Virus record (IMG/VR): IMGVR_UViG_3300028534_000019
Coordinates: 31,091 to 95,090 of that record
Reading direction: 5' to 3' (one strand)
Length of the DNA stretch: 64,000 nucleotides
Source: a virus
Taxonomy: Duplodnaviria > Heunggongvirae > Uroviricota > Caudoviricetes
Of this stretch, positions 1 through 64,000 are shown one piece after another. The notes under the pieces were generated by a model that saw only the letters and a program-made list of their open reading frames with translations, was not told where the DNA came from and ran no database searches. The position numbers and the translations under genes are program-made. Each line of letters begins with the position of its first letter. The stretch's first letter is position 1.

Positions 1-1
1 A

Positions 2-178
2 CCTGAAAATTCTTTTTTTATTTTTCAAATATCACCAACTCAATCAGAATTATTAGAAGTTGGAACATATTTTTTAAGTGTACAAATAACACATAAAAAT
101 GGTGCTGATGAACTAATATTCAGAAAAGAAGTTTTACAAGCAAAACTTAAAATAAAACAACAAGGTGTTCTTCTGTAA
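2..178 (+). CDS. 3' end of an upstream CDS (partial, hypothetical)
   Basis: Frame open from the window edge to TAA at 176-178 (...HKNGADELIFRKEVLQAKLKIKQQGVLL*). No recognisable motif. Confidence 0.4.
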   Translation, partial: PENSFFIFQISPTQSELLEVGTYFLSVQITHKNGADELIFRKEVLQAKLKIKQQGVLL

Positions 179-225
179 CACTTTGTTTCTACAAACAATA
201 AAAAATCTCAAAAATTAAGCAATAC

Positions 226-247
226 ATAAGTATATTTTTACTATAAT
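226..247 (+). promoter_or_regulatory. Promoter candidate (ATAAGT-N10-TATAAT)
   Basis: ATAAGT at 226-231, 10-nt spacer, TATAAT at 242-247. AAAGGAG RBS and the start at 274 follow. Confidence 0.4.
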
Positions 248-273
248 ACACTATCAAAACAAAGGAGCAAAAT

Positions 274-618
274 GTGAATGGTTTATATGGAAGTATATTA
301 CAATCAGAAACATTGAAATATGCTGATAATATAGGTATAGAATATATACAAAAACTCAAAGAAATAGATATACAAACCCCGAAAGGTACAAAAGAAATTA
401 ATGAATACCTAACAAATGAATATTCCAAATTTAAAAAAATTGTTGATAATGATAAAATGATAGCTGAAATGTTGAAAAACACTGCTAAGTCAAGGTTTAT
501 ATTAGACCTTATAGCAAGATTTGCTGAATTTTATGATTTAAGTATTGAAGAATTTATGTATAGAGTTGGAGAACCAACACAAAAATTATTTGCTGAGGCG
601 GCAAACTTATTAGATTAA
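274..618 (+). CDS. Hypothetical protein (GTG start)
   Basis: 114-codon ORF preceded by AAAGGAG. No motif recognised. Confidence 0.55.
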   Translation: MNGLYGSILQSETLKYADNIGIEYIQKLKEIDIQTPKGTKEINEYLTNEYSKFKKIVDNDKMIAEMLKNTAKSRFILDLIARFAEFYDLSIEEFMYRVGEPTQKLFAEAANLLD

Positions 619-640
619 AAAATAAAATATTAGGATTAAA

Positions 641-1129
641 ATGTTTGGGAATTATGTACTAGCACAAGAGTTATTTGAAAAAACAGGTTTTGCTTCAAGC
701 AATATTTCAATGGTAATTAAAGATGATAGAATTGAAGAAGGAAATGATTATCTTAAATTTAAAAGTGTTGTTTTACTCTATAAACATTCATTAAACTTAC
801 CAAAATTTATTACTGAGCCAATGAAAAAATATGAAGATGAATTTACAGATTTAAGTGATTTGATACCTTATATATATTTCACTGAATTAACTGATGAAAA
901 TATAAAATCAATAGAAGATAAATTTGAGATTGTTGAATTAGGTGGTGGTGAAGATATGCGACCTAAGAAATTTGTAAGAATTACAGATGAAACTTTACAT
1001 AATGTTATTTATGATGACAGCAAGATTAAAGTAACAGTTGAAAATTCTGAGATTAAAGAATTAGTTCAAGGAAAATATATTGATGGTTATATACAACTTT
1101 CAAATAGAAAATCTTTAGTTTGGTATTAA
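641..1129 (+). CDS. Hypothetical protein
   Basis: 162-codon ORF, co-directional and tightly spaced after the previous ORF. Confidence 0.6.
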   Translation: MFGNYVLAQELFEKTGFASSNISMVIKDDRIEEGNDYLKFKSVVLLYKHSLNLPKFITEPMKKYEDEFTDLSDLIPYIYFTELTDENIKSIEDKFEIVELGGGEDMRPKKFVRITDETLHNVIYDDSKIKVTVENSEIKELVQGKYIDGYIQLSNRKSLVWY

Positions 1130-1139
1130 AAATAAAAAA

Positions 1140-1161
1140 TTAAGTAATTTTACTATATAAT
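1140..1161 (+). promoter_or_regulatory. Promoter candidate (TTAAGT-N10-TATAAT) upstream of gene 32
   Basis: AAAATTAAGTAATTTTACTATATAAT. The same 26-nt pattern recurs at 13876, 26613, 39378 and 48823. Confidence 0.55.
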
Positions 1162-1177
1162 ACATTTACAAAACAAA

Positions 1178-1214
1178 AAGAAGTAATAAAAAAATATAAA
1201 TATTATTACTTCTT
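1178..1214 (+). promoter_or_regulatory. 11-bp stem hairpin in the gene 32 leader
   Basis: AAGAAGTAATA (1178-1188) is the exact reverse complement of TATTACTTCTT (1204-1214), with a 15-nt loop. Confidence 0.5.
1195..1202 (+). promoter_or_regulatory. T4-type late promoter box TATAAATA (candidate)
   Basis: Exact TATAAATA lies in the loop of the 1178-1214 hairpin upstream of gene 32. This 8-mer is also expected by chance in AT-rich DNA. Confidence 0.3.
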
Positions 1215-1261
1215 TAACATATAATAAAGAGTTATCATTTTATTGATGCTCTTTACAGTAT

Positions 1262-1332
1262 GTTAAATAAGGTGCGATTAAATCGTTGGAAATGTTAGAA
1301 ATTGTTAGATTTCGTTAAATAATTGTTAGAAA
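1262..1332 (+). promoter_or_regulatory. Periodic GTTRRA repeats in the gene 32 5' leader (candidate translational operator)
   Basis: GTTAAA at 1262, GTTGGA at 1285, GTTAGA at 1294 and 1304, GTTAAA at 1314, GTTAGA at 1325. The last five are spaced 9-11 nt apart and end 12 nt before the RBS and ATG at 1345. Confidence 0.45.
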
Positions 1333-1344
1333 AAGGAAAAATAT

Positions 1345-2358
1345 ATGTTAGATTTTAACAGCAACTCATTAGATTGGGATTCACTAGAAAAAAATTTAGG
1401 TGCGGATGTCAAAGACAAACCAAAGAAAAACTACAAAGATGATAGATTGTGGAGATTAGCTCAAGATGAAAATGGAGCAGGTGGAGCAATTATCAGATTA
1501 CTACCAGACCCTGAGGGTAAACCATTCATCAGACTTTACAAACACGCTTTTAGTTCATATGACCCTATTAAGAAAAGACAAAGATGGTATATTGGTACTT
1601 CACCACAAACTATTGAACAACCTTGTCCAGCTAGTGATTTATGGCAGTCTTTAATGGGAATTGGTACAGAAGAAGCAAAACAAGAGGCTAGAAGTTTTAA
1701 TAGAAGTATTAAATATATGTGTAACATCAAAGTTATTAAAGACCCAGCAAACCCACAAAATGAGGGTAAAATTTTCTTATGGGAATTTGGTACAAAACTT
1801 AAAGATAAATTTATGGCGGCTCTCAACCCATCAGAAACAGAAAGACAAATGGGAGAAGAACCAAAACAACTTTTCAATCCATTTACAGGGTGTAATGTAA
1901 AACTCAAAATTAAAAAAGTAGCTGGATTCCCTAACTATGATGAAACTGAAATTATGGGTGTAAGTGCTATTTATGAAAATGGAGATGTTGCCAAAGAAGA
2001 TATTCTTGCTAATGGGCATAAACTTTCAGAGTTCTTAAAACCTGATGCTTTTGATTCATATGAAGAACTTAAAGGTAAACTTAAATATGTTCTTGAAACA
2101 TATAAACCTAAACATCTTGATGAAGTTGTTTTTAGAAATGCTGTTGCACCTCTTATTAGTGGAACTAGTGGAACTAATGAGGAAGCACCAAAAACAGAAA
2201 GTGTTAAAGAAAATGTTGTTGATAGTGTAGATGTATCTCAAACTGAAACACCTGCTAATGATGTTCAAGAAACACCAAAAGTAGAAACAAAACAAGATAC
2301 AACCCAATCAGCACCATCAGCACAAAGTGATGATTTATCATTCTTAGAAGACCTTTAG
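1345..2358 (+). CDS. 32: T4 gp32-like single-stranded DNA-binding protein
   Basis: Blocks match my memory of T4 gp32: GAGGAIIRLLP, NIKVIKDPANPQNEGKIFLWEFG, KIKKVAGFPNYDETE, and an acidic Ser/Asp tail ending DDLSFLEDL. Confidence 0.9.
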   Translation: MLDFNSNSLDWDSLEKNLGADVKDKPKKNYKDDRLWRLAQDENGAGGAIIRLLPDPEGKPFIRLYKHAFSSYDPIKKRQRWYIGTSPQTIEQPCPASDLWQSLMGIGTEEAKQEARSFNRSIKYMCNIKVIKDPANPQNEGKIFLWEFGTKLKDKFMAALNPSETERQMGEEPKQLFNPFTGCNVKLKIKKVAGFPNYDETEIMGVSAIYENGDVAKEDILANGHKLSEFLKPDAFDSYEELKGKLKYVLETYKPKHLDEVVFRNAVAPLISGTSGTNEEAPKTESVKENVVDSVDVSQTETPANDVQETPKVETKQDTTQSAPSAQSDDLSFLEDL

Positions 2359-2368
2359 TCTTCTAAGA
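2342..2368 (+). terminator. Hairpin spanning the gene 32 stop codon (terminator or stability element)
   Basis: TCTTAGAAGAC (2342-2352) and GTCTTCTAAGA (2358-2368) are perfect complements with a 5-nt loop, followed by TTT. There is no long U-tract. Confidence 0.45.
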
Positions 2369-2381
2369 TTTGGATTGTAAA

Positions 2382-3512
2382 ATGAAACATAATTCTATAA
2401 TAGTAATAGATTTTTCTCATTTATCAAGTAGAATGTTATATGTTGCTGTATCACAAGCACATCCAAAAAAGAAAAATGGTAAATTTATTACTTCTGATTT
2501 TGTGAAATATTATAAACATTTGATATTTAATTCTTTACAATCAGTAAATACTAAGTTTAAAGGTGATATAATTATTGCTATGGATGGCAGAGATAATTGG
2601 AGAAAGAAATTTTATCCATTATATAAAGCACATAGGGCAAAAGATAGAGATAAATCTGAAATAAATTTTGCTGAATATTATGAAGAACTTGATAAGGTAG
2701 CAAATGCTTTAGAAAATTATTTCCCTTATAAAGTTATTAAAGTAGATGAAGCAGAAGCAGATGATATTGCTGGGGTTATAAGTAATACTTATGGTAATGA
2801 AATGAATATAACTTTAGTTACATCAGACCACGATTGGCAACAAGTACAAGCAGAAAATGATTTAATTACATTTTTTGACCCAATTAAAAGACTTGAAATA
2901 GAAATATCAGCAGATATGCAGGAAATTATTGATACACCTGAGGGTAAAATGTCAAGATTTACAGTAATTCATACCTTATTAGGTGATGATGGGGATAATG
3001 TACCGGGTGTTGTTAAATATACTGAATTTTCAGATAGTTTTATTTCTTTCTTAAAAGAAAATGGTATATATGATGTATCAGTTAAGAATTTTCATAAACT
3101 GAGTATGGCAGATGAACTACTTCAAAAATTTGATGTTTATAAAGTAGTTAAATCAGGGAAGAAAAAAGGGCAATTTTCAGATATTAAAGATATTTACAAA
3201 ACAAAAGCATTCGGAAAAGTTAAGGCTGAAAAAGTTTCACAAAATTCTGAAACACTTAATAAGTTTTTAGATTCTGATGAAATGTATAGAGATAATTTTA
3301 AAAGAAATGCTGTTTTAGTTGATTTCAATAAAATTCCAAAATTTGTAGAAGAAAAAATACTACAAGAATATAAAACAAAAAATAATCTTGCTAAAAATAA
3401 CAAGATATTAGAATATTTTATAAATGAAGGTTTGGGTGAGATGGTTCAAAAAGTTCATCTTTTTTATGGTGACTCAGATGAATCATCACTTGATGATTTT
3501 TTAGAATGGTAG
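2382..3512 (+). CDS. rnh: RNase H / FEN-type 5'-3' exonuclease (T4 rnh-like)
   Basis: Motifs IVIDFSHL, DGRDNWRKKFYPLYKAHR, EADDIAG, LVTSDHDWQQ and LLGDDGDNVPGV. The ATG at 2382 is preferred over the TTG at 2370. The C-terminus is SLDDFLEW. Confidence 0.8.
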   Translation: MKHNSIIVIDFSHLSSRMLYVAVSQAHPKKKNGKFITSDFVKYYKHLIFNSLQSVNTKFKGDIIIAMDGRDNWRKKFYPLYKAHRAKDRDKSEINFAEYYEELDKVANALENYFPYKVIKVDEAEADDIAGVISNTYGNEMNITLVTSDHDWQQVQAENDLITFFDPIKRLEIEISADMQEIIDTPEGKMSRFTVIHTLLGDDGDNVPGVVKYTEFSDSFISFLKENGIYDVSVKNFHKLSMADELLQKFDVYKVVKSGKKKGQFSDIKDIYKTKAFGKVKAEKVSQNSETLNKFLDSDEMYRDNFKRNAVLVDFNKIPKFVEEKILQEYKTKNNLAKNNKILEYFINEGLGEMVQKVHLFYGDSDESSLDDFLEW

Positions 3513-3516
3513 TTTA

Positions 3517-3786
3517 TTATTCTGAAAAAACAAATTTTACAAAGGAATATTGTTTCCATATTTCACTTTTTTGAAGTGTTGTATTAATAAATGCTTCAAG
3601 TCTATCAGGATATTTATAAGAATTTATTCTTTTTATATTATGTTCTGATAGTTCTTTACTTGGTATTATTTTTTTATCCCCTAAAATTGCTAGACTATTT
3701 GATAAAATATAGTTTGCTTCTTCATTAGAATTTCTTTCAAGTAAAGTTTTATATATGTTATTGATGTTTTCATTAGAAAAAATCAT
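3517..3786 (-). CDS. Hypothetical protein (lone minus-strand gene)
   Basis: 89-codon ORF that does not overlap its neighbours. An AGGAA-type RBS precedes the ATG on the minus strand. Confidence 0.5.
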   Translation of the reverse strand: MIFSNENINNIYKTLLERNSNEEANYILSNSLAILGDKKIIPSKELSEHNIKRINSYKYPDRLEAFINTTLQKSEIWKQYSFVKFVFSE

Positions 3787-3826
3787 ATTACATTCCTTAT
3801 TTTAAAAATATTTATAAAGGTTATTT

Positions 3827-4873
3827 ATGGCTATTATAGAACCATTAGAACAAAAATACTTCTTACTAGAAACCTCATCTAAAGACATAGGATACATTAA
3901 AAGTGATGATATATCTAAATCTTGTGATATATGTAATGAGGGTTCATCTTATGGTAGAAAACACCGACTTCATTTATACACTAAACCTACATATGATACA
4001 CCATCAATAGCGTGTTTTAATTGTGGTTATAAAGGTAATATGTATAGTTATCTTAGAGATTACCATCCTACTTTATTTGACCAATATAAAAAAGAAAAAA
4101 TGGGTAGTACCTTTAAAGAGTTAAAATTATCAAAAAATAAAAATAAAAACTCTAATAATGAAACAACAGAAGATATAAATTTAGATAATATTTTTAGTTC
4201 ACACAAAACAAAACACACACCAATATTAGGCGATTTACCAAAAAGTTTTAAGCCTTTATTAGAATTTGAAGAACCTATAAAATACTTAAAGAATAGAAAA
4301 ATAGAAAACTATGATAGATGGTATTTTTCACCAAAAGATAATAATATTGTATTTAATGGTGCTGAGGTAAGATTAAGTGAATATATTATTATACCATTCT
4401 ATAAAGAAGATAAAATATATGGTTTTCAAGCATTATCATACAAACAAAAAAGATTTTTTGTATTTTTATTAAAAGGTAATGATAGTTGGAAAGTTGAAAA
4501 TTGGTTTAATATAGATAGAGAGAAAAATATATATGTTTTTGAATCTGTTTATGATAGACTTTCATCAGGTTTAGATAATACTATTTCCCAAATGGGTGCT
4601 AGTTTATCAGTTGAAAGAATAGAAGAATTAAATAAAAATAAGCTAGTTTTTTGTTTGGATAATCAAAATATTGATGAAGCATCACAAAGAGAGTCTTTAA
4701 AATATGCTGAGAAAGGTTATAATGTTTTTATTTGGCCGACTAAGATACCAAAAAAATTTAAAGATACAAATGATTTACTAAAGGGTGGTGTACCAAAAGA
4801 AAAGATTAAAGAGATTATTGAAAATAATACCTTTAGTGGTACAGAAGCAATTTTGAGATTAAAAATGATATAA
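3827..4873 (+). CDS. 61: DNA primase (T4 gp61-like; zinc ribbon plus TOPRIM)
   Basis: CDICNEGSSYGRKHRLHLY...CFNCGYKGNMYSYLRDYHPTLFDQY parallels the T4 gp61 zinc-ribbon region as I recall it. The C-terminal part has acidic TOPRIM-like stretches (VFESVYD, CLDNQNIDEA). Confidence 0.8.
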   Translation: MAIIEPLEQKYFLLETSSKDIGYIKSDDISKSCDICNEGSSYGRKHRLHLYTKPTYDTPSIACFNCGYKGNMYSYLRDYHPTLFDQYKKEKMGSTFKELKLSKNKNKNSNNETTEDINLDNIFSSHKTKHTPILGDLPKSFKPLLEFEEPIKYLKNRKIENYDRWYFSPKDNNIVFNGAEVRLSEYIIIPFYKEDKIYGFQALSYKQKRFFVFLLKGNDSWKVENWFNIDREKNIYVFESVYDRLSSGLDNTISQMGASLSVERIEELNKNKLVFCLDNQNIDEASQRESLKYAEKGYNVFIWPTKIPKKFKDTNDLLKGGVPKEKIKEIIENNTFSGTEAILRLKMI

Positions 4874-4883
4874 AGGAATAATA

Positions 4884-5633
4884 ATGTATATACCAAGAAG
4901 AGAATTTGATGATGAACCAAAAATAATTATTTTTAGTGGTGCTGGATTGGATGCCCCATCAGGATTAAAAACTTTTAGGGGTTCTGATGGTTTATGGGAT
5001 AGCCACAAAATACAAGATATTTGTACTGAAAGTACTTGGAAACAAAATTTTGAAGAAGTTCATAATTTTTATAATGGTTTAAGAAATAAATTAGAAAAAG
5101 CACAACCAAATAAAGCACATTTAAAAATAAAAGAATTATATGAAAAGTACCCTGATAGTGTTCTAAATATTACAATGAATATATCAGACTTTTTTGAAAG
5201 GTTAGAAGTTCCAGTTCTTCATATTCACGGAGAACTTAAAAAAATGGAATGTTATGCTTGTGGTACTAAATGGGATATTGGGTATAAGCAGTGGGATATT
5301 GAAAAAGATAGGTGTCCTAAATGCAATAGTAGAAAAGGTGTGAAACCATCTATTGTATTTTTTGGTGGTCAAGCACCTATGTATAGCTACTTGTGGCGTG
5401 CTTTTGAGCATACTATGAATAAAGATACTATTGTGATTGTTATTGGTACTCAGGGTAATGTAGTGAATGTAGAAGAGAATTTAATAGGTACTCCTTGTAA
5501 GAAAATTCTTTGTAATATGGAAGCATCAGCAGATATTAATGTAAAAAAATGTGGTTTTGATAAGGTGTACTATGAAAGTATAGAAACAGCAATAGACAAA
5601 ATTATGGATGATATTGAAGAATGGAAAAAATAA
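4884..5633 (+). CDS. Sir2-family NAD-dependent deacylase (CobB-like sirtuin)
   Basis: FSGAGLDAPSGLKTFRG (GAGxS...FR), VLHIHG (catalytic His), Zn site CYAC...CPKC, and PSIVFFGG. Confidence 0.8.
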   Translation: MYIPRREFDDEPKIIIFSGAGLDAPSGLKTFRGSDGLWDSHKIQDICTESTWKQNFEEVHNFYNGLRNKLEKAQPNKAHLKIKELYEKYPDSVLNITMNISDFFERLEVPVLHIHGELKKMECYACGTKWDIGYKQWDIEKDRCPKCNSRKGVKPSIVFFGGQAPMYSYLWRAFEHTMNKDTIVIVIGTQGNVVNVEENLIGTPCKKILCNMEASADINVKKCGFDKVYYESIETAIDKIMDDIEEWKK

Positions 5634-6088
5634 AAATATTCACAAGTTACTATTCTAATATTAACAAAATCAGAGAGAATTATCCTGATTTTGTTTTAAT
5701 TTCAATTAGTGGTGGTTTGGAAAATAATATTATAACTTTAATAGATGATTGGGATAAAAGGTTAGCACCTAAAAAAGATTTCTTCTTAGAGTATAAAAAT
5801 TCAAAAGAAGGTTTACCACGAGAGATTAAATATGTAAAAGAATTTAATGATAAAGTTCTATATAAAGATAAAATAAAAATAATTATAAACTCTTGGTTAG
5901 AAAAATATCCAAACAAAACTATTGTAATGCTTTGTTATGAACATCCTAAAGATTTTTGTCATAGACAAATAGTAGCTAAAGAAATTGAAACTGTTTTTAA
6001 TGTTGATGTAAAAGAATTATTTTTTGAAAATTATGAAAGAATAGATTATAAAATGTTTCCTAAAGGCTTAGATGAAGATGAATGGTAA
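5621..6088 (+). CDS. DUF488-like protein
   Basis: VMLCYEHPKDFCHRQIVAKEI resembles the DUF488 C(x)E...CHR signature. Overlaps the Sir2 gene by 13 nt. Confidence 0.5.
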   Translation: MEKIKIFTSYYSNINKIRENYPDFVLISISGGLENNIITLIDDWDKRLAPKKDFFLEYKNSKEGLPREIKYVKEFNDKVLYKDKIKIIINSWLEKYPNKTIVMLCYEHPKDFCHRQIVAKEIETVFNVDVKELFFENYERIDYKMFPKGLDEDEW

Positions 6089-6165
6089 TTATTAATTTTT
6101 TATTTAATATTGTTTTAATCTAAATCATATTATAATTTCATCATATTTAAGGAAAAGGCTATAAT

Positions 6166-6639
6166 ATGAAAAAAGAATTAAAAATAGATATATTAGATAA
6201 TCTACAAAGAAATAGTGTTTGTGTTATTTTTAAACCAAGTGATAGTGTTTCACATATACTTATTTTGGAAGAATTAGTAAATAGAGTAGTATCAAGTGAA
6301 GTGATATTAAAAAGAGATACACTTGAGTATCTTAGAGATTCAGAAATAGAAATATATCCATTAGTTTATATGTCAAAAAATGATTTTGATGAATTACCTC
6401 AAAATGTCAAAGCAAGAGTTAGTTGTGTTGATGGTGAGATGTTATTTGAAAGTGTAGAAGATGATAGACAATTATCTAAAACAACCTTTTCTATACAAAT
6501 AGAAGATAAAGAATATACAAAAGATGAACTTTTAAAAGAAGTTGTTATGAGAATGAGTAATTTAGAAGATGGTACTTATGCTAGTACACCTGATGATTAT
6601 GATGACTTTTATAGTTCTTACAGTTTTAAAAAGATTTAA
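6166..6639 (+). CDS. Hypothetical acidic protein
   Basis: 157-codon ORF with AAGGAAAAGG upstream. Confidence 0.6.
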   Translation: MKKELKIDILDNLQRNSVCVIFKPSDSVSHILILEELVNRVVSSEVILKRDTLEYLRDSEIEIYPLVYMSKNDFDELPQNVKARVSCVDGEMLFESVEDDRQLSKTTFSIQIEDKEYTKDELLKEVVMRMSNLEDGTYASTPDDYDDFYSSYSFKKI

Positions 6640-6640
6640 T

Positions 6641-6708
6641 TTTTAAGTTTCATTTAAGTTTAATATGTTATAATTTTACATATCAAAAGACAAAAAGGAT
6701 TTAAAATG
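6641..6708 (+). repeat. 68-bp promoter/leader cassette, copy A (67/68 identical to 36837-36904)
   Basis: TTTTAAGTTTCATTTAAGTTTAATATGTTATAATTTTACATATCAAAAGACAAAAAGGATTTAAAATG. Contains TTAAGT (6654), TGT-TATAAT (6666-6674), an RBS and the ATG. Confidence 0.85.
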
Positions 6709-6954
6709 TCACAAATTAATTTCAAAAAAGTTTCTTACTATGTAGTTTCAATTATGGTATTATTTTCTTTAATAGCAATATTATCAAAACCATCACAAAT
6801 TGAGATAGATGTAAAATCAGGTACTAAAACTCTAACTTGTGAATTTGCTGATGGATGGAGAGAAATAGAACCTGAAAAAGTTGTTGGGTTTAATGATGAA
6901 AATGGATATTGGACTTTTACAAATGGTTATGCTAAAAATTGTGAGGTTAGATAG
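6706..6954 (+). CDS. Small membrane-anchored protein
   Basis: N-terminal hydrophobic helix YYVVSIMVLFSLIAILS. Confidence 0.6.
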   Translation: MSQINFKKVSYYVVSIMVLFSLIAILSKPSQIEIDVKSGTKTLTCEFADGWREIEPEKVVGFNDENGYWTFTNGYAKNCEVR

Positions 6955-7157
6955 TGTTTGTTGATAAAATTTTAGAAAATGGTGTAGAGTGTGTTTTTAT
7001 TACACACTCCAACAAAATAAGAAAGGCATATAGATATAAAAATATTATTTGGAAAATATATGCTAGTGGTGGTTATTCTGAAGTTTTTGAAAGTGAAATT
7101 CAATTCTCAGGAACAAGAGAAGAAGCAAAACAGAAATATCCTGAATTATTTTTTTAA
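6954..7157 (+). CDS. Hypothetical protein with C-terminal YPELFF motif
   Basis: GTG start overlaps the previous stop. Ends ...EEAKQKYPELFF*. Confidence 0.55.
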   Translation: MFVDKILENGVECVFITHSNKIRKAYRYKNIIWKIYASGGYSEVFESEIQFSGTREEAKQKYPELFF

Positions 7158-7166
7158 AGGTTAGAT

Positions 7167-7463
7167 ATGGATTTAGATAAAATAAGATTAATAGAAACAA
7201 ATAGTGCTTTAGGTTATATGGAAGTAGCATACCTAATACAAATAAATGAAAAAGAAATGCTTTGTGTGTATTCAAATGAAGAAGGATATGTAGGTGACCA
7301 TTCTTGGGTGGTTGGTGAAGTGTATGATATGTTTGAATATGAGAGTGATTATGATGAAGTAATTAATGATAAGAAAGAAATGGTATTAAAAGATTCTCCT
7401 CTATATGGTGATTTTTTATTTGACTTTTTCTTAAAACATCTAATTAAGAATAAACTATGTTAG
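7167..7463 (+). CDS. Hypothetical protein
   Basis: 98-codon ORF in the operon. Confidence 0.55.
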   Translation: MDLDKIRLIETNSALGYMEVAYLIQINEKEMLCVYSNEEGYVGDHSWVVGEVYDMFEYESDYDEVINDKKEMVLKDSPLYGDFLFDFFLKHLIKNKLC

Positions 7464-8191
7464 ACTATATATCTATATTAGCTGGTGGTTCTTGTAAATT
7501 TAATTGTGAATTTTGTGTTGGTAATTCTATAAGAGAAAATATCACACCTCATTATAGTTCAAAAATCAAAGGTTTTTTAGAATGTTATGCTGATAGAACA
7601 CAATTACTTTCAGTTTCAGGTGATACTTCAGACCCATCATTAATAAGTGAAACAATATTTATTCCTGTTGAAGCAAAAGAGTATAATAAAGATATAAAAG
7701 TTAGCATACATACAAGGGATATATATTTTACTGAAAAAGCAATGGATTATGGTTATGATAAAATTGTTTTAAGTATTGATGAAACACTTTCAGAAAATGA
7801 TTATCAAACCTTAGTAAATTATTATTACCACTATGGTTATAATATTAGATTAAGTTTTGTTTTAACATCATCTAATTTTTGGATTATTGATGAATGGAAA
7901 AAAGATTTTCCAGCATTATTTGATATGGAATTAACAATAAGACCTGATGTATTTGAAAAAGATGAGGTTTTTAGAAAACATATTTTTTTAGAAACATTTC
8001 TTGGTATAGATGGAGATTGGCAAAATATAGAGCAATATAAAAATGAATATGGTGCTATTGTTTTAGAAAAGTACCCTAATGTTTGGTATTGGGATTATAA
8101 TGTTACTAATAAAAATCTTGATGTTTTATATCTTTTTAGTAATGGTGACATAAAAAATAATTGTAAGTGGGAAAATTTATATGAAAATTAG
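7457..8191 (+). CDS. Radical SAM superfamily protein
   Basis: CKFNCEFC gives the CxxxCxxC cluster near the N-terminus (ILAGGSCKFNCEFCVG), and LLSVSGDTSDPSL resembles the SAM-binding GGE-type strand. The subfamily is not assignable. Confidence 0.65.
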   Translation: MLDYISILAGGSCKFNCEFCVGNSIRENITPHYSSKIKGFLECYADRTQLLSVSGDTSDPSLISETIFIPVEAKEYNKDIKVSIHTRDIYFTEKAMDYGYDKIVLSIDETLSENDYQTLVNYYYHYGYNIRLSFVLTSSNFWIIDEWKKDFPALFDMELTIRPDVFEKDEVFRKHIFLETFLGIDGDWQNIEQYKNEYGAIVLEKYPNVWYWDYNVTNKNLDVLYLFSNGDIKNNCKWENLYEN

Positions 8192-8423
8192 ATTAATAGA
8201 TTATAAAGAAGAAAGTTTTGATTTTCCTTACCCACCAAATTATGGTATGGATTTAGCAAAAATAAAAATAATGGGTAGTACTTTAGATATAGATAAGAAA
8301 CTATCTAAACATCTTGCTGAGTATAATTATTTTATGTATAAGGGTATGAAGATATTTTTTGAAGATTTAAACAATGACTCAAAAAAGAAAATGTATTCAG
8401 AATACCCTGAATATTACTTTTAG
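8181..8423 (+). CDS. Hypothetical protein with C-terminal YPEYYF motif
   Basis: Ends ...KKMYSEYPEYYF*. Confidence 0.55.
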   Translation: MKIRLIDYKEESFDFPYPPNYGMDLAKIKIMGSTLDIDKKLSKHLAEYNYFMYKGMKIFFEDLNNDSKKKMYSEYPEYYF

Positions 8424-8438
8424 TGATTAGGGGATTAT

Positions 8439-8795
8439 ATGAGTTTAGAAAGTACAGTGGCTTCACAGTCAATACACCCAGGAACATATGAAGTACATTG
8501 GGAAAATACATTCGATACAAAAGAAATAGTTAGTACAATAGAAATAAAACAAACTATATATTCTAGTAATCAATTAAAAAAAGTTCTTAAAAAATTATTA
8601 AAAAATTTTGATAAATTAAATAGTGAAATAAAATTAATAGAACCATCATATAATAATACTGAAGAAAAAATTAATAGAACATTTGCTATAATTGATATGA
8701 ATAATGAATATGAGATTAATAAACTAATTTCAGAAGGGTATTCTTTAAAAGAGATACACCAAGGTAAATTTATATTATACAAAAGGATTATATAA
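8439..8795 (+). CDS. Hypothetical protein
   Basis: 118-codon ORF with GGGGA upstream. Confidence 0.55.
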   Translation: MSLESTVASQSIHPGTYEVHWENTFDTKEIVSTIEIKQTIYSSNQLKKVLKKLLKNFDKLNSEIKLIEPSYNNTEEKINRTFAIIDMNNEYEINKLISEGYSLKEIHQGKFILYKRII

Positions 8796-9316
8796 TGGTT
8801 TTAAATTTTTATGGCGGGCCGGGTATTGGTAAAAGTACAAAAGCATCAGAGTTATTTTTTAGATGTAAACAACAAAACTTACAGGTTGAATTAATACACG
8901 AGTTTGCTAAAGATATGGTTTATTCTCAATCTATGGAAATATTGAAAGACCAATATTATGTAGGTGCTAATCAACATCATAGGGTGTGGAGAGTTCATAA
9001 CTATTACTTACAACAAGGTTTTAAAGAGGATGAATTTCTTATAATAACTGATAGTCCTATTTTGTTGGGTGCGGCTTATACTGATGATGATAAATTAAGA
9101 GATTTTATTTTTGAAACTTCAGAAAGATATAATAATATTAATATTATGCTAACAAGAAAATTTAATTACCAAGAAGAGGGAAGAAACCAAGATTTAAAAG
9201 GTGCTATTGAGATTGATAAAAAAGTTTTAGATTTATTAAATAAAACTTCTTATATAGAAACAAATGATACAGATAAAATTTTATCTCTAATTAAGGAAAA
9301 AATGAGTACAATATAA
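8795..9316 (+). CDS. P-loop NTPase (kinase/ATPase-like)
   Basis: Walker A motif FYGGPGIGKST at the N-terminus, and IITDSP as a possible Walker B. Confidence 0.6.
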   Translation: MVLNFYGGPGIGKSTKASELFFRCKQQNLQVELIHEFAKDMVYSQSMEILKDQYYVGANQHHRVWRVHNYYLQQGFKEDEFLIITDSPILLGAAYTDDDKLRDFIFETSERYNNINIMLTRKFNYQEEGRNQDLKGAIEIDKKVLDLLNKTSYIETNDTDKILSLIKEKMSTI

Positions 9317-9335
9317 ATATTAAAAAGGAGATAAA

Positions 9336-9914
9336 ATGACACTTGAAACATTTGCTGTTGAGTATAATAACTTAAAAATAGAAAAAGTATATATAAATTC
9401 ACACACATTAGAATCAGTAAAAAAAAGATTTAATATAGATTTAAAAATATCAGACCTAAAATCTGATATTTCTTTATCTATTGCTTTTCAAAAATATAAA
9501 AAGAATTTTACAGTAAATGATTTTAAGTTTGTTATCTTTATAAATGATATTGTACTTGTATTAAATATATATGAAAAAAATAATAAGTTTTATGGTAAAG
9601 TACTAACAGCATTATCACAAAAACAATTTGAATTAAGCAAAAATTTTTATCTTGGTAGTATTTTTGGTAATTTTGAGTGTACTATAAAAGAATATGCTTA
9701 TGAAGAAGTTTATTTTAATAATAGTTTTGAAAATATAAAAAAATCACTAAATGATTACAAACAATTACCAATATCACTAGATATTGCAACAAGTGATAGT
9801 GATATTAAAAGATTGAGAAAAGCAAACAGAACTGTTGATGTACCTTATATAAAAGGTTATTTTATAAAAGTTGTTGATGGTATTGATTATCTTATTATAG
9901 GTAGTAAAAAATAA
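9336..9914 (+). CDS. Hypothetical protein
   Basis: 192-codon ORF with AAAGGAG RBS. Confidence 0.6.
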   Translation: MTLETFAVEYNNLKIEKVYINSHTLESVKKRFNIDLKISDLKSDISLSIAFQKYKKNFTVNDFKFVIFINDIVLVLNIYEKNNKFYGKVLTALSQKQFELSKNFYLGSIFGNFECTIKEYAYEEVYFNNSFENIKKSLNDYKQLPISLDIATSDSDIKRLRKANRTVDVPYIKGYFIKVVDGIDYLIIGSKK

Positions 9915-9931
9915 GTATATGGAGGGTTAAT

Positions 9932-10387
9932 ATGAATAAACAAAAGTTTTATTTTAATAGTGAACATTTTGAATATGCTATTAATGACATTAAAAATAGA
10001 GTCCTATTGAATGTTAAAAAAGATGGTTTACAGATTGTTTCAGTGTTTAAGGATGGTTTACCTTTGGGTGTAAGGTTATCAAATGAATTTAATACAGGGT
10101 TGAGTATTATAAATTATGAAAAGTTTAGCTCAAATTCTGATAGTGTAACATTGCTTAAAGATGATGGTTTAAGAGGTGCTACAAATATATTAATTGTAAG
10201 TGACTTAGTACAAGATAAAAAGGGTTTTGAAAAAATTGTAAAATATATTAAAGAAAAATATGATAAAGAACCTATTATATACACTTTATTTGGTGACCCT
10301 TTGGAAAATAATACTAGATGGAATTTTACATTTAAAGAAAATGGACAGAAAATTCAATTCATTCCTTGGGTTGGAATGGATGTATAA
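9932..10387 (+). CDS. Hypothetical protein (weak phosphoribosyltransferase-like pattern)
   Basis: IVSVFKDGLPLGVRLS and NILIVSDLVQDKKG resemble the PRTase Rossmann and PRPP loops, but the canonical D-x-T-G-x-T is absent. Confidence 0.3.
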   Translation: MNKQKFYFNSEHFEYAINDIKNRVLLNVKKDGLQIVSVFKDGLPLGVRLSNEFNTGLSIINYEKFSSNSDSVTLLKDDGLRGATNILIVSDLVQDKKGFEKIVKYIKEKYDKEPIIYTLFGDPLENNTRWNFTFKENGQKIQFIPWVGMDV

Positions 10388-10411
10388 ATAATTCTAAAAT
10401 AGGAGAAAGAA

Positions 10412-10999
10412 ATGAAAAAATTTAGTGAATATATGAGTGAAAAAGCACTTGTAGAAGAAATGGAAGATAAGATAGGTTTAATGTTATATATGGCAGAAAA
10501 AAGTGATATTATAGCTGAATCTTATGATTTTGAAAATTTAACAGAAAGCCAAAGAATTGTACTTGAAGAAGGTGTAAATGATTGGTTAAACAAAGTTGGT
10601 CTTAAATTACATAAAACAAAAGGTATTATTGATTATTTAGCTGATTTTACTAAAGGTACAGGTAAAGTTCTTATGTCAGCAATTAAAGGTGATAAAGAGG
10701 CTGTTAAAGAACAACTTAAAAATGTTAAAAAAGAAGAAGTTTTAGATTTCTTACTTAAATTAGATATGGCTACATTACATATTGTTACCGGCCCGATACA
10801 CTTAATTGATGCTGTTACAGGTTGGGATTTAATGGCTAATGTTAAAGCAGTAGCTAAAACAGCAACTGATAAACTTAAAGAATTTTATCAAGCAATGAAA
10901 AAAGTAAAAGAAACAATTACAACTGTTTTACAAGGTACTAAACAAAAGAAAATGTTACAATTAGCAACAAACTTAGAAACAACAATTCCTGCACCTTAG
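10412..10999 (+). CDS. Hypothetical protein
   Basis: 195-codon ORF with GGAGAAAG RBS. Confidence 0.6.
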   Translation: MKKFSEYMSEKALVEEMEDKIGLMLYMAEKSDIIAESYDFENLTESQRIVLEEGVNDWLNKVGLKLHKTKGIIDYLADFTKGTGKVLMSAIKGDKEAVKEQLKNVKKEEVLDFLLKLDMATLHIVTGPIHLIDAVTGWDLMANVKAVAKTATDKLKEFYQAMKKVKETITTVLQGTKQKKMLQLATNLETTIPAP

Positions 11000-11019
11000 A
11001 ACAAAAAAAAGGATTTTAA

Positions 11020-11538
11020 ATGCCAAAATTTGGTAAAAGAAGTAAAAGAAACTTAGAAACTTGTCATAGAGATTTAAGAATTATATGTAATGAAGCAATT
11101 AAATATTTTGATTTTTCTGTTATATATGGTATAAGAAGTGAAGAAGAACAATTTAAACTTTTTAATGAAGGCAAATCTCAACTTGATGGTATCCATAAAA
11201 AATCAAAACACCAAGGCAGAAAGTGTGAAAAACTTGATGCTGGTGTAGATGAAGAACACAAAATTTTAACAGATGAAGATGGTGATGCTATTGCTTCTTT
11301 TGCTGTTGATTTAATGCCTTACTATAAAGGTTTCAATCCTTTTACAAATGAGTCAGGAACTAAACTTTTTTATTACCAAGCAGGATTAATAATGGGGATA
11401 GCCGCTAGACTTTATGAAGAGGGAAAAATAAAACATACTTTAAGATGGGGTGGAAATTGGGATAATGATATGGACTTTTTCGGAGATTCTCATTTCTTTG
11501 ATTTACCACACTTTGAATTAGTAATACCTAAAAAATAG
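11020..11538 (+). CDS. Peptidase M15-family cell-wall hydrolase (putative endolysin)
   Basis: SKHQ...AVDLMPY...DLPHFEL gives the H...D...H zinc-ligand pattern of M15 peptidases. YGIRSEEEQFKLF is also typical of the family. Confidence 0.65.
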   Translation: MPKFGKRSKRNLETCHRDLRIICNEAIKYFDFSVIYGIRSEEEQFKLFNEGKSQLDGIHKKSKHQGRKCEKLDAGVDEEHKILTDEDGDAIASFAVDLMPYYKGFNPFTNESGTKLFYYQAGLIMGIAARLYEEGKIKHTLRWGGNWDNDMDFFGDSHFFDLPHFELVIPKK

Positions 11539-11547
11539 GGTATTACT

Positions 11548-11664
11548 ATGAAGATATTTAAAAAAATTATTTTATCTATGATTATAAGTTTAAGCCTTTT
11601 TGTTTTTGACCCTTATAAACTTAACAGGTTAAGAGATTATCATAAAATTGAAAACACAAAATAA
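11548..11664 (+). CDS. 38-aa membrane peptide (possible lysis accessory; below the ORF-track cutoff)
   Basis: MKIFKKIILSMIISLSLFVFDPYKLNRLRDYHKIENTK*, lying 10 nt after the M15 peptidase stop. Confidence 0.35.
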   Translation: MKIFKKIILSMIISLSLFVFDPYKLNRLRDYHKIENTK

Positions 11665-11715
11665 CCTTAAAGACTTATAAAACTTACAATAACCTTACAA
11701 CACTACATAAAGTAT

Positions 11716-11723
11716 TATAAATA
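11716..11723 (+). promoter_or_regulatory. T4-type late promoter box TATAAATA
   Basis: Exact TATAAATA 19 nt upstream of the nuclease-terminase operon ATG at 11742. Confidence 0.45.
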
Positions 11724-11741
11724 ATTATAAAAGGATTTATA

Positions 11742-12089
11742 ATGCTTTATACTTACAGAATTAAAAAAATACACAAAATATATGATGGTGATACAATTAC
11801 AGCAGAACTTGATTTAGGATTTAAGATTTCATTTATTGAAAAGATTAGATTGTCTTTTATTGATGCTCCTGAAATAAGAGGGGAAGAAAGAGAAGAAGGA
11901 TTAAAATCAAGATTATGGTTAGTAGAACATTTAAACTCAGCTATATCTAAAGGTGATGATGTTTTTGTTAGAACAAATAAAGATAGCCAAGGTAAATATG
12001 GAAGATATTTAGGGGATATTATAATTAATGGGGAGTCACTTAATCTAAAGATGGTTGAAGAGGGTTATGCTGAACTTTATAAAAAGTAA
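11742..12089 (+). CDS. Staphylococcal-nuclease (SNase/thermonuclease)-like nuclease
   Basis: YDGDTIT, RLSFIDAPE, GKYGRYLGDI and MVEEGYAELY match SNase-fold signatures. Confidence 0.7.
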   Translation: MLYTYRIKKIHKIYDGDTITAELDLGFKISFIEKIRLSFIDAPEIRGEEREEGLKSRLWLVEHLNSAISKGDDVFVRTNKDSQGKYGRYLGDIIINGESLNLKMVEEGYAELYKK

Positions 12090-12099
12090 AGGTTTTATT

Positions 12100-13872
12100 A
12101 TGGAAGGAATATTTAATAAATTAAAAGAACATAATAAAGATGTTGTACTTAGTGATGAAGAGAAAAATAAAGTTTTAAGTGTTATAGATATAGAGAAAAA
12201 TAAAGAGGGTTTATATGTAGATGCCTTTGGTATGCCTATATCGCATAATGGGTTAAGAGATTTAAAAAAAGAGAAAACACAAATAAATCTTTCAGAAACA
12301 TTAATAAATGAAATTAAAACATCATATTTAGATTATTATTATTTTAGAGAAAATTATTGTAAAATTGTTACTAAAAAAGGTATTAAAAGACCTGAGCCAA
12401 GACCATACCAAAAAAGGTTAGAAGATGATTTAGTAACAGGTGAAGATGTTTTAGCATTTTGGCCGAGACAATCAGGAAAATCTGTAACTATTTCAACTTA
12501 TCTATTATGGAAAGCAATTACAACACCTAATATTAATATTGGTATAGCGGCAAATGTTCAAAAATTAGCTATGGAAGTATTAGACAAAATAAAAAATATA
12601 TTTTTGGAGTTACCTATTTGGATGAAGCCGGGTATAAAGGTTTGGAATAAAGGTTCTATTGAATTTGAAAATGGTACAAGAATTTTAACCTCAGCAACTA
12701 ATGGTGATGCTTTTAGGGGGTTTACTATTAATATATTATATGTTGATGAGGTTGCTTTTATTAGACATAGTGTGTGGGAAGAATTTGCTGATTCTGTTTT
12801 CCCTGCTCAAGAAGCACTTATGGAAAAACAAACTATTATGTCAAGTACGGCTGGTGGGCTTAATCATTGGTATCATTTAGTAGAGGGTGCTAGAAAGGGT
12901 AAAAATGGTTATAGAATAGCTGAAGCAAGTTGGAAAGAAGTTCCTAGATGGAAAAAAGATGGTACTCTTAAAACACCTGATGAATTTAAGGCTGAAATAA
13001 TAGCTAAAAATGGAGAGATGTTTTTCCAACAAAATTTTGGTAACTCTTTTTTAGGTAGTTCTAAAACTTTAATAGATTCACAAGCATTAAAAAATATTGA
13101 ACCTATGGATGATGATGAAATTTTGTTTGATAATGTTTTTAATGGACTAAGAATTTTTAAAGAGCCAAAACCTAATCATAATTATATAGTTACTTGTGAC
13201 CCCAAAAAAGAGGGTTTGGATAGTGCTGGATTACAAGTTGTTGATGTTACAAATTTACCTTTTGAACAAGTAGCATCAGCACAATTACACGAGAGTTATT
13301 TAACAATTCCTGGTAAATTAAATGATTTAGGGTTGTATTATAATAAGGCTATGATAGTATGTGAAAATAATGTAGCTGAGTCTATACCTAGTACTGTATA
13401 TTATAATTATGAATATGAGGGTGAAGTCTTTATAGAAAAAGATAGTAAGGGTCGCCCTAAAAAGGAAATGGGCATTAGGACAACTACCAAAACAAAAAGA
13501 TTAGGTTTAACTCTATTAAAGAAATTTGTAGAGAATGGAAACCTAATAATAAATGATACAAAAACATTAGATGAATTATTTAACTTCATTGAATATAAAG
13601 ATGGTATATATAAAGCAGAAGAGGGTTATCACGATGACCTTGTTATGTCATTAATGCTTGTTTTTGCTCCATTTTTAGATTTTAAAAACTTTGATGATTT
13701 TAGAGGTTTTGTTGATTATCTTGATAAAAAAGAAAAACAACAAGAAGAGAATGATAAAGAGATGGAAGAATTTATGGATTTAGGTTTTAGTTCTGATGAT
13801 GATTTGGAAGATGACGGGCCGTTTACTAAGGATATTTGGGGAAATAGAGATATGGTTGGTGGCTTCATATAA
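12100..13872 (+). CDS. 17: Terminase large subunit (T4 gp17-like)
   Basis: Walker A FWPRQSGKSVT. WNKGSIEFENGTRILTSATNGDAFRGFTINILYVDEVAFI parallels the T4 gp17 block, and the C-terminal nuclease region has YHDDLVMSL. The ATG at 12100 (after AAAGG) is preferred over 12055. Confidence 0.9.
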   Translation: MEGIFNKLKEHNKDVVLSDEEKNKVLSVIDIEKNKEGLYVDAFGMPISHNGLRDLKKEKTQINLSETLINEIKTSYLDYYYFRENYCKIVTKKGIKRPEPRPYQKRLEDDLVTGEDVLAFWPRQSGKSVTISTYLLWKAITTPNINIGIAANVQKLAMEVLDKIKNIFLELPIWMKPGIKVWNKGSIEFENGTRILTSATNGDAFRGFTINILYVDEVAFIRHSVWEEFADSVFPAQEALMEKQTIMSSTAGGLNHWYHLVEGARKGKNGYRIAEASWKEVPRWKKDGTLKTPDEFKAEIIAKNGEMFFQQNFGNSFLGSSKTLIDSQALKNIEPMDDDEILFDNVFNGLRIFKEPKPNHNYIVTCDPKKEGLDSAGLQVVDVTNLPFEQVASAQLHESYLTIPGKLNDLGLYYNKAMIVCENNVAESIPSTVYYNYEYEGEVFIEKDSKGRPKKEMGIRTTTKTKRLGLTLLKKFVENGNLIINDTKTLDELFNFIEYKDGIYKAEEGYHDDLVMSLMLVFAPFLDFKNFDDFRGFVDYLDKKEKQQEENDKEMEEFMDLGFSSDDDLEDDGPFTKDIWGNRDMVGGFI

Positions 13873-13875
13873 AAA

Positions 13876-13897
13876 TTAAGTATTTTTACTGTATAAT
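13876..13897 (+). promoter_or_regulatory. Promoter candidate (TTAAGT-N10-TATAAT)
   Basis: AAAATTAAGTATTTTTACTGTATAAT, 29 nt upstream of the ATG at 13926. Confidence 0.55.
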
Positions 13898-13925
13898 AAA
13901 ATCTATTAAAAATAAAAGGTTATAT

Positions 13926-14552
13926 ATGAGAAAGAAATTTAATGAAGATAAGAACAAAACTTATGAGAGTAAAGAACACTCTTTACATAAAAAGAAGATT
14001 GTAAAAAATCAAGACTATACAAAATTTAGGTTTTTTATAGGAACTTTTGATAATCAAACACCTAAGTTTCATTTAATATTAAATGATTTATATGATTCTA
14101 ATGAAAAAGATGAATTAGAATTAAGAATTATGTCACCAGTTGGATTGGTTATTGAATGTCAGCAAGTTGTGAATATAATGAATAACAAATTTAATGGTAG
14201 AACAACAGCATATATTGAAAGCCACGCTAGTTCAGCAGGTGCTATTGTTTTTGCTAATGCTGATAAAAGAGTTATATATGAAAATTCAAGAATAATGTTT
14301 CACAACTATTCAGGTGGTTATGGTGGTAAATTTCAAGATATTAAAGATAGATTAGATTTTGATGAAAAACATATTATTTCTTTTTTGAGTGTTGCTAAAC
14401 AATTCTTAAATAAAAAAGAATGGAAACAAATGGTAAATGGAAAAAACTTTTGGTTTGATGCTTCTGATATGTTAAAAAGAAATATAGCAACTCATATCAT
14501 AGTAGATGGTAAAGAGATGACTAAGAAAGAATATAAAAAATATAAAAAATAA
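13926..14552 (+). CDS. ClpP-fold serine protease (S14-like)
   Basis: SHASSAGAIVF (catalytic Ser context), NSRIMFHNYSGG (His) and FWFDASDML (Asp region), in ClpP order. Carries an N-terminal basic extension of about 50 aa. Confidence 0.7.
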   Translation: MRKKFNEDKNKTYESKEHSLHKKKIVKNQDYTKFRFFIGTFDNQTPKFHLILNDLYDSNEKDELELRIMSPVGLVIECQQVVNIMNNKFNGRTTAYIESHASSAGAIVFANADKRVIYENSRIMFHNYSGGYGGKFQDIKDRLDFDEKHIISFLSVAKQFLNKKEWKQMVNGKNFWFDASDMLKRNIATHIIVDGKEMTKKEYKKYKK

Positions 14553-14574
14553 TAATCTCTATAATAGAAAATCA

Positions 14575-14582
14575 TATAAATA
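14575..14582 (+). promoter_or_regulatory. T4-type late promoter box TATAAATA
   Basis: Exact TATAAATA 25 nt upstream of the ATG at 14607. Confidence 0.4.
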
Positions 14583-14606
14583 TTATTAAAATTAAAGAGG
14601 TATAAA

Positions 14607-15344
14607 ATGAACCTTAATTTATATGACTCATCACACGATAGAGAATATGAACTTTTTAGAGATACAACAGAAGAATTAATTAATATGTATGGTGTACCTG
14701 TAAAATATCTTATAACAGAAAAAATTAATCAAAATGAAATATTTGGTGAATGGAGTCATTTAAAGATAGACAATCAAAAGGTACACCAATTTTTTGGTTT
14801 ACCATCAGCTAGTGATAATTGGGAAGGTGATAACTCTTTATTTTCAAATTTTGGGCTTCAAAATGTAGAAAGTATTAATATATTCATTCCTAGAAAAGTT
14901 ATGGAAGTGATACACCCTGAAATTGTTAATAGAGATGGTAAAGCAACAATAGAAAATTTACCTATTGGGAATTTGGTAGTTTTTGAAAGTAATAAAATAA
15001 TGGAAGTTACTGGTTTTGAATTAAGTTCAGCAGATTTTGGTAATAATAATGTATTTACTTCTGATAGACTGAAAAATGTTTTTAAACTTAAATTAAAATC
15101 TTATATACCAAATAGAGATGATTATTCTTCAGCAGATGATATAACAGATAGTAACAATTTTGATTATGGTGATTTTGGTAACTTAGATTCAATATTCAGA
15201 GATGAAGAAGAAGAAGTAAAAAATGTTACACACAAAGCCGAAGATGTAGTATTAAAAAATGAAACTATTTATCCTGCTGAGGTTAGAGAAAAACCAATAA
15301 GAGAAAAAACAAAAGAAGATAATCCTTTTGGGTATCTTGGTTAA
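14607..15344 (+). CDS. Hypothetical protein (possible virion protein, from the late-box context)
   Basis: 245-codon ORF with AAAGAGG RBS and a late-type box upstream. No motif is confidently recognised. Confidence 0.6.
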   Translation: MNLNLYDSSHDREYELFRDTTEELINMYGVPVKYLITEKINQNEIFGEWSHLKIDNQKVHQFFGLPSASDNWEGDNSLFSNFGLQNVESINIFIPRKVMEVIHPEIVNRDGKATIENLPIGNLVVFESNKIMEVTGFELSSADFGNNNVFTSDRLKNVFKLKLKSYIPNRDDYSSADDITDSNNFDYGDFGNLDSIFRDEEEEVKNVTHKAEDVVLKNETIYPAEVREKPIREKTKEDNPFGYLG

Positions 15345-15358
15345 TATAAAGGAAAAAT

Positions 15359-15754
15359 ATGAAAAATAACCTAAATGGTGTTGATAATACTAAAACAGTA
15401 GGTTCTTTTAATGAATTAGATAAGTTATTAAAAGATAAGAAAATGAAACCTGTTTTTGAAAGAGATGGTTTAACATTTTTTAAAAAATCAAGGTTTTATA
15501 TGAACAAAGGTGTATTAAGAGAACATATTGCTACATATAAGGGATATGCTATTCTACTAGACCACAACAATCTTAAAGAAACTTTAGATGAAAATAAAAC
15601 AAAAATGATGCCTATACTAATTAGTGCTAATGATATTAAATTACTTAAAAAAATAAATGGTAATATAATAAGAAAATTAAACCCACAAACTCTTACAAAA
15701 CTTGAAAAAGCAGTAATGCTTGATGAAGTAATGAAAAACATAGATTCAATGTAA
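15359..15754 (+). CDS. Hypothetical protein
   Basis: 131-codon ORF. Confidence 0.55.
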   Translation: MKNNLNGVDNTKTVGSFNELDKLLKDKKMKPVFERDGLTFFKKSRFYMNKGVLREHIATYKGYAILLDHNNLKETLDENKTKMMPILISANDIKLLKKINGNIIRKLNPQTLTKLEKAVMLDEVMKNIDSM

Positions 15755-15816
15755 TCTATGTTCCCACAATAAAATTTTTAAAAAATCAATAATAAACATA
15801 CTATTTTTATTTTACT

Positions 15817-15838
15817 TTAAGCATATAGTAGCTATAAT
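15817..15838 (+). promoter_or_regulatory. Promoter candidate (TTAAGC-N10-TATAAT)
   Basis: TTAAGCATATAGTAGCTATAAT. The -10 element and leader are shared with 32565-32605. Confidence 0.5.
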
Positions 15839-15870
15839 ACTACATATAAAACATAAAAGGATTAGAAATG
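15830..15870 (+). repeat. 41-bp -10/leader cassette (40/41 identical to 32565-32605)
   Basis: AGCTATAATACTACATATAAAACATAAAAGGATTAGAAATG versus ...GGATTAAAAATG. Confidence 0.85.
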
Positions 15871-16212
15871 GCAACAAGAAGTACAATTTGGATAGAAAAT
15901 GAAGATAAAAGTTTTGAAGGTATTTATGCTCATTGGGATGGATATTTATCACATAATGGTAGAATACTTTTAAATAACTATAATTCAGAAGAAAAAGCAA
16001 GAGAACTTATTGCTAAGGGTAATATTTCAGTTTTAGATGAAACTATTGACACTTGTAGATTTTATGATGAAGAGGGTTATAAATCAAGTTCTGATGATTT
16101 AACTGATTATCACGAAGAGTATCTATATCTTTTCAAAGATGGTAAATGGTTTGTATCAGAAGATGCTAAAAATTTTGTTGAATTAACAGAAAAACTTATA
16201 GGAGAAGAGTAA
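15868..16212 (+). CDS. Hypothetical protein
   Basis: 114-codon ORF following the promoter cassette. Confidence 0.6.
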   Translation: MATRSTIWIENEDKSFEGIYAHWDGYLSHNGRILLNNYNSEEKARELIAKGNISVLDETIDTCRFYDEEGYKSSSDDLTDYHEEYLYLFKDGKWFVSEDAKNFVELTEKLIGEE

Positions 16213-16592
16213 TGTTTTCAGATAAGTATGTAAAAATTTTAAAAGAGGATTGGGAAGTAATCAAAAAAGATTATAACTCAATGCTGAAAGAAAATGAAAA
16301 GTTAAAAAAAGAAAATGCTGAGTTACAGAAATATAAAGCACAAGATGATTTACTTTATAGTTATGAAAACACATTAGTTGATAAAGATATTCAGATAAAC
16401 TCTTTAAAGGAAGAAATTCATAATTTAAAATATAATTTACTTATATTAGAAGATAAACTAGATAGAAGTGCTATTATGGAAAAATTATATCTTGAAACTT
16501 TACATAAGGAAAGATTGAAAAGAAGTTGTTTTAAAGAATGTGATGAATATGAAACTGTAAATACAGAGAGTATTTTAGATAAAACTGTTTAA
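16212..16592 (+). CDS. Hypothetical coiled-coil protein
   Basis: Heptad-like K/E/L-rich sequence. The ATG overlaps the upstream stop. Confidence 0.55.
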   Translation: MFSDKYVKILKEDWEVIKKDYNSMLKENEKLKKENAELQKYKAQDDLLYSYENTLVDKDIQINSLKEEIHNLKYNLLILEDKLDRSAIMEKLYLETLHKERLKRSCFKECDEYETVNTESILDKTV

Positions 16593-16601
16593 AGGATTAA
16601 A

Positions 16602-17051
16602 ATGATATATTCAAATAATAAAAAAGTAAAACACGACTATGAAATAATTGAAACATTTGAGGCAGGTGTTGTTTTGAGCGGTCCGCAAGTAAAATCAATT
16701 AGAAAAGGTTCTTTAAGCCTTAAAGGTTCTTATGTTAGTCTTGATGATGGTGTTTTATCATTAAAACAATACTCACTTGCTAGACCTGATTATTTGGATG
16801 CTTTTAGTTCTTTTGATGATAAACCAATAAAATTTTTACTCAAAAAAAGAGAGATTAAAAAATTACAAAAAAAGATTCAAGAAAAAGGTTTAACATTATC
16901 TATAACAAAAGTTTATCAACCTGAAAATACTAGATTTATTAAGGCTGAGTTAGTTCTTGTGAGAGGTAAAAAACTATATGATAAAAGAGAAGATTTAAAA
17001 AAGAAAACACAAGAAATGGATATGAAAAAGGCTATAAAATATGATAGATAA
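16602..17051 (+). CDS. smpB: SmpB (tmRNA-binding protein)
   Basis: NNKKVKHDYEIIETFEAGVVLSGPQVKSIRKGSLSLKGSYV matches the conserved SmpB N-terminal block (NKKA.HDY.I...EAGI.L.G.EVKS.R). Size is 149 aa with a basic C-terminal tail. Confidence 0.9.
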   Translation: MIYSNNKKVKHDYEIIETFEAGVVLSGPQVKSIRKGSLSLKGSYVSLDDGVLSLKQYSLARPDYLDAFSSFDDKPIKFLLKKREIKKLQKKIQEKGLTLSITKVYQPENTRFIKAELVLVRGKKLYDKREDLKKKTQEMDMKKAIKYDR

Positions 17052-17250
17052 TCTAAAAAGTGCTGATGAAATATATTTAGTAGTACAGTTTGGAGCAAAA
17101 GATTTTAACAATAGAACACAAGAATTGATTGATGAAAATTATATTCCATTTAGTGATGTTGCTGTTCAAAGTTTTCACGATGAATTTTGCTTTTCACAAC
17201 AGTTTATAAAAAATCCAAAATACATAGAAGAAACAAAAAGGAAAATATAA
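17041..17250 (+). CDS. Hypothetical protein
   Basis: 69-codon ORF overlapping the smpB end by 11 nt. Confidence 0.45.
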   Translation: MIDNLKSADEIYLVVQFGAKDFNNRTQELIDENYIPFSDVAVQSFHDEFCFSQQFIKNPKYIEETKRKI

Positions 17251-18041
17251 TGTTAATAGTACCTGTTGGTTTGCCTGGTTCAGGAAAAACTGTTTTATCA
17301 AGAAAATTTAATACAGTTATAAATGCTGATGAATTGTTTAAGGATAATTATACATTAGATGATTTAATAAATTATATAAAAGAATATAATTATACAGTAA
17401 CAGATGTTTATTTGGATGGTTTATTTATTACAAGGAATTTAGTTAAGAAATTGATTGAAACTTTTGATTATTATATTAGATTAGTATATTTTAAACCTAA
17501 TATAGAAAATTGTATCTACAATGATTTATCAAGAAATAGAGAAAAAGATAGTGTTAATATAATTTATGGTTCTGATTTAAGTTTTATGAAAGAAAGTTAT
17601 TTTAGAAATAAAATAAGAGAAACAATGGAAGTATATAAGGCTGATTATGTAGAATATATAAAAGAAGAAAATAACTTTCAAAATTATATAGAAACACAAG
17701 AGTATGTCTTAGAAGGAAGTACATATGGTACTTGTTGGGATGAAGACGGCCCGTCTGAAACAACACCTGATGACCCATACCATTTTACTGATTTTACAGA
17801 ACTTGAAAAGATATTTAAAAAAATGAATATTCCTTATACAGAAGAAAATTATAATAAAATTGAAAGTGTTATAGAAGAAGAAGATAGAAGTGAGGGTGAT
17901 TATTATGGTGGTTATGCTTATAAAGAGGTTTATAGAGTTGAAGTTACATTATTAATAAAAGCAATACTAAAAGAGTTTTTTGGTATTGATAAAACAGATA
18001 TGGCATATATTAAAAAAGAATACCCTGAACTAATATTTTAA
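17250..18041 (+). CDS. P-loop kinase-like protein (polynucleotide-kinase-like N-terminus) with C-terminal YPELIF motif
   Basis: MLIVPVGLPGSGKT is a Walker A at the extreme N-terminus, as in T4 Pnk-type kinases. The ATG at 17250 overlaps the previous stop (TAATG). Ends ...IKKEYPELIF*. Confidence 0.55.
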   Translation: MLIVPVGLPGSGKTVLSRKFNTVINADELFKDNYTLDDLINYIKEYNYTVTDVYLDGLFITRNLVKKLIETFDYYIRLVYFKPNIENCIYNDLSRNREKDSVNIIYGSDLSFMKESYFRNKIRETMEVYKADYVEYIKEENNFQNYIETQEYVLEGSTYGTCWDEDGPSETTPDDPYHFTDFTELEKIFKKMNIPYTEENYNKIESVIEEEDRSEGDYYGGYAYKEVYRVEVTLLIKAILKEFFGIDKTDMAYIKKEYPELIF

Positions 18042-18056
18042 AAAAAAGGCTAAAAA

Positions 18057-18569
18057 ATGGTAGAAGAAAATAATTTTAGAGAAACAAAAACACATATTTA
18101 TTTTTGGGGTAGTATCTATTCTCAATGGTACACTTCAAAAAACCAATTCAAAGAAGATGGATTTATTTTTCAAAATGCTGAACAGTATATGATGATGAAA
18201 AAAGCAGAACTTTTTAAAGATTATGATGTATTAGAAAAAATGAAACAAACAAGTAATCCAAAGGTATTAAAAAAATTGGGTAGAGAAATTAAAGGTTTTG
18301 ATGAAGATATTTGGAATTTTAATAAAATGGATATTGTTGAAAGAGGGAATTTTTTAAAGTTCTCTCAAAATCCTAAGTTATTAGAAAAACTTATAGCACA
18401 CAAAAATAAACATATAGTAGAAGCATCACCTTATGATAAGATTTGGGGTATTGGGCTTCATTGGTCAGATGATAAGGTATTAAATGAAAGTACTTGGAAT
18501 GGTGAAAATCTTTTAGGTAAATGTATTATGTCAGCAAGAGATAAAATTTTAAATCCAAAATCTATATAA
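18057..18569 (+). CDS. NADAR (YbiA/DUF1768) family protein
   Basis: IYFWGSIYSQWY, FQNAEQYMMMKKAELF, GNFLKFSQNPKL and IVEASPYDKIWGIG are the family signatures as I recall them. Confidence 0.8.
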   Translation: MVEENNFRETKTHIYFWGSIYSQWYTSKNQFKEDGFIFQNAEQYMMMKKAELFKDYDVLEKMKQTSNPKVLKKLGREIKGFDEDIWNFNKMDIVERGNFLKFSQNPKLLEKLIAHKNKHIVEASPYDKIWGIGLHWSDDKVLNESTWNGENLLGKCIMSARDKILNPKSI

Positions 18570-18579
18570 TAAGAAAAAA

Positions 18580-18601
18580 TTAAATAAAAATATTATATAA
18601 T
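18580..18601 (+). promoter_or_regulatory. Promoter candidate (TTAAAT-N10-TATAAT) upstream of dnaK
   Basis: TTAAATAAAAATATTATATAAT, 38 nt upstream of the ATG at 18640. Confidence 0.4.
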
Positions 18602-18639
18602 TAAGAATTAAAACATTTAAAACACAAAGGAGATAATTT

Positions 18640-20490
18640 ATGGCAGTTATTGGTATAGATTTAGGAACGACAAATAGTGCTGTTTCAGTTTATGAAGTAG
18701 GGGAATTTAAAATTATTCCTAATGCTGAGGGTAAAAATACAACACCTAGTATTGTAGCATTTACAGATAAAGGGGATGTATTAGTAGGGGAATCAGCAAA
18801 AAGACAAGCAGTCACAAACCCTGAAAAAACTATTGAAGCAATTAAAAGAATTATGGGTATGCAATTTAATGAACCTAGATGTAAAGAGGCTCAAGAAAAA
18901 GTACAATATAAAATTGTAGATAAAAATGGTTTGGCCGCTGTTGATGTTGATGGTAAGATTTATACACCACAAGAAATTTCAGCTAAAATCCTTACAAAAC
19001 TAAAAGATGATGCAGAAGCATTTATTGGTAAAGAAGTTACAGATGCTGTAATTACAGTTCCAGCATACTTTAATGATGCTCAGAGAAAGGCGACACAAGA
19101 GGCAGGCGTTATTGCAGGGCTTAATGTACTAAGAATTATTAATGAACCTACTTCGGCCGCTCTTGCTTATGGTTTGGACAAAAAAGGTGAGGAAAATATT
19201 CTTGTTTATGATTTTGGTGGTGGTACTTTTGATGTATCTGTATTAGAAATTGGAGATGGTACTTTTGAAGTTCTTTCAACTGATGGTAATGCTTTCTTAG
19301 GTGGTAAAGACTTTGACCAAATTTTAGTTAATTATATTGCTGAATATTTTAAAGAGAAACAGGGTGTTGATTTAAGAAATGATAAAATGGCACTTCAAAG
19401 ATTATATGATGCTTCAGAAAATGCTAAAAAAGAGTTATCAAGTGTTGTAGAAACTGAAATTAACTTACCATTTATTACTATGACAGAAGCCGGCCCGCAG
19501 CATCTTGTTTTAAAAATTTCAAGAGGTAAATTTGAGGGGTTAGTACAAAATCTTGTAGATGAAACTATTGAACATATTACAACAGCATTACAAGACGCTG
19601 GTTTAAGTGTAGATGATATTAGTGAATTGATTATGGTTGGTGGCTCAACAAGAATACCTTTAGTACAAGAGGCAGTTTCAAAGTATTTTAAAGGTAAAAC
19701 TCTTAATAAATCTGTTAATCCTGATGAAGTTGTAGCCGCTGGTGCTTCAATTCAAGGTGGTGTATTAACAGGAGATGTAAAAGATGTTCTTCTTCTTGAT
19801 GTTACACCATTATCACTTGGTATTGAAACTATGGGTGGTATTGCTACTAAAATCATCCCAAAAGGTACAACTATTCCTGTTAAAAAATCAGAAATCTTTA
19901 GTACAGCAGTTGATAATCAACCAGCAGTTAGTATTGTAGTAGTACAAGGTGAAGCAAAATTAGCAGAAGATAATAAATCTTTAGGACAATTTAATCTTGA
20001 GGGTATAACACCAGCTAAAAAAGGTGTACCACAAATTGAAGTTAATTTTGATGTTGATTCTAATGGTGTTTTGAGTGTATCAGCTATTGATAAAGGAACA
20101 GGTAAAGAACAGAAAATAACAATTACAGGTTCGACAGGTTTAAGTGAAGAAGAAATTAGAAAGATGATTGATGATGCTGAAAAACAAAATCAAGAAAAGG
20201 CTGAAAAAATTAAAGCAATTGAAGCAAAAAATGAATTGGATGCTACTCTTTCAAGAATTAAAAACTTTAATGATGAAGAAAAAAATGAAGTGCTATCAGC
20301 TAAAATTTCTGATGTTGAAGAATATGTAAAAGAAGATAGAACAGCAGAAGAAATTAGAAAAATTAGAGATGAACTTGAAGAAGTTTATTTAAAAGCATTT
20401 GAAGAGAAATCAAAAAGAAATGAAGGTGCTGAGGTAAAAGAAAGCACTGAAAATAATGATGATGTTATTGATGCTGAAATTGAAGAATAA
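18640..20490 (+). CDS. dnaK: Hsp70 chaperone DnaK (canonical bacterial type)
   Basis: [69 protein letters not shown], and an acidic tail [10 protein letters not shown]. Confidence 0.95.
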
Positions 20491-20501
20491 AAGAGGAAAA
20501 A

Positions 20502-21305
20502 TTGAAAAAATTATATAAAATTCTTGAAATTGAAGAAACTTCTACAACAGTAGAAATAAAAAAAGCATATAGAAAATTAGCTAAAAAATACCACCCTGAT
20601 GTTTGTAAAGAAGAGGGTGGTGAAGATAAGTTTAAAGAAATTAATAGAGCATATGAAGTTCTAAGCAATCCACAAGAAAAACAAAAGTATGATAGATTTG
20701 GTGATGAAATGTATGAAAAAATGGGGTCAGGTGGTGGAAGACCTAATCCAAATGCTGATGAGTTTGCAGAAGCAATGGCATCATTTTTCAACCAAAAGGG
20801 AAATCCCCGACAAGGTAATCCTTTTGGTATGGGTGGTAATCCTTTTATTCATACAACAATTCAAGCATATATTTCGATAGAAGATTTATTTAAAGGTACT
20901 TCTATACAATTACAAGATGGTACTAAAGTAAAAATACCACCTAGAACAATACCGGGTAGTAGGGTAAGAGTTAAAGGCAAAGGTATGTCAGATGGTAAAA
21001 ATACAGGAGATTTATTTATTATCATAACACCAAAAAATAATGATAAAGAATTTGTTGAGAATGATACTATTATAAAGATTATCAAAATTGATTTAGTTAG
21101 TATGATTTTTGGAAATGAAATAAAATATAATCATTATGGTAAAGATTTAATTGTTACTGTTCCAAAAAATACAAAGCCCGGTGACTTTGTACAAATTCCC
21201 AATCAGGGCTTAGGTACTCAGGGTTCATTAATTTTACATTTAGATTTAGAATTACCAAAAGCAGAAGATTTAGATGAAGAAAAAGTAAAAGAATTATTTA
21301 ATTAA
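20502..21305 (+). CDS. J-domain co-chaperone (DnaJ/CbpA-like, no zinc-finger domain)
   Basis: TTG start after AAGAGG. J domain is YKILEIEETSTTVEIKKAYRKLAKKYHPDV with HPD, followed by a G/F-rich linker and a DnaJ C-terminal beta domain. No CxxCxGxG repeats. Confidence 0.85.
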   Translation: MKKLYKILEIEETSTTVEIKKAYRKLAKKYHPDVCKEEGGEDKFKEINRAYEVLSNPQEKQKYDRFGDEMYEKMGSGGGRPNPNADEFAEAMASFFNQKGNPRQGNPFGMGGNPFIHTTIQAYISIEDLFKGTSIQLQDGTKVKIPPRTIPGSRVRVKGKGMSDGKNTGDLFIIITPKNNDKEFVENDTIIKIIKIDLVSMIFGNEIKYNHYGKDLIVTVPKNTKPGDFVQIPNQGLGTQGSLILHLDLELPKAEDLDEEKVKELFN

Positions 21306-21312
21306 TATACAA

Positions 21313-21334
21313 TTAAGGTTTCTTTTGCTATAAT
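21313..21334 (+). promoter_or_regulatory. Promoter candidate (TTAAGG-N10-TATAAT)
   Basis: TTAAGGTTTCTTTTGCTATAAT. TATAATTTCATCATAT is shared with the 6089-6165 intergenic region. Confidence 0.5.
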
Positions 21335-21364
21335 TTCATCATATATAAACTAAAAGGATTCAAA

Positions 21365-21769
21365 ATGGCAAAAGAAAAAAGTTATGGGGTTGCTCCTTAT
21401 TTAATTATAAATGGGCAATATTATATATTGTTAAATAAAACATCAGAACATAGTAGATACAATTTCTTCAAAGGTAAAATTGAAGAGGGTGAAACTATTG
21501 CTCAATGTGCCAAAAGAGAATTTTGGGAAGAAACAGGTGTAGAAGTTGATGAGAGAGATTTTGAAGAATATTTTTTCCAAAAGTCTTCTAAAAAAGATGT
21601 TGGTATTTTTTTAATTAATTGGTCTAAATATATTAATAAAAAATTTCAATTTCAAAAAAGAGAAATTTGGGCTTCTTATTGGGTAGAGGTTGATGATGTT
21701 CAAACATCCAAAAACCAAAAAGAAATTGTTGATTCTATTGAATCTTTTTTTAAAAATAAATCTGAGTAA
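21365..21769 (+). CDS. Nudix hydrolase
   Basis: Complete Nudix box GKIEEGETIAQCAKREFWEETGV (Gx5Ex7REUxEExGU). Confidence 0.85.
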   Translation: MAKEKSYGVAPYLIINGQYYILLNKTSEHSRYNFFKGKIEEGETIAQCAKREFWEETGVEVDERDFEEYFFQKSSKKDVGIFLINWSKYINKKFQFQKREIWASYWVEVDDVQTSKNQKEIVDSIESFFKNKSE

Positions 21770-21785
21770 AAAGTAAAGGTAAAAA

Positions 21786-22823
21786 ATGTCTAAAGAAATT
21801 GATGGATATGTAGTAAAACAAGAAACAGTTCAAGGTGTAATGAGTATTGAAGATATTGAAAAGAATTTCAATTCTTTTGTTAAAGAGATAGATTCAAATA
21901 TGGATAAAATGTCCACTGTAATACAAAATGATGAGTTAAATCAAATTAGTGATGAAATTCTTAAAGCAAAAGAATATATTGAAACATTTTCAAGAGGTGA
22001 AACAAAAAGTTTTAAAGAAAAAACACTAAGCCATTTAGGTAATGTACCGATGATTGGGGATTGGGCTAAGGGTAAGTATGAAGAAGTCAGAAGAACAAAT
22101 TTTGAAAATAGTTCTGTTAAAGAAATTATTGAGGGTATTTTTAATACTTTTGAAGAAAAGAAGAAAAGACTTATTGTTTTGAGTGAAAATATTGATTTAC
22201 TTAGAAGTAATTTACAAGTACAAGAGGCAAAACTTGAAGAGTATATTGTTCAACTTGATTATATTATTGATAATACAACTAGCTCAGGTGAAAAACTTAA
22301 AGCAATTGATATGAGTATTGTTGCTCAATCTCAAAGACAAGTGGTTAAAGAAATGTTATATAATCAAATTGATTTTATTCTTAACCTTATGGAAACTTTA
22401 ATGGTTAAAATTGTAAAAACTTTACCTGTTCTTAAAAATACATTAAATAGTTCTGTAAACATAGCGGCAACTATTAATAGTATGAAAGATACTGTTGAAA
22501 TGATGAACTCTTTAGAAGAATTGACAAATAAAGTTACACAAGAATCAACAAATAATATTCAAAGTCTTATTATTGATGTTATGGATAACTTCTCAGAAAA
22601 AATTGATGAAGAATTTTATGAAAAAGCCGCTGATAGAAATATACAGTTTACTAAAGATTTGATTGATTCAAGAAAAAAATATATTGAAAAATCTGTTAAA
22701 GGTTATAAAAATCTTAAAAGTATTGAGGTAAAAATGCAACAAGCACTTCTTGAAAGAGCAAATGCTGAAGAAGAAACATTACAAATTATGCAGTCAAGTA
22801 CAATTTCATCAGAGGCTGTGTAA
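21786..22823 (+). CDS. TelA-like (toxic anion resistance family) coiled-coil protein, tentative
   Basis: Length and helical block order resemble TelA as I recall it (for example ...KEIIEGIFNTFEEKKKRLIVLSENIDLLRSNL..., ...QRQVVKEMLYNQIDFILNLMETLMVKIVKTLPVLKN...). Confidence 0.4.
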   Translation: MSKEIDGYVVKQETVQGVMSIEDIEKNFNSFVKEIDSNMDKMSTVIQNDELNQISDEILKAKEYIETFSRGETKSFKEKTLSHLGNVPMIGDWAKGKYEEVRRTNFENSSVKEIIEGIFNTFEEKKKRLIVLSENIDLLRSNLQVQEAKLEEYIVQLDYIIDNTTSSGEKLKAIDMSIVAQSQRQVVKEMLYNQIDFILNLMETLMVKIVKTLPVLKNTLNSSVNIAATINSMKDTVEMMNSLEELTNKVTQESTNNIQSLIIDVMDNFSEKIDEEFYEKAADRNIQFTKDLIDSRKKYIEKSVKGYKNLKSIEVKMQQALLERANAEEETLQIMQSSTISSEAV

Positions 22824-23236
22824 TGGAAAATTCTGAATTTTATATTGAGATAAATAACACTATTTTATTTTGTCCTGATATTTTGACGGCTGAAAGAAAA
22901 TATGATGAGGTTTTATTGACTTGTAACAATGGTACTGAAATAATTTTATCAGATGCTAAATATCTTGATGAGATACTAGATAAAAAAGCAAACTTTCATA
23001 AATTACAAAATATTGTGAATGTAGATAAAACAATTTTAGATATTGAGGAAAAAGTTAAACAAAAAAGTTTAGCAAATATTCAGGAAATTGAAGATAAATT
23101 TAAAAGTTCTTTAGCTCAAACAGAATCAAAAATTGATAGTATTAGACAAACTATAAGCACTATTGACCCATCAAGAGCAGTGAGTTTGGTTGATGATATG
23201 GAAACACTTTTATCAAAATTTAAGGCTTTAATCTAA
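22823..23236 (+). CDS. Hypothetical protein
   Basis: 137-codon ORF. The ATG overlaps the upstream stop. Confidence 0.55.
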   Translation: MENSEFYIEINNTILFCPDILTAERKYDEVLLTCNNGTEIILSDAKYLDEILDKKANFHKLQNIVNVDKTILDIEEKVKQKSLANIQEIEDKFKSSLAQTESKIDSIRQTISTIDPSRAVSLVDDMETLLSKFKALI

Positions 23237-23245
23237 AGGAATAAT

Positions 23246-24100
23246 ATGTTCAAAAAAGATAAAAATACCTCAACTATTTTAAAAGTTATTAAAGAGTATG
23301 ATAATATTCAGAAATTGTTTAATATAGAGTTGGATAAAGCAACATCAGAACAATTTGTGGATGAACTTAAAAAACAACTTAAATTAAATTTAGAAACTCT
23401 ATCTATCTTAACTGAAAAAACAGAGGTGTTTTCAGATACAAAAACATTTACAGGTTTTGGTTTTAGGTTGCCATATGAAGAACAAAAAATAGAGTATCTA
23501 AAATATGATAATATTTCAAGTGATGAAGAAAGTGCTTATAATATAATTGAGCATAATAAATTTATAACTTTATATAAACATAAAAAAGAATATAAAAAAA
23601 TCTTTACAAAAGAAAGTATATATTTTGAAAGTGTTTTATTAGAAATTAATAAAATATATGGTAGTATAAAAAGTGATTATTCACATAATACAGAATTAAG
23701 AGATGCTTTATTTATTATTAAAGAGTTTTCAAGAACAACACAAAAAGGTGTAGTTTATTATATTTCTTTAAGATATATAGAAAAATTTTTGATAGAAGTA
23801 TTTCCAACATTTTCAAATGTAATAAAAAAAGAATTTAAAGACTATAAAGAAAATACAAAAAATGATTTTGGGTATTGGAAAATAGAAAATTTATATAATA
23901 TTTTATTAGGATTTGAGTCTTTAATTTCATATTCAAAACAAAAAGATGAGTTTACCTTTAGACCAAGAATTAGTGTATCTATAATTTTAAAAAATGAAGA
24001 TGGTTATGTAACTAAGAAAATATTAAAAGAACTAATGAAAGAAACAAGGTATTTAGATTTTAAAATTTATCAGAAAAATAAAAAGGATAGTAATGAATAG
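23246..24100 (+). CDS. Hypothetical protein
   Basis: 284-codon ORF. Confidence 0.6.
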   Translation: MFKKDKNTSTILKVIKEYDNIQKLFNIELDKATSEQFVDELKKQLKLNLETLSILTEKTEVFSDTKTFTGFGFRLPYEEQKIEYLKYDNISSDEESAYNIIEHNKFITLYKHKKEYKKIFTKESIYFESVLLEINKIYGSIKSDYSHNTELRDALFIIKEFSRTTQKGVVYYISLRYIEKFLIEVFPTFSNVIKKEFKDYKENTKNDFGYWKIENLYNILLGFESLISYSKQKDEFTFRPRISVSIILKNEDGYVTKKILKELMKETRYLDFKIYQKNKKDSNE

Positions 24101-24380
24101 ATATTCAAAAGATGAAACAATAAAAACATTCTTAACACAAAATAAAGCAACTATAATTTATGATGGTATGTATAAACTTGTTTTTGATGATGGTGGTGTT
24201 ATGATAACAACTAAAACTTCTGATGAGATGTTTTCATTCTTAATTGGTTATAAGTATGCTAGTATGAATTATGAAAAGATTTTAGAGAGAATTAATACTG
24301 AACACAATAATATGGTAAAACAGTATGATGAACAAATGAACATTATGTCATCTATGGTTGAAGATAAAGAAGAAAATTAA
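24093..24380 (+). CDS. Hypothetical protein
   Basis: 95-codon ORF overlapping the upstream gene by 8 nt. Confidence 0.5.
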   Translation: MNRYSKDETIKTFLTQNKATIIYDGMYKLVFDDGGVMITTKTSDEMFSFLIGYKYASMNYEKILERINTEHNNMVKQYDEQMNIMSSMVEDKEEN

Positions 24381-24447
24381 TTTTAATTTTTAATTTTCTT
24401 TTAATATTAAAATGCTATAATTACATAATTAAAAAAGAAGGATATTT

Positions 24448-25548
24448 ATGTTAGTTCAAAATAAAAAAGTTCCAAAAGAAACATTAGAGTTATTGGACTC
24501 TAAAATAGAAGAATTTGAAAAAAATACAAATTCAACTGTTTTATATATTACAATTACAGGTTCTGTTCTTTATGGTACTGATAATGAAAATAGTGATTTA
24601 GATTTTAAAGGTATTTTTATGCCTAATCTAAAAGAAGTGCTTATTGGTAATACACCTAGTGCTTTTGTTTTTAATTCAAATACAAAAGATAAAAACTCTT
24701 CTGATGATATTGATTTAACATTACACCCTGTAAATGACTTCTTTAATCATCTTAGAAAATCTGAAACAGGTGCTGTTGATTTACTTTTTAGTATGTTTAG
24801 AGAAGATACTATTGTTTTTGATGATGGTATTTTCACGAACTTTATGAAGAAAAATTATCAAAAGTTTAGAAATTCTAATATGAAAAGTTTTATCGGTTAT
24901 GCTGTTGGTCAAACTAAAAAATTTGGGATTAAAGGTGCTAGATATGAAGAGTTAGATGTTTTTTATAAAGATTGTGTTAATTATTTTAATCTTGCTCCAA
25001 AAGAAAATAAATTAGGTGAATATTGGGATTTTCTTGAACTAAAAGCCCAAGGTAAAAAATATATTAAGTTTACAAAAGCAGAAGGTGCTAGAAGAAATGA
25101 TGGTAGTAGTAATATCATTGATTATATTTCTGTTCTTGGTAAACTATATCATAAAGATGTAACAGTAGGTTATTTTTTAGAAAGAGTTTCTAAATTTTAT
25201 AATCAATTTGGTAATAGAACTAAAACAGTAGCTAAAACTGAATCAAAAACAGATTGGAAAGCAATGAGCCACGCCCTTAGAGTAGCTATGGAAGTTAAAG
25301 AGTTACTTCAATTTGGTTTTATTAAATTTCCATTGACTTATGCTGATGAGATTAAAGAAGTTAAATTTGGTAACAGAGAAGAACAAGAAACATTAGATAA
25401 AATTAGAGATGTATTGGGTGAAGTTGATACAATATTAGAAAATATTGATAAAGATAACTTTCCTTGTGAAATGAGTGAAGAATTACTTAAAAAATTAAAA
25501 TGGGAAGTAATTCTTCTATATAAAGAGTTTTTAGATTTAGGTTTTTAA
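24448..25548 (+). CDS. Nucleotidyltransferase (RlaP/PF10127-like, Pol-beta superfamily)
   Basis: ITITGSVLYGTDNENSDLDFKGIF gives the GS...G...D-x-D NTase signature of the RNA-ligase-associated family. Confidence 0.65.
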   Translation: MLVQNKKVPKETLELLDSKIEEFEKNTNSTVLYITITGSVLYGTDNENSDLDFKGIFMPNLKEVLIGNTPSAFVFNSNTKDKNSSDDIDLTLHPVNDFFNHLRKSETGAVDLLFSMFREDTIVFDDGIFTNFMKKNYQKFRNSNMKSFIGYAVGQTKKFGIKGARYEELDVFYKDCVNYFNLAPKENKLGEYWDFLELKAQGKKYIKFTKAEGARRNDGSSNIIDYISVLGKLYHKDVTVGYFLERVSKFYNQFGNRTKTVAKTESKTDWKAMSHALRVAMEVKELLQFGFIKFPLTYADEIKEVKFGNREEQETLDKIRDVLGEVDTILENIDKDNFPCEMSEELLKKLKWEVILLYKEFLDLGF

Positions 25549-25549
25549 A

Positions 25550-26602
25550 ATGGATTTTGATTTTGATGAAATTGTTGCTACAAGAACTTATGTTGATTGT
25601 TATTGTAATGATAATATAAGTTCAGATGATATTAAAGGTATATTAAATCCTAATTTTATTAATAAAACATTAAATGAAATAGATAATTTTTTATATGGTG
25701 GTTTTAATTATTTTAGTAAAAGAGTTCCATTCACTTTAGCTGGTGGTTCTCTTCTTAGTTATTGTTCTTATTATATAGCTACAAAAAATGATTATGGTAA
25801 TCCAAAAAGTTATTTAGATTGGTTGGAATATTCAGGTAATTCTGATATTGATTTATTTTTTGAATGTGAGGAAGATTATATAAAAATGCTTGAAGCAGTA
25901 CAAAAAAATGGTTTTAGTAATTTATCACCTAAACCAAATGCTAAAAGTTTTTATAAAAAAAGAGGAAAAAATAAAAATACAATTTCAATAGATTTAGTAC
26001 ATAAAGATTATTCAGCACCACAAAAACTTATAGATAGATTTGATTTGAATAAGAGTAAAATTGCTATAAGTTCTTATGGCAATCTTTATATAGGTAATGA
26101 TTTTGATAATTATCTTTGTTTAAATCCATTAAATATAAATTATAATACTATATCAAGATTTAAAAAATATTCTATAACAAAACATATACAACCTTCATAT
26201 AAAACTTTACAAGAACTTGTACATATTTTCATTGATAAACAAGATGAAGTATATGAAAGTTTTTATAATGATGAAAAAAGAGATATACCTATGTATGGTG
26301 GGCTTGAAAATCTGATTACAATTATTGTAGATTGTAAAAAGTTATATAACATAGATTTAAAACTTAGTCGTGATGAGGTATTTAACTTATATTTAATATT
26401 GGAGAAACATTTTTCTGAAAAAGATAGATTAATTTCTTTTTTTACAAAAATAATTAATGAAGATAGTATTGATTATATACCTAAAATATATGAATTATTA
26501 TTACAACGACAAGATAGATTTTATGGAAAACAATTTGAAGATAATATGGATGAATCTATTAGAGATAAAGTTTTAGAAACATACCCTGAAATAATGTTTT
26601 AA
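25550..26602 (+). CDS. Hypothetical protein (possible second NTase-fold protein) with C-terminal YPEIMF motif
   Basis: FTLAGGSLLSY...GNSDIDLFFE is weakly NTase-like, with longer than typical spacing. Ends ...KVLETYPEIMF*. Confidence 0.35.
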   Translation: MDFDFDEIVATRTYVDCYCNDNISSDDIKGILNPNFINKTLNEIDNFLYGGFNYFSKRVPFTLAGGSLLSYCSYYIATKNDYGNPKSYLDWLEYSGNSDIDLFFECEEDYIKMLEAVQKNGFSNLSPKPNAKSFYKKRGKNKNTISIDLVHKDYSAPQKLIDRFDLNKSKIAISSYGNLYIGNDFDNYLCLNPLNINYNTISRFKKYSITKHIQPSYKTLQELVHIFIDKQDEVYESFYNDEKRDIPMYGGLENLITIIVDCKKLYNIDLKLSRDEVFNLYLILEKHFSEKDRLISFFTKIINEDSIDYIPKIYELLLQRQDRFYGKQFEDNMDESIRDKVLETYPEIMF

Positions 26603-26612
26603 CACATAAAAA

Positions 26613-26634
26613 TTAAGTAATATTACTATATAAT
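26613..26634 (+). promoter_or_regulatory. Promoter candidate (TTAAGT-N10-TATAAT)
   Basis: AAAATTAAGTAATATTACTATATAAT, 31 nt upstream of the ATG at 26665. Confidence 0.55.
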
Positions 26635-26664
26635 ATGACTTATTAAATATAATAAAGGAAAAAA

Positions 26665-27576
26665 ATGGAAGAACAAATAGCGATTGATTTAGGCTATTCA
26701 ACATCAAAAGTTGCTTATGCTGATAAAATAGCAAAATTCCCAACTGCTGTTTCTTTTGCTACTGATGTAGGTACATCATATGGTGAAGGGAATATTTATG
26801 ACTTTGAGGGAGATAAGTATTATGTGGGTAGTGAAGCCGCTGATGCTGAGGCTTTTACAACTATGGATTTTAAATTTTTATATAAATTTGCTCCTCTTCT
26901 TATCTATCATATTTTAAGTAAATTTGATAAAGCAGAACTTGAAAAACCTATTGTTGTAAAAACAGGATTGGCAATTGTTGATTGGCATAAAAAAGATGAT
27001 TTTATTGAAAGAATTTCAAAAATTGAAGTGAATGGGCAAACTGTTGAAACAACACCCATTCTTATTCCTCAAGGTGCTGGATGTGCTGTTGATTGGGTTT
27101 CATCAGATAATGATGGAGAATGGCCGGACAATCTTACAGTAGTTGATATTGGTTATAATACTATTAACCTTATATCATTTTTAGAGGGTAAACCAATTAG
27201 AAAAAATATGAAAAGTTACCCAGGACACGGTGTTTCTAGTATAATTAAACCTTTTACTAGTTATCTTGAAAATACTTTTGGTACAACATTTTCAGAACAA
27301 GAAGCAATTAAATTTTTTGTTAAAGGTACTTTTAAATATAATGGTGAAGACCAACCTAAAGTATCAGAAAAAATTACAGAATTAAAATCACAATTTGTTA
27401 AAAAAATGTTTCAATCTGTTTTAGTTTCTGATAAAAAACTTCTTGCTATGTCAGATGTAGTGCTTATTGCTGGTGGTGGTGCTTATTTACTTCAAGATAT
27501 TCCATTCCCGCCAAATGTTGAGTTTGTTGATTCTCCTTATGAGTTCAGTAATACTCGTGGTTATTTAATTTCATAA
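26665..27576 (+). CDS. Actin-like ATPase (ParM/Alp family)
   Basis: Actin-fold phosphate and adenosine motifs in order: IAIDLGYSTSKVAY, VVDIGYNTINL, VLIAGGGAYLL, and a C-terminal NTRGYLI (compare ParM ...VNGMYLIG). Confidence 0.7.
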   Translation: MEEQIAIDLGYSTSKVAYADKIAKFPTAVSFATDVGTSYGEGNIYDFEGDKYYVGSEAADAEAFTTMDFKFLYKFAPLLIYHILSKFDKAELEKPIVVKTGLAIVDWHKKDDFIERISKIEVNGQTVETTPILIPQGAGCAVDWVSSDNDGEWPDNLTVVDIGYNTINLISFLEGKPIRKNMKSYPGHGVSSIIKPFTSYLENTFGTTFSEQEAIKFFVKGTFKYNGEDQPKVSEKITELKSQFVKKMFQSVLVSDKKLLAMSDVVLIAGGGAYLLQDIPFPPNVEFVDSPYEFSNTRGYLIS

Positions 27577-27589
27577 AAAAGGATAAAAA

Positions 27590-27931
27590 TTGTTAAAATT
27601 ATGGTATAGAATTAAGTGTTTTTTTGGACACTGTTTAGAACTTGATATTATTAAAAGTAAGGAAGAAATTAGAAAAAGAGATTATGATGTTTCTAAAGCA
27701 CCTTATAAAGTTGAAGGTGTGGCTGAGGAATTTCCACAAGAATTTAAAGATATTCTTGAAAAGAAAGAAGATAAAGAAAATGAGTCTGAAAAAACAGAAA
27801 AACTTAAAAGGGCTTGGTTCAATAATGGAGTTGAACAAAGATTAGTTCAAATTCAACCTATTGATGAAAGTTTAAGTTTACCTGATGGATGGGTAAAAGG
27901 TAAATTAAAAAAAGGTATGAATAATGAGTAA
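27590..27931 (+). CDS. Hypothetical protein (TTG start)
   Basis: 113-codon ORF with AAAGGA upstream. K/E-rich. Confidence 0.45.
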   Translation: MLKLWYRIKCFFGHCLELDIIKSKEEIRKRDYDVSKAPYKVEGVAEEFPQEFKDILEKKEDKENESEKTEKLKRAWFNNGVEQRLVQIQPIDESLSLPDGWVKGKLKKGMNNE

Positions 27932-28136
27932 AAATAGATATGGTGTCAGAGACGCTTATAAAAATTTAGCAAACATCACAAAAACAATTAATACTCTTAG
28001 TGGTGAAGCCCTTGAAGAGGCAGAAAGAAAAATTTATCTTTATAGAGATTTTATTGATTATTCAAGAGATTTATACAATAATGGTTTGATAAATCAGAAA
28101 GAATTAAAAGGTTTAGGTAAGGTAGATAATGGATAA
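27924..28136 (+). CDS. Hypothetical protein
   Basis: 70-codon ORF overlapping the upstream gene by 8 nt. Confidence 0.5.
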   Translation: MSKNRYGVRDAYKNLANITKTINTLSGEALEEAERKIYLYRDFIDYSRDLYNNGLINQKELKGLGKVDNG

Positions 28137-28428
28137 TGTAAAACCAACAAGTGTATCTATTAATTTAGATGAACACTCAGTAAAAACAATTAAAAAAGTA
28201 AATAGCATACATAGAGATTCTTTAATCAATATTGGTATTGCTATGGTGGCAAAAACACCTTATTATAAAACATTATTAGGTGTAGAACAAGAAGATTTAG
28301 ATGAAGTAGCATCATTAGATATGTTAGATGAAGAAAATGAAACTACAACATCAAAAAAATCTAAAAAGAAAGAAGAAACTAAAACAGAAGTAAAAGCAAA
28401 ACCTACATCTTCTTGGGATAGTTTCTAA
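28129..28428 (+). CDS. Possible ribbon-helix-helix DNA-binding protein (ParR-like adaptor candidate)
   Basis: The N-terminus TSVSINLDEHSVKTIKKVNSIHRDSLINIGIAMV fits a beta-strand/helix/helix pattern. The tail is acidic then basic. Confidence 0.3.
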   Translation: MDNVKPTSVSINLDEHSVKTIKKVNSIHRDSLINIGIAMVAKTPYYKTLLGVEQEDLDEVASLDMLDEENETTTSKKSKKKEETKTEVKAKPTSSWDSF

Positions 28429-28442
28429 TAAAAGGAACAATT

Positions 28443-28889
28443 ATGATTTTAGATAAAATCACAAAAGAACAATTATTAGCAAGAAAGAATAGAGATACCT
28501 TTAAAACAGGTATCTTAACTACATTAATGTCAGAAGTATCTATTATAGGTAAGAATAAAGGTAATAGAAAAACAACTGATGAAGAAGCAATTGCTGTTAT
28601 AAAGAAATTTATTTCAAATGCTGAAAATAACATTGAATCTCTTCAAGGTTCTCATAATTGGGAAAATTGTACTGAAAGTATTCAAGAATTTCAAGATGAA
28701 ATAGAATTACTTCAAGGTTTTTTACCAAAACAAATGACCGAAGATGAGTTAAAAGTATCTATTGAAGTTATGGTTTCAAAAGGTGCTAACAATATTGGTG
28801 CTATTATGGGTACTCTTAAAAAAGAATATGGTGGATTATATGATGGCAAGATGGCTAGTAAACTAGCTAAAGAAGTTTTATCAAAATAA
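28443..28889 (+). CDS. GatB/YqeY-domain protein
   Basis: LLARKNRDTFKTGILTTLMSEV, TDEEAIAVIKKFISNAENNIE, FLPKQMTEDELK, IGAIMGTLKKEYGGLYDGKMASKLAKEVL. Confidence 0.65.
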   Translation: MILDKITKEQLLARKNRDTFKTGILTTLMSEVSIIGKNKGNRKTTDEEAIAVIKKFISNAENNIESLQGSHNWENCTESIQEFQDEIELLQGFLPKQMTEDELKVSIEVMVSKGANNIGAIMGTLKKEYGGLYDGKMASKLAKEVLSK

Positions 28890-28911
28890 TTAACATATTT
28901 TATGTTATAAT
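28890..28911 (+). promoter_or_regulatory. Promoter candidate (TTAACA-N10-TATAAT with TGn)
   Basis: TTAACATATTTTATGTTATAAT, upstream of thyX. Confidence 0.45.
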
Positions 28912-28940
28912 TCTAACATAAAAATAAAAAAAGGATATTA

Positions 28941-29846
28941 ATGACATTAGAAAAAGATGGTATATCTTACGAAAAACCGATAGTAACACTATTACAAGAT
29001 ACAGGTATAGGTGTAGCTGAATATGCCGCTAGAACTTGCTATGATAGTTTTAACAATAGTGAAAACACACTAATTAAAGAAGTTAATTACCAACTTGATT
29101 CTTATATAGGTCAAGACCATTATGATGAGTCATACAAAGATGATTTAAACAATATTGAAGATTCTGAATTGCTTAGTGATTTAGCTTGGGCATATCATCA
29201 CCATTCAATTTTAGAACATTCTAATCTATCTTTCTTAATTAAAGGTACTTCAAGAGGTGTACTTCAAGAACACGCTCGACATAGAATACAAGCAATTTCA
29301 GTAAGAAGTACAAGATATACAATGAGTGGTATTATTAATGCTTTTGTTGCTAGTAAATTTCATATTGGTTCAGAATTACAGTTTTTTACTGAAAAGTTAA
29401 TGAATATGGATATGTTTGTAACTACTGATGAAATGTATCAAAAAATTGAAATAGCAGGTATTTTTGATAAACTAAATTTTCAATATAATAACTGTAATGA
29501 ATTTTATGAGATGGCAGTTGCTAAATCTAGTATGAAATTTCTTGAAGCAAATGATAATCCTTATAATGCTTATGATATTTTTGAAAAACTTCAAAAAGGT
29601 AAGAAGAAAAGAAATGTTGGAGATGCTTTTAAACATATAGTTTCAGATAACTGGAAAGTAGATATGGTAGTGACTTTTAATATTAGAAGCCTTAAAAACT
29701 ACTTTACATTAAGAGATAGTGGTGCGGCATATTTTCAAATTAAGTGGTTAGCAGAAGAAATGAAAAAAGCAACACCTATTAAATACTTAAAACTTATTGA
29801 TAAAAAATATAGAGATGTTGATGTTAAAGGAATAGATAATGATTAG
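28941..29846 (+). CDS. thyX: Flavin-dependent thymidylate synthase ThyX
   Basis: ThyX signature HARHRIQAISVRSTRY (RHRxxSxxxxSxR) and LEHSNLSFLIKGTSRGV. Confidence 0.85.
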   Translation: MTLEKDGISYEKPIVTLLQDTGIGVAEYAARTCYDSFNNSENTLIKEVNYQLDSYIGQDHYDESYKDDLNNIEDSELLSDLAWAYHHHSILEHSNLSFLIKGTSRGVLQEHARHRIQAISVRSTRYTMSGIINAFVASKFHIGSELQFFTEKLMNMDMFVTTDEMYQKIEIAGIFDKLNFQYNNCNEFYEMAVAKSSMKFLEANDNPYNAYDIFEKLQKGKKKRNVGDAFKHIVSDNWKVDMVVTFNIRSLKNYFTLRDSGAAYFQIKWLAEEMKKATPIKYLKLIDKKYRDVDVKGIDND

Positions 29847-30483
29847 TATTAAAAATTTCAAAGGAACACTTGTTTTAAATGGTGTTTCTTCTTTTGATGA
29901 ACCATATTTAGATGATGAATTATTAGAAAAGATAAATGAAAGAAAAGAAGAAATGGATGATATATTTGAAGCAAGAAAAACAAATGAAAATATATCATAT
30001 GATTGTTTATATTTAGAAAATAGAGTAAAATTATTAGAAAAACAATTAGAAATTGATAATAAAGAAATTGCTAAAATACTAGAAGATAATCTTGAAGTTG
30101 ATTTAGAATCTAATGATTTTGAAAAAGATTTAGAAAATACTTATAATAAAGTTCTATTACTTGTTAGAAATAAAGTTAGAATTACTGAAATAATGAACCA
30201 TTATTCAGTTTTATTATTAAGTCTTAAAGATGATTCTGATTTTATAGGTAAAAGTAAATTTGAATTTGAAATGTTTCTAAACTCTAAAAAGAACTTAGGT
30301 AGCATTAAAGAATATTCAGTAAAAGTTAATGATGATAAAACATTTATAAGTTTAAAAGTGTTTTTTAAGAATGAAGATGAACCTGTATATTTCTTGGTTA
30401 CTGAAGAATATATTAAATTTTCAAACTTATCCACTTTTGAAGTACTAAATCTACACTCATTAGAGGATTTAGATGATGAGTAA
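29839..30483 (+). CDS. Hypothetical acidic protein
   Basis: 214-codon ORF. Confidence 0.55.
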   Translation: MISIKNFKGTLVLNGVSSFDEPYLDDELLEKINERKEEMDDIFEARKTNENISYDCLYLENRVKLLEKQLEIDNKEIAKILEDNLEVDLESNDFEKDLENTYNKVLLLVRNKVRITEIMNHYSVLLLSLKDDSDFIGKSKFEFEMFLNSKKNLGSIKEYSVKVNDDKTFISLKVFFKNEDEPVYFLVTEEYIKFSNLSTFEVLNLHSLEDLDDE

Positions 30484-30667
30484 TGAACTTTTTAAACATA
30501 AAGAAAAAGGTACTATTTATAAAGTAATTAAAACAGATAATATCAATGGTATTAACACTGTTACTTATAAAGAGGACTCTTTCCCTGATAGTGCTAAACC
30601 AAGAATATATGTAAGAGATTTATATATGTTTCTTAAAAATATGGAATTAATTGAAGATAAAGGTTAG
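30473..30667 (+). CDS. Hypothetical protein
   Basis: 64-codon ORF. Confidence 0.45.
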   Translation: MMSNELFKHKEKGTIYKVIKTDNINGINTVTYKEDSFPDSAKPRIYVRDLYMFLKNMELIEDKG

Positions 30668-30669
30668 AG

Positions 30670-30909
30670 ATGGAAATACAATCTTTATTATATAAATGTG
30701 ATAAATGTGATGCTATTATAGATAATCCAATTTCTAAAGAATATAATATTCATTTTTGTAACAAATGTGTTTTAGAGTTTATTCATAATAAGATGGTAAT
30801 TGAATTTAATGAACCTCAAAAAATTCATAACATAAATGAAAATCATAAAGATGAACATATAACGACAAAAAATATAGATTTTTGTGAAGTTAGTATTAAG
30901 GATTTATAA
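30670..30909 (+). CDS. Small zinc-ribbon protein
   Basis: CDKCDAII...CNKC four-Cys pattern. Confidence 0.5.
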   Translation: MEIQSLLYKCDKCDAIIDNPISKEYNIHFCNKCVLEFIHNKMVIEFNEPQKIHNINENHKDEHITTKNIDFCEVSIKDL

Positions 30910-31217
30910 TGTCAAAGCAATGGCTTAGTGAATTAATAGAACAGCCATATGAATGGTGTATTGAAACTGTTACAAAAGAGCCTGAATTACTAAAAAATAT
31001 AAAAGTACAAACACAAGAACTTTGTGAAATAGCATTTTATGAAGATTATAAAACAGCAAAATATATACATCAAGAATTTAGATTTAATGAGAGAATTTTA
31101 GCTATTGCTCGACAGCATAGTTTATTAAATAAAAGCATACCACAAGATATGCTTGAAAAAATAAATGAATATCCATATAATTACTTTGAAAAGAAATATC
31201 CTGAAATCTTTTTCTAA
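30909..31217 (+). CDS. Hypothetical protein with tandem C-terminal motif (EYPYNYF then KYPEIFF)
   Basis: Ends ...KINEYPYNYFEKKYPEIFF*. Confidence 0.55.
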   Translation: MSKQWLSELIEQPYEWCIETVTKEPELLKNIKVQTQELCEIAFYEDYKTAKYIHQEFRFNERILAIARQHSLLNKSIPQDMLEKINEYPYNYFEKKYPEIFF

Positions 31218-31229
31218 TTTAATAAAAGG

Positions 31230-31251
31230 TTAAGGTTGTATTAGCTATAAT
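31230..31251 (+). promoter_or_regulatory. Promoter candidate (TTAAGG-N10-TATAAT)
   Basis: TTAAGGTTGTATTAGCTATAAT, followed by an RBS and the abortive ATG ACA TAA at 31286-31294. Confidence 0.5.
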
Positions 31252-31345
31252 TCTACATACACAAAATAAAAGTAAAGGATTTGATATGACATAAATGTTT
31301 GTTATAGAAATTTAGATACATAATATAAAACAAAAGGAAAAAGAA

Positions 31346-31549
31346 ATGGATAGCAAAACAGCAGAAGGTTTAGGTATAGCAATTGGTGCTATTATTGTAT
31401 TAATTATAGGATTAGCAATTCAATTAGGTATTTTTTATCTAATCGCTTTAGGGTTGATTTGGGCTTTTGATATAGCAATAGTACCAATTAAATTAGCAAT
31501 TGGAATGTGGTTAGTTAAAATAGTGCTTAGTTTAGCAGTAAGAAAATAA
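31346..31549 (+). CDS. Small two-helix membrane protein
   Basis: GIAIGAIIVLIIGLAIQLGIFYLIALGLIWAF and KLAIGMWLVKIVLSLAV. Confidence 0.6.
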   Translation: MDSKTAEGLGIAIGAIIVLIIGLAIQLGIFYLIALGLIWAFDIAIVPIKLAIGMWLVKIVLSLAVRK

Positions 31550-31567
31550 AAAATAAAAAGGAAAGAA

Positions 31568-32455
31568 ATGGATAAAGGTTTATTTGGAATTATTGGAGCA
31601 GGTGTATTAGTAGTTATGCTATTAATTTTAGGTGCTACATCAGTTTATACAGTTGATGAGGGTAAAGTTGGTATTGTAAAGACTTGGGGTAAAGCAGTAA
31701 AGCAAGTTAATCCCGGACTTCACTTCAAAATGCCTATTGCTGATGAGGTTGTAGAGATTGAGGTAAGAACAAGAAAAAATGTTGAAACTATGAGTATTGC
31801 TACAAGTGAGCAAATGGCGGCAAAAGCAACTGTTTCTATGAACTGGACTGTTAATAAAGCAAGTGTTTTAGAACTCTATAAGAAATATGGCTCACTTGAC
31901 CAATTTGAAAGTAGAATTTTAGACCCAAAACTTAGAGATGCCACAAAAGAGGGTATTGCTAAATTTACAGCAGAACAAAATATTAAGAACAGAGGTGTAA
32001 GCACACTCAAAGTTAAGGAATTATTTATTAACCAAATTAAAGGTTATCCTATTACTGTTAATGGTTTTCAAATTGAAGATATTCAATTAAGTAAAAAATA
32101 TCTTGCTTCAATTGATGCTAAACAAACAGCTAAAAATGAAAGAGATGCTGAAAAATTTAAACTTGAAAAACAAGCCCTTGAAGCACAAAGAGCAGTAAAT
32201 ACAGCAAATGCTGAAAGAGATGCCGCTAAAGCAAGAGCAGATGGTGTGGCTTATAAAATTGAAGCAGAAGCAAAAGCAAATGCTAAGAAAATTGCCCTTA
32301 TTGCTGGAGCAGAAGCAAAAGCAATTAAACAAAAAGCACAAGCACTTAAAAATAACCCTGCTATTATAGACTATATGAGAGCAGAAAAATGGAGTGGGAA
32401 TTATCCTACTACTATGATGGGTAGCAACCCAAACATTCTTATGAAATTAAAATAA
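31568..32455 (+). CDS. SPFH/band-7 (prohibitin/HflC-like) membrane protein
   Basis: N-terminal TM helix, then YTVDEGKVGIVKTWGKAVKQVNPGLHFKMPIADEVVEIEVRTR, and an Ala/Lys/Glu-rich coiled coil at the C-terminus. Confidence 0.8.
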   Translation: MDKGLFGIIGAGVLVVMLLILGATSVYTVDEGKVGIVKTWGKAVKQVNPGLHFKMPIADEVVEIEVRTRKNVETMSIATSEQMAAKATVSMNWTVNKASVLELYKKYGSLDQFESRILDPKLRDATKEGIAKFTAEQNIKNRGVSTLKVKELFINQIKGYPITVNGFQIEDIQLSKKYLASIDAKQTAKNERDAEKFKLEKQALEAQRAVNTANAERDAAKARADGVAYKIEAEAKANAKKIALIAGAEAKAIKQKAQALKNNPAIIDYMRAEKWSGNYPTTMMGSNPNILMKLK

Positions 32456-32465
32456 GAGTATCTTC

Positions 32466-32489
32466 TAATAGAGGTTTTTACCTCTATTA
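32466..32489 (+). terminator. Hairpin after the SPFH gene (terminator candidate)
   Basis: TAATAGAGGT / ACCTCTATTA form a 10-bp perfect stem with a TTTT loop. No U-tract follows. Confidence 0.4.
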
Positions 32490-32552
32490 CCCCTAACACA
32501 TCTACATACATATAATCACAACAACAAAACAACAAAAAATTTTAATATTACA

Positions 32553-32573
32553 TTAAGAATATTCAGCTATAAT
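32553..32573 (+). promoter_or_regulatory. Promoter candidate (TTAAGA-N9-TATAAT)
   Basis: TTAAGAATATTCAGCTATAAT. The -10 element and leader are shared with 15830-15870. Confidence 0.5.
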
Positions 32574-32602
32574 ACTACATATAAAACATAAAAGGATTAA
32601 AA

Positions 32603-32914
32603 ATGGAAGAGTTTTTAAATAAGTTTGAAAAAATAGTTGATAGTTTCCCTTTAAACCCATCATACTTTTTAGTATTGGATATAGCAAATGATGTTTCAAA
32701 TGCTATGTTAGAAGATGATAAAGAAGTTTGTAGAAATATGTTATTAAAATATATTAAAATTGAATGTAGCATAGAAACATATAATGAAAACAGAAAAGAA
32801 ATTGATAAATTAATTTCAAAAATTAAAGAAACATTGATTACACTTTGTTTAACATTTTCAAGAGATGATAGTTTTATAATGGTTGATGATAATTTAATAG
32901 ATTTAGAATTATGA
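32603..32914 (+). CDS. Hypothetical protein
   Basis: 103-codon ORF. Confidence 0.55.
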   Translation: MEEFLNKFEKIVDSFPLNPSYFLVLDIANDVSNAMLEDDKEVCRNMLLKYIKIECSIETYNENRKEIDKLISKIKETLITLCLTFSRDDSFIMVDDNLIDLEL

Positions 32915-33183
32915 TTGAAAATTATTTTGATTGGTTTTTAAATAATTCTGAAGAATTAAGTGATTTTAGGAATGATTTTTTATATACGATAATAACTATT
33001 GAAACAGCACCAAAAATGGAACTTAGTTTATTCTATGTTTTTAAAGATTTAGGTATTAATCTTGATATATCTGATATTAGTGTTAAGGTTAATAGTACAA
33101 GTTCTAGTTTAAGTGTTTCAGATAATTTAAAAGAAAAACTAAAACTCTATATAAAAGAAAAATATCCTGAAATTATATTCTAA
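32911..33183 (+). CDS. Hypothetical protein with C-terminal YPEIIF motif
   Basis: Ends ...KLYIKEKYPEIIF*. Confidence 0.55.
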   Translation: MIENYFDWFLNNSEELSDFRNDFLYTIITIETAPKMELSLFYVFKDLGINLDISDISVKVNSTSSSLSVSDNLKEKLKLYIKEKYPEIIF

Positions 33184-33194
33184 TTAATTTTAAT

Positions 33195-33216
33195 TTAAGC
33201 ATTTAATAGATATAAT
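33195..33216 (+). promoter_or_regulatory. Promoter candidate (TTAAGC-N10-TATAAT)
   Basis: TTAAGCATTTAATAGATATAAT. Confidence 0.5.
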
Positions 33217-33245
33217 ATCACATATAAAAGGAAAAAGGAACAAAA

Positions 33246-33461
33246 ATGAGTTTAACATATAAACAGATTACAGAACATATTTCTAAGATTAAAGAAAATA
33301 TTTCTATTCTTGAAGATAGACTTGATACTGAATGTAAAAGTGCTGAGTCTAATAGTTGTATTGCTAAAACATTACTAGAAGAACTTGATAAGCAAGAGAT
33401 GGCTTTAATGGTAGCTGAAGATTATTTTGATAGAGTAATAGATAGAGGAAGAGGAGATTAA
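33246..33461 (+). CDS. Hypothetical helical protein
   Basis: 71-codon ORF. Confidence 0.5.
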   Translation: MSLTYKQITEHISKIKENISILEDRLDTECKSAESNSCIAKTLLEELDKQEMALMVAEDYFDRVIDRGRGD

Positions 33462-33464
33462 AGA

Positions 33465-34577
33465 ATGAAAATTACAGAGATTAAACCTATTTTACAGTTT
33501 TCTAAAGATGCTGATGATGCTGTAATCATTGAGGGTAAACACGGTATTGGTAAATCAGAAATAGTTAAACAATATTGTTCGGAAAATGGTTATTTTTATA
33601 CTGTTTTATTTTTAAGTCATCAAGAAGTTGGTGATTTGATTGGTATGCCTTTTGAAAAAAATGGTATTCAATATTGGTCTAAACCATCTTGGTTAGTAAG
33701 AATGGAAGAAGCATCAGCAAGAGGGGAACATAATGTTTTACTCTTAGATGAGTTAAACCGAGCCCAAACTGATGTATTACAAAGTGCTTTACAACTTGTT
33801 TTAGAAAGACAAATTCACGAGCATTTCTTACCTACTACTGATGGTGTAAGAAGTCAAGTAATTGCTTGTATTAACCCTGATGATGATTTATATCAAGTAA
33901 TTACACTTGACCCAGCACTAAAAGATAGATTTTTACATTTAAAAACAAGTGAAGATTTACAAGGATGGGTTAAATGGGGTGGTGAAAAAGGAGTACCTGA
34001 TGTTGTTATTCATTACTTGCTTGAAAATGAAAATGATTTTCATAGTACAAATGAAGATGGTGAGGGTGCTACACCAAGAAGTTGGTATAAATTAAGTCAA
34101 TTCTTGAAAATATTTGAAGATAAAGAAGTTGAAGAATTTCAACTTTGGGAGATTATTAAAGGTAAAGTAGGTTCAAGTATCGGTAGCAAATTCCTTAACT
34201 TTTATAATACTCATAGTACATTTATTGATGTTACAAAAATTAAAAAGTTTTTAAATAAATATAAAAGAGATATTTCTGATTTACCTGAAATTGGTGCTGA
34301 ATTAGCTAGTTATATTAAAGGTCTTGAACAAGTAACTAAAGTAGAACAAGTTAATAAACTATATCACGACAGTATTGAAAAAATTAAAGATACTAAAGTT
34401 ACTATGGATGATGAAGATATTTTCACTATTTTTGCTATGCTTCACGCTTTTGAAATAGAAGTAACAACATCAGTTATGAAGCAATGGAAAAATGAAAGTG
34501 TGAGTGATTTTATGGATTTTGTTAAAAAAGATAATAAAGAACTCATTACATTAATAACAAGAAGATTAAAAACATAA
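33465..34577 (+). CDS. AAA+ ATPase (MoxR / AAA_5-like)
   Basis: Walker A IIEGKHGIGKSE, Walker B plus sensor LLLDELNRAQTDVLQSALQLVLER, and ACINPDD...LDPALKDRF. Confidence 0.8.
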   Translation: MKITEIKPILQFSKDADDAVIIEGKHGIGKSEIVKQYCSENGYFYTVLFLSHQEVGDLIGMPFEKNGIQYWSKPSWLVRMEEASARGEHNVLLLDELNRAQTDVLQSALQLVLERQIHEHFLPTTDGVRSQVIACINPDDDLYQVITLDPALKDRFLHLKTSEDLQGWVKWGGEKGVPDVVIHYLLENENDFHSTNEDGEGATPRSWYKLSQFLKIFEDKEVEEFQLWEIIKGKVGSSIGSKFLNFYNTHSTFIDVTKIKKFLNKYKRDISDLPEIGAELASYIKGLEQVTKVEQVNKLYHDSIEKIKDTKVTMDDEDIFTIFAMLHAFEIEVTTSVMKQWKNESVSDFMDFVKKDNKELITLITRRLKT

Positions 34578-34592
34578 AAGAGGTATTAAAAA

Positions 34593-34802
34593 ATGTATGC
34601 TTTAATAGGTTATAATGATGAGTATTATTACATTCAAATTTTTTCAGAAACTGATGTTGTGTATGGTTATATAATATATAACTTTAGTGGGGATAAAAGT
34701 TTAGTAGTTGATAATTTCCCAATTAGTTCAGTATTAAAAAGGTTTGAAACATTATATACTATTGAAGAAATACAAAATTTATACCCTGAATTAAAGTTCT
34801 AA
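34593..34802 (+). CDS. Hypothetical protein with C-terminal YPELKF motif
   Basis: Ends ...IEEIQNLYPELKF*. Confidence 0.5.
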   Translation: MYALIGYNDEYYYIQIFSETDVVYGYIIYNFSGDKSLVVDNFPISSVLKRFETLYTIEEIQNLYPELKF

Positions 34803-34814
34803 GAAAGGTTTTAT

Positions 34815-35183
34815 ATGGTAAAATTTCATAAAGATTATGATTTTAAAGGTGCTGATTTAGAAATCTTAAAAAAATTTCATAAAGATAATAATATTTCAAG
34901 AGTTGTATTAGATATAGAACTTAAAAAAGATAAAATTATGTTTTATTGGATTGAATATTCTAATTTTAGATATTTGTATGTTGATGATTTAAAAAGAAGT
35001 AGAGATATTAATATTAGCATATTCAAAATTAATGATATTATTTCTATAACAAATAGAGATTTTAACACACAAATATATTTTAAAGATGATATGTTTTATA
35101 TACCAAATAATAAAAATACTGATGTATTAATTGATGAATTTATCGAAGGTGATACATCAGTGAAAATTTTAAGAAAGATTTAA
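34815..35183 (+). CDS. Hypothetical protein
   Basis: 122-codon ORF. Confidence 0.5.
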   Translation: MVKFHKDYDFKGADLEILKKFHKDNNISRVVLDIELKKDKIMFYWIEYSNFRYLYVDDLKRSRDINISIFKINDIISITNRDFNTQIYFKDDMFYIPNNKNTDVLIDEFIEGDTSVKILRKI

Positions 35184-35201
35184 TATTTTTTAGTGTATAA
35201 T
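35180..35201 (+). promoter_or_regulatory. Promoter candidate (TTAATA-N10-TATAAT)
   Basis: TTAATATTTTTTAGTGTATAAT, 19 nt upstream of the ATG at 35220. Confidence 0.4.
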
Positions 35202-35219
35202 GTCATATAAAGGATTAAA

Positions 35220-43497: not shown

Positions 43498-43989
43498 GTG
43501 AAAAAATATGATAATGTGTTAATGATTAATGCTAAATCTTGGGCAAAACAGAGTTACTGTAATAGAAAAAAAGTAGGTGCTGTTTTAGCCAAAGATGGTA
43601 GGATTTTAGCAACAGGTTATAATGGTACTATCTCAGGTACTGAAAATTGTTGTGAAGAAAAATGTGATGTTTGTAATGGTACAGGTAGGTCATATTTAGA
43701 TGATGAAGAATATTGTCCTAGATGTAATGGTGGTGGTAAAATTACAAATGATTTTACATTACACGCTGAACAAAATATAATTACATTTTGTGCTAAAGAA
43801 GGAATACCAACAAAAGATACTACGATTTACATTACTCTAAGCCCTTGTAAAACTTGTGCTAAATTAATTGCTCAAAGTGGTATTAAAAGAGTTGTGTATA
43901 ATGAACAATATAGAGATACATCAGGTGTTGATTTTCTTAAAAATCTTGGAATACAATGTGAACAACATAATACAAAAGGAAAAGAATGA
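43498..43989 (+). CDS. dCMP deaminase (ComEB/Cd family) with an extra Cys-rich insert
   Basis: GYNG...HAEQNII (HAE) and LSPCKTCAKLI (PCxxC). The insert is CCEEKCDVCNGTGRSYLDDEEYCPRCNGGGK. GTG start. Confidence 0.85.
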   Translation: MKKYDNVLMINAKSWAKQSYCNRKKVGAVLAKDGRILATGYNGTISGTENCCEEKCDVCNGTGRSYLDDEEYCPRCNGGGKITNDFTLHAEQNIITFCAKEGIPTKDTTIYITLSPCKTCAKLIAQSGIKRVVYNEQYRDTSGVDFLKNLGIQCEQHNTKGKE

Positions 43990-44579
43990 AAAAAACATTA
44001 ACAGGTACTAGTTTAGCTGGTGGAAGTGTAAATTATGATAGAGTAGAAAATGATTTTTATGCTACTGATAAGAATAGTACTAGAGGTTTATTGGATATAC
44101 ATAATATAGAATCTGATAGTTTTTATGAACCTTGTGTTGGTCAAGGGCATATAGTTGAAGTTCTTAAAGAATATTTTCCAAATGCTGAATATACTTATAG
44201 TGATTTAGTTGATAGAGGTTATGAAAATACACAAATTTTTGATTATCTAAATACTGAAACAGATATTAAAGCAGATTGGATAATCACTAATCCACCTTAT
44301 AAATTAGCAAAAGAATTTATTTCAAAAAGTTTAACACAAGCTAATAAAGGTGTGGCAATGTTTCTTAAAATCCAATTTTTAGAAGGACAAGCTAGAAAAG
44401 AATGGTTTAAAAACACACCATTAAAATATGTATATGTTTTTAGTAAAAGACAAGACCCTTTAAGAGATGGAATGGAATTAAATCCAAAAACAGGTAAAAA
44501 ATGGGGTAGCACTATGTGTTTTGCTTGGTTTGTATGGGAGATTGGATATGAGGGTGAACCAATTATTAGGTGGATATAA
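43986..44579 (+). CDS. DNA methyltransferase (NPPY motif; probably N6-adenine), no adjacent endonuclease seen
   Basis: Motif I-like YEPCVGQGHIV and motif IV DWIITNPPY. Confidence 0.7.
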   Translation: MKKTLTGTSLAGGSVNYDRVENDFYATDKNSTRGLLDIHNIESDSFYEPCVGQGHIVEVLKEYFPNAEYTYSDLVDRGYENTQIFDYLNTETDIKADWIITNPPYKLAKEFISKSLTQANKGVAMFLKIQFLEGQARKEWFKNTPLKYVYVFSKRQDPLRDGMELNPKTGKKWGSTMCFAWFVWEIGYEGEPIIRWI

Positions 44580-44794
44580 TGACAAATATTCAAAAAATTA
44601 AATTTGATGCTAAATTTAGTGTTTCATATATGAATGGAAAATATGTTATTTCAGGTTTTAATCATACTTATTCTTTACATATAAAAGATAGATGTGATGA
44701 ATTAAATTATTTCATTGAAGATTATGAATTATGGAATTTAAGAGAAAAAGAATGGGAAGACCTTGTAAATACAATTAAGAAAGAGGGATTTTAA
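44579..44794 (+). CDS. Hypothetical protein
   Basis: The ATG at 44579 overlaps the methyltransferase stop (TAATG) and is preferred to the GTG at 44570. Confidence 0.45.
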   Translation: MTNIQKIKFDAKFSVSYMNGKYVISGFNHTYSLHIKDRCDELNYFIEDYELWNLREKEWEDLVNTIKKEGF

Positions 44795-45411
44795 ATCTCT
44801 CCTGATTGTATTTTACTTAATAAACTAGCTGTATCGCCAATAAAATTATTCTGAATATTAACAGTTTTTTCATCATTTTGTTTTTCTAATTCATAAGCAT
44901 TTAAAAATTTCTTAACTTTAAGTTGTGTTTCAGCAACAGTAGAATAACTATCCATCAATAACTTCATACTTGTAACATTACCTTTTTTAAGTTCAGCATA
45001 TGCCATTAAAACACTACCTGAAACCTCTTCAGAGTGTGATACAGCTAAATCCTTACCTAACTTAGATAAAATCTCTTTCGTCGTCTGTATATCTTCTCTT
45101 AGTGCTTGTTTAACTATATCAAAATCAGTTAATAATTCATCACTCTTTACAATACTTGCTAATGTATCACTATCATTTAAAACAGGAACTTGTTTTATTT
45201 TCTCATCTATTTCTTGTTTTCTTTTTTTAAGATTATCTTCAAGACCATCAGCCTCTAATTCAAAAGCGTCTAACAAACCTAAAAATTTATTTGCTTCTTC
45301 TAATTCTTTAGAAACCTTTTCATTTACATCTTCTATAATTTCTATTTCATCAGTATTATCAGTTGATTTATTTTCTGTAAAATCTATATTATTTTCTTCT
45401 ATATTAGACAT
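44791..45411 (-). CDS. Hypothetical acidic protein (last gene of the minus-strand tail operon)
   Basis: 206-codon ORF downstream of the gp15-like gene. Convergent with the plus-strand genes. Confidence 0.6.
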   Translation of the reverse strand: MSNIEENNIDFTENKSTDNTDEIEIIEDVNEKVSKELEEANKFLGLLDAFELEADGLEDNLKKRKQEIDEKIKQVPVLNDSDTLASIVKSDELLTDFDIVKQALREDIQTTKEILSKLGKDLAVSHSEEVSGSVLMAYAELKKGNVTSMKLLMDSYSTVAETQLKVKKFLNAYELEKQNDEKTVNIQNNFIGDTASLLSKIQSGEI

Positions 45412-45434
45412 TTAAAACCTTTTTTATTATTTTT

Positions 45435-46223
45435 TTATTCATTTGGATGTGTTATAGTTGTTTTAGCATTATCTATGTTATAATCATCTTCATCTACTTG
45501 TTTTGAATTAATAAAACCTGATAATTCCTCTATCTCATATACTTCACTTTTGTAATTTATTTCAGTTGTAACAGCAGTAGTATAAATTTCAACCTCTTTA
45601 ATAATGTGTGCTTCTTTTATAGGTAAGTATAAATTACCCTTAACAGTTATCGGTACTGAAATTTCAACAAGATATATTTCATCATCATTTGGTTCAGGTA
45701 ATTCAATATCAAAATCACCTAATTGTACTTGTATAGATGTAGGTTCTTCTTGTATATCTAATTCATTAATTTTTAATGTGTAATCAGGTCTAAATAATGG
45801 TGCTATCTGTTCAATGATTATAGTAGCATCAGAAAATGTTTTTGTAGCAATATGTAAAGTAAATTCAAAATCATAAGCAACAGAATTTTTATGAAATAAT
45901 CTTGTAATATCTTCTTTACTTAAATTATCTTTTGATGTTCTGTTTACAATAGAATTTTTATTTGTATTTCTATTTAATGCTTTATTTAAGCCATTAAATT
46001 CTAAAGCCATTCTTGGTAATACATTAACATTACCATTATTAATATTTTCTATATCATAATCACTCAACATAAAAGCAATATTTCTATTCCCAAATTTTAT
46101 AGGTACTTTTGTATCTGAAATTCTTTTACCTGTATTATCAAATCTTGGTACACTAATATCATTAAATAAATCTATCAAAGCAATAGTATAATTTTTAGTT
46201 GAGTTGTGGTAAAAGTAGTTCAT
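45435..46223 (-). CDS. 15: Tail sheath stabiliser / tail completion protein (T4 gp15-like)
   Basis: MNYFYHNSTKNYTIALIDLFNDISVPRF...KVPIKFGNRN...VLPRMALEF parallels T4 gp15 MFGYFYNSSFRRYATLMGDLFSNIQIKR...RVPITYASKE...ILPRINLHL, from memory. Confidence 0.7.
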   Translation of the reverse strand: MNYFYHNSTKNYTIALIDLFNDISVPRFDNTGKRISDTKVPIKFGNRNIAFMLSDYDIENINNGNVNVLPRMALEFNGLNKALNRNTNKNSIVNRTSKDNLSKEDITRLFHKNSVAYDFEFTLHIATKTFSDATIIIEQIAPLFRPDYTLKINELDIQEEPTSIQVQLGDFDIELPEPNDDEIYLVEISVPITVKGNLYLPIKEAHIIKEVEIYTTAVTTEINYKSEVYEIEELSGFINSKQVDEDDYNIDNAKTTITHPNE

Positions 46224-46259
46224 AATTTTCCTTGTTAAAATATGTTATTTTATATTAAT

Positions 46260-46283
46260 ATTCTTAGGAAAAATCCTAAGAAT
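46260..46283 (-). terminator. Hairpin between the tube and gp15-like genes (attenuator/terminator candidate)
   Basis: ATTCTTAGGA / TCCTAAGAAT form a 10-bp perfect stem with a 4-nt loop. Confidence 0.45.
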
Positions 46284-46289
46284 AATTTT

Positions 46290-46814
46290 TTACATTTTAA
46301 TCCAGTGAGTAAATGCAAAATCAACAGTAAACTCAGTTACCATATCATTACTTTCATCAGCCATATCAATAGAACTGATATTAGTCGGCCAAAGGTTTCT
46401 AAATTGATAAGTAAGTTTTACACTATTATCTCTTGTATCTAATTGTTGAATTTGTGCTGTTTCAGTCATATAAGAAGCATTAGTAGTAACTTTTCTTTTA
46501 TGATTTTCCATATCATCAATAAATACCAACCAATCATCAAATAATTTTCTTAATTCGTGGTCTTGTGTGTTGTAAAATGTTAAAGACCAAGTATTTTCAT
46601 AAGCCGCATCACCTGCAATTATAAGTTTTCTACCTTGTGTCCAAACCTCAATTTGCCCAATAGATTTAGCTGGTATCGGCCCGCCCTTACAAAGAGTATC
46701 TATCTTTTTATCATCTTTTGGTCCGACAGGAGCCGCCAACATAACTCTATATTTATTTGCTCTTGCACCTAAACCAAGAGTACTTTTTAATTCTTGTACT
46801 TTACTAGAAGCCAT
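46290..46814 (-). CDS. 19: Tail tube protein (T4 gp19-like), paralogue 1
   Basis: GARANKYRV, FDDWLVF and NLWPTNISSIDMADESNDMVTEFTVDFAFTHW parallel T4 gp19 ...GLWPTNVGELQLDWDSNNEIQTFEVTLALDYWE. Confidence 0.85.
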   Translation of the reverse strand: MASSKVQELKSTLGLGARANKYRVMLAAPVGPKDDKKIDTLCKGGPIPAKSIGQIEVWTQGRKLIIAGDAAYENTWSLTFYNTQDHELRKLFDDWLVFIDDMENHKRKVTTNASYMTETAQIQQLDTRDNSVKLTYQFRNLWPTNISSIDMADESNDMVTEFTVDFAFTHWIKM

Positions 46815-46864
46815 AACTTCCTCCTTTTTTTAATCTTAATACAAAATTTGTACTAATTCTTATT

Positions 46865-46872
46865 TATTTATA
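46865..46872 (-). promoter_or_regulatory. T4-type late promoter box TATAAATA (minus strand)
   Basis: The plus strand reads TATTTATA, 51 nt upstream of the tube paralogue 1 ATG. AAAGGAGG RBS. Confidence 0.4.
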
Positions 46873-46886
46873 TATGGTATTTTTTA

Positions 46887-47399
46887 TCAATCCCAATGTG
46901 AATAATTAAATGTAACAGTAAACTCTAACAACCCTTCTGTATCATCACTATAAGTAGATTCAGATAATGCTTTAGGATATAAATCATATATTGTATATGT
47001 AGCCATTGGTGAGTTATCTTTTGTGCTTAATTGTTGTAAAACAGCATCAGTCATATAACTTGGTGCTGATGAAGCACTTCTATTATTTGTATTAAAATCA
47101 TCTATAAAATTCATCCAAGCTAAAAATGCTTTTCTTAATGTATGCTGTTCTGTATCAACAAATGTTAAATCCCAAGTTCCTGTAAAAAGTGTTTCACCAG
47201 CGATAGTTAATTTTTTACCTTGTACATATACTTCTACATCAGCAAATTCTTTACCAGGAATATTAGCACCTTTAACTAATGTATTAACTATATTATTACC
47301 CGGCCCGCCACCTTTTGAATTAAGAATTAGTTTATATCTATTTGACCTAGCACCTATACCAAGTGTATTTTTTAGATTTTGAATTGTACTATTTGCCAT
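46887..47399 (-). CDS. 19: Tail tube protein (gp19-like), paralogue 2
   Basis: Clearly alignable to paralogue 1 (MANSTIQNLKNTLGIGARSNRYKL..., ...DLYPKALSESTYSDDTEGLLEFTVTFNYSHWD). Confidence 0.85.
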   Translation of the reverse strand: MANSTIQNLKNTLGIGARSNRYKLILNSKGGGPGNNIVNTLVKGANIPGKEFADVEVYVQGKKLTIAGETLFTGTWDLTFVDTEQHTLRKAFLAWMNFIDDFNTNNRSASSAPSYMTDAVLQQLSTKDNSPMATYTIYDLYPKALSESTYSDDTEGLLEFTVTFNYSHWD

Positions 47400-47410
47400 T
47401 ATATATCCTT

Positions 47411-47923
47411 TTAAAATGTTTCAATATATGATGCTTTGGCTGTTATACTAAATTCAGCTATTGAAGCACCAGCACTATTATCTAAAGTCGGCCCGCCTAC
47501 TGTAACTAAAATACAATCTTTGAATTTAATAATATCTTGAAAGGTATTAATATCAAAGTCAGTGGCAGTTTGAACTAATATATCAAACCTTTGGTTTTTA
47601 GGGTATTCTCTTGAAAATTTTTGTGAAGCACTTGACCACATTCTATATAGTGTAAAATTTTCTAAATCTTTCATAGTAACAGTAACTTGAAAATTTTCTA
47701 ATCTACCCACTGCAAATCTCCATTCCTCAGCTACCCATTCCTCAATAGGTGATGAATTAACCTCAGCTAACTGTATATTAGTTATAGCGGCCGTCAGTGT
47801 ATCAGGGTCAACTGTAATAGCACCAGCGGCTGTTCCACCTGTTGGTAATATCATAACCTTAAATTTAGAGGGGTCTTGCCATCTAATAGACTTAGCAAGT
47901 TGTATAGGTGCTGATAAAGCCAT
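47411..47923 (-). CDS. Divergent tail-tube-fold protein, paralogue 3 (tube or tube-initiator-like)
   Basis: Same size and position as the tube genes. Starts MALSAP..., using the third in-frame ATG, which is preceded by GGAG. Shares a weak FKV...W...F.VTV pattern. Confidence 0.5.
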   Translation of the reverse strand: MALSAPIQLAKSIRWQDPSKFKVMILPTGGTAAGAITVDPDTLTAAITNIQLAEVNSSPIEEWVAEEWRFAVGRLENFQVTVTMKDLENFTLYRMWSSASQKFSREYPKNQRFDILVQTATDFDINTFQDIIKFKDCILVTVGGPTLDNSAGASIAEFSITAKASYIETF

Positions 47924-47937
47924 AAGCATCTCCATAT

Positions 47938-47955
47938 TTTATAAATATTTATAAA
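47938..47955. promoter_or_regulatory. Perfect 18-bp palindrome carrying TATAAATA on both strands (bidirectional late promoter candidate)
   Basis: TTTATAAATATTTATAAA is its own reverse complement. The plus-strand box is 47940-47947 and the minus-strand box is 47946-47953. It lies between divergent tail genes. Confidence 0.55.
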
Positions 47956-47964
47956 AGGAAAACA

Positions 47965-48654
47965 ATGGCTTTAGTATATAAAGAAGAATATAAAAATATA
48001 GCTAAAATAGGTGGTAAAGAAATTCATTTTAAACCGTGGAATACAAAAAATGAAAAAGAATTTTTAATTGCTGTTGAATCTGATGAAGATATTACAGATT
48101 CAATGCTATATGAATTATTAGTTAAACCTTGTATAAAAGAACAAGATATTGTACTTGATGAATACGAACAAAAATTACTTATGATTGAAATGAGGAAAAA
48201 ATCTATTGGTAGTACTTTCCCATTGAGTTACAAATGTTCTAATTGTAAAAATCTTAATGAGATTGAAGTAGAATTAGATGATATTATTAAATATAATGAA
48301 CCAAAATATGATGAGGTTACCGTAGAAGATATAACTATATCTTTTGGAGTTCCAAGAACTGAAAAATTAATCAAAAGACTTGATGAAGTTGATACAAAAG
48401 TAGAAAAAACTTTTTATAATTTTTTAATACATATAAACTATATTATTATTGATGGTGTTAAAGAAGATACATTTAGTTTTGAGGAGTTAAAAGATTATAT
48501 TGAAAGTTTACCAACATCTATTTTTGATGAATTTTATGAAAAATATAGTGCTATGAGTCCTAATTTAAGGTTTGAGTTAGACCAATATTGTATGTTTTGT
48601 AATGAGAAAAATCAGATTAATCTTGAAGGAATCCCAAATTTTTTATGGGCATAA
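47965..48654 (+). CDS. 26: Baseplate hub assembly protein (T4 gp26-like) with zinc ribbon, paralogue 1
   Basis: HFKPWNTKNEKEFL...LLMIEMRKKSIGS...YKCSNCKN...CMFCNEKN, ending IPNFLWA. This resembles the T4_baseplate (gp26) pattern from memory. Confidence 0.5.
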   Translation: MALVYKEEYKNIAKIGGKEIHFKPWNTKNEKEFLIAVESDEDITDSMLYELLVKPCIKEQDIVLDEYEQKLLMIEMRKKSIGSTFPLSYKCSNCKNLNEIEVELDDIIKYNEPKYDEVTVEDITISFGVPRTEKLIKRLDEVDTKVEKTFYNFLIHINYIIIDGVKEDTFSFEELKDYIESLPTSIFDEFYEKYSAMSPNLRFELDQYCMFCNEKNQINLEGIPNFLWA

Positions 48655-48819
48655 TGGTAGAGTCATCTTTACTAAGTATATACCAATTTTACTCTAATAT
48701 GAAATTTTTTGGAAATTATTCTATTCCTGAGGTTGATGAAATGTTGCCTTTTGAAAGAGATATTTTTTACTCTTTATTAGTTAAACTTAAAGAAGAACAA
48801 AATAAAGTTGGTATGTAAA
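48655..48819 (+). CDS. 54-aa hypothetical protein (below the ORF-track cutoff; in frame with the upstream gene)
   Basis: MVESSLLSIYQFYSNMKFFGNYSIPEVDEMLPFERDIFYSLLVKLKEEQNKVGM*. The ATG directly follows the TAA of the previous gene, in the same frame. Confidence 0.4.
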
Positions 48820-48822
48820 AAT

Positions 48823-48844
48823 TAAGTATTTTTTAGATATAATA
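48823..48844 (+). promoter_or_regulatory. Promoter candidate (TTAAGT-N10-TATAAT)
   Basis: AAAATTAAGTATTTTTTAGATATAAT. Confidence 0.5.
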
Positions 48845-48916
48845 TATTTAATTTAAAGAATAAAGAACCATTATGTCATTAAAGACTCAATGATAAATAT
48901 AAACAAAAGGAAAATT

Positions 48917-49618
48917 ATGGCTTTACAATATAAGCAATCGTATAATAATATCTCTAAAATAGGAGATAAAGAAATTCATTTTAGACCTTGGAGTGCTAAA
49001 GATGAAAGACTTTATTTGAAGTTAATTGAAAAAACTGAAAATATAACAGAAGAAGATTTTTATAACACTTTAATAAAACCTTGTATAGAAGAAAAAGATT
49101 TAGTTTTAAGTCAAGCAGAACAAAAGAAACTATTACTAGATATTAGAATTAAATCAATTTCTGAATTTATTGAAGATGATATTGTATGTGAAGAATGTGA
49201 AGAAATCACTAAAATCAAAGTTAAAATAGAAGACTGTTTAACTTATATACCAAATACATTTAAACCAATTAAAATAGATGATATAGAGATTGAATTTGAT
49301 AAACCAAAAACAATGAAAGATTATTTTAATGTAACTGAGGGTGAAAGTGTCGTAGATTATATCTATGATATGTTTTTGCTACATATAAGTAAAATAAAAA
49401 TGGTTAGTGAAGATGGTGAAAAAGTTTATGATGATATTTCTATTCAAGATAAAGAAGATTTTATAAATTCATTACCTAGTAAGATGTTTGATGAATTTTT
49501 TGAAAAATTTCAAGAAATGCTAGATGAAACAAAAATAACCTATAAGTTTACTTGTCCTAAATGTAAACACAAACAAGAAACAGACTACAATTTTATACCT
49601 AACCTTCTTTGGGTATAA
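48917..49618 (+). CDS. 26: gp26-like hub assembly protein, paralogue 2
   Basis: MALQYKQSYNNISKIGDKEIHFRPWSAKDERLYL... is alignable to 47965-48654. Cys pairs CEECEE / CPKCKH, ending IPNLLWV. The ATG at 48917 (RBS AAAGGA) is preferred to 48890. Confidence 0.5.
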   Translation: MALQYKQSYNNISKIGDKEIHFRPWSAKDERLYLKLIEKTENITEEDFYNTLIKPCIEEKDLVLSQAEQKKLLLDIRIKSISEFIEDDIVCEECEEITKIKVKIEDCLTYIPNTFKPIKIDDIEIEFDKPKTMKDYFNVTEGESVVDYIYDMFLLHISKIKMVSEDGEKVYDDISIQDKEDFINSLPSKMFDEFFEKFQEMLDETKITYKFTCPKCKHKQETDYNFIPNLLWV

Positions 49619-49654
49619 AATAAACTATAAAATCTCTTACTATATTAAGTTATC

Positions 49655-49662
49655 TATAAATA
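49655..49662 (+). promoter_or_regulatory. T4-type late promoter box TATAAATA
   Basis: CTATAAATACTTTTAA lies 31 nt upstream of the tape measure ATG. The same 16-mer occurs at 62436-62451. Confidence 0.5.
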
Positions 49663-49692
49663 CTTTTAAGATAAAAATAGTCAGGAGATTTT

Positions 49693-52600
49693 ATGAGTGC
49701 TAACAAAAGAACTAATAAAAGAAAAACTTTTAAAAAACCTACATTAATAACTTTACCAAAAATAAAAGGTAGTGATTATAGAAATAAAGATAATTATGAA
49801 GAACCTAATGGTTTTAAAGAAAAAAAATCTAAACCATCATCTTTATTTGCTAAAATGGCTCAAGATTTAGCTAAGGTTAAAAAAGAGAATGAAGAATTAA
49901 ATAATAAACTTGAAAAAATTTATGAAGTTCAAAAAAACTCTAATGCTCAGATAATCAAAAACCAACAACAAAGTATAGATATACAGCACGACCAAATGGA
50001 ACAACAAAGAGAGGCTGAATATAAAAAAGAACATTCTTATGCTAAAAAAGTAAAAGAAAAAATAGTTTATATTAAAGAAAAAACTAAAGATTCTTTATCA
50101 AATGCTGGTGGAAAAATCAAGAATGGTTTTAATAAAGTAAAACAGAAAACATCAGGTTTTTTTGATTTTATAAAGAAAGCAGCGGGAATAGCATTATTTT
50201 TAAAACTTTTTTGGCCGGTGATTAAAAAGAAAGTGATACCTTATGTTAAAGATACACTAATACCTCAAATTAAAGATTTTTTAAATAATAAAGTAATACC
50301 ATTTTTTAAAGATACTGTAATACCCGGCTTAGAGAAATTTTTCAAAGATACACTTTGGCCGATGATAAAAAACAATTTTGGTGATATTTTAAAAGGGTTA
50401 GGTATAACAGCATTTTTGTTAAATCCTGTTAAATTTATAACAACAGCAATAAAATTGGCTTTTAAAACTACTTTTTTTGGAATTAAACAAATAGTAAAAT
50501 TATTACCTAAACTAGCAGGTTTTTTAAAATCACCAGCAAAATATTTAGCAACAAAAGGGTTAGATTTAGCTAAACAAGGTGCTACTAAGGTTTCTGATTT
50601 AGCTAAACAAGGTGCTACTAAGGTTTCTGATTTAGCTAAACAAGGTGCTACTAAGGTTTCTGATTTAGCTAGAGATGGAGTTGATGCTGTTTCTGATTTT
50701 ACAAAAAATGATAGTATAAGTGATATGGCTGAAAATGGTTATGATAAATTAAAAGACTCTAAAGGAAGTGGTGGTTTATTAGAAAAAATTAATAAAAAAA
50801 TTGATTCTATGAAAGAAAAAATAACAAAAATTTCAGGGTCTTTGATAGATAAAGGAATTGGTTTAGCTAAAAAATTACCATCAAGTTTTGGTGCCGCACT
50901 GAAAATGTTAAAACCACTAGCAAAACTTATTCCATTTTTAGGAACAGCATTAATGGTGTGGGATGTTATAGATTTATTTTTCCCTAATTTAACAAGTAAA
51001 CTCACAGAATTTTTTAGTTGGAAGAATATTAAAGAAATGGCTTCAAGTATATGGGAAAAAGTTAAAGAAGTATTTGGTAGTGTTTCTAAATGGATAAGTG
51101 ATAAATTTAGTGGTATAATTTCAAGTGTAAGAAAAATGGTAGGTAAATTATTTTTAATGAGTCCTATGACTGCATTGTTACCTGATTCTATTAAGAAAAA
51201 AGTATATAATTTTATTGTAGGAGATGATAAAGAAGCTAAAAAAGAAGAAAAATCTTCAGCTATGTTTAAAAAAGGTTATGCTAATGATGATTGGGGTGAT
51301 AATAGTATAAATGAACAAAAGATTAAAAAAGATTTAAAAACAGGTAAAATTAATATTAAAGATTTAGAAGCATTGTTACAATATGGGAATTTAGATGAAG
51401 ATGAACAAGATAAATTAAAGAAAATAATTTCTTCTAATACTAAAACTAAAAAAACTAAAAAAACTTTAGGTAATGTTTCATCTATTAGTAATACTACTGA
51501 TGTTAAAAAACCTCTAACAAAAGAACAAAAACAAGATAATTATATTAAATCTATGGATGCCCAAATTGGAGCATTTACAAAAACAAGAGATAAAATTAAA
51601 ACAGCACTTGATAATAAAGATTTAAGTCCTAAGAAAAGAAAAGGTTTAGAGAAAGCATTATCTTATTATGATACACTTATCAAGAAGAAACAAGAAAAGA
51701 AACAAAGTTTAGTAAAACATAAAAAACATAAAAAACCTACAAGAACATCAGAATCATCATATATGATGGCTGATGGGAAAGGTGGGAAAGTTCCAATAAC
51801 TAAAGAGCAACACGACAGAATGGATGCCATTCAAAATAAAATTTCTGTTGCTTTTGATGGTGGAAACAGTGAAGAAATAGATAAATTACTTAAAGAACAA
51901 GAAGATTTAAGAGCAACAATAATTAAAGAAGGATTTAAACCTTCACAAAGTATAAGTATTTCTAATACTTCTAGTAGTTCTAGTACAACAAATAATTCTT
52001 TTGGTAATGTTAGTAATGTTAGTAATGTAGGTAATACTTTTTTATCAGCAAAACCTAATACTGCTCAAAGTGTAGCAAATCCAAGTGAGTCTGAAACACC
52101 AAAAACAGATGGTTTTTTTACTTCTCAAATGAAACCTAGTTTTGATACAAAACCAAAAGATGTAAGTACAAGTGGTTTTAATCAATCACAAAGTAATGAT
52201 TTAGATGATAAAGAAAGAAAACAATTAAAAATGGAAAAAATACCTGCTAAAAAAATATTCAAATTAACAGGTAGTGCTTCAAGTGGTGGTTTTGAAAAAA
52301 TGAATAAATCATTACAACATAATGTTAAATTATTTGGTATGGAATATGCTGAAAAAACAGGAGAAAAACTAACTATTAATTCAGCATATAGAAGTGTTAA
52401 ATTACAAAAAAAATTATTTGAAAATAAGAAAAAAGAAGTAAGAAAAAAACACCCTGAATGGTCAGATAGTCAAGTTCTTAGGGAAACAAGAAGATGGGTA
52501 GCACCTCCAGGGAGAAGCGCACACAATTCAGGTTTAGCAATTGATATAGGTTATCAAAATAGAAAATCTCCATCAATGGATAAAGCAGATAGATTAGGTT

Positions 52601-53952
52601 TATTATCAAAATATGGTTTAACAAGGATGTTACCAAACGAGCCTTGGCATATTACACCATCAAGTTTAACAAAAACTGATTTAAAATCAGTTGCTAATGA
52701 AATAGAACAAGATGTAAAAGATGGTAATTTTACAGAAGATAATATTACAAAAGGAGTATATTTAGCTAAAGCAACAGGTTCTACAATATCAGATATGGAT
52801 GAGCCTGAATTACCAAGTACTTTAGCAAATTCTTTAACACAACCTAAAGAACAAAGTATAACTATACCTAATACAAGTAATGTAGCTAATACAAGTAATG
52901 TAGCTAATACAAGTAATGTAGCTAATACAAGTAATGTAGCTAATACAAGTAATGTAGCTAATACAAGTAATGTTAAAAATAAAAAAAATAAGTTTAAAGA
53001 ACTTGTTAAAAAAATTGATGGGTCAATAGTTTATGCTCAAAGAGGATTAAAAGATTTTGGTATAACTTCTCTTAATCCATCAGATATGGGAGAAGCAAAA
53101 AATAGTGGTGGTTTTGTTGGTAATGAGTCATTATATGATAAACAGGATTCTTTATATACTGATATGTTAAAAAGTCAAAAGGCTCAAAATAATATTGTAA
53201 AAGATTCTTATAATGCTTATAGTACAGTGGATGGTGCTATTAAAACTGAAAATGTACCTGATGGGTATGAAATATATACAACAGATGGTGGTGTATCTAC
53301 ATTAATTAAGAAACCTTTAGAAGATAGCAAGAATAATAAACCTATGGCTAAAGAAGTTGTAAAACAAGAACAACAAATACAACATAAACCTATGGCTAAA
53401 GAAGTTGTAAAACAAGAACAAAATCAAAGTGTATATAAAAAAGGGTTGAGTAAATTTGGTAAAATACTATCTAATCCATTTGAAAGTTTAGGTAATGGAA
53501 TAGAAAAAGTTGTTAGTAAAACACAAGATTTTGGTAACAAAGTTAAAGATGTATTAACTGATAATCCTATTGTTAATAAAGAGAAAGAAATAATAGATAA
53601 TGTTAGTGGTAGTATAAGTGGAATTTTTGGTGGAGTTGAGAATCATTTTGATGATATGAGTTCAAAAATTAAAGGTAAAGATAATATTAATTTATTAAAT
53701 GATAATAAATCATATTCTAAAGCACCTTTACAAAAAGCAAAAGTTAAAAAAACTTCAGCACCAAAAATAGATATTGATAATGTAGCCAAAAAACTATTAG
53801 CATCAAATAAAACAGAAACTAAACAAGTAAAAGATGAAAATAAAGCACCTATAATAATTAATCAGTCATCAGGTGGTGTTAGAAATGATGATGTTTCATT
53901 ACACGAAATAAAACCAAAACAAGATATGTTTGGTATTATGGAGATGTTATAA
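49693..53952 (+). CDS. Tail tape measure / tail length determinator (gp29-like role) with an embedded M15 peptidase domain
   Basis: 1419 aa, K/E-rich and helical, with hydrophobic segments near aa 160-270, internal tandem repeats, and a position between the hub chaperones and the baseplate genes. Confidence 0.75.
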   Translation: MSANKRTNKRKTFKKPTLITLPKIKGSDYRNKDNYEEPNGFKEKKSKPSSLFAKMAQDLAKVKKENEELNNKLEKIYEVQKNSNAQIIKNQQQSIDIQHDQMEQQREAEYKKEHSYAKKVKEKIVYIKEKTKDSLSNAGGKIKNGFNKVKQKTSGFFDFIKKAAGIALFLKLFWPVIKKKVIPYVKDTLIPQIKDFLNNKVIPFFKDTVIPGLEKFFKDTLWPMIKNNFGDILKGLGITAFLLNPVKFITTAIKLAFKTTFFGIKQIVKLLPKLAGFLKSPAKYLATKGLDLAKQGATKVSDLAKQGATKVSDLAKQGATKVSDLARDGVDAVSDFTKNDSISDMAENGYDKLKDSKGSGGLLEKINKKIDSMKEKITKISGSLIDKGIGLAKKLPSSFGAALKMLKPLAKLIPFLGTALMVWDVIDLFFPNLTSKLTEFFSWKNIKEMASSIWEKVKEVFGSVSKWISDKFSGIISSVRKMVGKLFLMSPMTALLPDSIKKKVYNFIVGDDKEAKKEEKSSAMFKKGYANDDWGDNSINEQKIKKDLKTGKINIKDLEALLQYGNLDEDEQDKLKKIISSNTKTKKTKKTLGNVSSISNTTDVKKPLTKEQKQDNYIKSMDAQIGAFTKTRDKIKTALDNKDLSPKKRKGLEKALSYYDTLIKKKQEKKQSLVKHKKHKKPTRTSESSYMMADGKGGKVPITKEQHDRMDAIQNKISVAFDGGNSEEIDKLLKEQEDLRATIIKEGFKPSQSISISNTSSSSSTTNNSFGNVSNVSNVGNTFLSAKPNTAQSVANPSESETPKTDGFFTSQMKPSFDTKPKDVSTSGFNQSQSNDLDDKERKQLKMEKIPAKKIFKLTGSASSGGFEKMNKSLQHNVKLFGMEYAEKTGEKLTINSAYRSVKLQKKLFENKKKEVRKKHPEWSDSQVLRETRRWVAPPGRSAHNSGLAIDIGYQNRKSPSMDKADRLGLLSKYGLTRMLPNEPWHITPSSLTKTDLKSVANEIEQDVKDGNFTEDNITKGVYLAKATGSTISDMDEPELPSTLANSLTQPKEQSITIPNTSNVANTSNVANTSNVANTSNVANTSNVANTSNVKNKKNKFKELVKKIDGSIVYAQRGLKDFGITSLNPSDMGEAKNSGGFVGNESLYDKQDSLYTDMLKSQKAQNNIVKDSYNAYSTVDGAIKTENVPDGYEIYTTDGGVSTLIKKPLEDSKNNKPMAKEVVKQEQQIQHKPMAKEVVKQEQNQSVYKKGLSKFGKILSNPFESLGNGIEKVVSKTQDFGNKVKDVLTDNPIVNKEKEIIDNVSGSISGIFGGVENHFDDMSSKIKGKDNINLLNDNKSYSKAPLQKAKVKKTSAPKIDIDNVAKKLLASNKTETKQVKDENKAPIIINQSSGGVRNDDVSLHEIKPKQDMFGIMEML
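50563..50661 (+). repeat. Perfect 33-nt tandem repeat x3 inside the tape measure (DLAKQGATKVS)
   Basis: GATTTAGCTAAACAAGGTGCTACTAAGGTTTCT starts at 50563, 50596 and 50629. A degenerate fourth unit follows (DLARDGVDAVS). Confidence 0.95.
52370..52660 (+). other. VanY/M15B-like peptidoglycan peptidase domain within the tape measure
   Basis: INSAYRSVKLQKKLF, WVAPPGRSAHNSGLAIDIGY and NEPWHITP give the SxYRS...PGxSxHxxGxAxD...WH pattern. Confidence 0.7.
52870..52974 (+). repeat. Perfect 18-nt tandem repeat x5 plus a partial sixth unit (NTSNVA) inside the tape measure
   Basis: AATACAAGTAATGTAGCT starts at 52870, 52888, 52906, 52924 and 52942. The sixth unit diverges to ...GTTAAA. Confidence 0.95.
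53338..53421 (+). repeat. 36-nt direct repeat x2 with a 12-nt spacer (KPMAKEVVKQEQ) inside the tape measure
   Basis: AAACCTATGGCTAAAGAAGTTGTAAAACAAGAACAA occurs at 53338-53373 and 53386-53421. Confidence 0.9.
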
Positions 53953-53975
53953 ATAATTTAAAAAGGTATTAATTT

Positions 53976-54686
53976 ATGATTTATCCATTAAATTTATTTA
54001 CACCAGACCCTATAACAAATAGCCTTAGACCATTTATGATGTTCTCAGCAAAAGAAGTCAATTTTAATGCTATGAGGGCTAAATCGTGGTCTGATGCTAA
54101 GGAAACATTATCAACAAAAATGATATTTGCTTTACCTATACCAAATACAGGTATTATGGATTCATTCCAAAATGAATATGGCAGTGAACCATCAGTTGGT
54201 GGTTTACTTGCTCAGAAAGCCCAAGATACTTTTAATGCACTTCCGGGTGCCGCTGGAATTTCATCAGCATCAGCAAGATTAGGCTTTGTTGCCGACCCTA
54301 AATATACTCAACTATACAAAGGTTCTTCACCTAGAAGTTGGAGTGGTACTTGGCAAATTGTTCCTGAATCATTAGGAGAATCACTTGTTGCTCATATGAT
54401 GTTAAGAGCAATTAAATATTGTGCCGCACCTGATAAAAAATCTGATGCTAGTAATAAAATAGGTGTATTAATACAGCCTTATGTTTTTTCAATAACAATT
54501 TCTAATCCTTTAATAGATAGAGCAGTAAAATTTGATAAAATGGTGATGAAATCTTATGATATTACTTATTATGCTCAAGGTTATGCTAGTTCTTATAAAG
54601 ATATGTTTCCAAAACAAATATCTTTATCATTAAAATTTGAAGAATTTGGAATTAAAACTAGAAAAGATTGGGGAAAACCTTTCTAA
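53976..54686 (+). CDS. Tail/baseplate protein (possibly a gp48/gp54-like tube cap or initiator)
   Basis: Positioned directly after the tape measure. FALPIPNTGIMDSFQNEYGSE is a weak resemblance only. Confidence 0.4.
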   Translation: MIYPLNLFTPDPITNSLRPFMMFSAKEVNFNAMRAKSWSDAKETLSTKMIFALPIPNTGIMDSFQNEYGSEPSVGGLLAQKAQDTFNALPGAAGISSASARLGFVADPKYTQLYKGSSPRSWSGTWQIVPESLGESLVAHMMLRAIKYCAAPDKKSDASNKIGVLIQPYVFSITISNPLIDRAVKFDKMVMKSYDITYYAQGYASSYKDMFPKQISLSLKFEEFGIKTRKDWGKPF

Positions 54687-54706
54687 TAAGAGAGTAAGGA
54701 AAAATA

Positions 54707-55216
54707 ATGAAAAATAAATATTTAGAATTTGATAATATGGATTTTATTGATAACAAACAAGTTAAGAATTTCACAAGGTTATCTTATTTACCTGATTTAC
54801 CTAAAGATTTTTGGGATAATTTTACATTTGATACATATTTAGTTGATGATGATGAATATATAGAAGGTATATCTTGGAGATTATATGAAACTACTGATTA
54901 TTGGGATGTATTAATGTTTCTAAATGGTATAACAAATTTTTATGATTTACCTAAAAATTTCAATGTTGTTGTAGAAAGAACTATGTCAAAAGTTGATAAA
55001 TGGAATCAGTTCTCAAATAAAAAGTTATCAGAAGAAGAAAAAGAGAAAAAATATAAAGAGTTATTAGATAAAGAAAATGAAAAAAATGAAAGATTTAGAC
55101 ATATTAAATATCTTACACCAAGTGGGTTATCTGATTTAGAACATTATTTAGATACATTTAAAGGTAAACCAAAAATATTACCTAACTTAATAATAAATCC
55201 ACCACAAGAAAACTAA
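54707..55216 (+). CDS. Hypothetical baseplate-cluster protein
   Basis: 169-codon ORF within the baseplate operon. Confidence 0.55.
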   Translation: MKNKYLEFDNMDFIDNKQVKNFTRLSYLPDLPKDFWDNFTFDTYLVDDDEYIEGISWRLYETTDYWDVLMFLNGITNFYDLPKNFNVVVERTMSKVDKWNQFSNKKLSEEEKEKKYKELLDKENEKNERFRHIKYLTPSGLSDLEHYLDTFKGKPKILPNLIINPPQEN

Positions 55217-55243
55217 ATATCTAAATATACTAAAGGAGTATAA

Positions 55244-56353
55244 ATGGGTTATAATATAGGGGTACAATCAAACCATTTTAAAGAATTTTCTTTAACAATA
55301 GATGGTATTAAGATAGTAGAAGAACAAATAATATCACTTATGATAAATTGGGATATTAATCACTTTAAAATAACAGGTTCTCTTAGTTGGAAAGATGGAA
55401 GTTGTATGGTAGAAGAAACACCGATTAGAGGTGGTAATACAGTAGTAATTAATATGACTGATTTTGATGGGGCTTCATATTCAGGGAACTTTAAAGTCTT
55501 AAATACAAATTATGAAAGAAGCACAGATTTTTATATAAGTACAATATCTTTTATTGATACAGAAAGTTTTAACATTTTAAAACTTTATCCAACAAAGTCT
55601 TGGCTTCAAGCAACTATGGTACAAATAATTGATGATGCCAAGACAGCAAAACCTTTCTTAACTTCAAAAGGTAAAGAATTTAATGACCCTGGTTTAATGC
55701 ACGAGAATTTTGTTGTGCCTCAAAATAAAAACTTTTATTGGACAATAGAGTGGTTAAAACAAAGAAATAATAGGTTAATGTTTCAAAATAGAGAGAAATA
55801 TATTATTGATGATTTTAATACATTAATAAACAAAGGTGTTAAAGGTAAGCCATATTATTTTAAAGCAAATAATGCTTCATATAAAAGAAATGTTTATGAA
55901 TATAGTGTAAAAAATTCAGATTTTATTAAGAATATAGCAACTATGCCAAATGTAGAATTTCCTTATTTTAATGTTGATTACAAACATAAACAACAAACAA
56001 AAGGCTCATATGCAGATGCTTCAGGTGCTATTGGTGGGCAAGGTACATTAAATGATTTTAGTTCAAATGGGGATAAATTTAGTTTTATATCAAATACAAA
56101 TTTTGAAGAAACTAAAGATTTTTATTTTCAGAAAAATGCTTTATCTAACTTAGTTGTAGAAATATTAGTTCCTGGGCAATGTAAAACAAATTTAGGTGAT
56201 GTAGTATGTTTAGAATTTGATAATTTATTTGAGGGAAAAGGTCCGGAAAAGAATATTAAAGGTAAATTTCTAATTGTAGGATTAACAGATATTTTTCAAA
56301 ATCCTGAATATTTACAAAAATTAACATTAGCAAGACCAAAATGGTTTAAATAA
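55244..56353 (+). CDS. Baseplate hub protein (gp27 / gpD-like), tentative
   Basis: Size and position immediately upstream of the gp5-like spike. AAAGGAG RBS. Confidence 0.5.
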   Translation: MGYNIGVQSNHFKEFSLTIDGIKIVEEQIISLMINWDINHFKITGSLSWKDGSCMVEETPIRGGNTVVINMTDFDGASYSGNFKVLNTNYERSTDFYISTISFIDTESFNILKLYPTKSWLQATMVQIIDDAKTAKPFLTSKGKEFNDPGLMHENFVVPQNKNFYWTIEWLKQRNNRLMFQNREKYIIDDFNTLINKGVKGKPYYFKANNASYKRNVYEYSVKNSDFIKNIATMPNVEFPYFNVDYKHKQQTKGSYADASGAIGGQGTLNDFSSNGDKFSFISNTNFEETKDFYFQKNALSNLVVEILVPGQCKTNLGDVVCLEFDNLFEGKGPEKNIKGKFLIVGLTDIFQNPEYLQKLTLARPKWFK

Positions 56354-56364
56354 AGGGATATTAA

Positions 56365-57435
56365 ATGAATGATATAATGTATAATAAGAGTAATTTAAAC
56401 TCAACTAAAATTTTTTATAGAGCAGTAATAGAAAATAGAGTTGACCCTAAAAAACTTGGTAGATGTCAAGTTAGAATATTAGGAATACACTCCGAAGAAG
56501 CCACAGGAGATAAAGTTCCAAAGGAGAACCTACCTTGGGCTGAGTTGATAGGAAGCAACGGTTATAACGGAGGTATGAGTGGTATAGGTATTAGTGCTGT
56601 ACCTGAGCAAGGTTCTTGGGTATGGGTATTCTTAGAAGATGGTGATTGGAATAAACCTATTATAGTAGGTACAATATATGGTATATCATCAATGTTAAGC
56701 CCCGGCACTAACCCCGGTTTTCACGACCCTGATGTACAATTTCCTTATGCTGATAGACTTAATGAGCCTGATTTTAATAGATTAGCAAGAAATGAAAAAG
56801 TAAATGAAACAATAATTATTACAATCAAGGATGCTAATAGAGATAAATCAATACCAACATCAACTGGTAAATTATGGGATGAATTGAAAGAAACTACTAC
56901 TTTAGCAGAATACCCAAATAATAGAGTGATAGAAACAAGACACCATTCTTATATAGAACTTGATGATACTGATGGTAATGAAAGATACCATTATATTCAT
57001 AAAACAGGAACTTATAGAGAAATAGTAGAAACAGGTGATGAAACAAACAAAGTAATAAGAGATAAGTACCTAATAGTTGATAGAAATCTTAAAGAATTAA
57101 TAAAGGGTAATATGTGGACTACTGTTTATGGTGATAATGAAGATTATGTACAAGGTTATAGAGAGATACTTGTTTCAGATTATCAACACGAAATAGTTGA
57201 AAAACATCTTAAAGAAGAATATATGGACTATAAAGAAGAAGATGTGCATAAATATCTAAAAGAGCATTATCATAGCACCAAAGATGAAACAGTTGATGGT
57301 ATGCTAACAGAGAAATATAATAGTACAAAAACAGAAACAGTGTCAGGTTTAGTAAGTGAGAGTTATAATTCAGGACAAACAACAGATGGCGGGCCGTTTA
57401 TACAAATAACAGCAGGTGTTATAACTCTTAACTAA
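56365..57435 (+). CDS. 5: Baseplate central spike (gp5 / gpV-like OB-fold plus beta-helix), no lysozyme domain
   Basis: FYRAVIENRVDPKKLGRCQVRILGIH...LPWAELIG...VPEQGSWVWVFLEDGDWNKPIIVGTIYG. The C-terminus has 8-residue-type repeats (KDETVDGMLTEKYNSTKTETVSGLVSESY). Confidence 0.85.
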   Translation: MNDIMYNKSNLNSTKIFYRAVIENRVDPKKLGRCQVRILGIHSEEATGDKVPKENLPWAELIGSNGYNGGMSGIGISAVPEQGSWVWVFLEDGDWNKPIIVGTIYGISSMLSPGTNPGFHDPDVQFPYADRLNEPDFNRLARNEKVNETIIITIKDANRDKSIPTSTGKLWDELKETTTLAEYPNNRVIETRHHSYIELDDTDGNERYHYIHKTGTYREIVETGDETNKVIRDKYLIVDRNLKELIKGNMWTTVYGDNEDYVQGYREILVSDYQHEIVEKHLKEEYMDYKEEDVHKYLKEHYHSTKDETVDGMLTEKYNSTKTETVSGLVSESYNSGQTTDGGPFIQITAGVITLN

Positions 57436-57446
57436 AAGGATAAAAA

Positions 57447-58292
57447 ATGGAATTAAAAGTAAAAGATTTTATTATAGATAAAAATATACCATTAGCACTA
57501 ATAGAAAATCCTGTTAAGGCAACGGCTTGTGCTGTAAAAGGTATGAAATTATATGAAGAAAGTAAAATTTTAAAAAGTTTGTTTAATATAGGAAGAATAA
57601 AATTAAGAGTTTTAAAACCAATATTAGAAGGACTTTTATTAATTGAAACTGTTAAAAATTTATCAGTAGTATTACCAAGTCCAACTAAGATTACAGAAGT
57701 AAATGCTAATGCTAGTATAAATTTACCTGAATGTTTGGTTGGTAAAAAAGTAACAGCAGTTGCTAATAAAATAAATAATTCTACATCAAAAGCAAGTGTT
57801 AGTGTAGAAATTAAGAATAATATTGATATAATGTCAGTAACAGCAGAAGATTATATAAACAAAACTGTTTCAGGGATTGTTAATAGTGTATATTTACCAT
57901 TCTTTTATTTACTTGATGAGTATAGATGGTTTATTCAAAAAACTGAGTTTGCTAAACTTTATAAAGAATGGAAAGAAGATTATAGTTGTTTTGTTAATAA
58001 TTGCGAACCACTAAAAGATATTGTAACAGATGATTCTTATATGTGGGAAGATAATAGAAGTCAATTTATTTTACCAATTGATATTAATTCAGGAAAATTA
58101 AGACTTTGGAAGATATTAGGAAATCCTAGTGAAACAACAAAAGATAAATGTTATGAAATAGAAAAAGAATATTATGATTTTACACAAAAAAGAAAAGAAT
58201 TAGCTCAACAAGGTAAGAAAATATTATATGAAAAAGGAATACCTGATGAAATAAACCCTTTTATAGAACTAATAAATAAATATAAAATATAA
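57447..58292 (+). CDS. Hypothetical baseplate-cluster protein
   Basis: 281-codon ORF between the spike and gp25-like genes. Confidence 0.55.
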   Translation: MELKVKDFIIDKNIPLALIENPVKATACAVKGMKLYEESKILKSLFNIGRIKLRVLKPILEGLLLIETVKNLSVVLPSPTKITEVNANASINLPECLVGKKVTAVANKINNSTSKASVSVEIKNNIDIMSVTAEDYINKTVSGIVNSVYLPFFYLLDEYRWFIQKTEFAKLYKEWKEDYSCFVNNCEPLKDIVTDDSYMWEDNRSQFILPIDINSGKLRLWKILGNPSETTKDKCYEIEKEYYDFTQKRKELAQQGKKILYEKGIPDEINPFIELINKYKI

Positions 58293-58303
58293 TAGGGTAT
58301 AAT

Positions 58304-58654
58304 ATGAGATATGTTGATATTAATAATAATTTAAAGTTAGATAAAGATTATAAAGCAGTAGAAAATTCTGTACATAATATATTATCAACAAGAAAAGGTT
58401 CAGTGCCAGGAGTTCCAAATTTTGGAAGTAATTTATATTCTATTGTTTTCAATCAACTAGACCCAATTATAGAAACAACAATAAAAAATGAAATAGTAGA
58501 AGCATTAGAATATTGGGAACCGAGAATTGATATTAAACATATAAATATCATTGAAGATGAAGATTATAACAGACTAAAAGTGTTCATAGGTTATGAGATA
58601 TTATATGATGTAATACAAAAAGAATATGAATATCTGTTTGTAATTAACAAATAA
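58304..58654 (+). CDS. 25: Baseplate wedge protein (gp25 / gpW-like)
   Basis: VENSVHNILSTRKGSVPGVPNFGSNLYSIVFNQLD...IKNEIVEALEYWEPRIDI is the GPW_gp25 signature. Confidence 0.85.
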   Translation: MRYVDINNNLKLDKDYKAVENSVHNILSTRKGSVPGVPNFGSNLYSIVFNQLDPIIETTIKNEIVEALEYWEPRIDIKHINIIEDEDYNRLKVFIGYEILYDVIQKEYEYLFVINK

Positions 58655-58670
58655 GGATATGGAGAAATAA

Positions 58671-61600
58671 ATGAGTACAACTAGTGAAGAACTTTTAGAG
58701 ATAGTACCTTATGATTTAGAAGAAATTAAAAAAGAACTTAAAGATAGAGCAATATCTGATTTAGGAATGACTGATGCTCAATATGAGGGTTCAAATATTT
58801 CACAAATAATAGATATTATTGCTTATAATACATTAATTAATAATTATAATTTTACTTATGGTTTTAATGAAATGTTTATTACAAAAGCAAGAGATAAATC
58901 TAATGTAATTTCACACGCAAGGGCTTTGGGTTATATTAATAAAAGAAAAACATCTTATCAATATAAAATTAGATTAAAATCTAAAGTAGCTGGACAAGTA
59001 ACATTAGATAAATACACACCTTTTGAATCAGGTGGTAATCAATATGTTTATATGGGTGACCCTTTTACTGATTCTTTTGGTACTGAGATAATTATCTATT
59101 CTCTATATAATGAATATGAAAATGGTTTAACTCAAGATTTTTATAAAAATATTGTAAAAGATGATTATATTATTACTGAAGAGGGTGTTGTATTTAGACT
59201 TCTTGATAATACAGAAGAAGCAGAATATCCAAAAATGCTACTTGAACAAATTACAAAAGGTGAAGTAAAAGAGTTATCAGGTTTACCACAACAAATTTTT
59301 TATAAAGATAAAAGAACATCAAAATTAGTTCAATTCGGAACAGTTGATAGTTATCTAATTTCAGGTGATAAATTTCTAGTACAATATAATTCAGATTCTT
59401 ATAATAGATTAAATCCTTGGACTGTAAGTCCTTTAATAACAAATAGTTTTAAATTAATAGATGGTAAATTAACAGTTGATAATGACTTAAATTTTAATAA
59501 TCAGTCAGATTTTAAAATACAAAGTATAGTTGAAGTATTAGTTGATATTGAAGCAGATGGTAATTATGTTGTATATGATGTTAATTCTGTTACAATATCA
59601 GATGATAAAACAACAGTTTATTTCCCTACTGATAAGATGGCTGTAAGAGAAAATGTAAACTCAGCAAATATTCATTCATTGGGTGGTGATGCTTATTCTA
59701 TTGATACTCAATATATCATATATGATGAAGATTCAGTAACAGAATTAGAAATTATTATTGCTGGTTTAGAACCTCTAAGATTATATAAAAAAGGTTATGT
59801 AGTTGTTAATGATGATGATGATAAACTTAAAAGAGTTGCTTTAGACCCTATTAAAAATAGATTAACTGATGATTATATAGCACCTGAAATAAATACAACT
59901 TTGTATGTATTTGATAAACCAATTGTTGAAAGAGTTATAAGTGTAGATTTAGTAAAAATAACCAAAGCATCAGATGGTAGTGTAATATTTGTTCCTGATG
60001 ATAAAATAACATTATCTGATAATCAAATGATTATAGATGATTCAGTAGGTTTAGAAAAAGATGATGAAGTAGAAGTTAGTTATACTTTTTATACTAATGT
60101 TACTGAAGCAGATGTTTATGTTCATTACTTATATTCTTATAGTGATTTAGATGGTAAACATCTTAAAATAAGTATAGGTTATGATGAAAATAATGATGGA
60201 AGACCTGATGCTTTAATTTCTTTTTCAGATTTAAAACCTGAGCCCGGGATTAATTGGGAAGGTTTTCCTTTGTTTGATTGGCAAGAAGAAACAGAAATTC
60301 TTATATTTGATATTAGAACTTTGAATATAGATGACACATTAGTTAAACAATCTTTATATAAAGAAACTGGTTTACAAATACACGAATGTTTTACTACACC
60401 TTTTAGATTAACAAGATTTTCAAAGACACAACCTGAAGTAGATGCTTTAGGTAAAGTTACTTATCAAGATTTTGATAGTAGCACTTGTTTTGCTAGTACA
60501 AAAACTATACAAGAAAAATATGAATTTGAAGTTGTTGTTACTGAGGGTTCTATGGAAAGATATAGTGAATTAGATGATGAAGGTAACATTAAATATCCTG
60601 AATTAAGTGTTGTTATTACACCTGATATGGAACAATCAGGTTATTTTGTTATTTATGGTAAAGATATAGAACAAAATGGTATAGAAATGTTTATTGATGG
60701 TGTTAAGAAAAATGGTACACTTCATAACTCTAAACCTTGGTATCAAAGAAGTTCATTATTAGCTGAAAAGATAATTGAAGATAATACTTTTATTTCATTA
60801 CCTGATGCTGAATATCCTGATTATATCAAAATTTATACTAGATATGCTTCTTCAGGTATAGAAATTATGAGTGGAAACTTATGTAAATTGAATATACTTA
60901 AAACATCAGGTTCTAAGGGTTATACTAACCTTTTAATTTCTCCTAAAGATACTAGTATTTTTGATGCTGTTTATATTAATGAAGAAGCAAAAGTTCCTAA
61001 TATATTATTTGTAGAAGGAAGTGATGAAGAGAGTATTGATGAAATTAGAGAAAATGCTCCATTATTTAGTAATACAGCTAATAGAGCAGTAACTAAAAAA
61101 GATTATAAAACTATTTGTGAGGCTCAACCTTATGTTTATAATGCTCAGATTTGGGGTGGTGAAGAGATAAGACCTTGTCCTCATTTAGGAGAAGTTTATA
61201 TATCTATTATACCTTATTCAAGAACATTAGACTTGGTTAAAGATAATGATACTTATAAAATTGATACATCATTACCTGAAATGTTTTTTCCAACATATTA
61301 CCAAATAACAGGTAAGATTGAGGAAACATCAACTGAGAAAAATATAACTGATAAGAGTATTTTATTTAATATTTTAGATAATTATAAAGTAATTACAATA
61401 AAATTAAATTATGCTAAACCTGTATATATAGAAAGTAAAGTAACAATAGATTTACTTAAAAATAAACCGGGTAAATCAGTTAATGAAATTAGACAAGATT
61501 TGGTTAATGCTATTAGAAATTATTTTACTGAAAATGTAGAATTTTTTGAATCAACAATTTATAAATCAACTTTAGTTAAAAAACTTGATGAAGTTATAGG

Positions 61601-62429
61601 TGATTATTATGGTTTAAATGCTAATATTTCTTATTGGGTTAATATTTGGGCTGATGTAGTTAATACAACAAATGGTTCTTTTAGTTTCAGTCACACAAGA
61701 ACAGTGGATTATGATGAAACACACCAAGTAGCAACAGGTATTATACAAAGAATTAATAAATTTAATTTATATCTTGCTTATCCTATTGAACCTATGTTTA
61801 AACCAAATAAAGTTATAGATGGTAATTTGGTATATGGTGATTTGGATGTTGATGCTTTAACTAAGATAGGTGCTAGAGATGTTTTTTTAACTAATGATGA
61901 AATATATTTAGATTTAAACTATGCTCATATTAGAGCATTTGATAAAAATGATGTAGAAACAAGAGCATACCCAACTGAGGAAGACCAATTGATACAAATT
62001 CCTATTATGTGGAAAGTTCCTAATTATAATATAGGAAAAATGCTAACTATTTTACCTACTGAGGTAAAAGATAAATTAGGTTTAGAAAACCAAACAGGTT
62101 CAACATTAACAATAGATTTAGAATATAGAATAGGATGGTATAATATTTATAGAGATATTAAAATTATTGATGTTGTTATAGAACAATTAGATGAAAATAC
62201 AACAAGTTTTTTAGAAACTTCTTTTATAAATTATATTGTTATGAATCAAGTTGATGAATATATTTTAAAAACTTTCCCAGGAGAAAGTAGATGGGATTAT
62301 AAATCAACTATATTACCTAGAATGGCTTTTTTAGAAAGAATAAAATTAGATATTTTACCTCAATATGAAGATTTACAATTTGTTAGAAACACCTTTCCAA
62401 TAATTGAACAAGTAGAATTTATAGCATAA
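58671..62429 (+). CDS. 6: Baseplate wedge protein (gp6 / Baseplate_J-like), enlarged
   Basis: The N-terminus (...GMTDAQYEGSNISQIIDIIAYNTLINNYNFTYGFNEMFITKARDKSNVISHARALGY) fits Baseplate_J. Positioned after the gp25-like gene. 1252 aa. Confidence 0.65.
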   Translation: MSTTSEELLEIVPYDLEEIKKELKDRAISDLGMTDAQYEGSNISQIIDIIAYNTLINNYNFTYGFNEMFITKARDKSNVISHARALGYINKRKTSYQYKIRLKSKVAGQVTLDKYTPFESGGNQYVYMGDPFTDSFGTEIIIYSLYNEYENGLTQDFYKNIVKDDYIITEEGVVFRLLDNTEEAEYPKMLLEQITKGEVKELSGLPQQIFYKDKRTSKLVQFGTVDSYLISGDKFLVQYNSDSYNRLNPWTVSPLITNSFKLIDGKLTVDNDLNFNNQSDFKIQSIVEVLVDIEADGNYVVYDVNSVTISDDKTTVYFPTDKMAVRENVNSANIHSLGGDAYSIDTQYIIYDEDSVTELEIIIAGLEPLRLYKKGYVVVNDDDDKLKRVALDPIKNRLTDDYIAPEINTTLYVFDKPIVERVISVDLVKITKASDGSVIFVPDDKITLSDNQMIIDDSVGLEKDDEVEVSYTFYTNVTEADVYVHYLYSYSDLDGKHLKISIGYDENNDGRPDALISFSDLKPEPGINWEGFPLFDWQEETEILIFDIRTLNIDDTLVKQSLYKETGLQIHECFTTPFRLTRFSKTQPEVDALGKVTYQDFDSSTCFASTKTIQEKYEFEVVVTEGSMERYSELDDEGNIKYPELSVVITPDMEQSGYFVIYGKDIEQNGIEMFIDGVKKNGTLHNSKPWYQRSSLLAEKIIEDNTFISLPDAEYPDYIKIYTRYASSGIEIMSGNLCKLNILKTSGSKGYTNLLISPKDTSIFDAVYINEEAKVPNILFVEGSDEESIDEIRENAPLFSNTANRAVTKKDYKTICEAQPYVYNAQIWGGEEIRPCPHLGEVYISIIPYSRTLDLVKDNDTYKIDTSLPEMFFPTYYQITGKIEETSTEKNITDKSILFNILDNYKVITIKLNYAKPVYIESKVTIDLLKNKPGKSVNEIRQDLVNAIRNYFTENVEFFESTIYKSTLVKKLDEVIGDYYGLNANISYWVNIWADVVNTTNGSFSFSHTRTVDYDETHQVATGIIQRINKFNLYLAYPIEPMFKPNKVIDGNLVYGDLDVDALTKIGARDVFLTNDEIYLDLNYAHIRAFDKNDVETRAYPTEEDQLIQIPIMWKVPNYNIGKMLTILPTEVKDKLGLENQTGSTLTIDLEYRIGWYNIYRDIKIIDVVIEQLDENTTSFLETSFINYIVMNQVDEYILKTFPGESRWDYKSTILPRMAFLERIKLDILPQYEDLQFVRNTFPIIEQVEFIA

Positions 62430-62442
62430 TTTATGCTATAAA
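62418..62442 (+). terminator. Hairpin spanning the gp6-like stop codon and overlapping the next late box
   Basis: TTTATAGCAT (62418-62427) and ATGCTATAAA (62433-62442) form a 10-bp perfect stem with a 5-nt loop, followed by TACTTTT. Confidence 0.4.
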
Positions 62443-62444
62443 TA
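62437..62444 (+). promoter_or_regulatory. T4-type late promoter box TATAAATA
   Basis: CTATAAATACTTTTAA lies 20 nt upstream of the ATG at 62464. The 16-mer is identical to the one before the tape measure. Confidence 0.5.
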
Positions 62445-62463
62445 CTTTTAAAAAGAGGTTAAT

Positions 62464-64000
62464 ATGACTAATGATATATATCCACTTTTGGATGAAAGTC
62501 TAATAAATGAAAATATAGTAAATTATAATTTATTTAAAGATATATTAATGTCTTTTTTTAGAAATAATGCTAATATTGAAAATGTTATTAATAATCCTGT
62601 TTTACTTTATGACTTTGATTATCTAATTGAACAATATTATGATACTTTAGCTGGTGAAGATACAAATAAAATTAGAAAAGAACTATTTAAAATTAATATG
62701 GAAGAAATAAATGATGTTCTTGATAGTACATCACTTAATGATGATGTATTAGAACATTTTTATGATTTTTATAGAAGTATGGGTAAAGGTATTGATGATG
62801 TTAAATTAATTAATAACTTATCAAATGATATTAATTCTCAATATTTTAATACAGCTAGAATTTATAAAATGAAAAAAGGTACATATTTAGGATATGATTT
62901 TATATTTAGTCTTTTAGGAAAAACAGGTCTTGAACCATTATTTAAAGGTGCTGAATTAGAAATTAAAGAACTTGATGAACCTTTTAAATACCAAATTAAA
63001 TCACAAGTACCAAGAGAAATATTAAAAGATACATTGTTAAAAATAACACATCCTTGTGGTTTTGAATACAGTTTTGTTTCATATGATTATATTGGTTTTG
63101 ATGAATTTTATTCTTTTTATTATGAAACTTTTTATAACTCAATAATTTTTAAACAAAATGATGGTACAATAATATTCTCATTAGAGAAAGAGTCTGATTA
63201 TTCGACAAATTTAATTTCTAGTTATTATGATGGAATTAGAAATTTTAATGTTACTGATGATGAAGTTTATGGTACTTTGGTTGAAGTTTTATTCATAAAT
63301 AATTTTTATTTTAAAGAATTAATGGATAGAACAACTGAATTATTTTTAAAATTACAATATAATGAAATTTATACAGTACAAGAAGATTCTCCTATTGAAG
63401 TTAAAGATATATATGATGTTGGAACTAATTTAGAAATATTAATAACAAATATTGAGTTAATTAATATTGAAATTGGTGAATTATATTATGAAGTAGGAAA
63501 TAAAGAAAATTCTATTAATAATGGAAAATATCTTTTTAACTTTAAACTAAAAGAAGCAAAAACATTATATATAGTTGGACAAAATTCATTTAAAGTTAGA
63601 TATACAATAGCTGGTGATAGCCCTAATCAAGGGTGGTATTATGCTGATATACCTATTATAGACCCTGTTGTATCACAAGATAATAAAAAAGTTTATGAAG
63701 ATATTAATTTTACGAAAGAAGATATTCTAAAAGATTTTAATTATAATGGTGTTTATCTTAAAAAATTTGATACTACTAATTATTTTTTAATCAATAAAAC
63801 AGAAAACAATAAACTTGATTTGATTAGAGATGAATTATATTGGGATATGTTTATACATATTGGACTTTATACATCACAAACATTTTTATTAGAAGATATA
63901 TTTGAGCCAAAACCTAATGAAATTTGTAGAAAAGTACAAATAGGTATGGAAACTACTTATTATAAAGAAAAACTTAAAATAGGTGGTTTTAAAATTGGTT
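62464..64000 (+). CDS. Baseplate/tail fibre-proximal structural protein, 5' partial (gp7-position)
   Basis: I read the frame through by hand and it stays open from the ATG at 62464 (RBS AAGAGG) to the window end, over 510 codons. It is absent from the ORF track only because no stop codon lies within the window. Confidence 0.7.
   Translation, partial: MTNDIYPLLDESLINENIVNYNLFKDILMSFFRNNANIENVINNPVLLYDFDYLIEQYYDTLAGEDTNKIRKELFKINMEEINDVLDSTSLNDDVLEHFYDFYRSMGKGIDDVKLINNLSNDINSQYFNTARIYKMKKGTYLGYDFIFSLLGKTGLEPLFKGAELEIKELDEPFKYQIKSQVPREILKDTLLKITHPCGFEYSFVSYDYIGFDEFYSFYYETFYNSIIFKQNDGTIIFSLEKESDYSTNLISSYYDGIRNFNVTDDEVYGTLVEVLFINNFYFKELMDRTTELFLKLQYNEIYTVQEDSPIEVKDIYDVGTNLEILITNIELINIEIGELYYEVGNKENSINNGKYLFNFKLKEAKTLYIVGQNSFKVRYTIAGDSPNQGWYYADIPIIDPVVSQDNKKVYEDINFTKEDILKDFNYNGVYLKKFDTTNYFLINKTENNKLDLIRDELYWDMFIHIGLYTSQTFLLEDIFEPKPNEICRKVQIGMETTYYKEKLKIGGFKIG

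What the first reader, a model, noticed from the sequence alone, without database searches (positions are those of the whole stretch)
13876..14552. ClpP-fold protease under an early-type promoter, not embedded in a head-morphogenesis cluster
The 13926-14552 product keeps the ClpP Ser/His/Asp contexts (SHASSAGAIVF, RIMFHNYSGG, FDASD). Phage ClpP-like proteins are usually prohead proteases encoded between the portal and capsid genes.

Here no portal, scaffold or capsid gene is nearby. T4-like phages normally use the unrelated gp21 protease. The gene is preceded by the TTAAGT-N10-TATAAT word rather than a TATAAATA late box. One possibility is a free proteolytic chamber working with the phage tmRNA tag, the SspB-like protein or the chaperones.
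Basis: inference. Interest (0 to 1): 0.5.

Follow-up and report, generated by a model that had tools for sequence, protein, structure and literature searches.

The report
Orphan ClpP-like protease of a T4-like phage
This phage gene encodes a real ClpP-fold serine protease that is very probably not the capsid-maturation enzyme, because its relatives carry a separate gp21-type enzyme; it belongs to an already annotated class of "orphan" phage Clp proteases whose job is still unknown.

Summary
The ORF 13926-14552 is real. It encodes a 208-aa ClpP-fold protein with an invariant Ser103 and His126. The promoter-like word TTAAGT-N10-TATAAT upstream is also real and is enriched in the window.

- The gene lies between the large terminase and a gp14-like neck gene, both of which have late TATAAATA boxes.
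- "FDASD" is not the triad aspartate. The ClpP Asp171 position is Asn174 here, and E, N or D in homologues.

- Five related contigs, including the closest large one (272 kb), carry both this gene and a separate gp21-type (S77/S80) protease.
- In Campylobacter phages, gp21 is found in all 54 records and the ClpP-like gene in only 15.
- The gene's neighbours differ between relatives and are replication, nucleotide-metabolism or chaperone genes.

I could not find a gp21-type gene on the window phage's own DNA, so that point is unproven for this genome.

The proposed docking to host ClpX or ClpA is unlikely, because the pocket tyrosines are replaced by Glu/Arg and the N-terminus differs. A tie to the phage tmRNA is untested, and homologues occur in phages without SmpB.

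Verdict: a new member of a known, uncharacterised kind, of modest interest.

The parts
13876..13897 (+). Promoter-like word TTAAGTATTTTTACTGTATAAT (TTAAGT-N10-TATAAT), the non-late class. The predicted transcript start is about 13904.
   Evidence: Exact match: 23 matches at up to 1 mismatch against 6.1 expected. The same word precedes the tmRNA gene (39378), the SmpB operon (15817), and the NUDIX (21313), ParM-like (26613) and other non-structural genes at about -50 from the start codon; DnaK (18580) has a TTAAAT variant at -60. That it acts as a promoter is inferred, not shown.
13915..13919 (+). Ribosome-binding site AAAGG, 6 nt before the ATG.
   Evidence: Read from the sequence. The same AAAGGA-type site precedes most genes of the window.
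13926..14552 (+). Coding sequence of a 208-aa ClpP-fold serine peptidase (orphan phage Clp protease).
14232..14234 (+). Codon of Ser103, the predicted nucleophile (equivalent to ClpP Ser97).
   Evidence: Invariant in 35 of 35 homologues and aligned to ClpP Ser97.
14301..14303 (+). Codon of His126 (equivalent to ClpP His122).
   Evidence: Invariant in 35 of 35 homologues and aligned to ClpP His122.
14445..14447 (+). Codon of Asn174, at the position of ClpP Asp171.
   Evidence: Profile alignment to P. aeruginosa ClpP2 and MAFFT alignment. The family has E 24, N 7 and D 4 at this position.
12100..13872 (+). Context: the T4-type large terminase gene, in a late unit that starts at the TATAAATA box at 11716-11723 before the SNase-like gene. 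No terminator separates it from the protease gene.
   Evidence: Pfam Terminase_6N 5e-14; PHROG large terminase 2.3e-48; late box; no terminator.
14575..15344 (+). Context: a late box TATAAATA (14575-14582) and the gp14-like neck/head-closure gene (14607-15344).
   Evidence: Pfam T4_neck-protein 27.1 bits against a cut-off of 25; PHROG head closure Hc2 4.2e-23.

Best explanation
The gene encodes an accessory, non-structural ClpP-fold serine peptidase of a large, AT-rich T4-like phage that is distantly related to the Campylobacter Firehammervirus phages. It is not the enzyme that matures the capsid; in this lineage a separate gp21-type (S77/S80) protease does that.

It is probably transcribed from its own non-late promoter, with the phage's replication, chaperone and trans-translation genes. 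It probably works inside the infected cell as a ring-shaped, self-compartmentalised peptidase that cuts host or phage proteins or peptides.

It probably does not dock ClpX or ClpA itself. It either works without an ATPase or works as an accessory ring beside a canonical ClpP.

Shown: the fold, the conserved Ser/His, the promoter word, co-occurrence with a gp21-type protease in relatives, and variable non-structural gene contexts. Inferred: expression timing, oligomeric state, independence from ClpX/A, and substrates.
For: - Fold and catalytic Ser/His.
- Separate prohead protease in relatives. The 272,602-bp contig has the ClpP-like gene (64% identity) and a gp21-like gene that scores 33.8 bits on Pfam S80. 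The 167-kb, 81-kb and 11-kb contigs hold both genes within 6 kb, and the 167-kb copy scores 40.9 bits on Pfam S77. The 281-kb contig has both, judged by matching contig length.
- CP220 and CP20 have both proteins.
- gp21 is in 54 Campylobacter phage records, but the ClpP-like gene is in only the 15 Firehammervirus-type records.
- Gene contexts: topoisomerase/helicase in CP220; clamp loader/PTPS; NrdA/NrdB; GroEL/clamp loader.
- The nearest other family, PHROG 1827 (E = 1e-26, against 4e-16 or weaker for the other PHROG families labelled head maturation protease), sits in early or metabolic regions of T5-like and Otagovirus phages.
- Promoter class.
- Pocket residues Tyr60, Tyr62 and Phe82 are replaced by Glu, Arg and Asn.
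Against: - No gp21-type gene was found on DNA that certainly belongs to this phage (the window plus about 15 kb). None of the homologues found sits on the 100,859-bp parent contig.
- At three positions where relatives have gp21 (before the terminase, after gp15, after the gp24-like gene), this phage has other genes.
- The gene is flanked by packaging and neck genes, and late read-through from the terminase unit is possible.
- Its best PHROG (26628) and its best NCBIfam models carry head-maturation labels, although its NCBIfam scores fall below the cut-offs.
- BF23's orphan Clp protease was detected in virions at low abundance.
- Nothing here measures expression, oligomeric state or activity.
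Confidence: 0.6

Rival explanations
1. It is a head-maturation (prohead) protease of the ClpP-related type. It is either the only one in this phage, having replaced gp21, or a second one. It would be made late by read-through from the terminase unit and packaged into proheads.
For: - It lies between the terminase and neck genes with no terminator.
- Its best PHROG is labelled head maturation protease.
- NCBIfam 'head maturation protease, ClpP-related' scores better than cellular ClpP models, at 51.8 against 28.4 bits.
- No S77/S80 gene lies in the window or its flanks, including three positions syntenic with relatives' gp21.
- The orphan Clp protease of BF23 was detected in virions.
Against: - The NCBIfam score is far below the cut-off (51.8 against 120).
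- The PHROG label most likely rests on label transfer, since it covers the Campylobacter phage proteins, and those phages have gp21.
- All five larger relatives keep a gp21-type protease.
- The gene is absent from Fletchervirus phages, which keep the T4-type gp21 prohead protease.
- Its position is not conserved and is mostly among replication or chaperone genes.
- It has its own non-late promoter word and no late box.
- The authors of the IBB_35 virion mass-spectrometry study saw no sign that the ClpP protease acts on the identified structural proteins.
Confidence: 0.12
2. This is the reader's idea: a canonical ATP-dependent proteolytic chamber that docks host ClpX or ClpA (or a phage AAA+) and degrades proteins tagged by the phage's own tmRNA.
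For: - It has the ClpP fold with Ser/His and a full-length handle helix.
- It has the same promoter word as the tmRNA gene and the SmpB operon, and DnaK/DnaJ have a variant of it.
- One relative (L009) has this gene close to an AAA+ gene and a canonical ClpP gene.
Against: - The aromatic residues of the docking pocket are replaced by Glu, Arg/Lys and Asn in 31-32 of 35 members.
- The N-terminal axial-loop/helix A region is not ClpP-like in the model.
- Scores against curated ClpP models are about 26-28 bits, against cut-offs of 249-309.
- Homologues occur in Firehammervirus, T5-like and Otagovirus phages, and none of the 59 phage records with an SmpB gene is a Campylobacter or Providencia (T5-like) phage.
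- No tmRNA lies near the gene in ten related loci.
- No ClpX-type gene was seen among the window ORFs examined.
Confidence: 0.08
3. It is an accessory ClpP isoform that is weak or inactive alone. It stacks on a canonical ClpP heptamer (host or phage) to form a mixed tetradecamer that changes what the host Clp machine cuts, as Listeria ClpP1 and Pseudomonas ClpP2 do.
For: - The best solved-structure sequence match is P. aeruginosa ClpP2, E = 3e-11.
- The third triad position is Asn here and variable in the family. From memory, Listeria ClpP1 also has Asn there and depends on ClpP2.
- The docking pocket is lost while the handle helix is kept.
- A relative carries this gene beside a canonical ClpP gene.
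Against: - It is only 16-20% identical to cellular ClpP, so a shared ring-ring interface is doubtful.
- The preference for ClpP2 over other ClpPs is marginal (3e-11 against about 1e-9).
- Most family members have Glu or Asp at the third position.
- No canonical ClpP gene lies in the window.
- No multimer model or experiment is available.
Confidence: 0.15

Closest known systems
Firehammervirus 'ClpP protease' (Campylobacter phage CP220 CPT_0160 / APL47_gp168, CP21_196, IBB_35 gene 4-9; PHROG 26628)
   Same: It is the closest cultured homologue, at 37-40% identity over 86% of the protein and PHROG E = 1.6e-37. The host is likewise a T4-like phage with a separate gp21. The gene lies outside any head module, between the topoisomerase and helicase genes.
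   Different: The Campylobacter phage protein is 295 aa and has an extra C-terminal tail of about 90 residues rich in lysine, which is absent here. Its motif around the serine differs (GYSCGA against ASSAGA). Its gene neighbours differ. RefSeq labels it a head maturation protease, which is probably label transfer.
Orphan 'Clp protease / ATP-dependent protease' of T5-like (Demerecviridae), Otagovirus and other virulent phages (PHROG 1827; BF23 ORF45)
   Same: It is the second-best family, at E = 1e-26 and 23-26% identity, and gives the top matches among viral structure models. The gene sits in early or metabolic regions. The phages have a separate prohead protease, and the function is stated to be unknown.
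   Different: It is distant in sequence and found in a different phage type. BF23's protein was detected in virions at low abundance; nothing is known about that here.
Cellular ClpP (MEROPS S14), including the accessory isoforms P. aeruginosa ClpP2 and Listeria ClpP1
   Same: It has the same fold (TM 0.62-0.67). Ser and His are in the same motifs, and the long handle helix is present.
   Different: Identity is 16-20%. It scores far below the curated ClpP cut-offs. Asp171 is replaced by Asn (Glu/Asn/Asp in the family). The docking-pocket tyrosines are replaced by Glu/Arg. The N-terminal region is different.
ClpP-related head maturation proteases of tailed phages (NCBIfam NF045542; PHROGs 94, 1684, 2976, 133)
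   Same: It belongs to the same superfamily, with detectable profile matches at E = 1e-14 to 4e-16.
   Different: It scores below the family cut-off (51.8 against 120). It is not next to portal, scaffold or capsid genes. It has no scaffold-like extension. Relatives have a different dedicated prohead protease.
T4 gp21 (S77) / phiKZ gp175 (S80) prohead proteases
   Same: There is nothing in common beyond both being phage serine proteases.
   Different: The fold and sequence are unrelated, and profile searches give no match. This family supplies the prohead protease in the relatives.

Membership tests
ClpP (MEROPS S14; Pfam PF00574; TIGR00493) | ClpP/crotonase-type fold with the handle helix | tested here: met
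   The model has pLDDT 88.7 and a long helix at 136-158. In Foldseek against the PDB, all top 50 matches are ClpP, with probability 1.0 and TM 0.62-0.67.
ClpP (MEROPS S14; Pfam PF00574; TIGR00493) | Score above the curated family thresholds | tested here: inconclusive
   Pfam: 34.8 bits against a cut-off of 20.2, but covering only residues 55-143. NCBIfam ClpP models: 18-28 bits against cut-offs of 228-361.
ClpP (MEROPS S14; Pfam PF00574; TIGR00493) | Ser-His-Asp catalytic triad | tested here: inconclusive
   Ser103 and His126 are invariant in 35 of 35 members. The Asp171 position is Asn174 here, and E 24, N 7, D 4 in the family. The model coordinates could not be inspected.
ClpP (MEROPS S14; Pfam PF00574; TIGR00493) | Hydrophobic pocket for the IGF/LGF loops of ClpX or ClpA (Tyr60, Tyr62, Phe82 and others) | tested here: not met
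   The equivalents are Glu65 (E in 31 of 35), Arg67 (R or K in 32 of 35) and Asn87 (N in 32 of 35). The E. coli numbering comes from a sequence recalled from memory, which is consistent with Ser97, His122 and Asp171.
ClpP (MEROPS S14; Pfam PF00574; TIGR00493) | N-terminal axial loops plus helix A | tested here: not met
   The model has beta-strands at 18-27 and 29-38 in place of helix A. Profile matches to ClpP begin at residue 30-50.
ClpP (MEROPS S14; Pfam PF00574; TIGR00493) | Double heptameric ring | not testable with these tools
   Only monomer prediction was available.
ClpP-related phage head maturation protease (NCBIfam NF045542) | Score above the family cut-off | tested here: not met
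   51.8 bits against a cut-off of 120. A canonical phage ClpP (L009) scores higher on this model (82 bits), so the match is not specific.
ClpP-related phage head maturation protease (NCBIfam NF045542) | Encoded in the head module next to portal, scaffold or major capsid genes | tested here: not met
   The flanks are the terminase and neck genes, and no portal, scaffold or capsid gene lies in the window. In relatives the neighbours are replication, nucleotide-metabolism or chaperone genes.
ClpP-related phage head maturation protease (NCBIfam NF045542) | It is the genome's prohead protease, with no other one present | tested here: inconclusive
   Relatives have a gp21-type S77/S80 protease as well. 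For this phage itself, no gp21-type gene lies on the DNA at hand, and the 3-kb gp21 contig from the same assembly cannot be assigned.
ClpP-related phage head maturation protease (NCBIfam NF045542) | Late expression and presence in proheads | not testable with these tools
   A non-late promoter word is present and there is no late box, but read-through from the late terminase unit is possible.
Orphan phage Clp protease (PHROG 26628 / 1827) | Profile match to the family | tested here: met
   E = 1.6e-37 and 1e-26, each covering almost the whole protein.
Orphan phage Clp protease (PHROG 26628 / 1827) | Encoded away from the head genes in a phage that has another prohead protease | tested here: inconclusive
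   Met for CP220, for the metagenomic relatives and for BF23. In PSTCR5 and VCM only the position away from head genes was seen. In the window the gene is next to the terminase and neck genes, and the second protease was not located.
T4 gp21 / phiKZ gp175 prohead protease (S77/S80) | Homology to the family | tested here: not met
   Profiles built from 120 gp21 homologues and from the divergent lineage forms give no match to this ORF or anywhere in the window.
SppA / NfeD (S49-type, Ser-Lys) | Family profile match and a Ser-Lys dyad | tested here: not met
   NfeD1b_N scores 19.2 bits against a cut-off of 40. An invariant His sits at the ClpP His position.

The most novel reading that the evidence does not exclude
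The protein is a phage-made accessory ClpP ring with an Asn at the third triad position and no ATPase-docking pocket. It would co-assemble with the host's ClpP and redirect the host Clp machine as part of a phage proteostasis set. That set would include the phage tmRNA, whose tag has an unusual end (...TVLSA), together with SmpB, DnaK/DnaJ and a second Hsp70. Phage-tagged or host proteins would then be degraded on the phage's terms.
Probability: 0.08. Interest if true: 0.7.

Novelty: new member of a known kind. Interest (0 to 1): 0.3.

Why it matters
Orphan ClpP-like genes recur in large virulent phages: Firehammervirus, T5-like phages, Otagovirus, jumbo phages, and here a large uncultured T4-like lineage with relatives' contigs of about 270-280 kb. 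Databases label them either "ATP-dependent protease" or "head maturation protease", and nobody has shown what they do.

This case adds a clear in-silico argument that the head-maturation label is wrong for the T4-like members, because they keep a separate gp21-type protease. It also suggests that the protein cannot dock ClpX or ClpA in the usual way.

If the gene's link to the phage's chaperone and trans-translation genes were real, it would point to phage-controlled protein turnover during infection. None of that is shown here.

Tried and rejected
- Exact look-ups of the protein in the assembly index found nothing. A 38-mer from the gene is not in IMG/VR. The parent contig could therefore not be read directly.
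- Only about 15 kb outside the window was recovered, through ENA contigs.
- The first scan for gp21 in IMG/VR used Campylobacter-type gp21 patterns and returned none of the ClpP-bearing contigs. This briefly suggested that the lineage lacks gp21. It was a false negative, because the lineage's gp21 is only 21-26% identical to that clade. It was found by running profiles over the flanks of the ClpP-like loci.
A two-motif DNA pattern had too little sensitivity, matching 10 of 29 low-GC loci, and was dropped.
- I tested whether the 206-aa (44791-45411) and 245-aa (L006:4350-5087) proteins, which lie at gp21-syntenic positions, are divergent gp21. They have no Pfam match, only one weak match to a PHROG family of unknown function, and no match to the gp21 profiles.
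- Assigning the 3-kb gp21 contig of assembly ERZ27262685 to the window phage was rejected as unsafe, because that assembly holds a second ClpP-like gene of the lineage.
- Literature searches for a demonstrated function of phage-encoded ClpP found only statements that it is unknown.
- The SppA/NfeD and S77/S80 assignments were rejected.
Full report
**What is at the coordinates**

The window is 26% G+C. An ATG ORF at 13926-14552 encodes 208 aa and is preceded by an AAAGG ribosome-binding site.
- The protein matches Pfam CLP_protease above the gathering score: 34.8 bits against 20.2, E = 1.9e-8, residues 55-143.
- An AlphaFold model built on 35 homologues is confident, with pLDDT 88.7 and pTM 0.85.
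- The model's best matches among solved structures are all ClpP, with probability 1.0, TM 0.62-0.67 and 16-20% identity.
- The 35 metagenomic homologues are 40-100% identical to the window protein. All keep Ser103 (ASSAGA) and His126 (RIMFHN), which align with ClpP Ser97 and His122.

The gene and its ClpP ancestry are therefore real.

**Corrections to the observation**

First, the third triad residue is misplaced.
- In the profile alignment to P. aeruginosa ClpP2 and in a MAFFT alignment with E. coli ClpP, the Asp171 position is Asn174 in this protein.
- In the family that position is Glu in 24, Asn in 7 and Asp in 4 members.

Second, the gene is not far from morphogenesis genes.
- The upstream neighbour is the T4-type large terminase (Pfam Terminase_6N 5e-14; PHROG 2.3e-48).
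- The downstream neighbour is a gp14-like neck/head-closure protein (PHROG 4.2e-23).
- It is true that no portal, scaffold or major capsid gene is in the window. The structural block at 44.8-62 kb holds tail-tube, gp15-like, baseplate and tape-measure genes.

**The promoter word**

TTAAGT-N10-TATAAT at 13876-13897 is an exact copy of a word that, with at most one mismatch, occurs 23 times against 6.1 expected. None of 100 shuffles reached 23.
- Its copies lie mostly on the coding strand about 50 nt before start codons. They precede the SmpB operon and the NUDIX, ParM-like and MazG-like genes, and a TTAAAT variant precedes DnaK/DnaJ.
- One exact copy lies 53 nt before the tmRNA gene, which argues that the word is a real promoter.
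- TATAAATA is not enriched overall: 20 copies against 27 expected.
- TATAAATA does sit 18-58 nt before the SNase/terminase unit, the neck gene, a tail-tube gene, a baseplate-hub gene, the tape-measure gene and the tube-cap gene.

The protease gene therefore carries the non-late word between two late-box units.

The spacing of the word does not fit a -35/-10 promoter. It resembles a T4 'middle' promoter more, with an activator box about 12 bp from the -10 element. That comparison is from memory, so 'early' is not established. No terminator separates the gene from the terminase gene, so late read-through is possible.

**Who the relatives are**

The closest cultured homologues are the 'ClpP protease' genes of the Campylobacter Firehammervirus phages (CP220, CPt10, CP21, IBB_35 and others), at 38-40% identity.
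- In CP220 the gene lies between a topoisomerase II subunit and a helicase.
- CP220 also has a gp21 homologue, CPT_0193 (PMC2853527). The CP20 copy matches Pfam Peptidase_S77 at 8e-21.
- In the phage collection, gp21 is found in 54 Campylobacter phage records. The ClpP-like gene is in exactly the 15 Firehammervirus-type records and in none of the 39 Fletchervirus-type records.
- In the IBB_35 virion proteome, gp21 was identified. The authors saw no sign that the ClpP protease acts on the identified structural proteins (PMC3322345).

**Does the window's own lineage have gp21?**

No S77/S80 gene lies in the window or in the roughly 15 kb of flanking DNA that I recovered. A first IMG/VR scan with Campylobacter-type gp21 found none of the seven ClpP-bearing viral contigs.

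Running the gp21 profile over the flanks of the ClpP-like loci then showed a divergent gp21 about 5-7 kb downstream of the ClpP-like gene in three contigs (167 kb, 81 kb and 11 kb). The 167-kb copy matches Pfam S77 at 40.9 bits and S80 at 38.3 bits. It keeps the GELDHP histidine and the serine of GFSLR.

Using that form as the query had two results:
- The 272,602-bp contig IMGVR_UViG_3300026484_000007 carries the closest IMG/VR ClpP-like gene (64% identity) near 183 kb. It has a gp21-like gene near 6.5 kb that scores 33.8 bits on Pfam S80 against a cut-off of 23.4.
- The 281-kb contig also has both genes, judged by matching contig length.

The best non-self homologue of the 272-kb gp21 (73% identity) is on a 3-kb contig of ENA assembly ERZ27262685. 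That is the assembly holding contigs identical to the window. The same assembly also holds a second ClpP-like gene, 75% identical to the window's. The 3-kb contig therefore cannot be assigned to this phage, and none of the gp21-like proteins found sits on the 100,859-bp parent contig.

In short, the lineage has a dedicated prohead protease, but this is not yet shown for this genome.

**Gene context in relatives**

| Source | Neighbours of the ClpP-like gene |
|---|---|
| Window | Large terminase / gp14-like neck |
| CP220 | Topoisomerase II subunit / helicase |
| 272-kb contig | Clamp loader / PTPS |
| 167-kb contig | NrdA (with intein) / NrdB |
| L009, L010 | GroEL upstream |
| L009 | Followed by clamp loader, a PAN/FtsH-like AAA+ gene and a canonical ClpP (Pfam 167 bits) |

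The position is not conserved, and the neighbours are mostly replication, nucleotide-metabolism or chaperone genes.

**Family placement**

- Its own PHROG (26628, E = 1.6e-37) is labelled 'head maturation protease'. It probably consists of the Campylobacter phage proteins, which RefSeq names the same way.
- The next family is PHROG 1827, 'ATP-dependent protease' (E = 1e-26). The other PHROG families labelled head maturation protease score 4e-16 or weaker.
- PHROG 1827 genes in the T5-like phage PSTCR5 and in Otagovirus VCM lie among tRNA, PhoH, dCMP deaminase, ligase and phosphatase genes.
[quoted passage not shown] Both were seen in virions, the latter at low abundance (PMC10644984).
- NCBIfam places the protein below every cut-off: 51.8 against 120 for the ClpP-related head maturation protease, and 18-28 against 228-361 for cellular ClpP.

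**Can it work with ClpX or ClpA?**

The residues that line the IGF-loop pocket of ClpP are replaced across the family: Tyr60 by Glu in 31 of 35 members, Tyr62 by Arg or Lys in 32 of 35, and Phe82 by Asn in 32 of 35. The first roughly 40 residues are predicted as a beta-hairpin and not as the axial loop plus helix A. The long handle helix is kept.

This argues against direct docking of ClpX or ClpA. It leaves open either an ATP-independent ring or an accessory ring beside a canonical ClpP. The Asn at the third triad position, the marginally best match to P. aeruginosa ClpP2 and the paired genes in L009 hint at the accessory-ring possibility. The evidence for it is thin.

**Link to trans-translation**

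The gene shares its promoter word with the tmRNA gene and the SmpB operon (and a variant of it with DnaK), and it lies 2-6 kb from SmpB, DnaK and DnaJ. However, none of the 59 phage records with an SmpB homologue is a Campylobacter or Providencia (T5-like) phage. No tmRNA lies in ten related loci. The family does not depend on a phage tmRNA. A functional link in this particular phage is neither supported nor excluded.

**Verdict**

This is an accessory, non-structural ClpP-fold peptidase of an already annotated but functionally unexplained class.
- The claim that it is not the main prohead protease deserves about 0.85 confidence.
- The fuller mechanism stated as the best explanation deserves about 0.6.
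- It is a new, divergent member of a known kind, and interest is modest (0.3).

Noticed in passing
window 39378-39772: The tmRNA gene (39452-39772, tag ANNTDYTGNTVLSA) is preceded by an exact TTAAGT-N10-TATAAT word at 39378-39399. The tag starts like tags of Helicobacter and Campylobacter relatives (from memory) but ends in ...TVLSA and not in the usual ...AA. A second Hsp70-like ORF (39844-41706, identified by eye) follows directly.
   Followed up: partly
window 15817-21305: A set of proteostasis and trans-translation genes lies 2-6 kb downstream of the protease gene: SmpB (16602-17051) in an operon behind the promoter word at 15817, then DnaK (18640-20490) and DnaJ (20502-21305) behind a TTAAAT variant at 18580. 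These were identified by eye from the translations, not by profile search. SmpB has 59 homologues in the phage collection, none in Campylobacter or Providencia (T5-like) phages.
   Followed up: partly
L009 7716-14990 (IMGVR_UViG_3300026512_000032): A related phage contig carries, in order, GroEL, a 145-aa ORF, the ClpP-like gene, the gp44 clamp loader, a 385-aa AAA+ (PAN/FtsH/CDC48-like), a canonical ClpP (Pfam 167 bits) and a DNA polymerase. It thus has two ClpP-family genes and an AAA+ that overlaps the start of the canonical ClpP gene.
   Followed up: partly
L014 5897-12093 (IMGVR_UViG_3300026484_000236): Here the ClpP-like gene sits between the two ribonucleotide reductase subunits. The large subunit carries an intein with a LAGLIDADG domain.
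   Followed up: no
L001 11923-12810 (CP220 APL47_gp168) and other RefSeq Firehammervirus records: RefSeq names the ClpP-like protein 'head maturation protease', although the same genomes encode a gp21 S77 homologue that is also annotated as the prohead protease. This is probably label transfer through PHROG 26628.
   Followed up: partly
window 47965-49618: There are two paralogous baseplate-hub genes (PHROG 150). The first has a late TATAAATA box and the second has the non-late word at 48822. This is the one clear case of a structural-type gene behind that word.
   Followed up: no
window 46290-47399: Two tail-tube (gp19) paralogues lie in tandem on the minus strand, followed by a gp15-like gene (45435-46223) and an acidic 206-aa protein (44791-45411). 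That protein occupies the place where several relatives have gp21 and has no Pfam match.
   Followed up: partly
L006 3165-4073 (about 6 kb upstream of the window start, ENA k141_205395): A short (302-aa) gp23-fold protein (Pfam Gp23; PHROG major head protein 2.6e-26), possibly a gp24-like vertex protein, stands apart from any capsid gene cluster.
   Followed up: no
L122 and L127 (ENA assembly ERZ27262685): The metagenome that contains this phage also contains a second ClpP-like gene of the lineage (75% identical) and a 3-kb contig with a gp21-like S80 gene. At least two related phages therefore coexist in the sample.
   Followed up: partly
window 33465-36473: A MoxR-like AAA+ gene (33465-34577) lies near a 417-aa ORF (35220-36473) that looks like a metallopeptidase/VWA-type protein. 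This is judged by eye only. No ClpX-type unfoldase was seen among the window ORFs examined.
   Followed up: no

Follow-up and report, generated by a model that had tools for sequence, protein, structure and literature searches.

The window analysed here, a 64-kb stretch of phage DNA, contains a dnaK gene followed on the same strand by a gene for a J-domain protein (Table 1). Its wider gene content is that of a T4-like myovirus: terminase, head protease, T4 neck protein, gp15, gp19, tape measure, T4 baseplate proteins, gp25 and a gp6-like protein are encoded, and gp23, gp32 and RNase H are encoded at the start of the window or just before it. T4-like structural and replication genes flank the chaperone pair on both sides, and GC content is uniform at ~26%. 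With the L009 and L007 flanks, which add 8.6 kb upstream and 1.5 kb downstream, ~74 kb were read from a genome that is likely larger than 150 kb; a scan of GTDB genomes with a baseplate protein, meant to extend this coverage, gave zero matches.

Table 1. Chaperone, ribosome-rescue and neighbouring features of the window.
Feature	Coordinates	Strand	Evidence
SmpB, tmRNA protein partner	16602..17051	+	Pfam SmpB, E 1.7e-38
dnaK, canonical DnaK-type Hsp70 with acidic tail	18640..20490	+	Pfam, NCBIfam, residues, tree
dnaK-dnaJ spacer AAGAGGAAAAA, 11 nt, with ribosome-binding site	20491..20501	+	Sequence read
Class B (type II) J-domain protein, TTG start	20502..21305	+	Pfam DnaJ, DnaJ_C
Nudix hydrolase, downstream neighbour, outside the chaperone pair	21365..21769	+	Pfam NUDIX, E 3.6e-14
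Phage tmRNA gene, tag ANNTDYTGNTVLSA	39452..39772	+	ARAGORN; Rfam RF00023
Second, orphan Hsp70, 620 aa	39844..41706	+	Pfam HSP70, E 4e-141
SspB-fold protein, 152 aa	41706..42164	+	Alignment-based structure model

The dnaK gene starts with ATG, has AAAGGAG upstream and encodes 616 aa. The product matches Pfam HSP70 (E 1.7e-230) and clears the NCBIfam DnaK equivalogs NF001413 (870.9 bits, cut-off 648) and TIGR02350 (846.8 bits, cut-off 822.55). These scores, and the C-terminus as read, bear out an earlier note on this DNA that had called it a canonical bacterial-type DnaK with an acidic tail. Aligned to PDB 2KHO, it shows 58% identity with E. coli DnaK in the aligned columns and agrees with it at D8, T11, K70, E171, D194, T199, D201, P143 and R151, as well as throughout the interdomain linker, including D393. 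Salt bridges across the nucleotide-binding cleft (K55-E267 and R56-E264), the GrpE signature loop and the G32 loop serve as sequence criteria for GrpE dependence (PMC8215388). The phage DnaK keeps K55, R56 and E267, while position 264 is aspartate, likewise in Sulfurimonas, Nautilia and Caminibacter. Its signature loop (EAGPQH, residues 290-295) and G32 loop are the same in Sulfurimonas and in GrpE-bearing phage relatives. Judged by these residues, the phage DnaK is predicted to be of the GrpE-dependent type.

The dnaK stop codon (TAA, 20488-20490) is separated by 11 nt from the TTG that begins the dnaJ gene, which suggests that the two genes are co-transcribed. The J-protein is 267 aa long. 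Pfam DnaJ covers residues 4-64 (E 2.2e-24), with HPD at residues 31-33 and the K48 equivalent within KFKEI. The linker that follows (residues ~68-118) is rich in G, F, N and P, with nine glycines and five phenylalanines in 51 residues, and holds a DEF (DIF-like) motif. The C-terminal part matches DnaJ_C along residues 120-252, which takes in profile positions 3-152 of 152 (E 1.1e-16), and ends in a short acidic helix-like tail (PKAEDLDEEKVKELFN). A single cysteine (C35) makes a CxxCxGxG repeat impossible, and the protein has no PF00684 match. This domain order (J-domain, G/F linker, C-terminal domains I and II, no zinc finger) indicates a class B (type II) J-protein.

The J-protein falls under every NCBIfam DnaJ and CbpA cut-off, including those of class A DnaJ TIGR02349 (156.3 bits against 377.2; the zinc finger is missing) and CbpA NF007618 (97.1 bits against 403). 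CbpA orthology was rejected on the latter score. The earlier description of a TTG-initiated J-protein with HPD, G/F linker and DnaJ C-terminal domains, 11 nt after dnaK and followed by a Nudix gene, is thus accurate; its label "CbpA-like type II" holds for the class B architecture and fails for equivalence to CbpA, the nearest solved structure and best PDB match being Thermus DnaJ2 (6PSI/4J80). A Nudix gene is also present in a related phage locus (L004), ~2.5 kb downstream of its dnaJ.

DnaK phylogeny and gene order in related phages

In a neighbour-joining tree, a simple distance method, the window DnaK and other phage or metagenomic DnaKs (14 sequences in all) formed one clade among the Campylobacterota with a bootstrap support of 82/100. 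Identity is 69-75% within this clade, 67-70% to the DnaKs of Sulfurimonas, Nautilia and Caminibacter, and 55-58% to those of other phyla. The window DnaK therefore appears to be an old gene of a phage lineage. Recent capture from a host was rejected because of the phage clade and the 67-70% identity to the closest named bacteria, and pseudogenisation because all functional residues checked are intact. The earlier note had asked whether the Hsp70s were recently captured or belong to an old phage lineage, and had named near-identical host copies with inactivating ATPase changes as the outcome that would undo its reading; the DnaK, with catalytic and allosteric residues intact, departs from that outcome and falls on the side of the old lineage. 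The second Hsp70 could be placed in the tree too, but its position is unreliable because of its long branch.

The lineage consists of T4-like phages from vent and sulfidic habitats, and this phage probably infects sulfur-vent bacteria. The one pointer to its host is the DnaK phylogeny, which suggests Campylobacterota.

Neither GrpE nor Hsp20 was found in the ~74 kb by tblastn, unfiltered HMM search or Pfam; the best GrpE score in the window was 7.2 bits (E 0.32), and Pfam GrpE matched none of 20 further ORFs. The unfiltered HMM search returned one J-domain and two Hsp70s in the window. The earlier count of two Hsp70s and one J-protein with no adjacent GrpE is thus reproduced, and the wider search that it called for is answered for GrpE in the window and ~10 kb of flank and for J-domains in the window.

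Related loci carry more of the cassette. The gene order is Hsp20-DnaK-GrpE-DnaJ in L004, L005 and L006, DnaK-GrpE-DnaJ in L170 and Hsp20-DnaK-GrpE in L001-L003, with a J-domain gene 8 kb from dnaK in L001. Among seven distinct related loci, grpE occurs in five, in each case immediately 3' of dnaK, and in four of the five dnaJ comes next. The relatives' grpE-dnaJ spacer is 10 nt long (AAGGAAGAAT in L005), compared with the 11 nt between dnaK and dnaJ here. A hairpin and grpE lie 3' of dnaK in L004 and L170, and this phage has neither at that place. The J-protein is 33-37% identical to those of L004 and L005, and the N-termini align. The presence of grpE directly after dnaK in five of seven loci suggests that its absence here is a lineage-specific loss. 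In L171, another relative, no grpE or dnaJ lies within 10 kb of dnaK, so cassette content is fluid and "ancestral" is a parsimony argument.

Alternatively, this phage may encode GrpE, and perhaps Hsp20, elsewhere in its genome and so possess a complete DnaK-DnaJ-GrpE machine in rearranged order. T4-like genomes are much larger than the 64 kb and ~10 kb of flank that were read, the huge phages LR756504 and LR756502 have GrpE-like ORFs 10-124 kb from dnaK, and the J-domain gene of L001 lies 8 kb from its dnaK. Set against this are the uniform position of grpE in five of five grpE-bearing related loci, the lack of grpE in the 10 kb to each side of the dnaK gene in the clade member L171, and the absence of a GrpE match in most DnaK-bearing GenBank phages, including 15 Lak records. 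A protein-database search with the L004 GrpE recovered 17 phage-clade clusters, none of them on this phage's contigs; the sensitivity of this search is limited, as it missed the known L001 GrpE. A metagenome scan with a phage-GrpE alignment gave at least 600 matches, mainly bacterial GrpEs, and the L001 contig was not among the matches listed. We consider a displaced grpE unlikely, though a realistic alternative to its loss.

A second Hsp70 beside tmRNA and a candidate SspB adaptor

The earlier note had also pointed to a divergent Hsp70 starting at 39844, and the Pfam match supports this. Among NCBIfam models the protein scores highest on those for DnaK, but it stays under the cut-offs of DnaK NF001413 (467.6 bits against 648), HscA TIGR01991 (386.3 against 708.55) and PRK11678 (43.7 against 331), which is named "molecular chaperone" in the output and which we take to be the HscC model. 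No homologue with an identity between 44% and 100% was found among 5.8 billion clusters, nor was any homologue found in the relatives' flanks. The second Hsp70 thus appears to be an orphan, with at most 44% identity to anything.

The second Hsp70 is collinear with DnaK, has a hydrophobic linker (ILLIDVASLSLG) and retains D8, T11, K70, E171, D194, T199 and D201 as well as P143, R151, R167, N170, T173 and D393. It differs by K55L, R56E, V59E, L257R, G32Q and E217K, by M404D and A429S at the arch residues, and by D477K at a J-domain contact. It has lost both salt bridges of the cleft, as well as the G32 loop and the GrpE signature, whose loop is non-conserved with a 2-aa deletion, and its tail is basic rather than acidic.

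The tmRNA gene (90.8 bits against Rfam RF00023, gathering score 47) lies 72 nt upstream of the second Hsp70 gene, and the gene for its partner SmpB is 1.6 kb upstream of dnaK. The TAA stop codon of the second Hsp70 gene overlaps the ATG of the following ORF (TAATG). An SspB fold (the substrate-binding domain) is seen for this 152-aa product in an alignment-based model only; the AF2 model from the single sequence had a pLDDT of 48 and could not be used. Neither BLASTP against E. coli SspB nor Pfam gave a match for this protein, PF04386 was matched by one of 40 family members (E 0.007), and hhalign against E. coli SspB gave a probability of 24%. The product is a predicted SspB-fold protein and a candidate SspB adaptor. 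The idea that it is a GrpE-like or J-like cofactor was dropped, as it has no GrpE or J-domain signal. A check for conserved linkage of the SspB-fold gene to Hsp70 or tmRNA found none; in the contexts of three relatives, the neighbours are Metallophos and ThyX genes. The tmRNA/SspB-fold context of the second Hsp70 is unrelated to the DnaK-J pair, and the second Hsp70 seems to stand outside the DnaK-J unit.

A proposed role for the DnaK-J pair

Gene identities, architecture, phylogeny, synteny and residue conservation form the basis of our reading. We think it probable that the locus is a two-gene operon of dnaK and a class B dnaJ, streamlined from (hsp20)-dnaK-grpE-dnaJ, whose products most likely use the host GrpE. 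The lineage would have carried the cassette for a long time, and this phage would have dropped grpE, the dnaK hairpin and hsp20. With a start codon as weak as TTG, less J-protein than DnaK would be made. Unfolded clients would be held by the C-terminal domains of the J-protein, and its HPD-containing J-domain would trigger ATP hydrolysis so that DnaK clamps the client. Nucleotide release would then depend on the host GrpE, which is the most likely factor because the phage DnaK retains the features of slow nucleotide release and GrpE dependence. The clients may be the abundant structural and assembly proteins of the phage, for which host chaperone capacity could be limiting. The second Hsp70 would be a separate, fast-evolving paralogue with intact ATPase and linker that serves a different set of clients; its loss of the cleft latches and GrpE-contact elements predicts that, like HscA and HscC, it works free of an exchange factor.

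The earlier note proposed that the phage brings its own folding machine, and this stands for the apparently functional Hsp70 and class B J-protein, while the second Hsp70, with its separate context, appears to fall outside that machine. As for its two options for nucleotide exchange, borrowing the host GrpE agrees much better with the retained DnaK features than exchange-factor-free operation does.

The chaperones might instead serve host takeover or counter-defence, through titration of HrcA or HspR, stabilisation or destabilisation of host factors, or the disabling of a DnaJ-dependent defence. Through host DnaK, the J-protein Rki of the T4-like phage RB43 affects sigma-32, and an NLR-like defence that depends on DnaJ has been reported; both are recounted in PMC12619734. 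Stand-alone short J-proteins are very common, occurring in at least 558 viral-contig stretches, and an Hsp70 lies within 10 kb in only one of 80 loci examined. The T4-type late promoter (TATAAATA), present at many structural genes, is absent directly upstream of dnaK; scans for sigma-70 promoters and terminators were uninformative because site numbers in this AT-rich DNA did not exceed those in shuffled sequence. A purely regulatory role, however, would need a J-domain rather than a generalist DnaK and a J-protein with both client-binding domains, and the relatives' complete cassette with Hsp20 and GrpE resembles a general refolding system. PADLOC matched no defence or anti-defence signatures, and that label was dropped. 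Takeover as the main role seems improbable to us, although the folding and takeover roles are not mutually exclusive.

A further proposal, which we rate as a slim chance, concerns the second Hsp70. It could be a GrpE-independent, client-specialised chaperone that acts with the phage trans-translation kit of tmRNA, SmpB and the SspB-fold product, capturing or triaging nascent chains that bear the unusual ...VLSA tag of the phage tmRNA, or it could be an Hsp110-like replacement of GrpE for the phage DnaK. If true, the first would tie a viral Hsp70 to ribosome rescue and the second would make an Hsp70 the exchange factor in a bacterial system, neither of which has been described before.

That the phage DnaK itself operates free of GrpE, either because the second Hsp70 is an Hsp110-like exchange factor or because DnaK needs no exchange factor, would fit the joint occurrence in this phage of a missing GrpE and a unique second Hsp70 (an anti-correlation with n=1). 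The salt-bridge and signature residues of the phage DnaK nonetheless match those of GrpE-bearing relatives and host-type DnaKs, and L171, which has no grpE nearby, also has no second Hsp70 within 10 kb. Hsp110 exchange factors, which serve eukaryotic Hsp70s, have an extended insertion in the SBD, a C-terminal extension and a degenerate interdomain linker. At its normal length the second Hsp70 has no Hsp110-type insertions or extension, and with its linker and all catalytic residues kept it looks like a cycling Hsp70. A GrpE-free DnaK is accordingly very improbable. It is hardly credible that the pair is a decaying, functionless remnant of the cassette, as two of four genes lost, a TTG start and 33-37% identity to the relatives' J-proteins might hint, given that neither ORF is shortened, each has a good ribosome-binding site, all checked functional residues are conserved, DnaK exceeds strict equivalog cut-offs and the J-protein retains its HPD and DIF-like motifs and a complete DnaJ_C match.

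Comparison with known systems

Under the two-gene operon reading, a T4-like lineage has long possessed a near-complete Hsp20-DnaK-GrpE-DnaJ cassette, and the relatives vary in its content like a natural deletion series, with the cassette entire, without Hsp20, without GrpE, or reduced to DnaK. One member would have gained a second, HscA-like "latch-less" Hsp70. Nothing known is overturned; the value is that of a comparative and biochemical resource, in which matched proteins could be used to test viral Hsp70 reliance on host co-chaperones, the evolution of J-protein/Hsp70 specificity and the benefit to a virus of extra Hsp70 capacity. It also points to an unusually rich phage set of proteostasis and ribosome-rescue genes.

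Large aquatic Bacteroidota phages, the moraphages, have DnaK, DnaJ and Hsp20 genes, for which a folding or takeover role was proposed (Arch Virol 2025, PMC12619734). Since phage DnaK and DnaJ are already published there, we regard the present pair as a notable variant and not as a new type of system. Both cases combine a full-length phage DnaK with DnaJ, sometimes with Hsp20, and a phage clade nested within the host phylum. Moraphage DnaKs were read as recent transfers from Flavobacteriales, and that paper never mentions GrpE; the phage described here belongs to another phage lineage and host phylum, and to a T4-like clade that is mostly grpE-bearing. Nor does that paper report a second Hsp70 or a tmRNA/SspB neighbourhood.

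Phage Hsp70 systems are rare and known only from very large uncultured phages. Among 50,697 GenBank phage records, ~21 credible ones encode an Hsp70, 15 of them from Lak phages and 6 from huge uncultured phages, the split between genuine and suspect records being our own judgement. Like this phage, Lak megaphages and huge phages of 480-735 kb (MK2500xx, LR7565xx, LR745206) have a full-length Hsp70 and mostly no GrpE match. Their DnaKs are 46-55% identical to the one described here, which suggests that they are probably separate acquisitions. They are not T4-like and have genomes 3-10 times larger, and as the records are unannotated, pairing with a J-protein cannot be read from them.

RB43 Rki and the stand-alone J-proteins of jumbo phages resemble the J-protein described here as co-chaperones of T4-like or large phages that act on Hsp70 (PMC12619734, PMC7824862). 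Those J-proteins recruit host DnaK, and no phage Hsp70 is involved, according to what PMC12619734 relates of Rki (Perrody 2012) and to PMC7824862; the J-protein described here is paired with a DnaK that the phage itself encodes.

The T4-like Pseudomonas phage pf16 likewise encodes an SspB-type adaptor (PMC5587285). Its SspB is close to the host SspB in sequence and it has no tmRNA (PMC5587285), whereas the candidate SspB described here is recognisable by fold only and the phage also has tmRNA and SmpB.

Cellular chaperones offer parallels too. Thermus thermophilus DnaJ2 (PDB 4J80, 6PSI, 9DVI) is, like the phage J-protein, a zinc-less class B protein, of ~280 aa, and the two match with E 1.7e-27 over the J-domain, linker and C-terminal domain I. 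The Thermus DnaK-DnaJ2 system includes the assembly factor DafA. It is cellular and has GrpE, and the phage J-protein is shorter and related at the class level only. DnaJ2 is the principal working partner of the canonical Thermus DnaK (PMC8215388). E. coli CbpA shares with the phage J-protein a J-domain, a G/F linker, two beta-sandwich domains and the lack of a zinc finger, but the phage gene is not followed by a CbpM-like gene and the sequence gives no evidence of DNA binding. The second Hsp70 resembles HscA and HscC, whose loss of the latch and GrpE independence (PMC8215388) are the basis of the comparison, in having lost K55-E267, R56-E264 and the GrpE signature and in its altered arch residues 404 and 429. 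Unlike HscA it has no N-terminal extension and unlike HscC no lobe-I deletion; it fails the models of both and has no adjacent dedicated J-protein.

The earlier note contrasted this phage with T4, in which gp31 works with host GroEL, and the contrast is apt because the phage is T4-like. In both cases a T4-type phage supplies a co-chaperone for the folding of its own proteins, which in the present phage are the likely clients. T4 gp31 belongs to the Hsp10/Hsp60 family and is a co-chaperone encoded alone, whereas the phage described here encodes the ATPase itself and apparently borrows the exchange factor.

The dnaK-dnaJ pair and its phage

The window belongs to a T4-like myovirus. In addition to the terminase and protease genes (listed in the table), it encodes the T4 neck protein, gp15, gp19, two T4 baseplate proteins, the tape measure, the baseplate hub, gp25 and a gp6-like wedge. 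A short distance upstream of the window comes a capsid gene of the gp23 family. GC content is uniform at ~26%, nearly all genes are on one strand, and a megablast search of the window against GenBank phages gave no match at that level. The T4 late-promoter octamer TATAAATA occurs 13 times on the plus strand, and nine of these occurrences are 24-49 nt upstream of ORF starts (10 of 13 if the site before the ORF at 62464 is included). This placement suggests that gp55-type late transcription may operate in this Campylobacterota phage. A scan of the window found no octamer directly upstream of dnaK or the second Hsp70 gene, which hints weakly that the chaperones are not late genes.

Features of the window (positions in nt)
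Feature	Position	Strand	Details
gp32 homologue	1345-2358		replication gene
RNase H	2370-3512		replication gene
SIR2-family	4884-5633	+	other non-structural gene
Large terminase	12055-13872		T4-like myovirus gene
Head-maturation protease	13926-14552		T4-like myovirus gene
SmpB homologue	16602-17051	+	Pfam E 1.7e-38
P-loop kinase-like ORF	17187-18041		SmpB block, directly upstream of dnaK
NADAR domain protein	18057-18569		SmpB block, directly upstream of dnaK
dnaK	18640-20490	+	616 aa; preceded by AAAGGAG; Pfam HSP70 E 1.7e-230
Spacer	20491-20501	+	11 nt, AAGAGGAAAAA; TAA stop at 20488-20490, TTG at 20502
J-protein	20502-21305	+	267 aa; J-domain residues 4-64 (E 2.2e-24), HPD 31-33
Nudix hydrolase	21365-21769	+	next gene after J-protein
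RlaP-type RNA-repair nucleotidyltransferase	24448-25548	+
ALP/ParM-family actin-like	26665-27576	+	other non-structural gene
YqeY-like protein	28443-28889
SPFH/Band-7	31568-32455	+	other non-structural gene
CCA-adding-type nucleotidyltransferase	38175-39122	+	poly(A) polymerase / CCA-adding head domain; just upstream of tmRNA
tmRNA	39452-39772	+	72 nt upstream of second Hsp70; ARAGORN tag ANNTDYTGNTVLSA; Rfam 90.8 bits versus 47
Second Hsp70	39844-41706	+	full length; Pfam HSP70 E 4e-141
SspB-fold ORF	41706-42164	+	152 aa
Late-promoter octamers TATAAATA ahead of ORF starts	9312, 10383, 11716, 14575, 42924, 42946, 47940, 49655, 53948, 62437	+

The features described in the earlier note were all recovered at the positions given there: a canonical DnaK with an acidic tail, an 11-nt gap, a TTG-initiated zinc-less J-protein with an HPD motif and a G/F linker, a Nudix hydrolase as the next gene, and a second Hsp70. 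The DnaK scores above the curated NCBIfam equivalog cut-offs (NF001413, 870.9 versus 648; TIGR02350, 846.8 versus 822.55) as well as that of Pfam, and its acidic C-terminus is also found in those Campylobacterota DnaKs that were aligned with it. Aligned to E. coli DnaK, it retains the catalytic and allosteric residues D8, T11, K70, P143, R151, E171, D194, T199 and D201, the J-domain contacts R167, N170, T173, E217 and D477, the interdomain linker and the arch residues M404 and A429.

G, F, N and P are enriched in the linker of the J-protein (residues ~68-118), which also contains a DEF (DIF-like) motif. The DnaJ_C match spans profile positions 3-152 of 152; this profile covers both beta-sandwich domains, which we take to be present. 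The whole protein contains only one cysteine, which precludes a CxxCxGxG zinc centre, and its N-terminus aligns residue for residue with those of relatives, which supports the TTG start. Lacking a zinc finger and falling within the length range of about 260-360 aa, it fits the definition of class B J-domain proteins in PMC8215388. Its closest solved structure is that of Thermus thermophilus DnaJ2 (6PSI/4J80, E 1.7e-27), the working partner of a canonical DnaK. Scores for a CbpA orthologue (97 bits versus a cut-off of 403) and a class A DnaJ (156 versus 377) ruled out both assignments. The 11-nt spacing suggests that dnaJ would be co-transcribed with dnaK, and the weak TTG start would yield less J-protein than DnaK.

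Origin of the DnaK and the missing GrpE

Among named bacteria, the nearest DnaKs (67-70% identity) come from the Campylobacterota Sulfurimonas, Lebetimonas, Nautilia and Caminibacter. A few metagenomic proteins are closer (69-75%), and several of them have phage-like surroundings. The L004 contig (63 kb, from a hydrothermal vent) encodes a T4-family protein, a ClpP-like protease, a Nudix hydrolase and a lysozyme; L005 is an IMG/VR viral contig of 97 kb; and contigs L170 and L171 carry T4 RNA ligase, NADAR and tRNA arrays. A neighbour-joining tree (100 bootstraps) grouped the window DnaK with 13 metagenomic proteins in one clade (82% support), placed among Campylobacterota lineages and with long internal branches. 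This marks dnaK as an old resident of a phage lineage that probably infects Campylobacterota, and not as a recent capture. The near-identical host copies that the earlier note had considered as a counter-explanation were not found.

Gene order around dnaK varies within this group. L004, L005 and the related viral contig L006 have the order Hsp20-DnaK-GrpE-DnaJ, and L170 has DnaK-GrpE-DnaJ. In three further loci (L001, L002 and L003) the order is Hsp20-DnaK-GrpE, and an unrelated J-domain protein is encoded 8 kb away. L171 has DnaK alone, and the window has DnaK-DnaJ. In L004 and L005 the J-protein is of the same short zinc-less type as in the window and shares 33-37% identity with it.

Several of these loci have features of their own. 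The dnaK of L006 (4542-7702) is in two pieces separated by a ~1.27-kb insertion that holds a GIY-YIG (SegE-like) homing-endonuclease ORF (5619-6443); two-piece DnaK matches also occur in Lak-B phages. L004 has two paralogous short zinc-less J-proteins (2313-3065 and 12414-13154), one in the cassette and the other 7 kb upstream, and a Thg1-family gene too. L171 has NADAR and an HD/AAA_33 protein close to its dnaK, as in the window. In L001/L002 (1-9171), capsule-export-type genes (Capsule_synth, Poly_export and an ABC transporter pair) adjoin the cassette; this contig (21% GC, up to 153 kb) could belong to a phage, a host or another element.

No GrpE or Hsp20 was detectable in the window plus ~10 kb of extra flank, and an unfiltered HMM search of the window recovered one J-domain, two Hsp70s, zero GrpE and zero Hsp20, the same Hsp70 and J-protein counts as in the earlier note. 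Relative to the cassette of its clade, the absence of GrpE would be a loss in this phage. A hairpin lies between dnaK and grpE in L004 and L170, the grpE-dnaJ spacers of relatives are 10 nt (AAGGAAGAAT in L005), and in the window AAGAGGAAAAA and then TTG come directly after the dnaK stop. This junction is what clean excision of the hairpin and grpE would be expected to leave, which is unprovable at this divergence. The main rival account, in which grpE is encoded elsewhere in the phage genome, outside the sequence covered here, is less probable.

The Mayer 2021 review (PMC8215388) attributes the slow nucleotide release and GrpE dependence of DnaK-type Hsp70s to two cleft salt bridges (K55-E267 and R56-E264) and to the GrpE signature loop. 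K55, R56 and E267 of the phage DnaK are the E. coli residues, D replaces E at position 264, which is also the case in the DnaKs of Sulfurimonas, Nautilia and Caminibacter, and the EAGPQH loop and one further 10-residue loop are identical to those of Sulfurimonas. At these sites the GrpE-less members (the window and L171) are the same as their GrpE-bearing phage relatives. This conservation suggests an orthodox cycle in which host GrpE would supply nucleotide exchange. A streamlined dnaK-dnaJ operon relying on host GrpE, accompanied by an independent specialised Hsp70, is the preferred and moderately probable account of the locus. The earlier note's observation stands, and its interpretation, a phage-borne folding machine that borrows host GrpE or works without an exchange factor, is supported in part.

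The second Hsp70 and its tmRNA neighbourhood

No relatives of the second Hsp70 between 44% and 100% identity were found among 5.8 billion protein clusters; the next-best matches, at 38-44%, are DnaKs of cellular origin from Nautiliales, Caminibacter and Nitratiruptor. It missed all cut-offs for DnaK, HscA and HscC membership, with top scores on DnaK models. Compared with the DnaK encoded by the same phage, its nucleotide-binding domain is 45% identical, its beta substrate-binding domain 30% and its lid 19%. Its tree position is unreliable due to a long branch, and both duplication and separate capture are possible.

The protein keeps D8, T11, K70, P143, R151, E171, D194, T199, D201, R167, N170, T173 and D393, and its hydrophobic linker is ILLIDVASLSLG. 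Altered positions are K55L, R56E, V59E, L257R and G32Q, together with M404D and A429S in the arch and D477K and E217K among the J-contact residues. Two residues are missing from the signature loop, whose sequence is not conserved, and the tail is basic (KKLRKKEK). By the criteria of PMC8215388, this residue pattern matches that of HscA/HscC, and the second Hsp70 is thus predicted to exchange nucleotide fast and independently of GrpE, with a different client specificity. D477K, together with the conserved K48 equivalent of the J-protein, is evidence against optimal pairing of these two proteins; the unfiltered search found no second J-domain in the window. D477K and E217K also predict that the J-protein would stimulate the ATPase of the second Hsp70 weakly or not at all.

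The tag of the tmRNA ends in LSA; host-type tmRNA tags usually end in AA. A late-promoter-like octamer TATAAATA lies at 39349, about 100 nt upstream of the tmRNA gene. The CCA-adding-type, RlaP-type and YqeY-like genes form a translation and RNA-repair gene set. The second Hsp70 stop overlaps the start of the following ORF (TAATG), which has no Pfam or BLAST identity and an SspB fold in an alignment-based structure model. Its family comprises 63 representative clusters, and in the contexts of three relatives its neighbours are Metallophos or ThyX genes, while neither an Hsp70 nor a tmRNA is close by. The tmRNA-Hsp70 block thus resembles a lineage-specific insertion. Functional coupling of the second Hsp70 with this neighbourhood is only a possibility.

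Comparison with known phage chaperones

Phage-encoded DnaK and DnaJ are already known from large phages. Moraphages encode DnaK, DnaJ and Hsp20, and their DnaK clade is nested in Bacteroidota (PMC12619734); a further study, which included a survey of 353 huge phage genomes, lists DnaK chaperones among the ATPases of mobilome metagenomes (PMC8297831). In GenBank, 40 of 50,697 phage records matched the window DnaK. The credible matches are 15 Lak megaphages and six huge uncultured phages (46-55% identity), and most others are judged by record name and size to be probable host DNA in small or draft entries. Only two credible records (LR756504 and LR756502) have a GrpE match, so beyond this clade a phage DnaK commonly occurs with no phage GrpE.

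Among 224 cultured jumbo phages, a survey described J-domain co-chaperones predicted to recruit host Hsp70; no phage Hsp70 is named in its text (PMC7824862). Short zinc-less J-proteins are plentiful in IMG/VR (at least 558 stretches), and an Hsp70 lies within 10 kb in only one of the 80 loci examined. What appears to be new is a T4-like lineage with a near-complete Hsp20-DnaK-GrpE-DnaJ cassette, its reduced DnaK-DnaJ form in this member, and the co-occurrence in a single phage of two Hsp70 paralogues, of which one is latch-less and neighbours a tmRNA gene. The cassette series and the second Hsp70 are worth specialist follow-up.

Follow-up and report, generated by a model that had tools for sequence, protein, structure and literature searches.

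Actin-like systems that move DNA are well understood on plasmids, where type II partition (e.g., ParM-ParR-parC of R1, pSK41 or pCBH) couples a ParM/Alp-class motor to an adaptor encoded behind it. Plasmids of Campylobacterota and Aquificota carry uncharacterised ParM/StbA cassettes of this type. Among phages, one such system has been studied, AlpAC of a temperate prophage. In prophage CGP3 of Corynebacterium glutamicum, the AlpC/AlpA pair connects the DNA of the phage with actin-like filaments, and efficient replication of the phage depends on this pair (PMC4446434, PMC5539076); the operon is ordered alpA-alpC, and its upstream promoter region carries 24 alpS repeats that are bound by AlpA (PMC4446434). 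Jumbo phages and phage c-st have systems built on tubulin instead, PhuZ and TubZ (PMC4244570, PMC7950403). No experimental study of the actin-like (ALP) genes of large lytic phages was found in the literature searched.

The locus described here lies in a window of 64 kb (the whole stretch of DNA that was analysed; the contig measures at least 101 kb), and its conserved unit is two genes, ALP at 26665-27576 and s3 at 28129-28428. It shares with type II partition the class of the motor, the order of motor followed by adaptor, the linkage between the two, and an adaptor layout of strand-helix-helix N-domain, flexible charged linker and C-terminal tip. It differs in that it is carried by a lytic-type T4-superfamily phage and not by a plasmid, in that no parC-like array lies beside it while 6/6 plasmid relatives have repeats, and in that unrelated inserts split ALP and s3. 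With CGP3 it has in common a phage-encoded actin-like protein and an adaptor (predicted in the window), and the functional model proposed for the cassette would be analogous. However, CGP3 is a temperate phage that is integrated as a prophage in an actinobacterium, whereas the window has ALP ahead of the adaptor and no adjacent repeats (the CGP3 side of this comparison follows the description in PMC4446434). PhuZ and TubZ are likewise phage-encoded dynamic cytoskeletal polymers that position phage DNA, as is proposed for the window cassette, but they serve as an analogy only because their fold is that of tubulin and not of actin; PhuZ moreover works with a phage nucleus.

On balance, I consider it probable that the pair is a plasmid-derived, two-gene type II partition-like cassette that positions phage DNA during lytic infection via ALP filaments and s3. 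What is new is a clade of phage ALP genes that is strictly co-conserved with an adaptor of a previously unnamed family, and a phage ALP-s3 pair that resembles a parMR cassette taken over from a plasmid.

The actin-like gene and its phage context

ALP is encoded on the + strand at 26665-27576 (303 aa, ATG start) and is a ParM/Alp-type actin-like ATPase, predicted to act as a filament-forming motor. It matched the Pfam families ALP_N (47.5 bits against a cut-off of 26.3, E 2.8e-12) and MreB-like_C (34.9 bits against 27.8, E 2.7e-8), both beyond their gathering cut-offs, and the PHROG family phrog_691 'partition protein' (3.5e-25). The motifs DLGYSTSK, DIGYNTINL and IAGGGAYL, which had originally been quoted as those of the ATPase, were all located in the translation, where they represent the phosphate-1, phosphate-2 and adenosine motifs of the actin fold, and they proved invariant across the family. 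In the family alignment of 37-39 sequences D8, G10, K15, Q136, D161, G163, N165, T166 and G270-G272 do not vary, and among 37 sequences this holds for D8-x-G10-Y11...K15, P135-Q136-G137, D161-x-G163-x-N165-T166 and G270-G-G272. The motifs for binding and hydrolysing the nucleotide (phosphate 1, connect 1, phosphate 2 and adenosine) are thereby intact. At least 242 metagenome homologues of ALP were found.

The AlphaFold (AF2) model of ALP reached a pLDDT of 88.5 and a pTM of 0.83. Foldseek returned Ta0583, pCBH ParM, CorM, pSK41 ParM, R1 ParM, BtParM, Alp12, AlfA and Alp7A as its best matches, and ranks 1-25 were all ParM/Alp-type filament formers (E 4.7e-17 to 3.7e-12, TM mostly 0.65-0.76), with MreB, actin and FtsA at lower ranks. 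Hsp70 and sugar kinases were absent among the top 50. The original prediction had been of a ParM-like actin-fold ATPase, with a sugar-kinase or Hsp70-like model as the outcome that would speak against it; the Pfam matches, the AF2 model and the Foldseek ranking all bear that prediction out. Profile matches and modelled structure together confirmed ALP as a homologue of the ParM/Alp-type actins and not of the Hsp70 or sugar-kinase type.

The genome in the window belongs to a T4-superfamily myovirus, as its T4-like appearance had led one to expect: it encodes TerL and gp5- and gp6-like baseplate proteins, and it contains structural and replication genes. RlaP, YqeY and ThyX genes are the neighbours of the ALP-s3 cassette. 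A lysogeny function (integrase, repressor or ParAB-type gene) was not found among the ~50 window ORFs scanned, and such genes could lie outside the window, since the contig is at least 101 kb long and the window takes in 64 kb of it. No ALP relatives were found in 185,579 bacterial species genomes by a pattern-limited scan that could miss divergent copies.

The ALPs of the phages YerA41, GN1 and Carin-5 share 48-50% identity with that of the window, and all three phages also carry the partner gene. In YerA41 (gp104 and YerA41_106) and Carin-5 (00218 and Carin5_00216), the pair lies within a block of replication and nucleotide-metabolism genes. Carin-5, a phage of Cobetia marina, is described as a lytic myovirus (PMC12686479), and YerA41, a phage of Yersinia ruckeri, has been propagated lytically (PMC7354516). 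As these culturable lytic phages carry the pair, the role of an actin motor in lytic infection is directly testable. Other annotated phage ALPs of the same Pfam/PHROG 691 family are CP220 gp066 (Campylobacter), Va1_190 (Vibrio), those of the RHph phages (Rhizobium) and phage G gp506 (Bacillus). The ALPs of CP220, Va1, RHph and 150E35-1 are only distantly related to that of the window (~24% identity). No partner was detected near those of CP220, Va1, RHph_Y65 and 150E35-1, so that an ALP can apparently work without one.

The partner gene s3, the inserted ORFs and the plasmid relatives

All three small ORFs behind ALP had been put forward as candidate partners, a proposal that survived for the last of them. 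The product of s3 (28129-28428, + strand, 99 aa) is a candidate adaptor, ParR-like in function and co-conserved with ALP. A homologue of s3 was found downstream of ALP in 20/20 related loci (13 strong matches and 7 that were weak but syntenic), and in the reverse direction an ALP_N gene lay just upstream of the s3 homologue in 4/4 contigs. This reverse linkage comes from individual contig look-ups, since a scan of viral contigs with the s3 profile re-found 3 known contigs only. A search with the single s3 sequence likewise yielded 3 proteins only and a profile search was needed for more; the family amounts to 122 representatives at 50% clustering. s3 had no family match in Pfam, PHROG or NCBIfam. 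Pfam searches with 33 s3-family members, 10 long members and 6 plasmid partners, together with NCBIfam and PDB profile searches, returned noise only, and solved ParR proteins gave no sequence match in the PDB profile searches.

The two ORFs between ALP and s3 fared differently: s1 (27590-27931, + strand, 113 aa, TTG start) and s2 (27924-28136, + strand), an orphan ORF of 70 aa that is among the genes called for the source contig, each had a homologue in 0/20 related loci. s1 matches an HNH endonuclease family over the C-terminal part of the profile only (phrog_10820 'HNH endonuclease', 3e-7, positions 140-209 of 214), and s2 had no match in Pfam or PHROG. The slot between ALP and its partner is variable, being occupied in relatives by a homing endonuclease, methyltransferase, dNMP kinase or dUTPase. 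Both ORFs were rejected as partners because neither is conserved in related loci. They are lineage-specific inserts, which account for the distance of 552 bp between ALP and s3.

The s3 protein has a three-part architecture. Its N-terminal domain (aa 1-50, 28129-28278, + strand), a putative cargo- or DNA-binding domain, was modelled by AF2 with pLDDT values of 77-93 as an extended segment followed by helices at 15-22 and 26-41 and a short helix at 44-49. L13, D14, S17, I20, L21, H28, S31, I33, N34, G36 and L39 are nearly invariant in the family. The order of elements is that of a ribbon-helix-helix, as is the residue pattern, in which hydrophobic positions alternate along the first segment and a Ser N-caps the long helix. 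The original suggestion of a ribbon-helix-helix-compatible N-terminus was thus matched by the element order in a confident model but met with no confirming hit in fold and profile searches, and the modelled topology is best described as compatible with that fold. The middle of s3 is a disordered linker that varies across the family. Despite this variable linker, a conserved aromatic and acidic peptide is kept at the extreme C-terminus (SSWDSF in the window, 28408-28425, + strand) and forms a putative filament-binding tail. The type of tip tracks the ALP clade, from [ST][ST]WDxF through F[ST]SW or GW to AW(G), GW or GF in plasmid partners. Longer members of the family carry Q/N/P-rich disordered N-terminal extensions. 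Gene linkage and the modelled architecture support s3 as a genuine, co-conserved partner of ALP with adaptor-like architecture.

Comparison with plasmids yielded 28-35% identity between ALP and plasmid ParM/StbA proteins, with the ParMs of Campylobacterota plasmids at 33-35%. In six plasmids from Campylobacterota and Aquificota (e.g., pCIG1485E and pHRV44), a small ORF followed parM in every case and overlapped the parM stop in 4/6. The proteins encoded by these ORFs are ~90-100 aa long and, like s3, have an N-terminal strand-helix-helix, a linker that is flexible and charged, and a peptide tip at the C-terminus. Aligning the s3 family with them by hhalign indicated weak homology in the N-terminal domain (69.7% probability, E 4.2e-5, 40 columns in register). 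The ALP-s3 cassette was probably captured from a plasmid; ALP is 33-35% identical to the Campylobacterota plasmid ParMs as opposed to only ~24% to the ALPs of the phages with the closest TerL.

Repeats and the sequence upstream of ALP

Direct, inverted and tandem repeat searches, run on the 24-31 kb interval as well as on the entire window, found no array in the 62-bp region upstream of ALP and none in the 24-31 kb interval, and repeats upstream of ALP or s3 were not found in the window. The original prediction had noted no convincing iteron centromere in the 62-bp region, and this observation now extends to the wider interval. As a positive control, repeats were found upstream of parM in 6/6 plasmid relatives, with 8-11 bp helical phasing in 3/6. 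These sequence comparisons suggest that the cassette has lost its adjacent centromere in this phage.

The best iteron-like array in the non-coding DNA of the window lies at 1280-1332 (+ strand), 25 kb from the cassette and upstream of the SSB gene, where TRF identified 5.3 copies of a 10-bp direct repeat with the consensus AAATTGTTAG. This unit was not enriched elsewhere in the window (24 matches against 25 expected). That s3 might bind this array is speculative; the array could just as well be an origin or have a regulatory function. Among the related loci, L008 carries arrays of 5 x TAAAATAGTG and 7 x TTAAACACA flanking the ALP gene, and L009 carries 3 x AAGCTGCGCA. The L008 arrays were not accepted as a centromere, given that several other intergenic regions of the same contig carry 9-11 bp arrays of different sequence. 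A repeat at the L020 junction was rejected in the same role as it codes for a Q/N-rich extension.

Directly upstream of ALP lies the motif AAAAATTAAGTAATATTACTATATAATA (26608-26635, core 26613-26634, + strand), which had been described as a strong promoter-like sequence. It is one copy of a recurrent phage motif and not a sigma-70 promoter of the canonical kind: only 10 nt separate TTAAGT from TATAAT, and a sigma-70 scan does not list it. The general form, AAAAATTAAGTA followed after ~10 nt by TATAAT, recurs in + strand intergenic gaps of the window, with further copies at 1135, 13871, 18575, 39373 and 48817 (all + strand and intergenic, the last three looser). The 22-mer core had 3 matches against 0.08 expected. 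Because of this recurrence beyond expectation, the motif plausibly represents a phage-specific promoter class. In loci L003 and L019, too, a motif of this kind lies upstream of the ALP gene. The palindrome AGTAATATTACT within it (26616-26627) was rejected as a partner-specific operator, being the spacer of a motif that recurs at 5 other sites where the palindrome is not kept.

Proposed role of the cassette and alternative readings

In the proposed mechanism, ALP would bind and hydrolyse ATP and polymerise into dynamic filaments, while s3 would dimerise via its N-terminal strand-helix-helix domain and bind phage DNA as its cargo. The flexible linker of s3 would then present the SSWDSF tip, which may dock on a filament subunit. 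Such docking would mirror ParR, whose C-terminal helix docks into ParM. Filament growth would finally push or position replicating phage genomes during lytic infection, as opposed to serving the inheritance of a plasmid-prophage. Both roles had been raised originally, and the positioning of replicating DNA appears to fit better, whereas segregation of a plasmid-prophage or pseudolysogen has become less likely. If the cassette does position phage DNA, phage cytoskeletons would extend beyond tubulin and jumbo phages, and the cassette would be a natural example of a partition system that was re-purposed without a cis site.

It is doubtful that the cassette acts in true plasmid partition, segregating a plasmid-like prophage, a pseudolysogen or a carrier-state phage at host division. 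This reading draws on the closest non-phage relatives of ALP, which are plasmid ParM/StbA genes with a similar small downstream partner, on the PHROGs label 'partition protein', and on the incomplete coverage of the contig (64 kb out of at least 101 kb). A low-copy replicon inherited at division is, however, not what was found: the window is that of a T4-superfamily myovirus, its cultured relatives are described as lytic (Carin-5, PMC12686479; YerA41, PMC7354516), and the pattern-limited scan retrieved no homologue from the 185,579 species genomes, among which one would expect a resident plasmid-prophage to show up. In addition, the window has no adjacent centromere, unlike 6/6 plasmid relatives, the scanned ORFs include no integrase, repressor or ParAB-type gene, and the pair sits among replication and nucleotide-metabolism genes.

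Quite unlikely is a reading in which ALP forms filaments whose cargo, attached by s3, is not DNA but, for instance, a procapsid, the replisome or a membrane site, or in which s3 only nucleates or caps the filaments. The element order and residue pattern of the s3 N-domain argue against it, as does its in-register alignment with the proteins encoded next to ParM on plasmids, where the cassettes carry repeats upstream of parM, and short direct-repeat arrays do flank the ALP gene in L008 and L009. In its favour, s3 has no match to a DNA-binding family or fold, a centromere is absent beside the cassette, and the Q/N/P-rich disordered N-terminal extensions of the longer relatives are typical of protein-protein hubs. 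Furthermore, the acidic tip of s3 with its final aromatic residue is reminiscent of the C-terminal tails of the SSB type, by which proteins of the replisome are recruited.

Repression is a very common function of ribbon-helix-helix proteins, and ParR, too, is autoregulatory; s3 could accordingly be imagined as a ribbon-helix-helix transcriptional regulator of its neighbours, with ALP acting alone, e.g., by disturbing host MreB/FtsA to block division or reshape the cell. The distant phage ALPs without a partner and the lower-ranked resemblance of the ALP model to MreB and FtsA would agree with this. It is nevertheless decidedly unlikely, as a pure regulator would have no use for a conserved aromatic peptide at its extreme C-terminus whose type follows the ALP clade, ALP and s3 stay linked despite the unrelated genes inserted between them, and the operator-like palindrome upstream of ALP belongs to a generic promoter motif.

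The positioning of phage DNA by ALP and s3 during lytic infection remains the preferred reading. An unlikely but broader version of it is that lytic T4-superfamily and hypermodified-DNA myoviruses, YerA41 and Carin-5 among them, would run an actin DNA-positioning machine. Its adaptor would have abandoned the dedicated centromere that lay beside the cassette in its plasmid ancestors, and would read dispersed sites or recognise phage DNA in general, e.g., by its modified bases. If true, the filaments could tell phage DNA from host DNA, and the machine would do with actin what the PhuZ spindle does with tubulin.

Should the answer turn out to be ordinary, the annotation 'DnaK-like chaperone' is still corrected, and two of the three candidate partners are exposed as unrelated inserts. 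That ALP is a non-polymerising actin-fold ATPase, be it an Hsp70-type chaperone or a sugar or other kinase, is barely credible and already largely refuted: it has this annotation of the homologues in YerA41 and GN1 on its side, but at 303 aa ALP has no substrate-binding domain and its top structural matches are ParM/Alp filament formers, and it is unmatched by Pfam HSP70, against 1.7e-230 and 4e-141 for the two real Hsp70 genes elsewhere in the window. The YerA41 annotation note itself cites cd10227 ParM_like.

The actin-like gene and the element upstream of it

The ORF at 26665-27576 (+; ATG start, 303 aa) very probably encodes an actin-like protein of the ParM/Alp type (ALP). The actin-fold motifs quoted in the original prediction are present and correspond to motifs that were invariant in the family alignment, namely phosphate 1 (D8-x-G10-Y...K15), connect 1 (P135-Q136-G137), phosphate 2 (D161-x-G163-x-N165-T166), and adenosine (G270-G-G272). 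ALP matched Pfam ALP_N (47.5 bits; cut-off 26.3) and MreB-like_C (34.9 bits; cut-off 27.8), as well as the PHROGs family phrog_691, 'partition protein' (3.5e-25). An AlphaFold2 model with 37 homologues as input was confident (pLDDT 88.5, pTM 0.83), and its first Foldseek matches in the PDB were filament-forming ParM/Alp-type actins: Ta0583 at 4.7e-17, with pCBH ParM, CorM, pSK41 ParM, R1 ParM (including an entry complexed with a ParR peptide), B. thuringiensis ParM, Alp12, AlfA, and Alp7A also leading, and MreB, MamK, FtsA, and eukaryotic actin at lower ranks. The top 50 contained no Hsp70 or sugar kinase, which argues against a non-polymerising kinase or Hsp70-like ATPase, the alternative that had been set against a ParM-like actin. 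The label 'DnaK-like chaperone' on the ALP homologues of GN1 and of YerA41, a phage of Yersinia ruckeri, is a misnomer, since the window encodes two genuine, full-length Hsp70/DnaK paralogues (18640-20490, +, Pfam HSP70 1.7e-230; 39844-41706, +, 4e-141) and a DnaJ co-chaperone (20502-21305, +).

Within the 62 bp upstream of ALP, a perfect palindrome, AGTAATATTACT, forms part of a 28-nt motif. Further copies of this motif, with the layout AAAAATTAAGTA, ~10 nt, TATAAT, lie in + strand intergenic gaps at 1135, 13871, 18575, 39373, and 48817; the palindrome itself was not conserved among the motif copies. Judged by sequence, the 28-nt element belongs to a class of promoter-like phage motifs. The promoter-like sequence proposed for ALP holds as one copy of a recurrent motif, but it does not have sigma-70 geometry, because only 10 nt separate the box from the -10 hexamer. 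The same kind of motif lies upstream of the ALP gene in two related viral loci (L003, L019). The four best copies in the window (1135, 13871, 26608, and 39373) are almost exactly equally spaced, at 12,736, 12,737, and 12,765 bp (post hoc Monte Carlo estimate for four out of six randomly placed sites, ~5.5e-5), and the stretches between them hold unrelated genes. Directly 5' of ALP lies a 350-aa ORF (25550-26602, +) with no Pfam family in the scan and a weak match in the contig record to PF26128 (Gad2), whose family name comes from an anti-phage defence protein.

The downstream ORFs and the candidate partner

Three small same-strand ORFs follow ALP, as predicted: s1 (27590-27931, +; 113 aa, TTG start), s2 (27924-28136, +; 70 aa, an orphan), and s3 (28129-28428, +; 99 aa). 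The window proteins were compared by tblastn with 20 loci encoding ALP homologues (YerA41, the Cobetia marina phage Carin-5, and 18 IMG/VR contigs); homologues of s1 and s2 were found at none of them, and an s3 homologue lay 3' of ALP at 12. An HMM of the s3 family detected a syntenic downstream ORF at all 20 loci, with 13 strong matches (E <= 7e-19) and seven weak ones in the identical position. An exhaustive profile search confirmed the weak, longer forms as family members and yielded, at 50% clustering, 122 representatives, of which 57 had E <= 1e-10. In a reverse look-up, an ALP_N/MreB-like_C gene stood just upstream of the s3-family gene in four of four other contigs.

The stretch separating ALP from s3 is a hotspot of unrelated inserts, and the pair stays linked regardless. 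In the window (27590-28136, +) the gap holds s2 and the HNH-like fragment s1, whose match covers only the C-terminal region of an HNH-endonuclease PHROG; elsewhere it holds a dUTPase (YerA41, Carin-5), a homing endonuclease (L005, 6803-7903), a DNA methyltransferase (L004, 6903-7499), or a dNMP kinase (L011, 6903-7469; L013, 6950-7618). The insert-holding gaps include those of L001 (5928-6725) and L002 (5943-6698). Since s3 is syntenic throughout and s1 and s2 occupy a variable slot, synteny indicates that the conserved module comprises two genes, ALP and s3, not four; the proposal of small ORFs as partners survives for s3 and falls for s1 and s2. The s3 protein is likely to be the functional partner of ALP.

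In the family alignment, s3 consists of a conserved N-terminal domain of ~45-50 aa (nearly invariant: L13, D14, S17, I20, L21, H28, S31, I33, N34, G36, and L39), a linker that varies in length and composition (acidic or Lys-rich), and, at the extreme C-terminus, a conserved peptide with an aromatic last residue (SSWDxF in the window's clade; IDLSDLGGF or F-x-S-W elsewhere). Some members carry a Q/N/P-rich N-terminal extension. AlphaFold2 modelled residues 1-50 confidently (pLDDT 77-93) as an extended segment, helix 15-22, helix 26-41, and a short helix 44-49, and residues 51-95 as disordered. The order of strand, short helix, and long helix agrees with a ribbon-helix-helix domain, and so does the residue pattern: hydrophobic residues alternate along the first segment, and a Ser caps the N-terminus of the long helix. 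This fold forms as a dimer only. The ribbon-helix-helix N-terminus of the original prediction is therefore compatible with the modelled element order and residue pattern and no more; profile searches of Pfam, NCBIfam, and the PDB did not confirm it, returning noise only.

Two features beside the pair were seen in related loci. L035-L038 carry a GHKL-type ATPase (Pfam HATPase_c, 368-391 aa) on the reverse strand ~1 kb 3' of the partner gene, with two more reverse-strand ORFs beside it, just 3' of the pair; the ALP start is overlapped in L036 and L037 by an ORF of 73-76 aa that has weak HTH matches.

Plasmid ParM cassettes and the centromere position

The nearest non-phage relatives of ALP are annotated ParM/StbA proteins on plasmids, at 33-35% identity for Campylobacter iguaniorum, C. 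upsaliensis, and Nitrosophilus labii (E down to 5e-46) and 28-32% for C. concisus, Thermovibrio, and Persephonella. A small ORF follows parM in all six, overlapping the parM stop in four, and its product is built like s3. A strand-helix-helix region, in which the helix N-cap is of the S-K-S-K-A-I type, stands at the N-terminus, a linker rich in Lys comes next, and the C-terminus ends in tips such as ...ETAWG, ...EYGW, ...EVAW, ...FEGF, and ...DWWG. Profile-profile comparison of the phage s3 family with the plasmid partners gave 69.7% probability (E 4.2e-5) over 40 columns, exactly the N-domain and in register, which is moderate evidence, not proof, of homology. The type of tip tracks the ALP clade, as expected of a peptide that contacts ALP: [ST][ST]WDxF at most loci with an ALP at least 48% identical to the window's (the exception being L012, at 48.7%, whose partner ends ...LGDFM), F[ST]SW or ...GW in the 43-48% clade, and ...AW(G), ...GW, or ...GF in the partners of plasmid ParMs.

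The ALPs of the phages nearest by TerL (Vibrio phiKT1024 type and Campylobacter CP220 type) are only ~24% identical, below the plasmid ParMs, and no partner was detected near them. This pattern, with ALP closer to plasmid ParMs than to these phage proteins, suggests a plasmid origin, by capture, for the ALP-partner cassette. A hydrothermal-vent metagenome is the source of one related contig, in agreement with the vent origin of several plasmid hosts.

The original prediction had found no convincing iteron centromere in the 62-bp upstream region, and likewise neither repeat searches covering 24-31 kb nor a TRF analysis of the entire window detected an iteron-like array adjoining the cassette. 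The six plasmid cassettes served as a positive control, and all had repeats upstream of parM: a 10-bp period in two clusters (Thermovibrio), an 8-bp period in two clusters (Persephonella), an 11-bp period (pCIG1485E), 43 bp x 3 (C. upsaliensis), two 44-bp repeats (Nitrosophilus pHRV44), and AT-rich inverted repeats only (C. concisus pICON). Compared with these, the canonical centromere position is empty in the window phage. Short arrays flank ALP in L008 (5 x TAAAATAGTG upstream, 7 x TTAAACACA between ALP and partner) and lie upstream of it in L009 (3 x AAGCTGCGCA); they were not counted as centromeres, since many intergenic gaps of L008 hold perfect tandem arrays of 9-11 bp units, with a different unit in each (5915-5961, 6903-6963, 3739-3828, 5162-5215, and 9050-9098). 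The best non-coding array of the window (TRF; 10 bp x 5.3, unit AAATTGTTAG, 1280-1332, +) lies upstream of the SSB gene (1345-2358), with a copy of the promoter motif before it, and elsewhere in the window its unit shows no enrichment. It could represent origin iterons, an array for regulation, or a site bound by the partner; no evidence connects it with the partner.

Lifestyle and proposed role

The window has 26% GC and is almost entirely + stranded. It encodes replication proteins (SSB, exonuclease, primase), structural proteins (TerL, head closure, tail sheath stabiliser, tape measure, two tail-tube and two baseplate-hub paralogues, gp5-like and gp6-like baseplate proteins), and Sir2, ThyX, YqeY, RlaP and CCA/poly(A)-polymerase-type nucleotidyltransferases, and an SPFH protein. 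Its TerL belongs to the T4 superfamily (nearest, ~40%, the phiKT1024-type and CP220-type phages), so that 'T4-like' is acceptable in a broad sense. No integrase, repressor, or ParAB-type protein was found among the ~50 window ORFs scanned. Both Carin-5 and YerA41 are myoviruses with hypermodified thymidine; the former has been described as lytic, and the latter is propagated by lytic growth (PMC12686479, PMC7354516, PMC9023294). In both, the pair has genes for topoisomerase II and an exonuclease to one side of it and helicase genes to the other. A phage commonly resident as a plasmid would be expected among sequenced hosts, but a pattern-based scan of 185,579 bacterial and archaeal species, one genome each, found no relative of the window's ALP clade.

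The evidence best supports reading the two genes as a ParMR-like pair of motor and adaptor that was probably plasmid-captured. During lytic infection the pair would move or position phage DNA, the same job as that of AlpC/AlpA of prophage CGP3 (PMC4446434, PMC5539076) and, by means of a tubulin, of PhuZ in jumbo phages (PMC4244570, PMC7950403). I have moderate confidence in DNA as the cargo and in lytic replication, rather than plasmid maintenance, as the role. Databases already annotate ParM-like genes in phages, and a prophage provides a known example of a phage actin-adaptor system. Apparently undescribed are a strictly co-conserved, unnamed adaptor family in a lytic-type myovirus clade with two culturable phages, the link in architecture between this family and the partners of plasmid ParMs, and the loss of the adjacent centromere from the phage cassette; a literature search found no experimental study of these phage ALP/partner genes.

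The window further carries an unusual proteostasis- and translation-related load, comprising the two Hsp70s, DnaJ, YqeY (28443-28889), the RlaP (24448-25548) and CCA/poly(A)-polymerase-type (38175-39122) nucleotidyltransferases, and a tmRNA (39452-39772, +; ARAGORN; Rfam RF00023, 90.8 bits, gathering score 47) with the predicted tag peptide ANNTDYTGNTVLSA (ARAGORN) and a promoter-like motif copy (39373) 79 nt upstream. The sole reverse-strand block (44.8-47.9 kb) contains tail genes, and tandem paralogue pairs encode tail-tube (46290-46814 and 46887-47399, -) and baseplate-hub proteins (47965-48654 and 48890-49618, +). The tape-measure-like ORF (49693-53952, +) contains perfect in-frame tandem repeats of 100% identity, 33 bp x 3.3 at 50563-50699 (+) and 18 bp x 5.9 at 52868-52973 (+).

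Follow-up and report, generated by a model that had tools for sequence, protein, structure and literature searches.

The Tail Tube Genes and Their Neighbors

The window, by which we mean the whole 64-kb stretch of DNA that was analyzed, comes from a phage which is a distant T4-like myovirus. The tube part of its tail-assembly cluster is an array of three consecutive minus-strand genes, here called A, B, and C. Gene A (47411-47923) codes for a protein of 170 aa which has the tube fold, is gp54-like, and is the putative tube initiator, the ring at the junction between baseplate and tail tube. An upstream ATG would lengthen its reading frame to 47935 and give a 174-aa form; the public gene calls have the form of 170 aa. 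Gene B (46887-47399, 170 aa) starts 11 nt past A and codes for a gp19-type tail-tube paralogue, and gene C (46290-46814, 174 aa) codes for a gp19-type tail-tube protein, the better conserved of the two copies and putatively the main subunit of the tube. The initial annotation had described three tandem genes of the same size, and open reading frames were found at exactly these coordinates, all of them on the minus strand.

The next gene after C codes for a gp15-like tail-sheath stabilizer/terminator of 262 aa (45435..46223, minus strand; PF16724, E=1.4e-41; phrog_227). The minus-strand block ends with the gene for a 206-aa protein of unknown function (44791..45411), which is conserved downstream of gp15: L009, L010, and L015, which belong to the related metagenomic contigs that are given by L numbers below, have proteins of 199-220 aa in the corresponding place. 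On the other side of the array lies a divergent baseplate-hub module (47965..54686, plus strand), a constant companion of gene A. Its genes, all on the plus strand, are two of the gp26/gp51-like kind (47965-48654 and 48890-49618), one for a gp29-like tape measure (49693-53952), and one for a gp48-like tube cap (53976-54686), and this layout is repeated in L009, L010, and L012-L015. Besides these and the gp15-like gene, gp5-, gp25-, and gp6-like genes are also found around the array. The gp48-like gene is followed by a 169-aa ORF (54707-55216), which occupies the position that gp54 has in T4.

Signals for Expression

The T4 late-promoter consensus TATAAATA is found on the minus strand at 47946..47953, with its end 23 nt short of the start of A. 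A plus-strand copy (47940-47947) is placed back to back with it and serves the divergent baseplate-hub genes. Another minus-strand copy, which we call late-promoter-like, is located at 46865..46872, and its end is 51 nt away from the start of C. Between this copy and the start codon of C there is a ribosome-binding site, AGGAGG, which is the best one of the three genes. A caveat is that the motif is short and AT-rich and that the genome has a GC content of 26%. The window holds 20 copies of it, 11 of which are sense-oriented and followed by a gene start within 80 nt. It is present upstream of A in seven of seven related loci, upstream of B in none of seven, and upstream of C in four of five; the relatives L012, L014, and L015 also have the copy upstream of C. 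Genes A and B, the latter with no promoter motif of its own, share one late promoter, and B would be made from the transcript of A.

Directly after C there is a stem-loop (46259..46284) with a perfect stem of 11 bp and an energy of -14.9 kcal/mol, and in L009, L012, and L015 the C gene likewise has a strong hairpin behind it. The hairpin in the window was called on the plus strand and its U-tract is weak in the sense direction; it is probably either a terminator or a hairpin which stabilizes the messenger. A scan for sigma-70 promoters was set aside, since it gave 23 against 25.4 in shuffled sequences and thus no excess.

Genes B and C, a gp19-type Pair

B and C had been taken as clearly homologous and gp19-like, and the comparisons agree with this. 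The two proteins are 43% identical over 171 aa (E=3e-53) and both match T4 gp19, B with E=6.1e-5 as a single sequence and 2.6e-19 as an ortholog profile, C with E=7.6e-13 and 7.8e-14, respectively. The C-termini of the pair, ...FAFTHWIKM and ...FNYSHWD, resemble the ...LDYWE of T4 gp19. When the ortholog profiles were run against the PDB, T4 gp19 and the tube protein of KP1 were the sole matches, and neither B nor C had a match to gp3 or gp54 at E<=1, be it as a single sequence or as a profile. The score against PF06841 is 24.9 bits for C and 13.8 bits for B, both below the cut-off of 28.2 bits, and a precomputed annotation gives PF23849 (Phage_TTP_2) to both. C and B also match phrog_45 (E=1e-43 and 5e-36); this "tail tube" match was rejected as proof of gp19 identity, because the same PHROG also holds T4 gp3 and gp54. 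A word-indexed homolog search with B returned only five proteins.

The orthologues of C are 63-71% identical to it and those of B 48-54%, and C evolves more slowly than B. From its separate late promoter, its ribosome-binding site, which is the strongest, the hairpin following it, and its slower evolution we take C as the probable bulk subunit of the tube. B would be a second tube subunit, present in lower copy number.

The Identity of Gene A

The similarity of A to the two other genes had been described as faint, which is also what BLASTP finds: direct comparison of A with B and with C shows no similarity (E=7.5 and 0.45). Compared as families by hhalign, A and B/C are related with a probability of 98.4% and E=7.6e-15 over 154 columns. 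The fold of this third protein was checked with an AlphaFold model, which has the tube fold; the top fold match is T4 gp54, nearly tied with gp19. The homology of A to B and C is real, both at the profile level and at the fold level.

Against PDB chains the A-family profile is closest by sequence to T4 gp54 (E=2.2e-7, with the match confined to gp54 residues 160-261), followed by gp19 (E=4.9e-3), and it has no match to T4 gp3. This result comes from a deeper family alignment built from a representative search; hhalign of the shallow A1 profile against the single T4 gp3 and gp19 sequences was uninformative, and phmmer with A against the PDB gave nothing informative. Most likely A is the gp54-like initiator ring, a compact and highly diverged member of the gp19/gp54/gp3 superfamily. 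The differences from T4 are that A with its 170 aa has half the size of gp54, which has about 320 aa with an extra domain, and that A is located beside the tube genes, on the opposite strand and upstream of the hub module, whereas gp54 in T4 comes after gp48. A could instead be a lineage-specific diverged copy of gp19 and not an orthologue of gp54, because B and C of this phage score higher with the A-family HMM (31-34 bits) than T4 gp54 does (26 bits) when a small local database is searched.

A gene of the A family adjoins gp26/51-like genes in the window, in L007, L009, L010, and L012-L015, and also in two cultured phages, Va1 of Vibrio (Va1_275) and NCTC12673 of Campylobacter (gp020). The family has about 170 cluster representatives and no Pfam model, and in PHROGs 14044 and 25014 it bears the label "unknown function". 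These proteins, Va1_275 and NCTC12673 gp020 included, may now be read as compact gp54-like tube proteins tied to the baseplate hub.

The Age of the B/C Duplication

A blastn search with positions 44700-50000 against phage genomes gave no match, and the comparison was therefore made at the protein level. The window shares the pair B and C with L009, L010/L011, L012, L014, and L015, and the two genes form two ortholog groups. In an NJ tree of the gp19-type proteins the C clade has a bootstrap value of 100%; the B-types were paired by reciprocal BLAST. Because A-B-C is conserved in these contigs the duplication giving B and C is old, predating the divergence of the metagenomic clade, and the extra gp19 copy is a conserved trait of the whole clade and not a recent accident. 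The deep nodes of the tree (20-57%) are too weak to link this duplication with those in CP220 and Va1.

The adjacency of A and B is never broken; in L009 foreign genes have been inserted between B and C. In the available sequence of L007/L008 and of L013 only a B-type gene follows A, and in phages of this type the B-type protein may be the sole, and hence the major, tube protein.

Comparison With T4 and With Other Phages

The initial annotation set the array against T4, which was said to have one tube protein plus distinct initiator and cap proteins encoded elsewhere. This contrast was overstated, since T4 gp19, gp54, and gp3 are themselves homologous to each other, all belong to PHROG 45, and are of the same superfamily as A, B, and C. 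The real surplus is one copy of gp19, of which T4 has one and the present phage two. A further difference is that the genes for tube, initiator, and gp15 are clustered here and dispersed in T4.

Extra gp19 copies are already documented in Campylobacter and Vibrio phages, and the array is another example of this. By protein similarity the Campylobacter phages CP220, CPt10, and IBB_35 (Firehammervirus) and NCTC12673 (Fletchervirus) rank with the closest relatives in culture, with no similarity to the present phage at the DNA level. CP220 has three gp19-like genes (gp045, gp058, and gp145). The Campylobacter paralogues are dispersed and two of them have about 250 aa, whereas the copies of the present phage are in tandem. 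NCTC12673 has its A-family gene, gp020, divergent from a hub gene.

The Va1 group of Vibrio phages (Va1, phiKT1024, pv27, and phiTY18) scores above the Campylobacter phages for C and gives the best protein match to it, 42%. Three tandem genes of Va1 are annotated as tail-tube proteins (Va1_260, 261, and 262), and two Va1 tube copies have about 250 aa. The Va1 trio is all gp19-type with the A-type gene about 7 kb away, whereas the trio in the window consists of A and two gp19-type genes; Va1_275 is located directly upstream of hub genes, tape measure, and gp48. With the proteins Afp1/Afp5/Afp7 and Pvc1/Pvc5/Pvc7, which belong to extracellular contractile injection systems and not to phages, only the fold is shared, with no relationship at the sequence level.

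A Model for the Tube and Its Rivals

The model which we prefer, and in which we have middling confidence, has A as the gp54-like initiator, C as the bulk of the tube, and B as a second subunit in lower copy number. A would most likely assemble on the baseplate hub as a hexameric junction ring, as gp54 does in T4, and the tube would polymerize on A. One or more rings of B would probably come first, directly on the A ring, and the polymer of C after them would make up most of the tube. Finally, a gp3-type protein encoded elsewhere together with the adjacent gp15-like protein would cap the tube. We infer in this way a stoichiometry, a position along the tube, and the presence of all three proteins in the virion, for which the gp19 types found in virions of CP220 and IBB_35 (see below) are a precedent.

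A further proposal, which we regard as possible and hold only tentatively, is that B and C are both obligatory and the tube is differentiated, either with B as adaptor ring(s) between A and C or with B and C alternating or mixing. If true, a multi-subunit tube would for the first time be structurally defined in a T4-like phage, and this would explain why several gp19 genes are kept in phages of the Campylobacter and Va1 types. The job of the second tube protein is a question dating from the CP220 proteome of 2010, and A, B, and C, each with about 170 aa, offer a clean and compact system for probing it. What tail biology gains here is chiefly annotation.

According to a different model, which we find rather doubtful, B and C co-polymerize throughout the tube in comparable amounts, as mixed hexamers or as alternating rings; this is the heteromeric tube suggested in the initial annotation. 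B and C are each a full-length protein of the gp19 type on which purifying selection has long acted, and virions of Campylobacter phages are known to contain more than one paralogue: CP220 has at least two gp19 types in its virions, and two paralogues gave distinct bands when purified virions were run in SDS-PAGE (PMC2853527), and all three gp19 gene products of IBB_35 were found in virions by mass spectrometry (PMC3322345). Visible bands of both CP220 types favor co-abundant paralogues over one that is minor. However, the paralogues visible in the CP220 gel are of the types with about 250 aa, and the placement of B and C relative to individual CP220 paralogues has a bootstrap value of at most 57% in the NJ tree. 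Furthermore, B and C differ in conservation and in the layout of promoter, ribosome-binding site, and hairpin, which points to unequal dosage, and L007/L008 and L013 show only one gp19-type gene beside A.

The initial annotation also suggested specialized initiator and terminator roles derived by duplication. The initiator part, with an ancient duplication, fits A, for which gp54 is the closest match among PDB chains and whose homologues are adjacent to the hub. A terminator among A, B, and C is needless, since relatives have a separate gp3 homologue (in L012 at 9921-10382, E=1.2e-7 to T4 gp3; in CP220 the gp3-like gene is gp132) and B and C match gp19 only; within the 64-kb window no gp3 homologue was found, and A, B, and C have no match to T4 gp3. 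It is improbable, in our view, that A is a tube terminator or an accessory protein, for example an assembly factor, with the 169-aa ORF filling the role of gp54. A does share its strand block with gp15, and the 169-aa ORF stands where T4 has gp54 and belongs to a family whose conservation reaches to CP220 gp133 (hhalign 95.9%), which comes after gp48. Against this stand the separate gp3 homologue, the A profiles with no match to T4 gp3, and the conserved neighbor of A, which is the hub module and not gp15; in Va1 the A-type gene points in the same direction as the hub genes, and the tube genes are about 7 kb away from it. The 169-aa family for its part shows no similarity to any tube family. 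A word-indexed homolog search with the ORF gave only two proteins, and its AlphaFold model, from an alignment of two sequences, has a pLDDT of 41.7 and is unusable.

That B and C are interchangeable across virion sub-populations, hosts, or conditions, or that one of them is not incorporated, is very improbable: inserted genes part B from C in L009, and Timms et al. left it undetermined whether the CP220 gp19 types mix in one virion or mark separate populations (PMC2853527), but two ortholog groups have been kept with no pseudogenization across contigs whose A proteins are 52-58% identical, and such retention of both copies is unexpected for redundant phage genes.

The CGGGCCG Motif

Each of the three paralogues had been noted to carry exactly one sense-strand CGGGCCG at non-homologous positions, and this was found as described, at residues 44-46 in C, 31-33 in B, and 147-149 in A (numbered in the 174-aa form). 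The motif is read as GGC-GGG-CCG in A (47489..47495, Gly-Gly-Pro), B (47301..47307), and C (46677..46683), all on the minus strand. In B the motif lies in a GGGP loop, which most B orthologues keep. In C the motif lies in KGGP; its Gly-Pro is lineage-specific, since the orthologues have KGGA or KGAS there.

The motif is not a property of the paralogues. It occurs nine times in the window against 0.01 expected, all nine being in-frame NNC-GGS-CCG coding for Gly-Pro, and 12 of the 13 Gly-Pro dipeptides in the window are written NNC-GGN-CCG, with all 13 in one codon-context pattern. The pattern is window-wide, unspecific to tube genes, and absent from the relatives. Avoidance of an RGGNCCY-type restriction site was rejected as the cause of the CGGNCCG flanks: such a site would be escaped with T on the 5' side or A on the 3' side, and codon usage would favor both, but these bases hardly ever occur there. 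The pattern could be a flank-dependent protection of unavoidable GGNCC restriction sites. Being lineage-specific and highly significant, this codon-context pattern is more unusual than the tube genes themselves.

Genome setting and gene order

The window has a GC content of 26%, and family scans place it in a distant T4-like myovirus; a DNA-level comparison with deposited phages gave no match. Its coding is almost entirely on the plus strand, the exception being a five-gene minus-strand block (44791-47935). This holds the back-to-back tube genes A (47411-47923), B (46887-47399) and C (46290-46814), a gp15-like sheath stabiliser gene (45435-46223; PF16724, E=1.4e-41) and an ORF for a 206-aa protein with no assigned function. 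An ORF check confirmed the positions and sizes of A, B and C in the initial annotation.

Divergent from A, on the plus strand, are two gp26/gp51-like genes (47965-48654 and 48890-49618; PF12322), and family scans also found genes on this strand for a gp29-like tape measure of 1419 aa and a gp48-like tube cap. A 169-aa ORF (54707-55216, +) lies between the gp48-like gene and a putative gp27-equivalent, a 369-aa tail protein (55244-56353, +; phrog_350) in the gp27 position, and gp5-, gp25- and gp6-like genes come next. The two tandem PF12322 paralogues (T4 gp26/gp51-type baseplate hub) are a second old duplication within the same tail module; the pair is kept in the related metagenomic contigs L009, L010 and L012-L015, and in relatives a small ORF separates the two.

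Gene A belongs to the tube superfamily

BLASTP of A against B and C and phmmer of A against PDB gave nothing. An AlphaFold model of A, built with 44 close homologues which are all unnamed metagenomic proteins, has the tube fold (pLDDT 79.3, pTM 0.73), and its top Foldseek matches are all tail-tube, Hcp or eCIS tube chains. An exhaustive profile search extended the A family to 174 cluster representatives. A family profile built from 113 sequences matched T4 gp54 (E=2.2e-7), a KP1 "baseplate subunit" (E=6e-4) and T4 gp19 (E=4.9e-3), and was aligned by hhalign to the B/C family over 154 columns with a probability of 98.4% (E=7.6e-15). The proposal of three tandem tube-fold genes is thus correct, and the third protein does not model as an unrelated fold. 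Against a small local database the A-family HMM gives T4 gp54 26 bits, less than B and C of this phage (31-34 bits); gp54-like is therefore the best T4 label for A, short of proven orthology. In T4 itself gp19, gp54 and gp3 all fall within one PHROG.

Genes B and C are old paralogues

Identity between B and C is 43% (E=3e-53). Searches of PDB, run with each protein alone and with a profile of its orthologues, matched T4 gp19 and the Klebsiella KP1 tube protein and nothing else (profiles: B E=2.6e-19, C E=7.8e-14); gp3 and gp54 were not among the hits. All-against-all BLAST and an NJ tree gave two ortholog groups. The C-type group (window, L009, L012, L014 and L015) has 100% bootstrap support and its members are 63-71% identical to the window C, while B-type sequences are 48-54% identical to the window B. 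In these contigs the A proteins share only 52-58% identity with the window A; the duplication is therefore old, and both copies have been maintained. Within the sequence available, L007/L008 and L013 carry A followed by a B-type gene only. The deep nodes of the NJ tree are weak, so B and C cannot be paired with particular copies among the three gp19-like genes of Campylobacter phage CP220 and Vibrio phage Va1.

Multiple tube genes have been described before. The Campylobacter phages CP220 and CPt10 have multiple gp18 and gp19 homologues, and at least two gp19 types were found in mature virions; the authors left open whether these are mixed inside one particle (Timms et al., 2010, PMC2853527). 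In virions of IBB_35 the products of three gp19 genes plus a gp3 were detected (Carvalho et al., 2012, PMC3322345), and the deposited Va1 annotation lists three tail-tube genes in tandem. The array found here is a new, compact, tandem example of this known situation; what is added is a functional reading for the hitherto unannotated A family.

The role of gene A

The initial annotation proposed a heteromeric or segmented tube, or terminator and initiator roles derived by duplication. The observation of three tandem genes stands, but this interpretation is supported only in part. A search of the 64-kb window for a gp3-type terminator found none. The relative L012 has one (9921-10382, -; 153 aa; E=1.2e-7 to T4 gp3, phrog_45 1e-20) after a 1373-aa gene downstream of its A-B-C array, and CP220 has one in gp132; with separate terminators in these phages, none of A, B and C need be the terminator.

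Gene context points to a probable initiator role for A. In all the cases examined (the window, L007/L008, L009, L010/L011, L012-L015, Va1 and the Campylobacter phage NCTC12673) an A-family gene adjoins the gp26/51-gp29-gp48 hub module. In Va1 the A-family gene Va1_275 runs in the same direction as the hub genes, some 7 kb away from the tube genes; in NCTC12673 gp020 is divergent from the "baseplate hub" gene gp021. Where T4 has gp54, after gp48, this phage has the 169-aa ORF, whose family extends to CP220 gp133 / phrog_23074 (hhalign 95.9%) and has no similarity to the tube families. This ORF evolves fast, with only 2 database homologues, and keeps its position in L009, L013, L014 and L015; its AF2 model (pLDDT 41.7) is unusable.

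Expression signals

The T4 late-promoter consensus TATAAATA occurs in 20 copies in the window, 11 of them in sense orientation with a gene start no more than 80 nt downstream, concentrated 17-51 nt before the start codon. Two overlapping copies lie back to back between A and the hub genes (47940-47947, +; 47946-47953, -) as divergent promoters. Among the loci compared, the consensus is found upstream of A in 7/7, of B in 0/7 and of C in 4/5. The ribosome-binding sites in the window are GGAG (A), AAGGA (B) and AGGAGG (C). The gap from A to B is 9-20 nt in most loci, with a one-base overlap in L007, and each locus whose sequence extends beyond C has a perfect hairpin of 11-13 bp there (window, L009, L012 and L015). 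Foreign genes in L009 split B from C and C from gp15, never A from B. From this layout of promoters, ribosome-binding sites, hairpin and insertions C would be the high-copy tube subunit and B would be produced in step with the putative initiator.

The L009 genes encode a 658-aa DUF7487 protein (11126-13102, -; between B and C) and a 470-aa DUF723 protein (13839-15251, +; between C and gp15), with a NUMOD3 gene nearby; the inserted genes probably entered the tube cluster as mobile or homing-type elements.

Gly-Pro codon context and palindrome avoidance

The motif CGGGCCG, flagged earlier as occurring once in each tube gene, has 9 copies in the window against 0.01 expected, all in one reading frame, NNC-GG(G/C)-CCG, encoding Gly-Pro; it is an instance of the palindrome CGGSCCG. 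The window encodes 13 Gly-Pro dipeptides (26 expected), and these are its only GGNCC sites: 8816, 10790, 13816, 16680, 17748, 19492, 41233, 46678, 46720, 47302, 47490, 56240 and 57391. One context, NNC-GGN-CCG, is used at 12 of the 13, and 11 form the palindrome CGGNCCG. Gly-Pro dipeptides have the rare Pro codon CCG in 12/13 cases, against 19/505 among the other Pro codons (Fisher p=3e-15), and the codon before Gly ends in C in 12/13 against 21/918 other Gly codons (Fisher p=5e-18). The pattern is absent from the related contigs, CP220, NCTC12673 and Va1. Four of the 13 sites fall in the tube genes. Gly-Pro is conserved at two or more of these, in the GGGP loop of B and the VGP of C; the A-family consensus also has GP at A's motif site, and in C a lineage-specific substitution turned KGGA into KGGP.

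CATG, GATC and ACGT are each absent from the window, with about 140 expected, and TGCA (22), TCGA (10), GCGC (1) and CGCG (0) are strongly depleted. The CpG observed/expected ratio is 0.18 against 1.03 for GpC, and many of the CpGs that remain are CACG-N, where His CAC precedes a codon starting with G, seemingly a side effect of CATG avoidance. These profiles suggest a phage under heavy restriction pressure. Within Gly-Pro no synonymous change abolishes GGNCC, and one possibility is that the C...G flanks make the remaining sites safe, for instance through overlapping CpG or CCG methylation. The avoidance profile resembles the restriction repertoire of Helicobacter/Campylobacter-type hosts. Possibly relevant to the avoidance is a small DNA methyltransferase of 197 aa that carries a TNPPY motif (43986-44579, +; phrog_799, E=4e-64; no Pfam match). 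Motif searches of the window yielded no other methyltransferase-like ORF and no C5-methyltransferase motifs.

Other genes in the window

A tmRNA (39452-39772, +) with the tag peptide ANNTDYTGNTVLSA and an SmpB gene (16602-17051, +; PF01668, E=1.7e-38) make up a complete trans-translation pair. There are also two Hsp70/DnaK-like genes, one at 18640-20490 (+) scoring 767 bits against PF00012 and one at 39844-41706 (+) recognisable only from its sequence.
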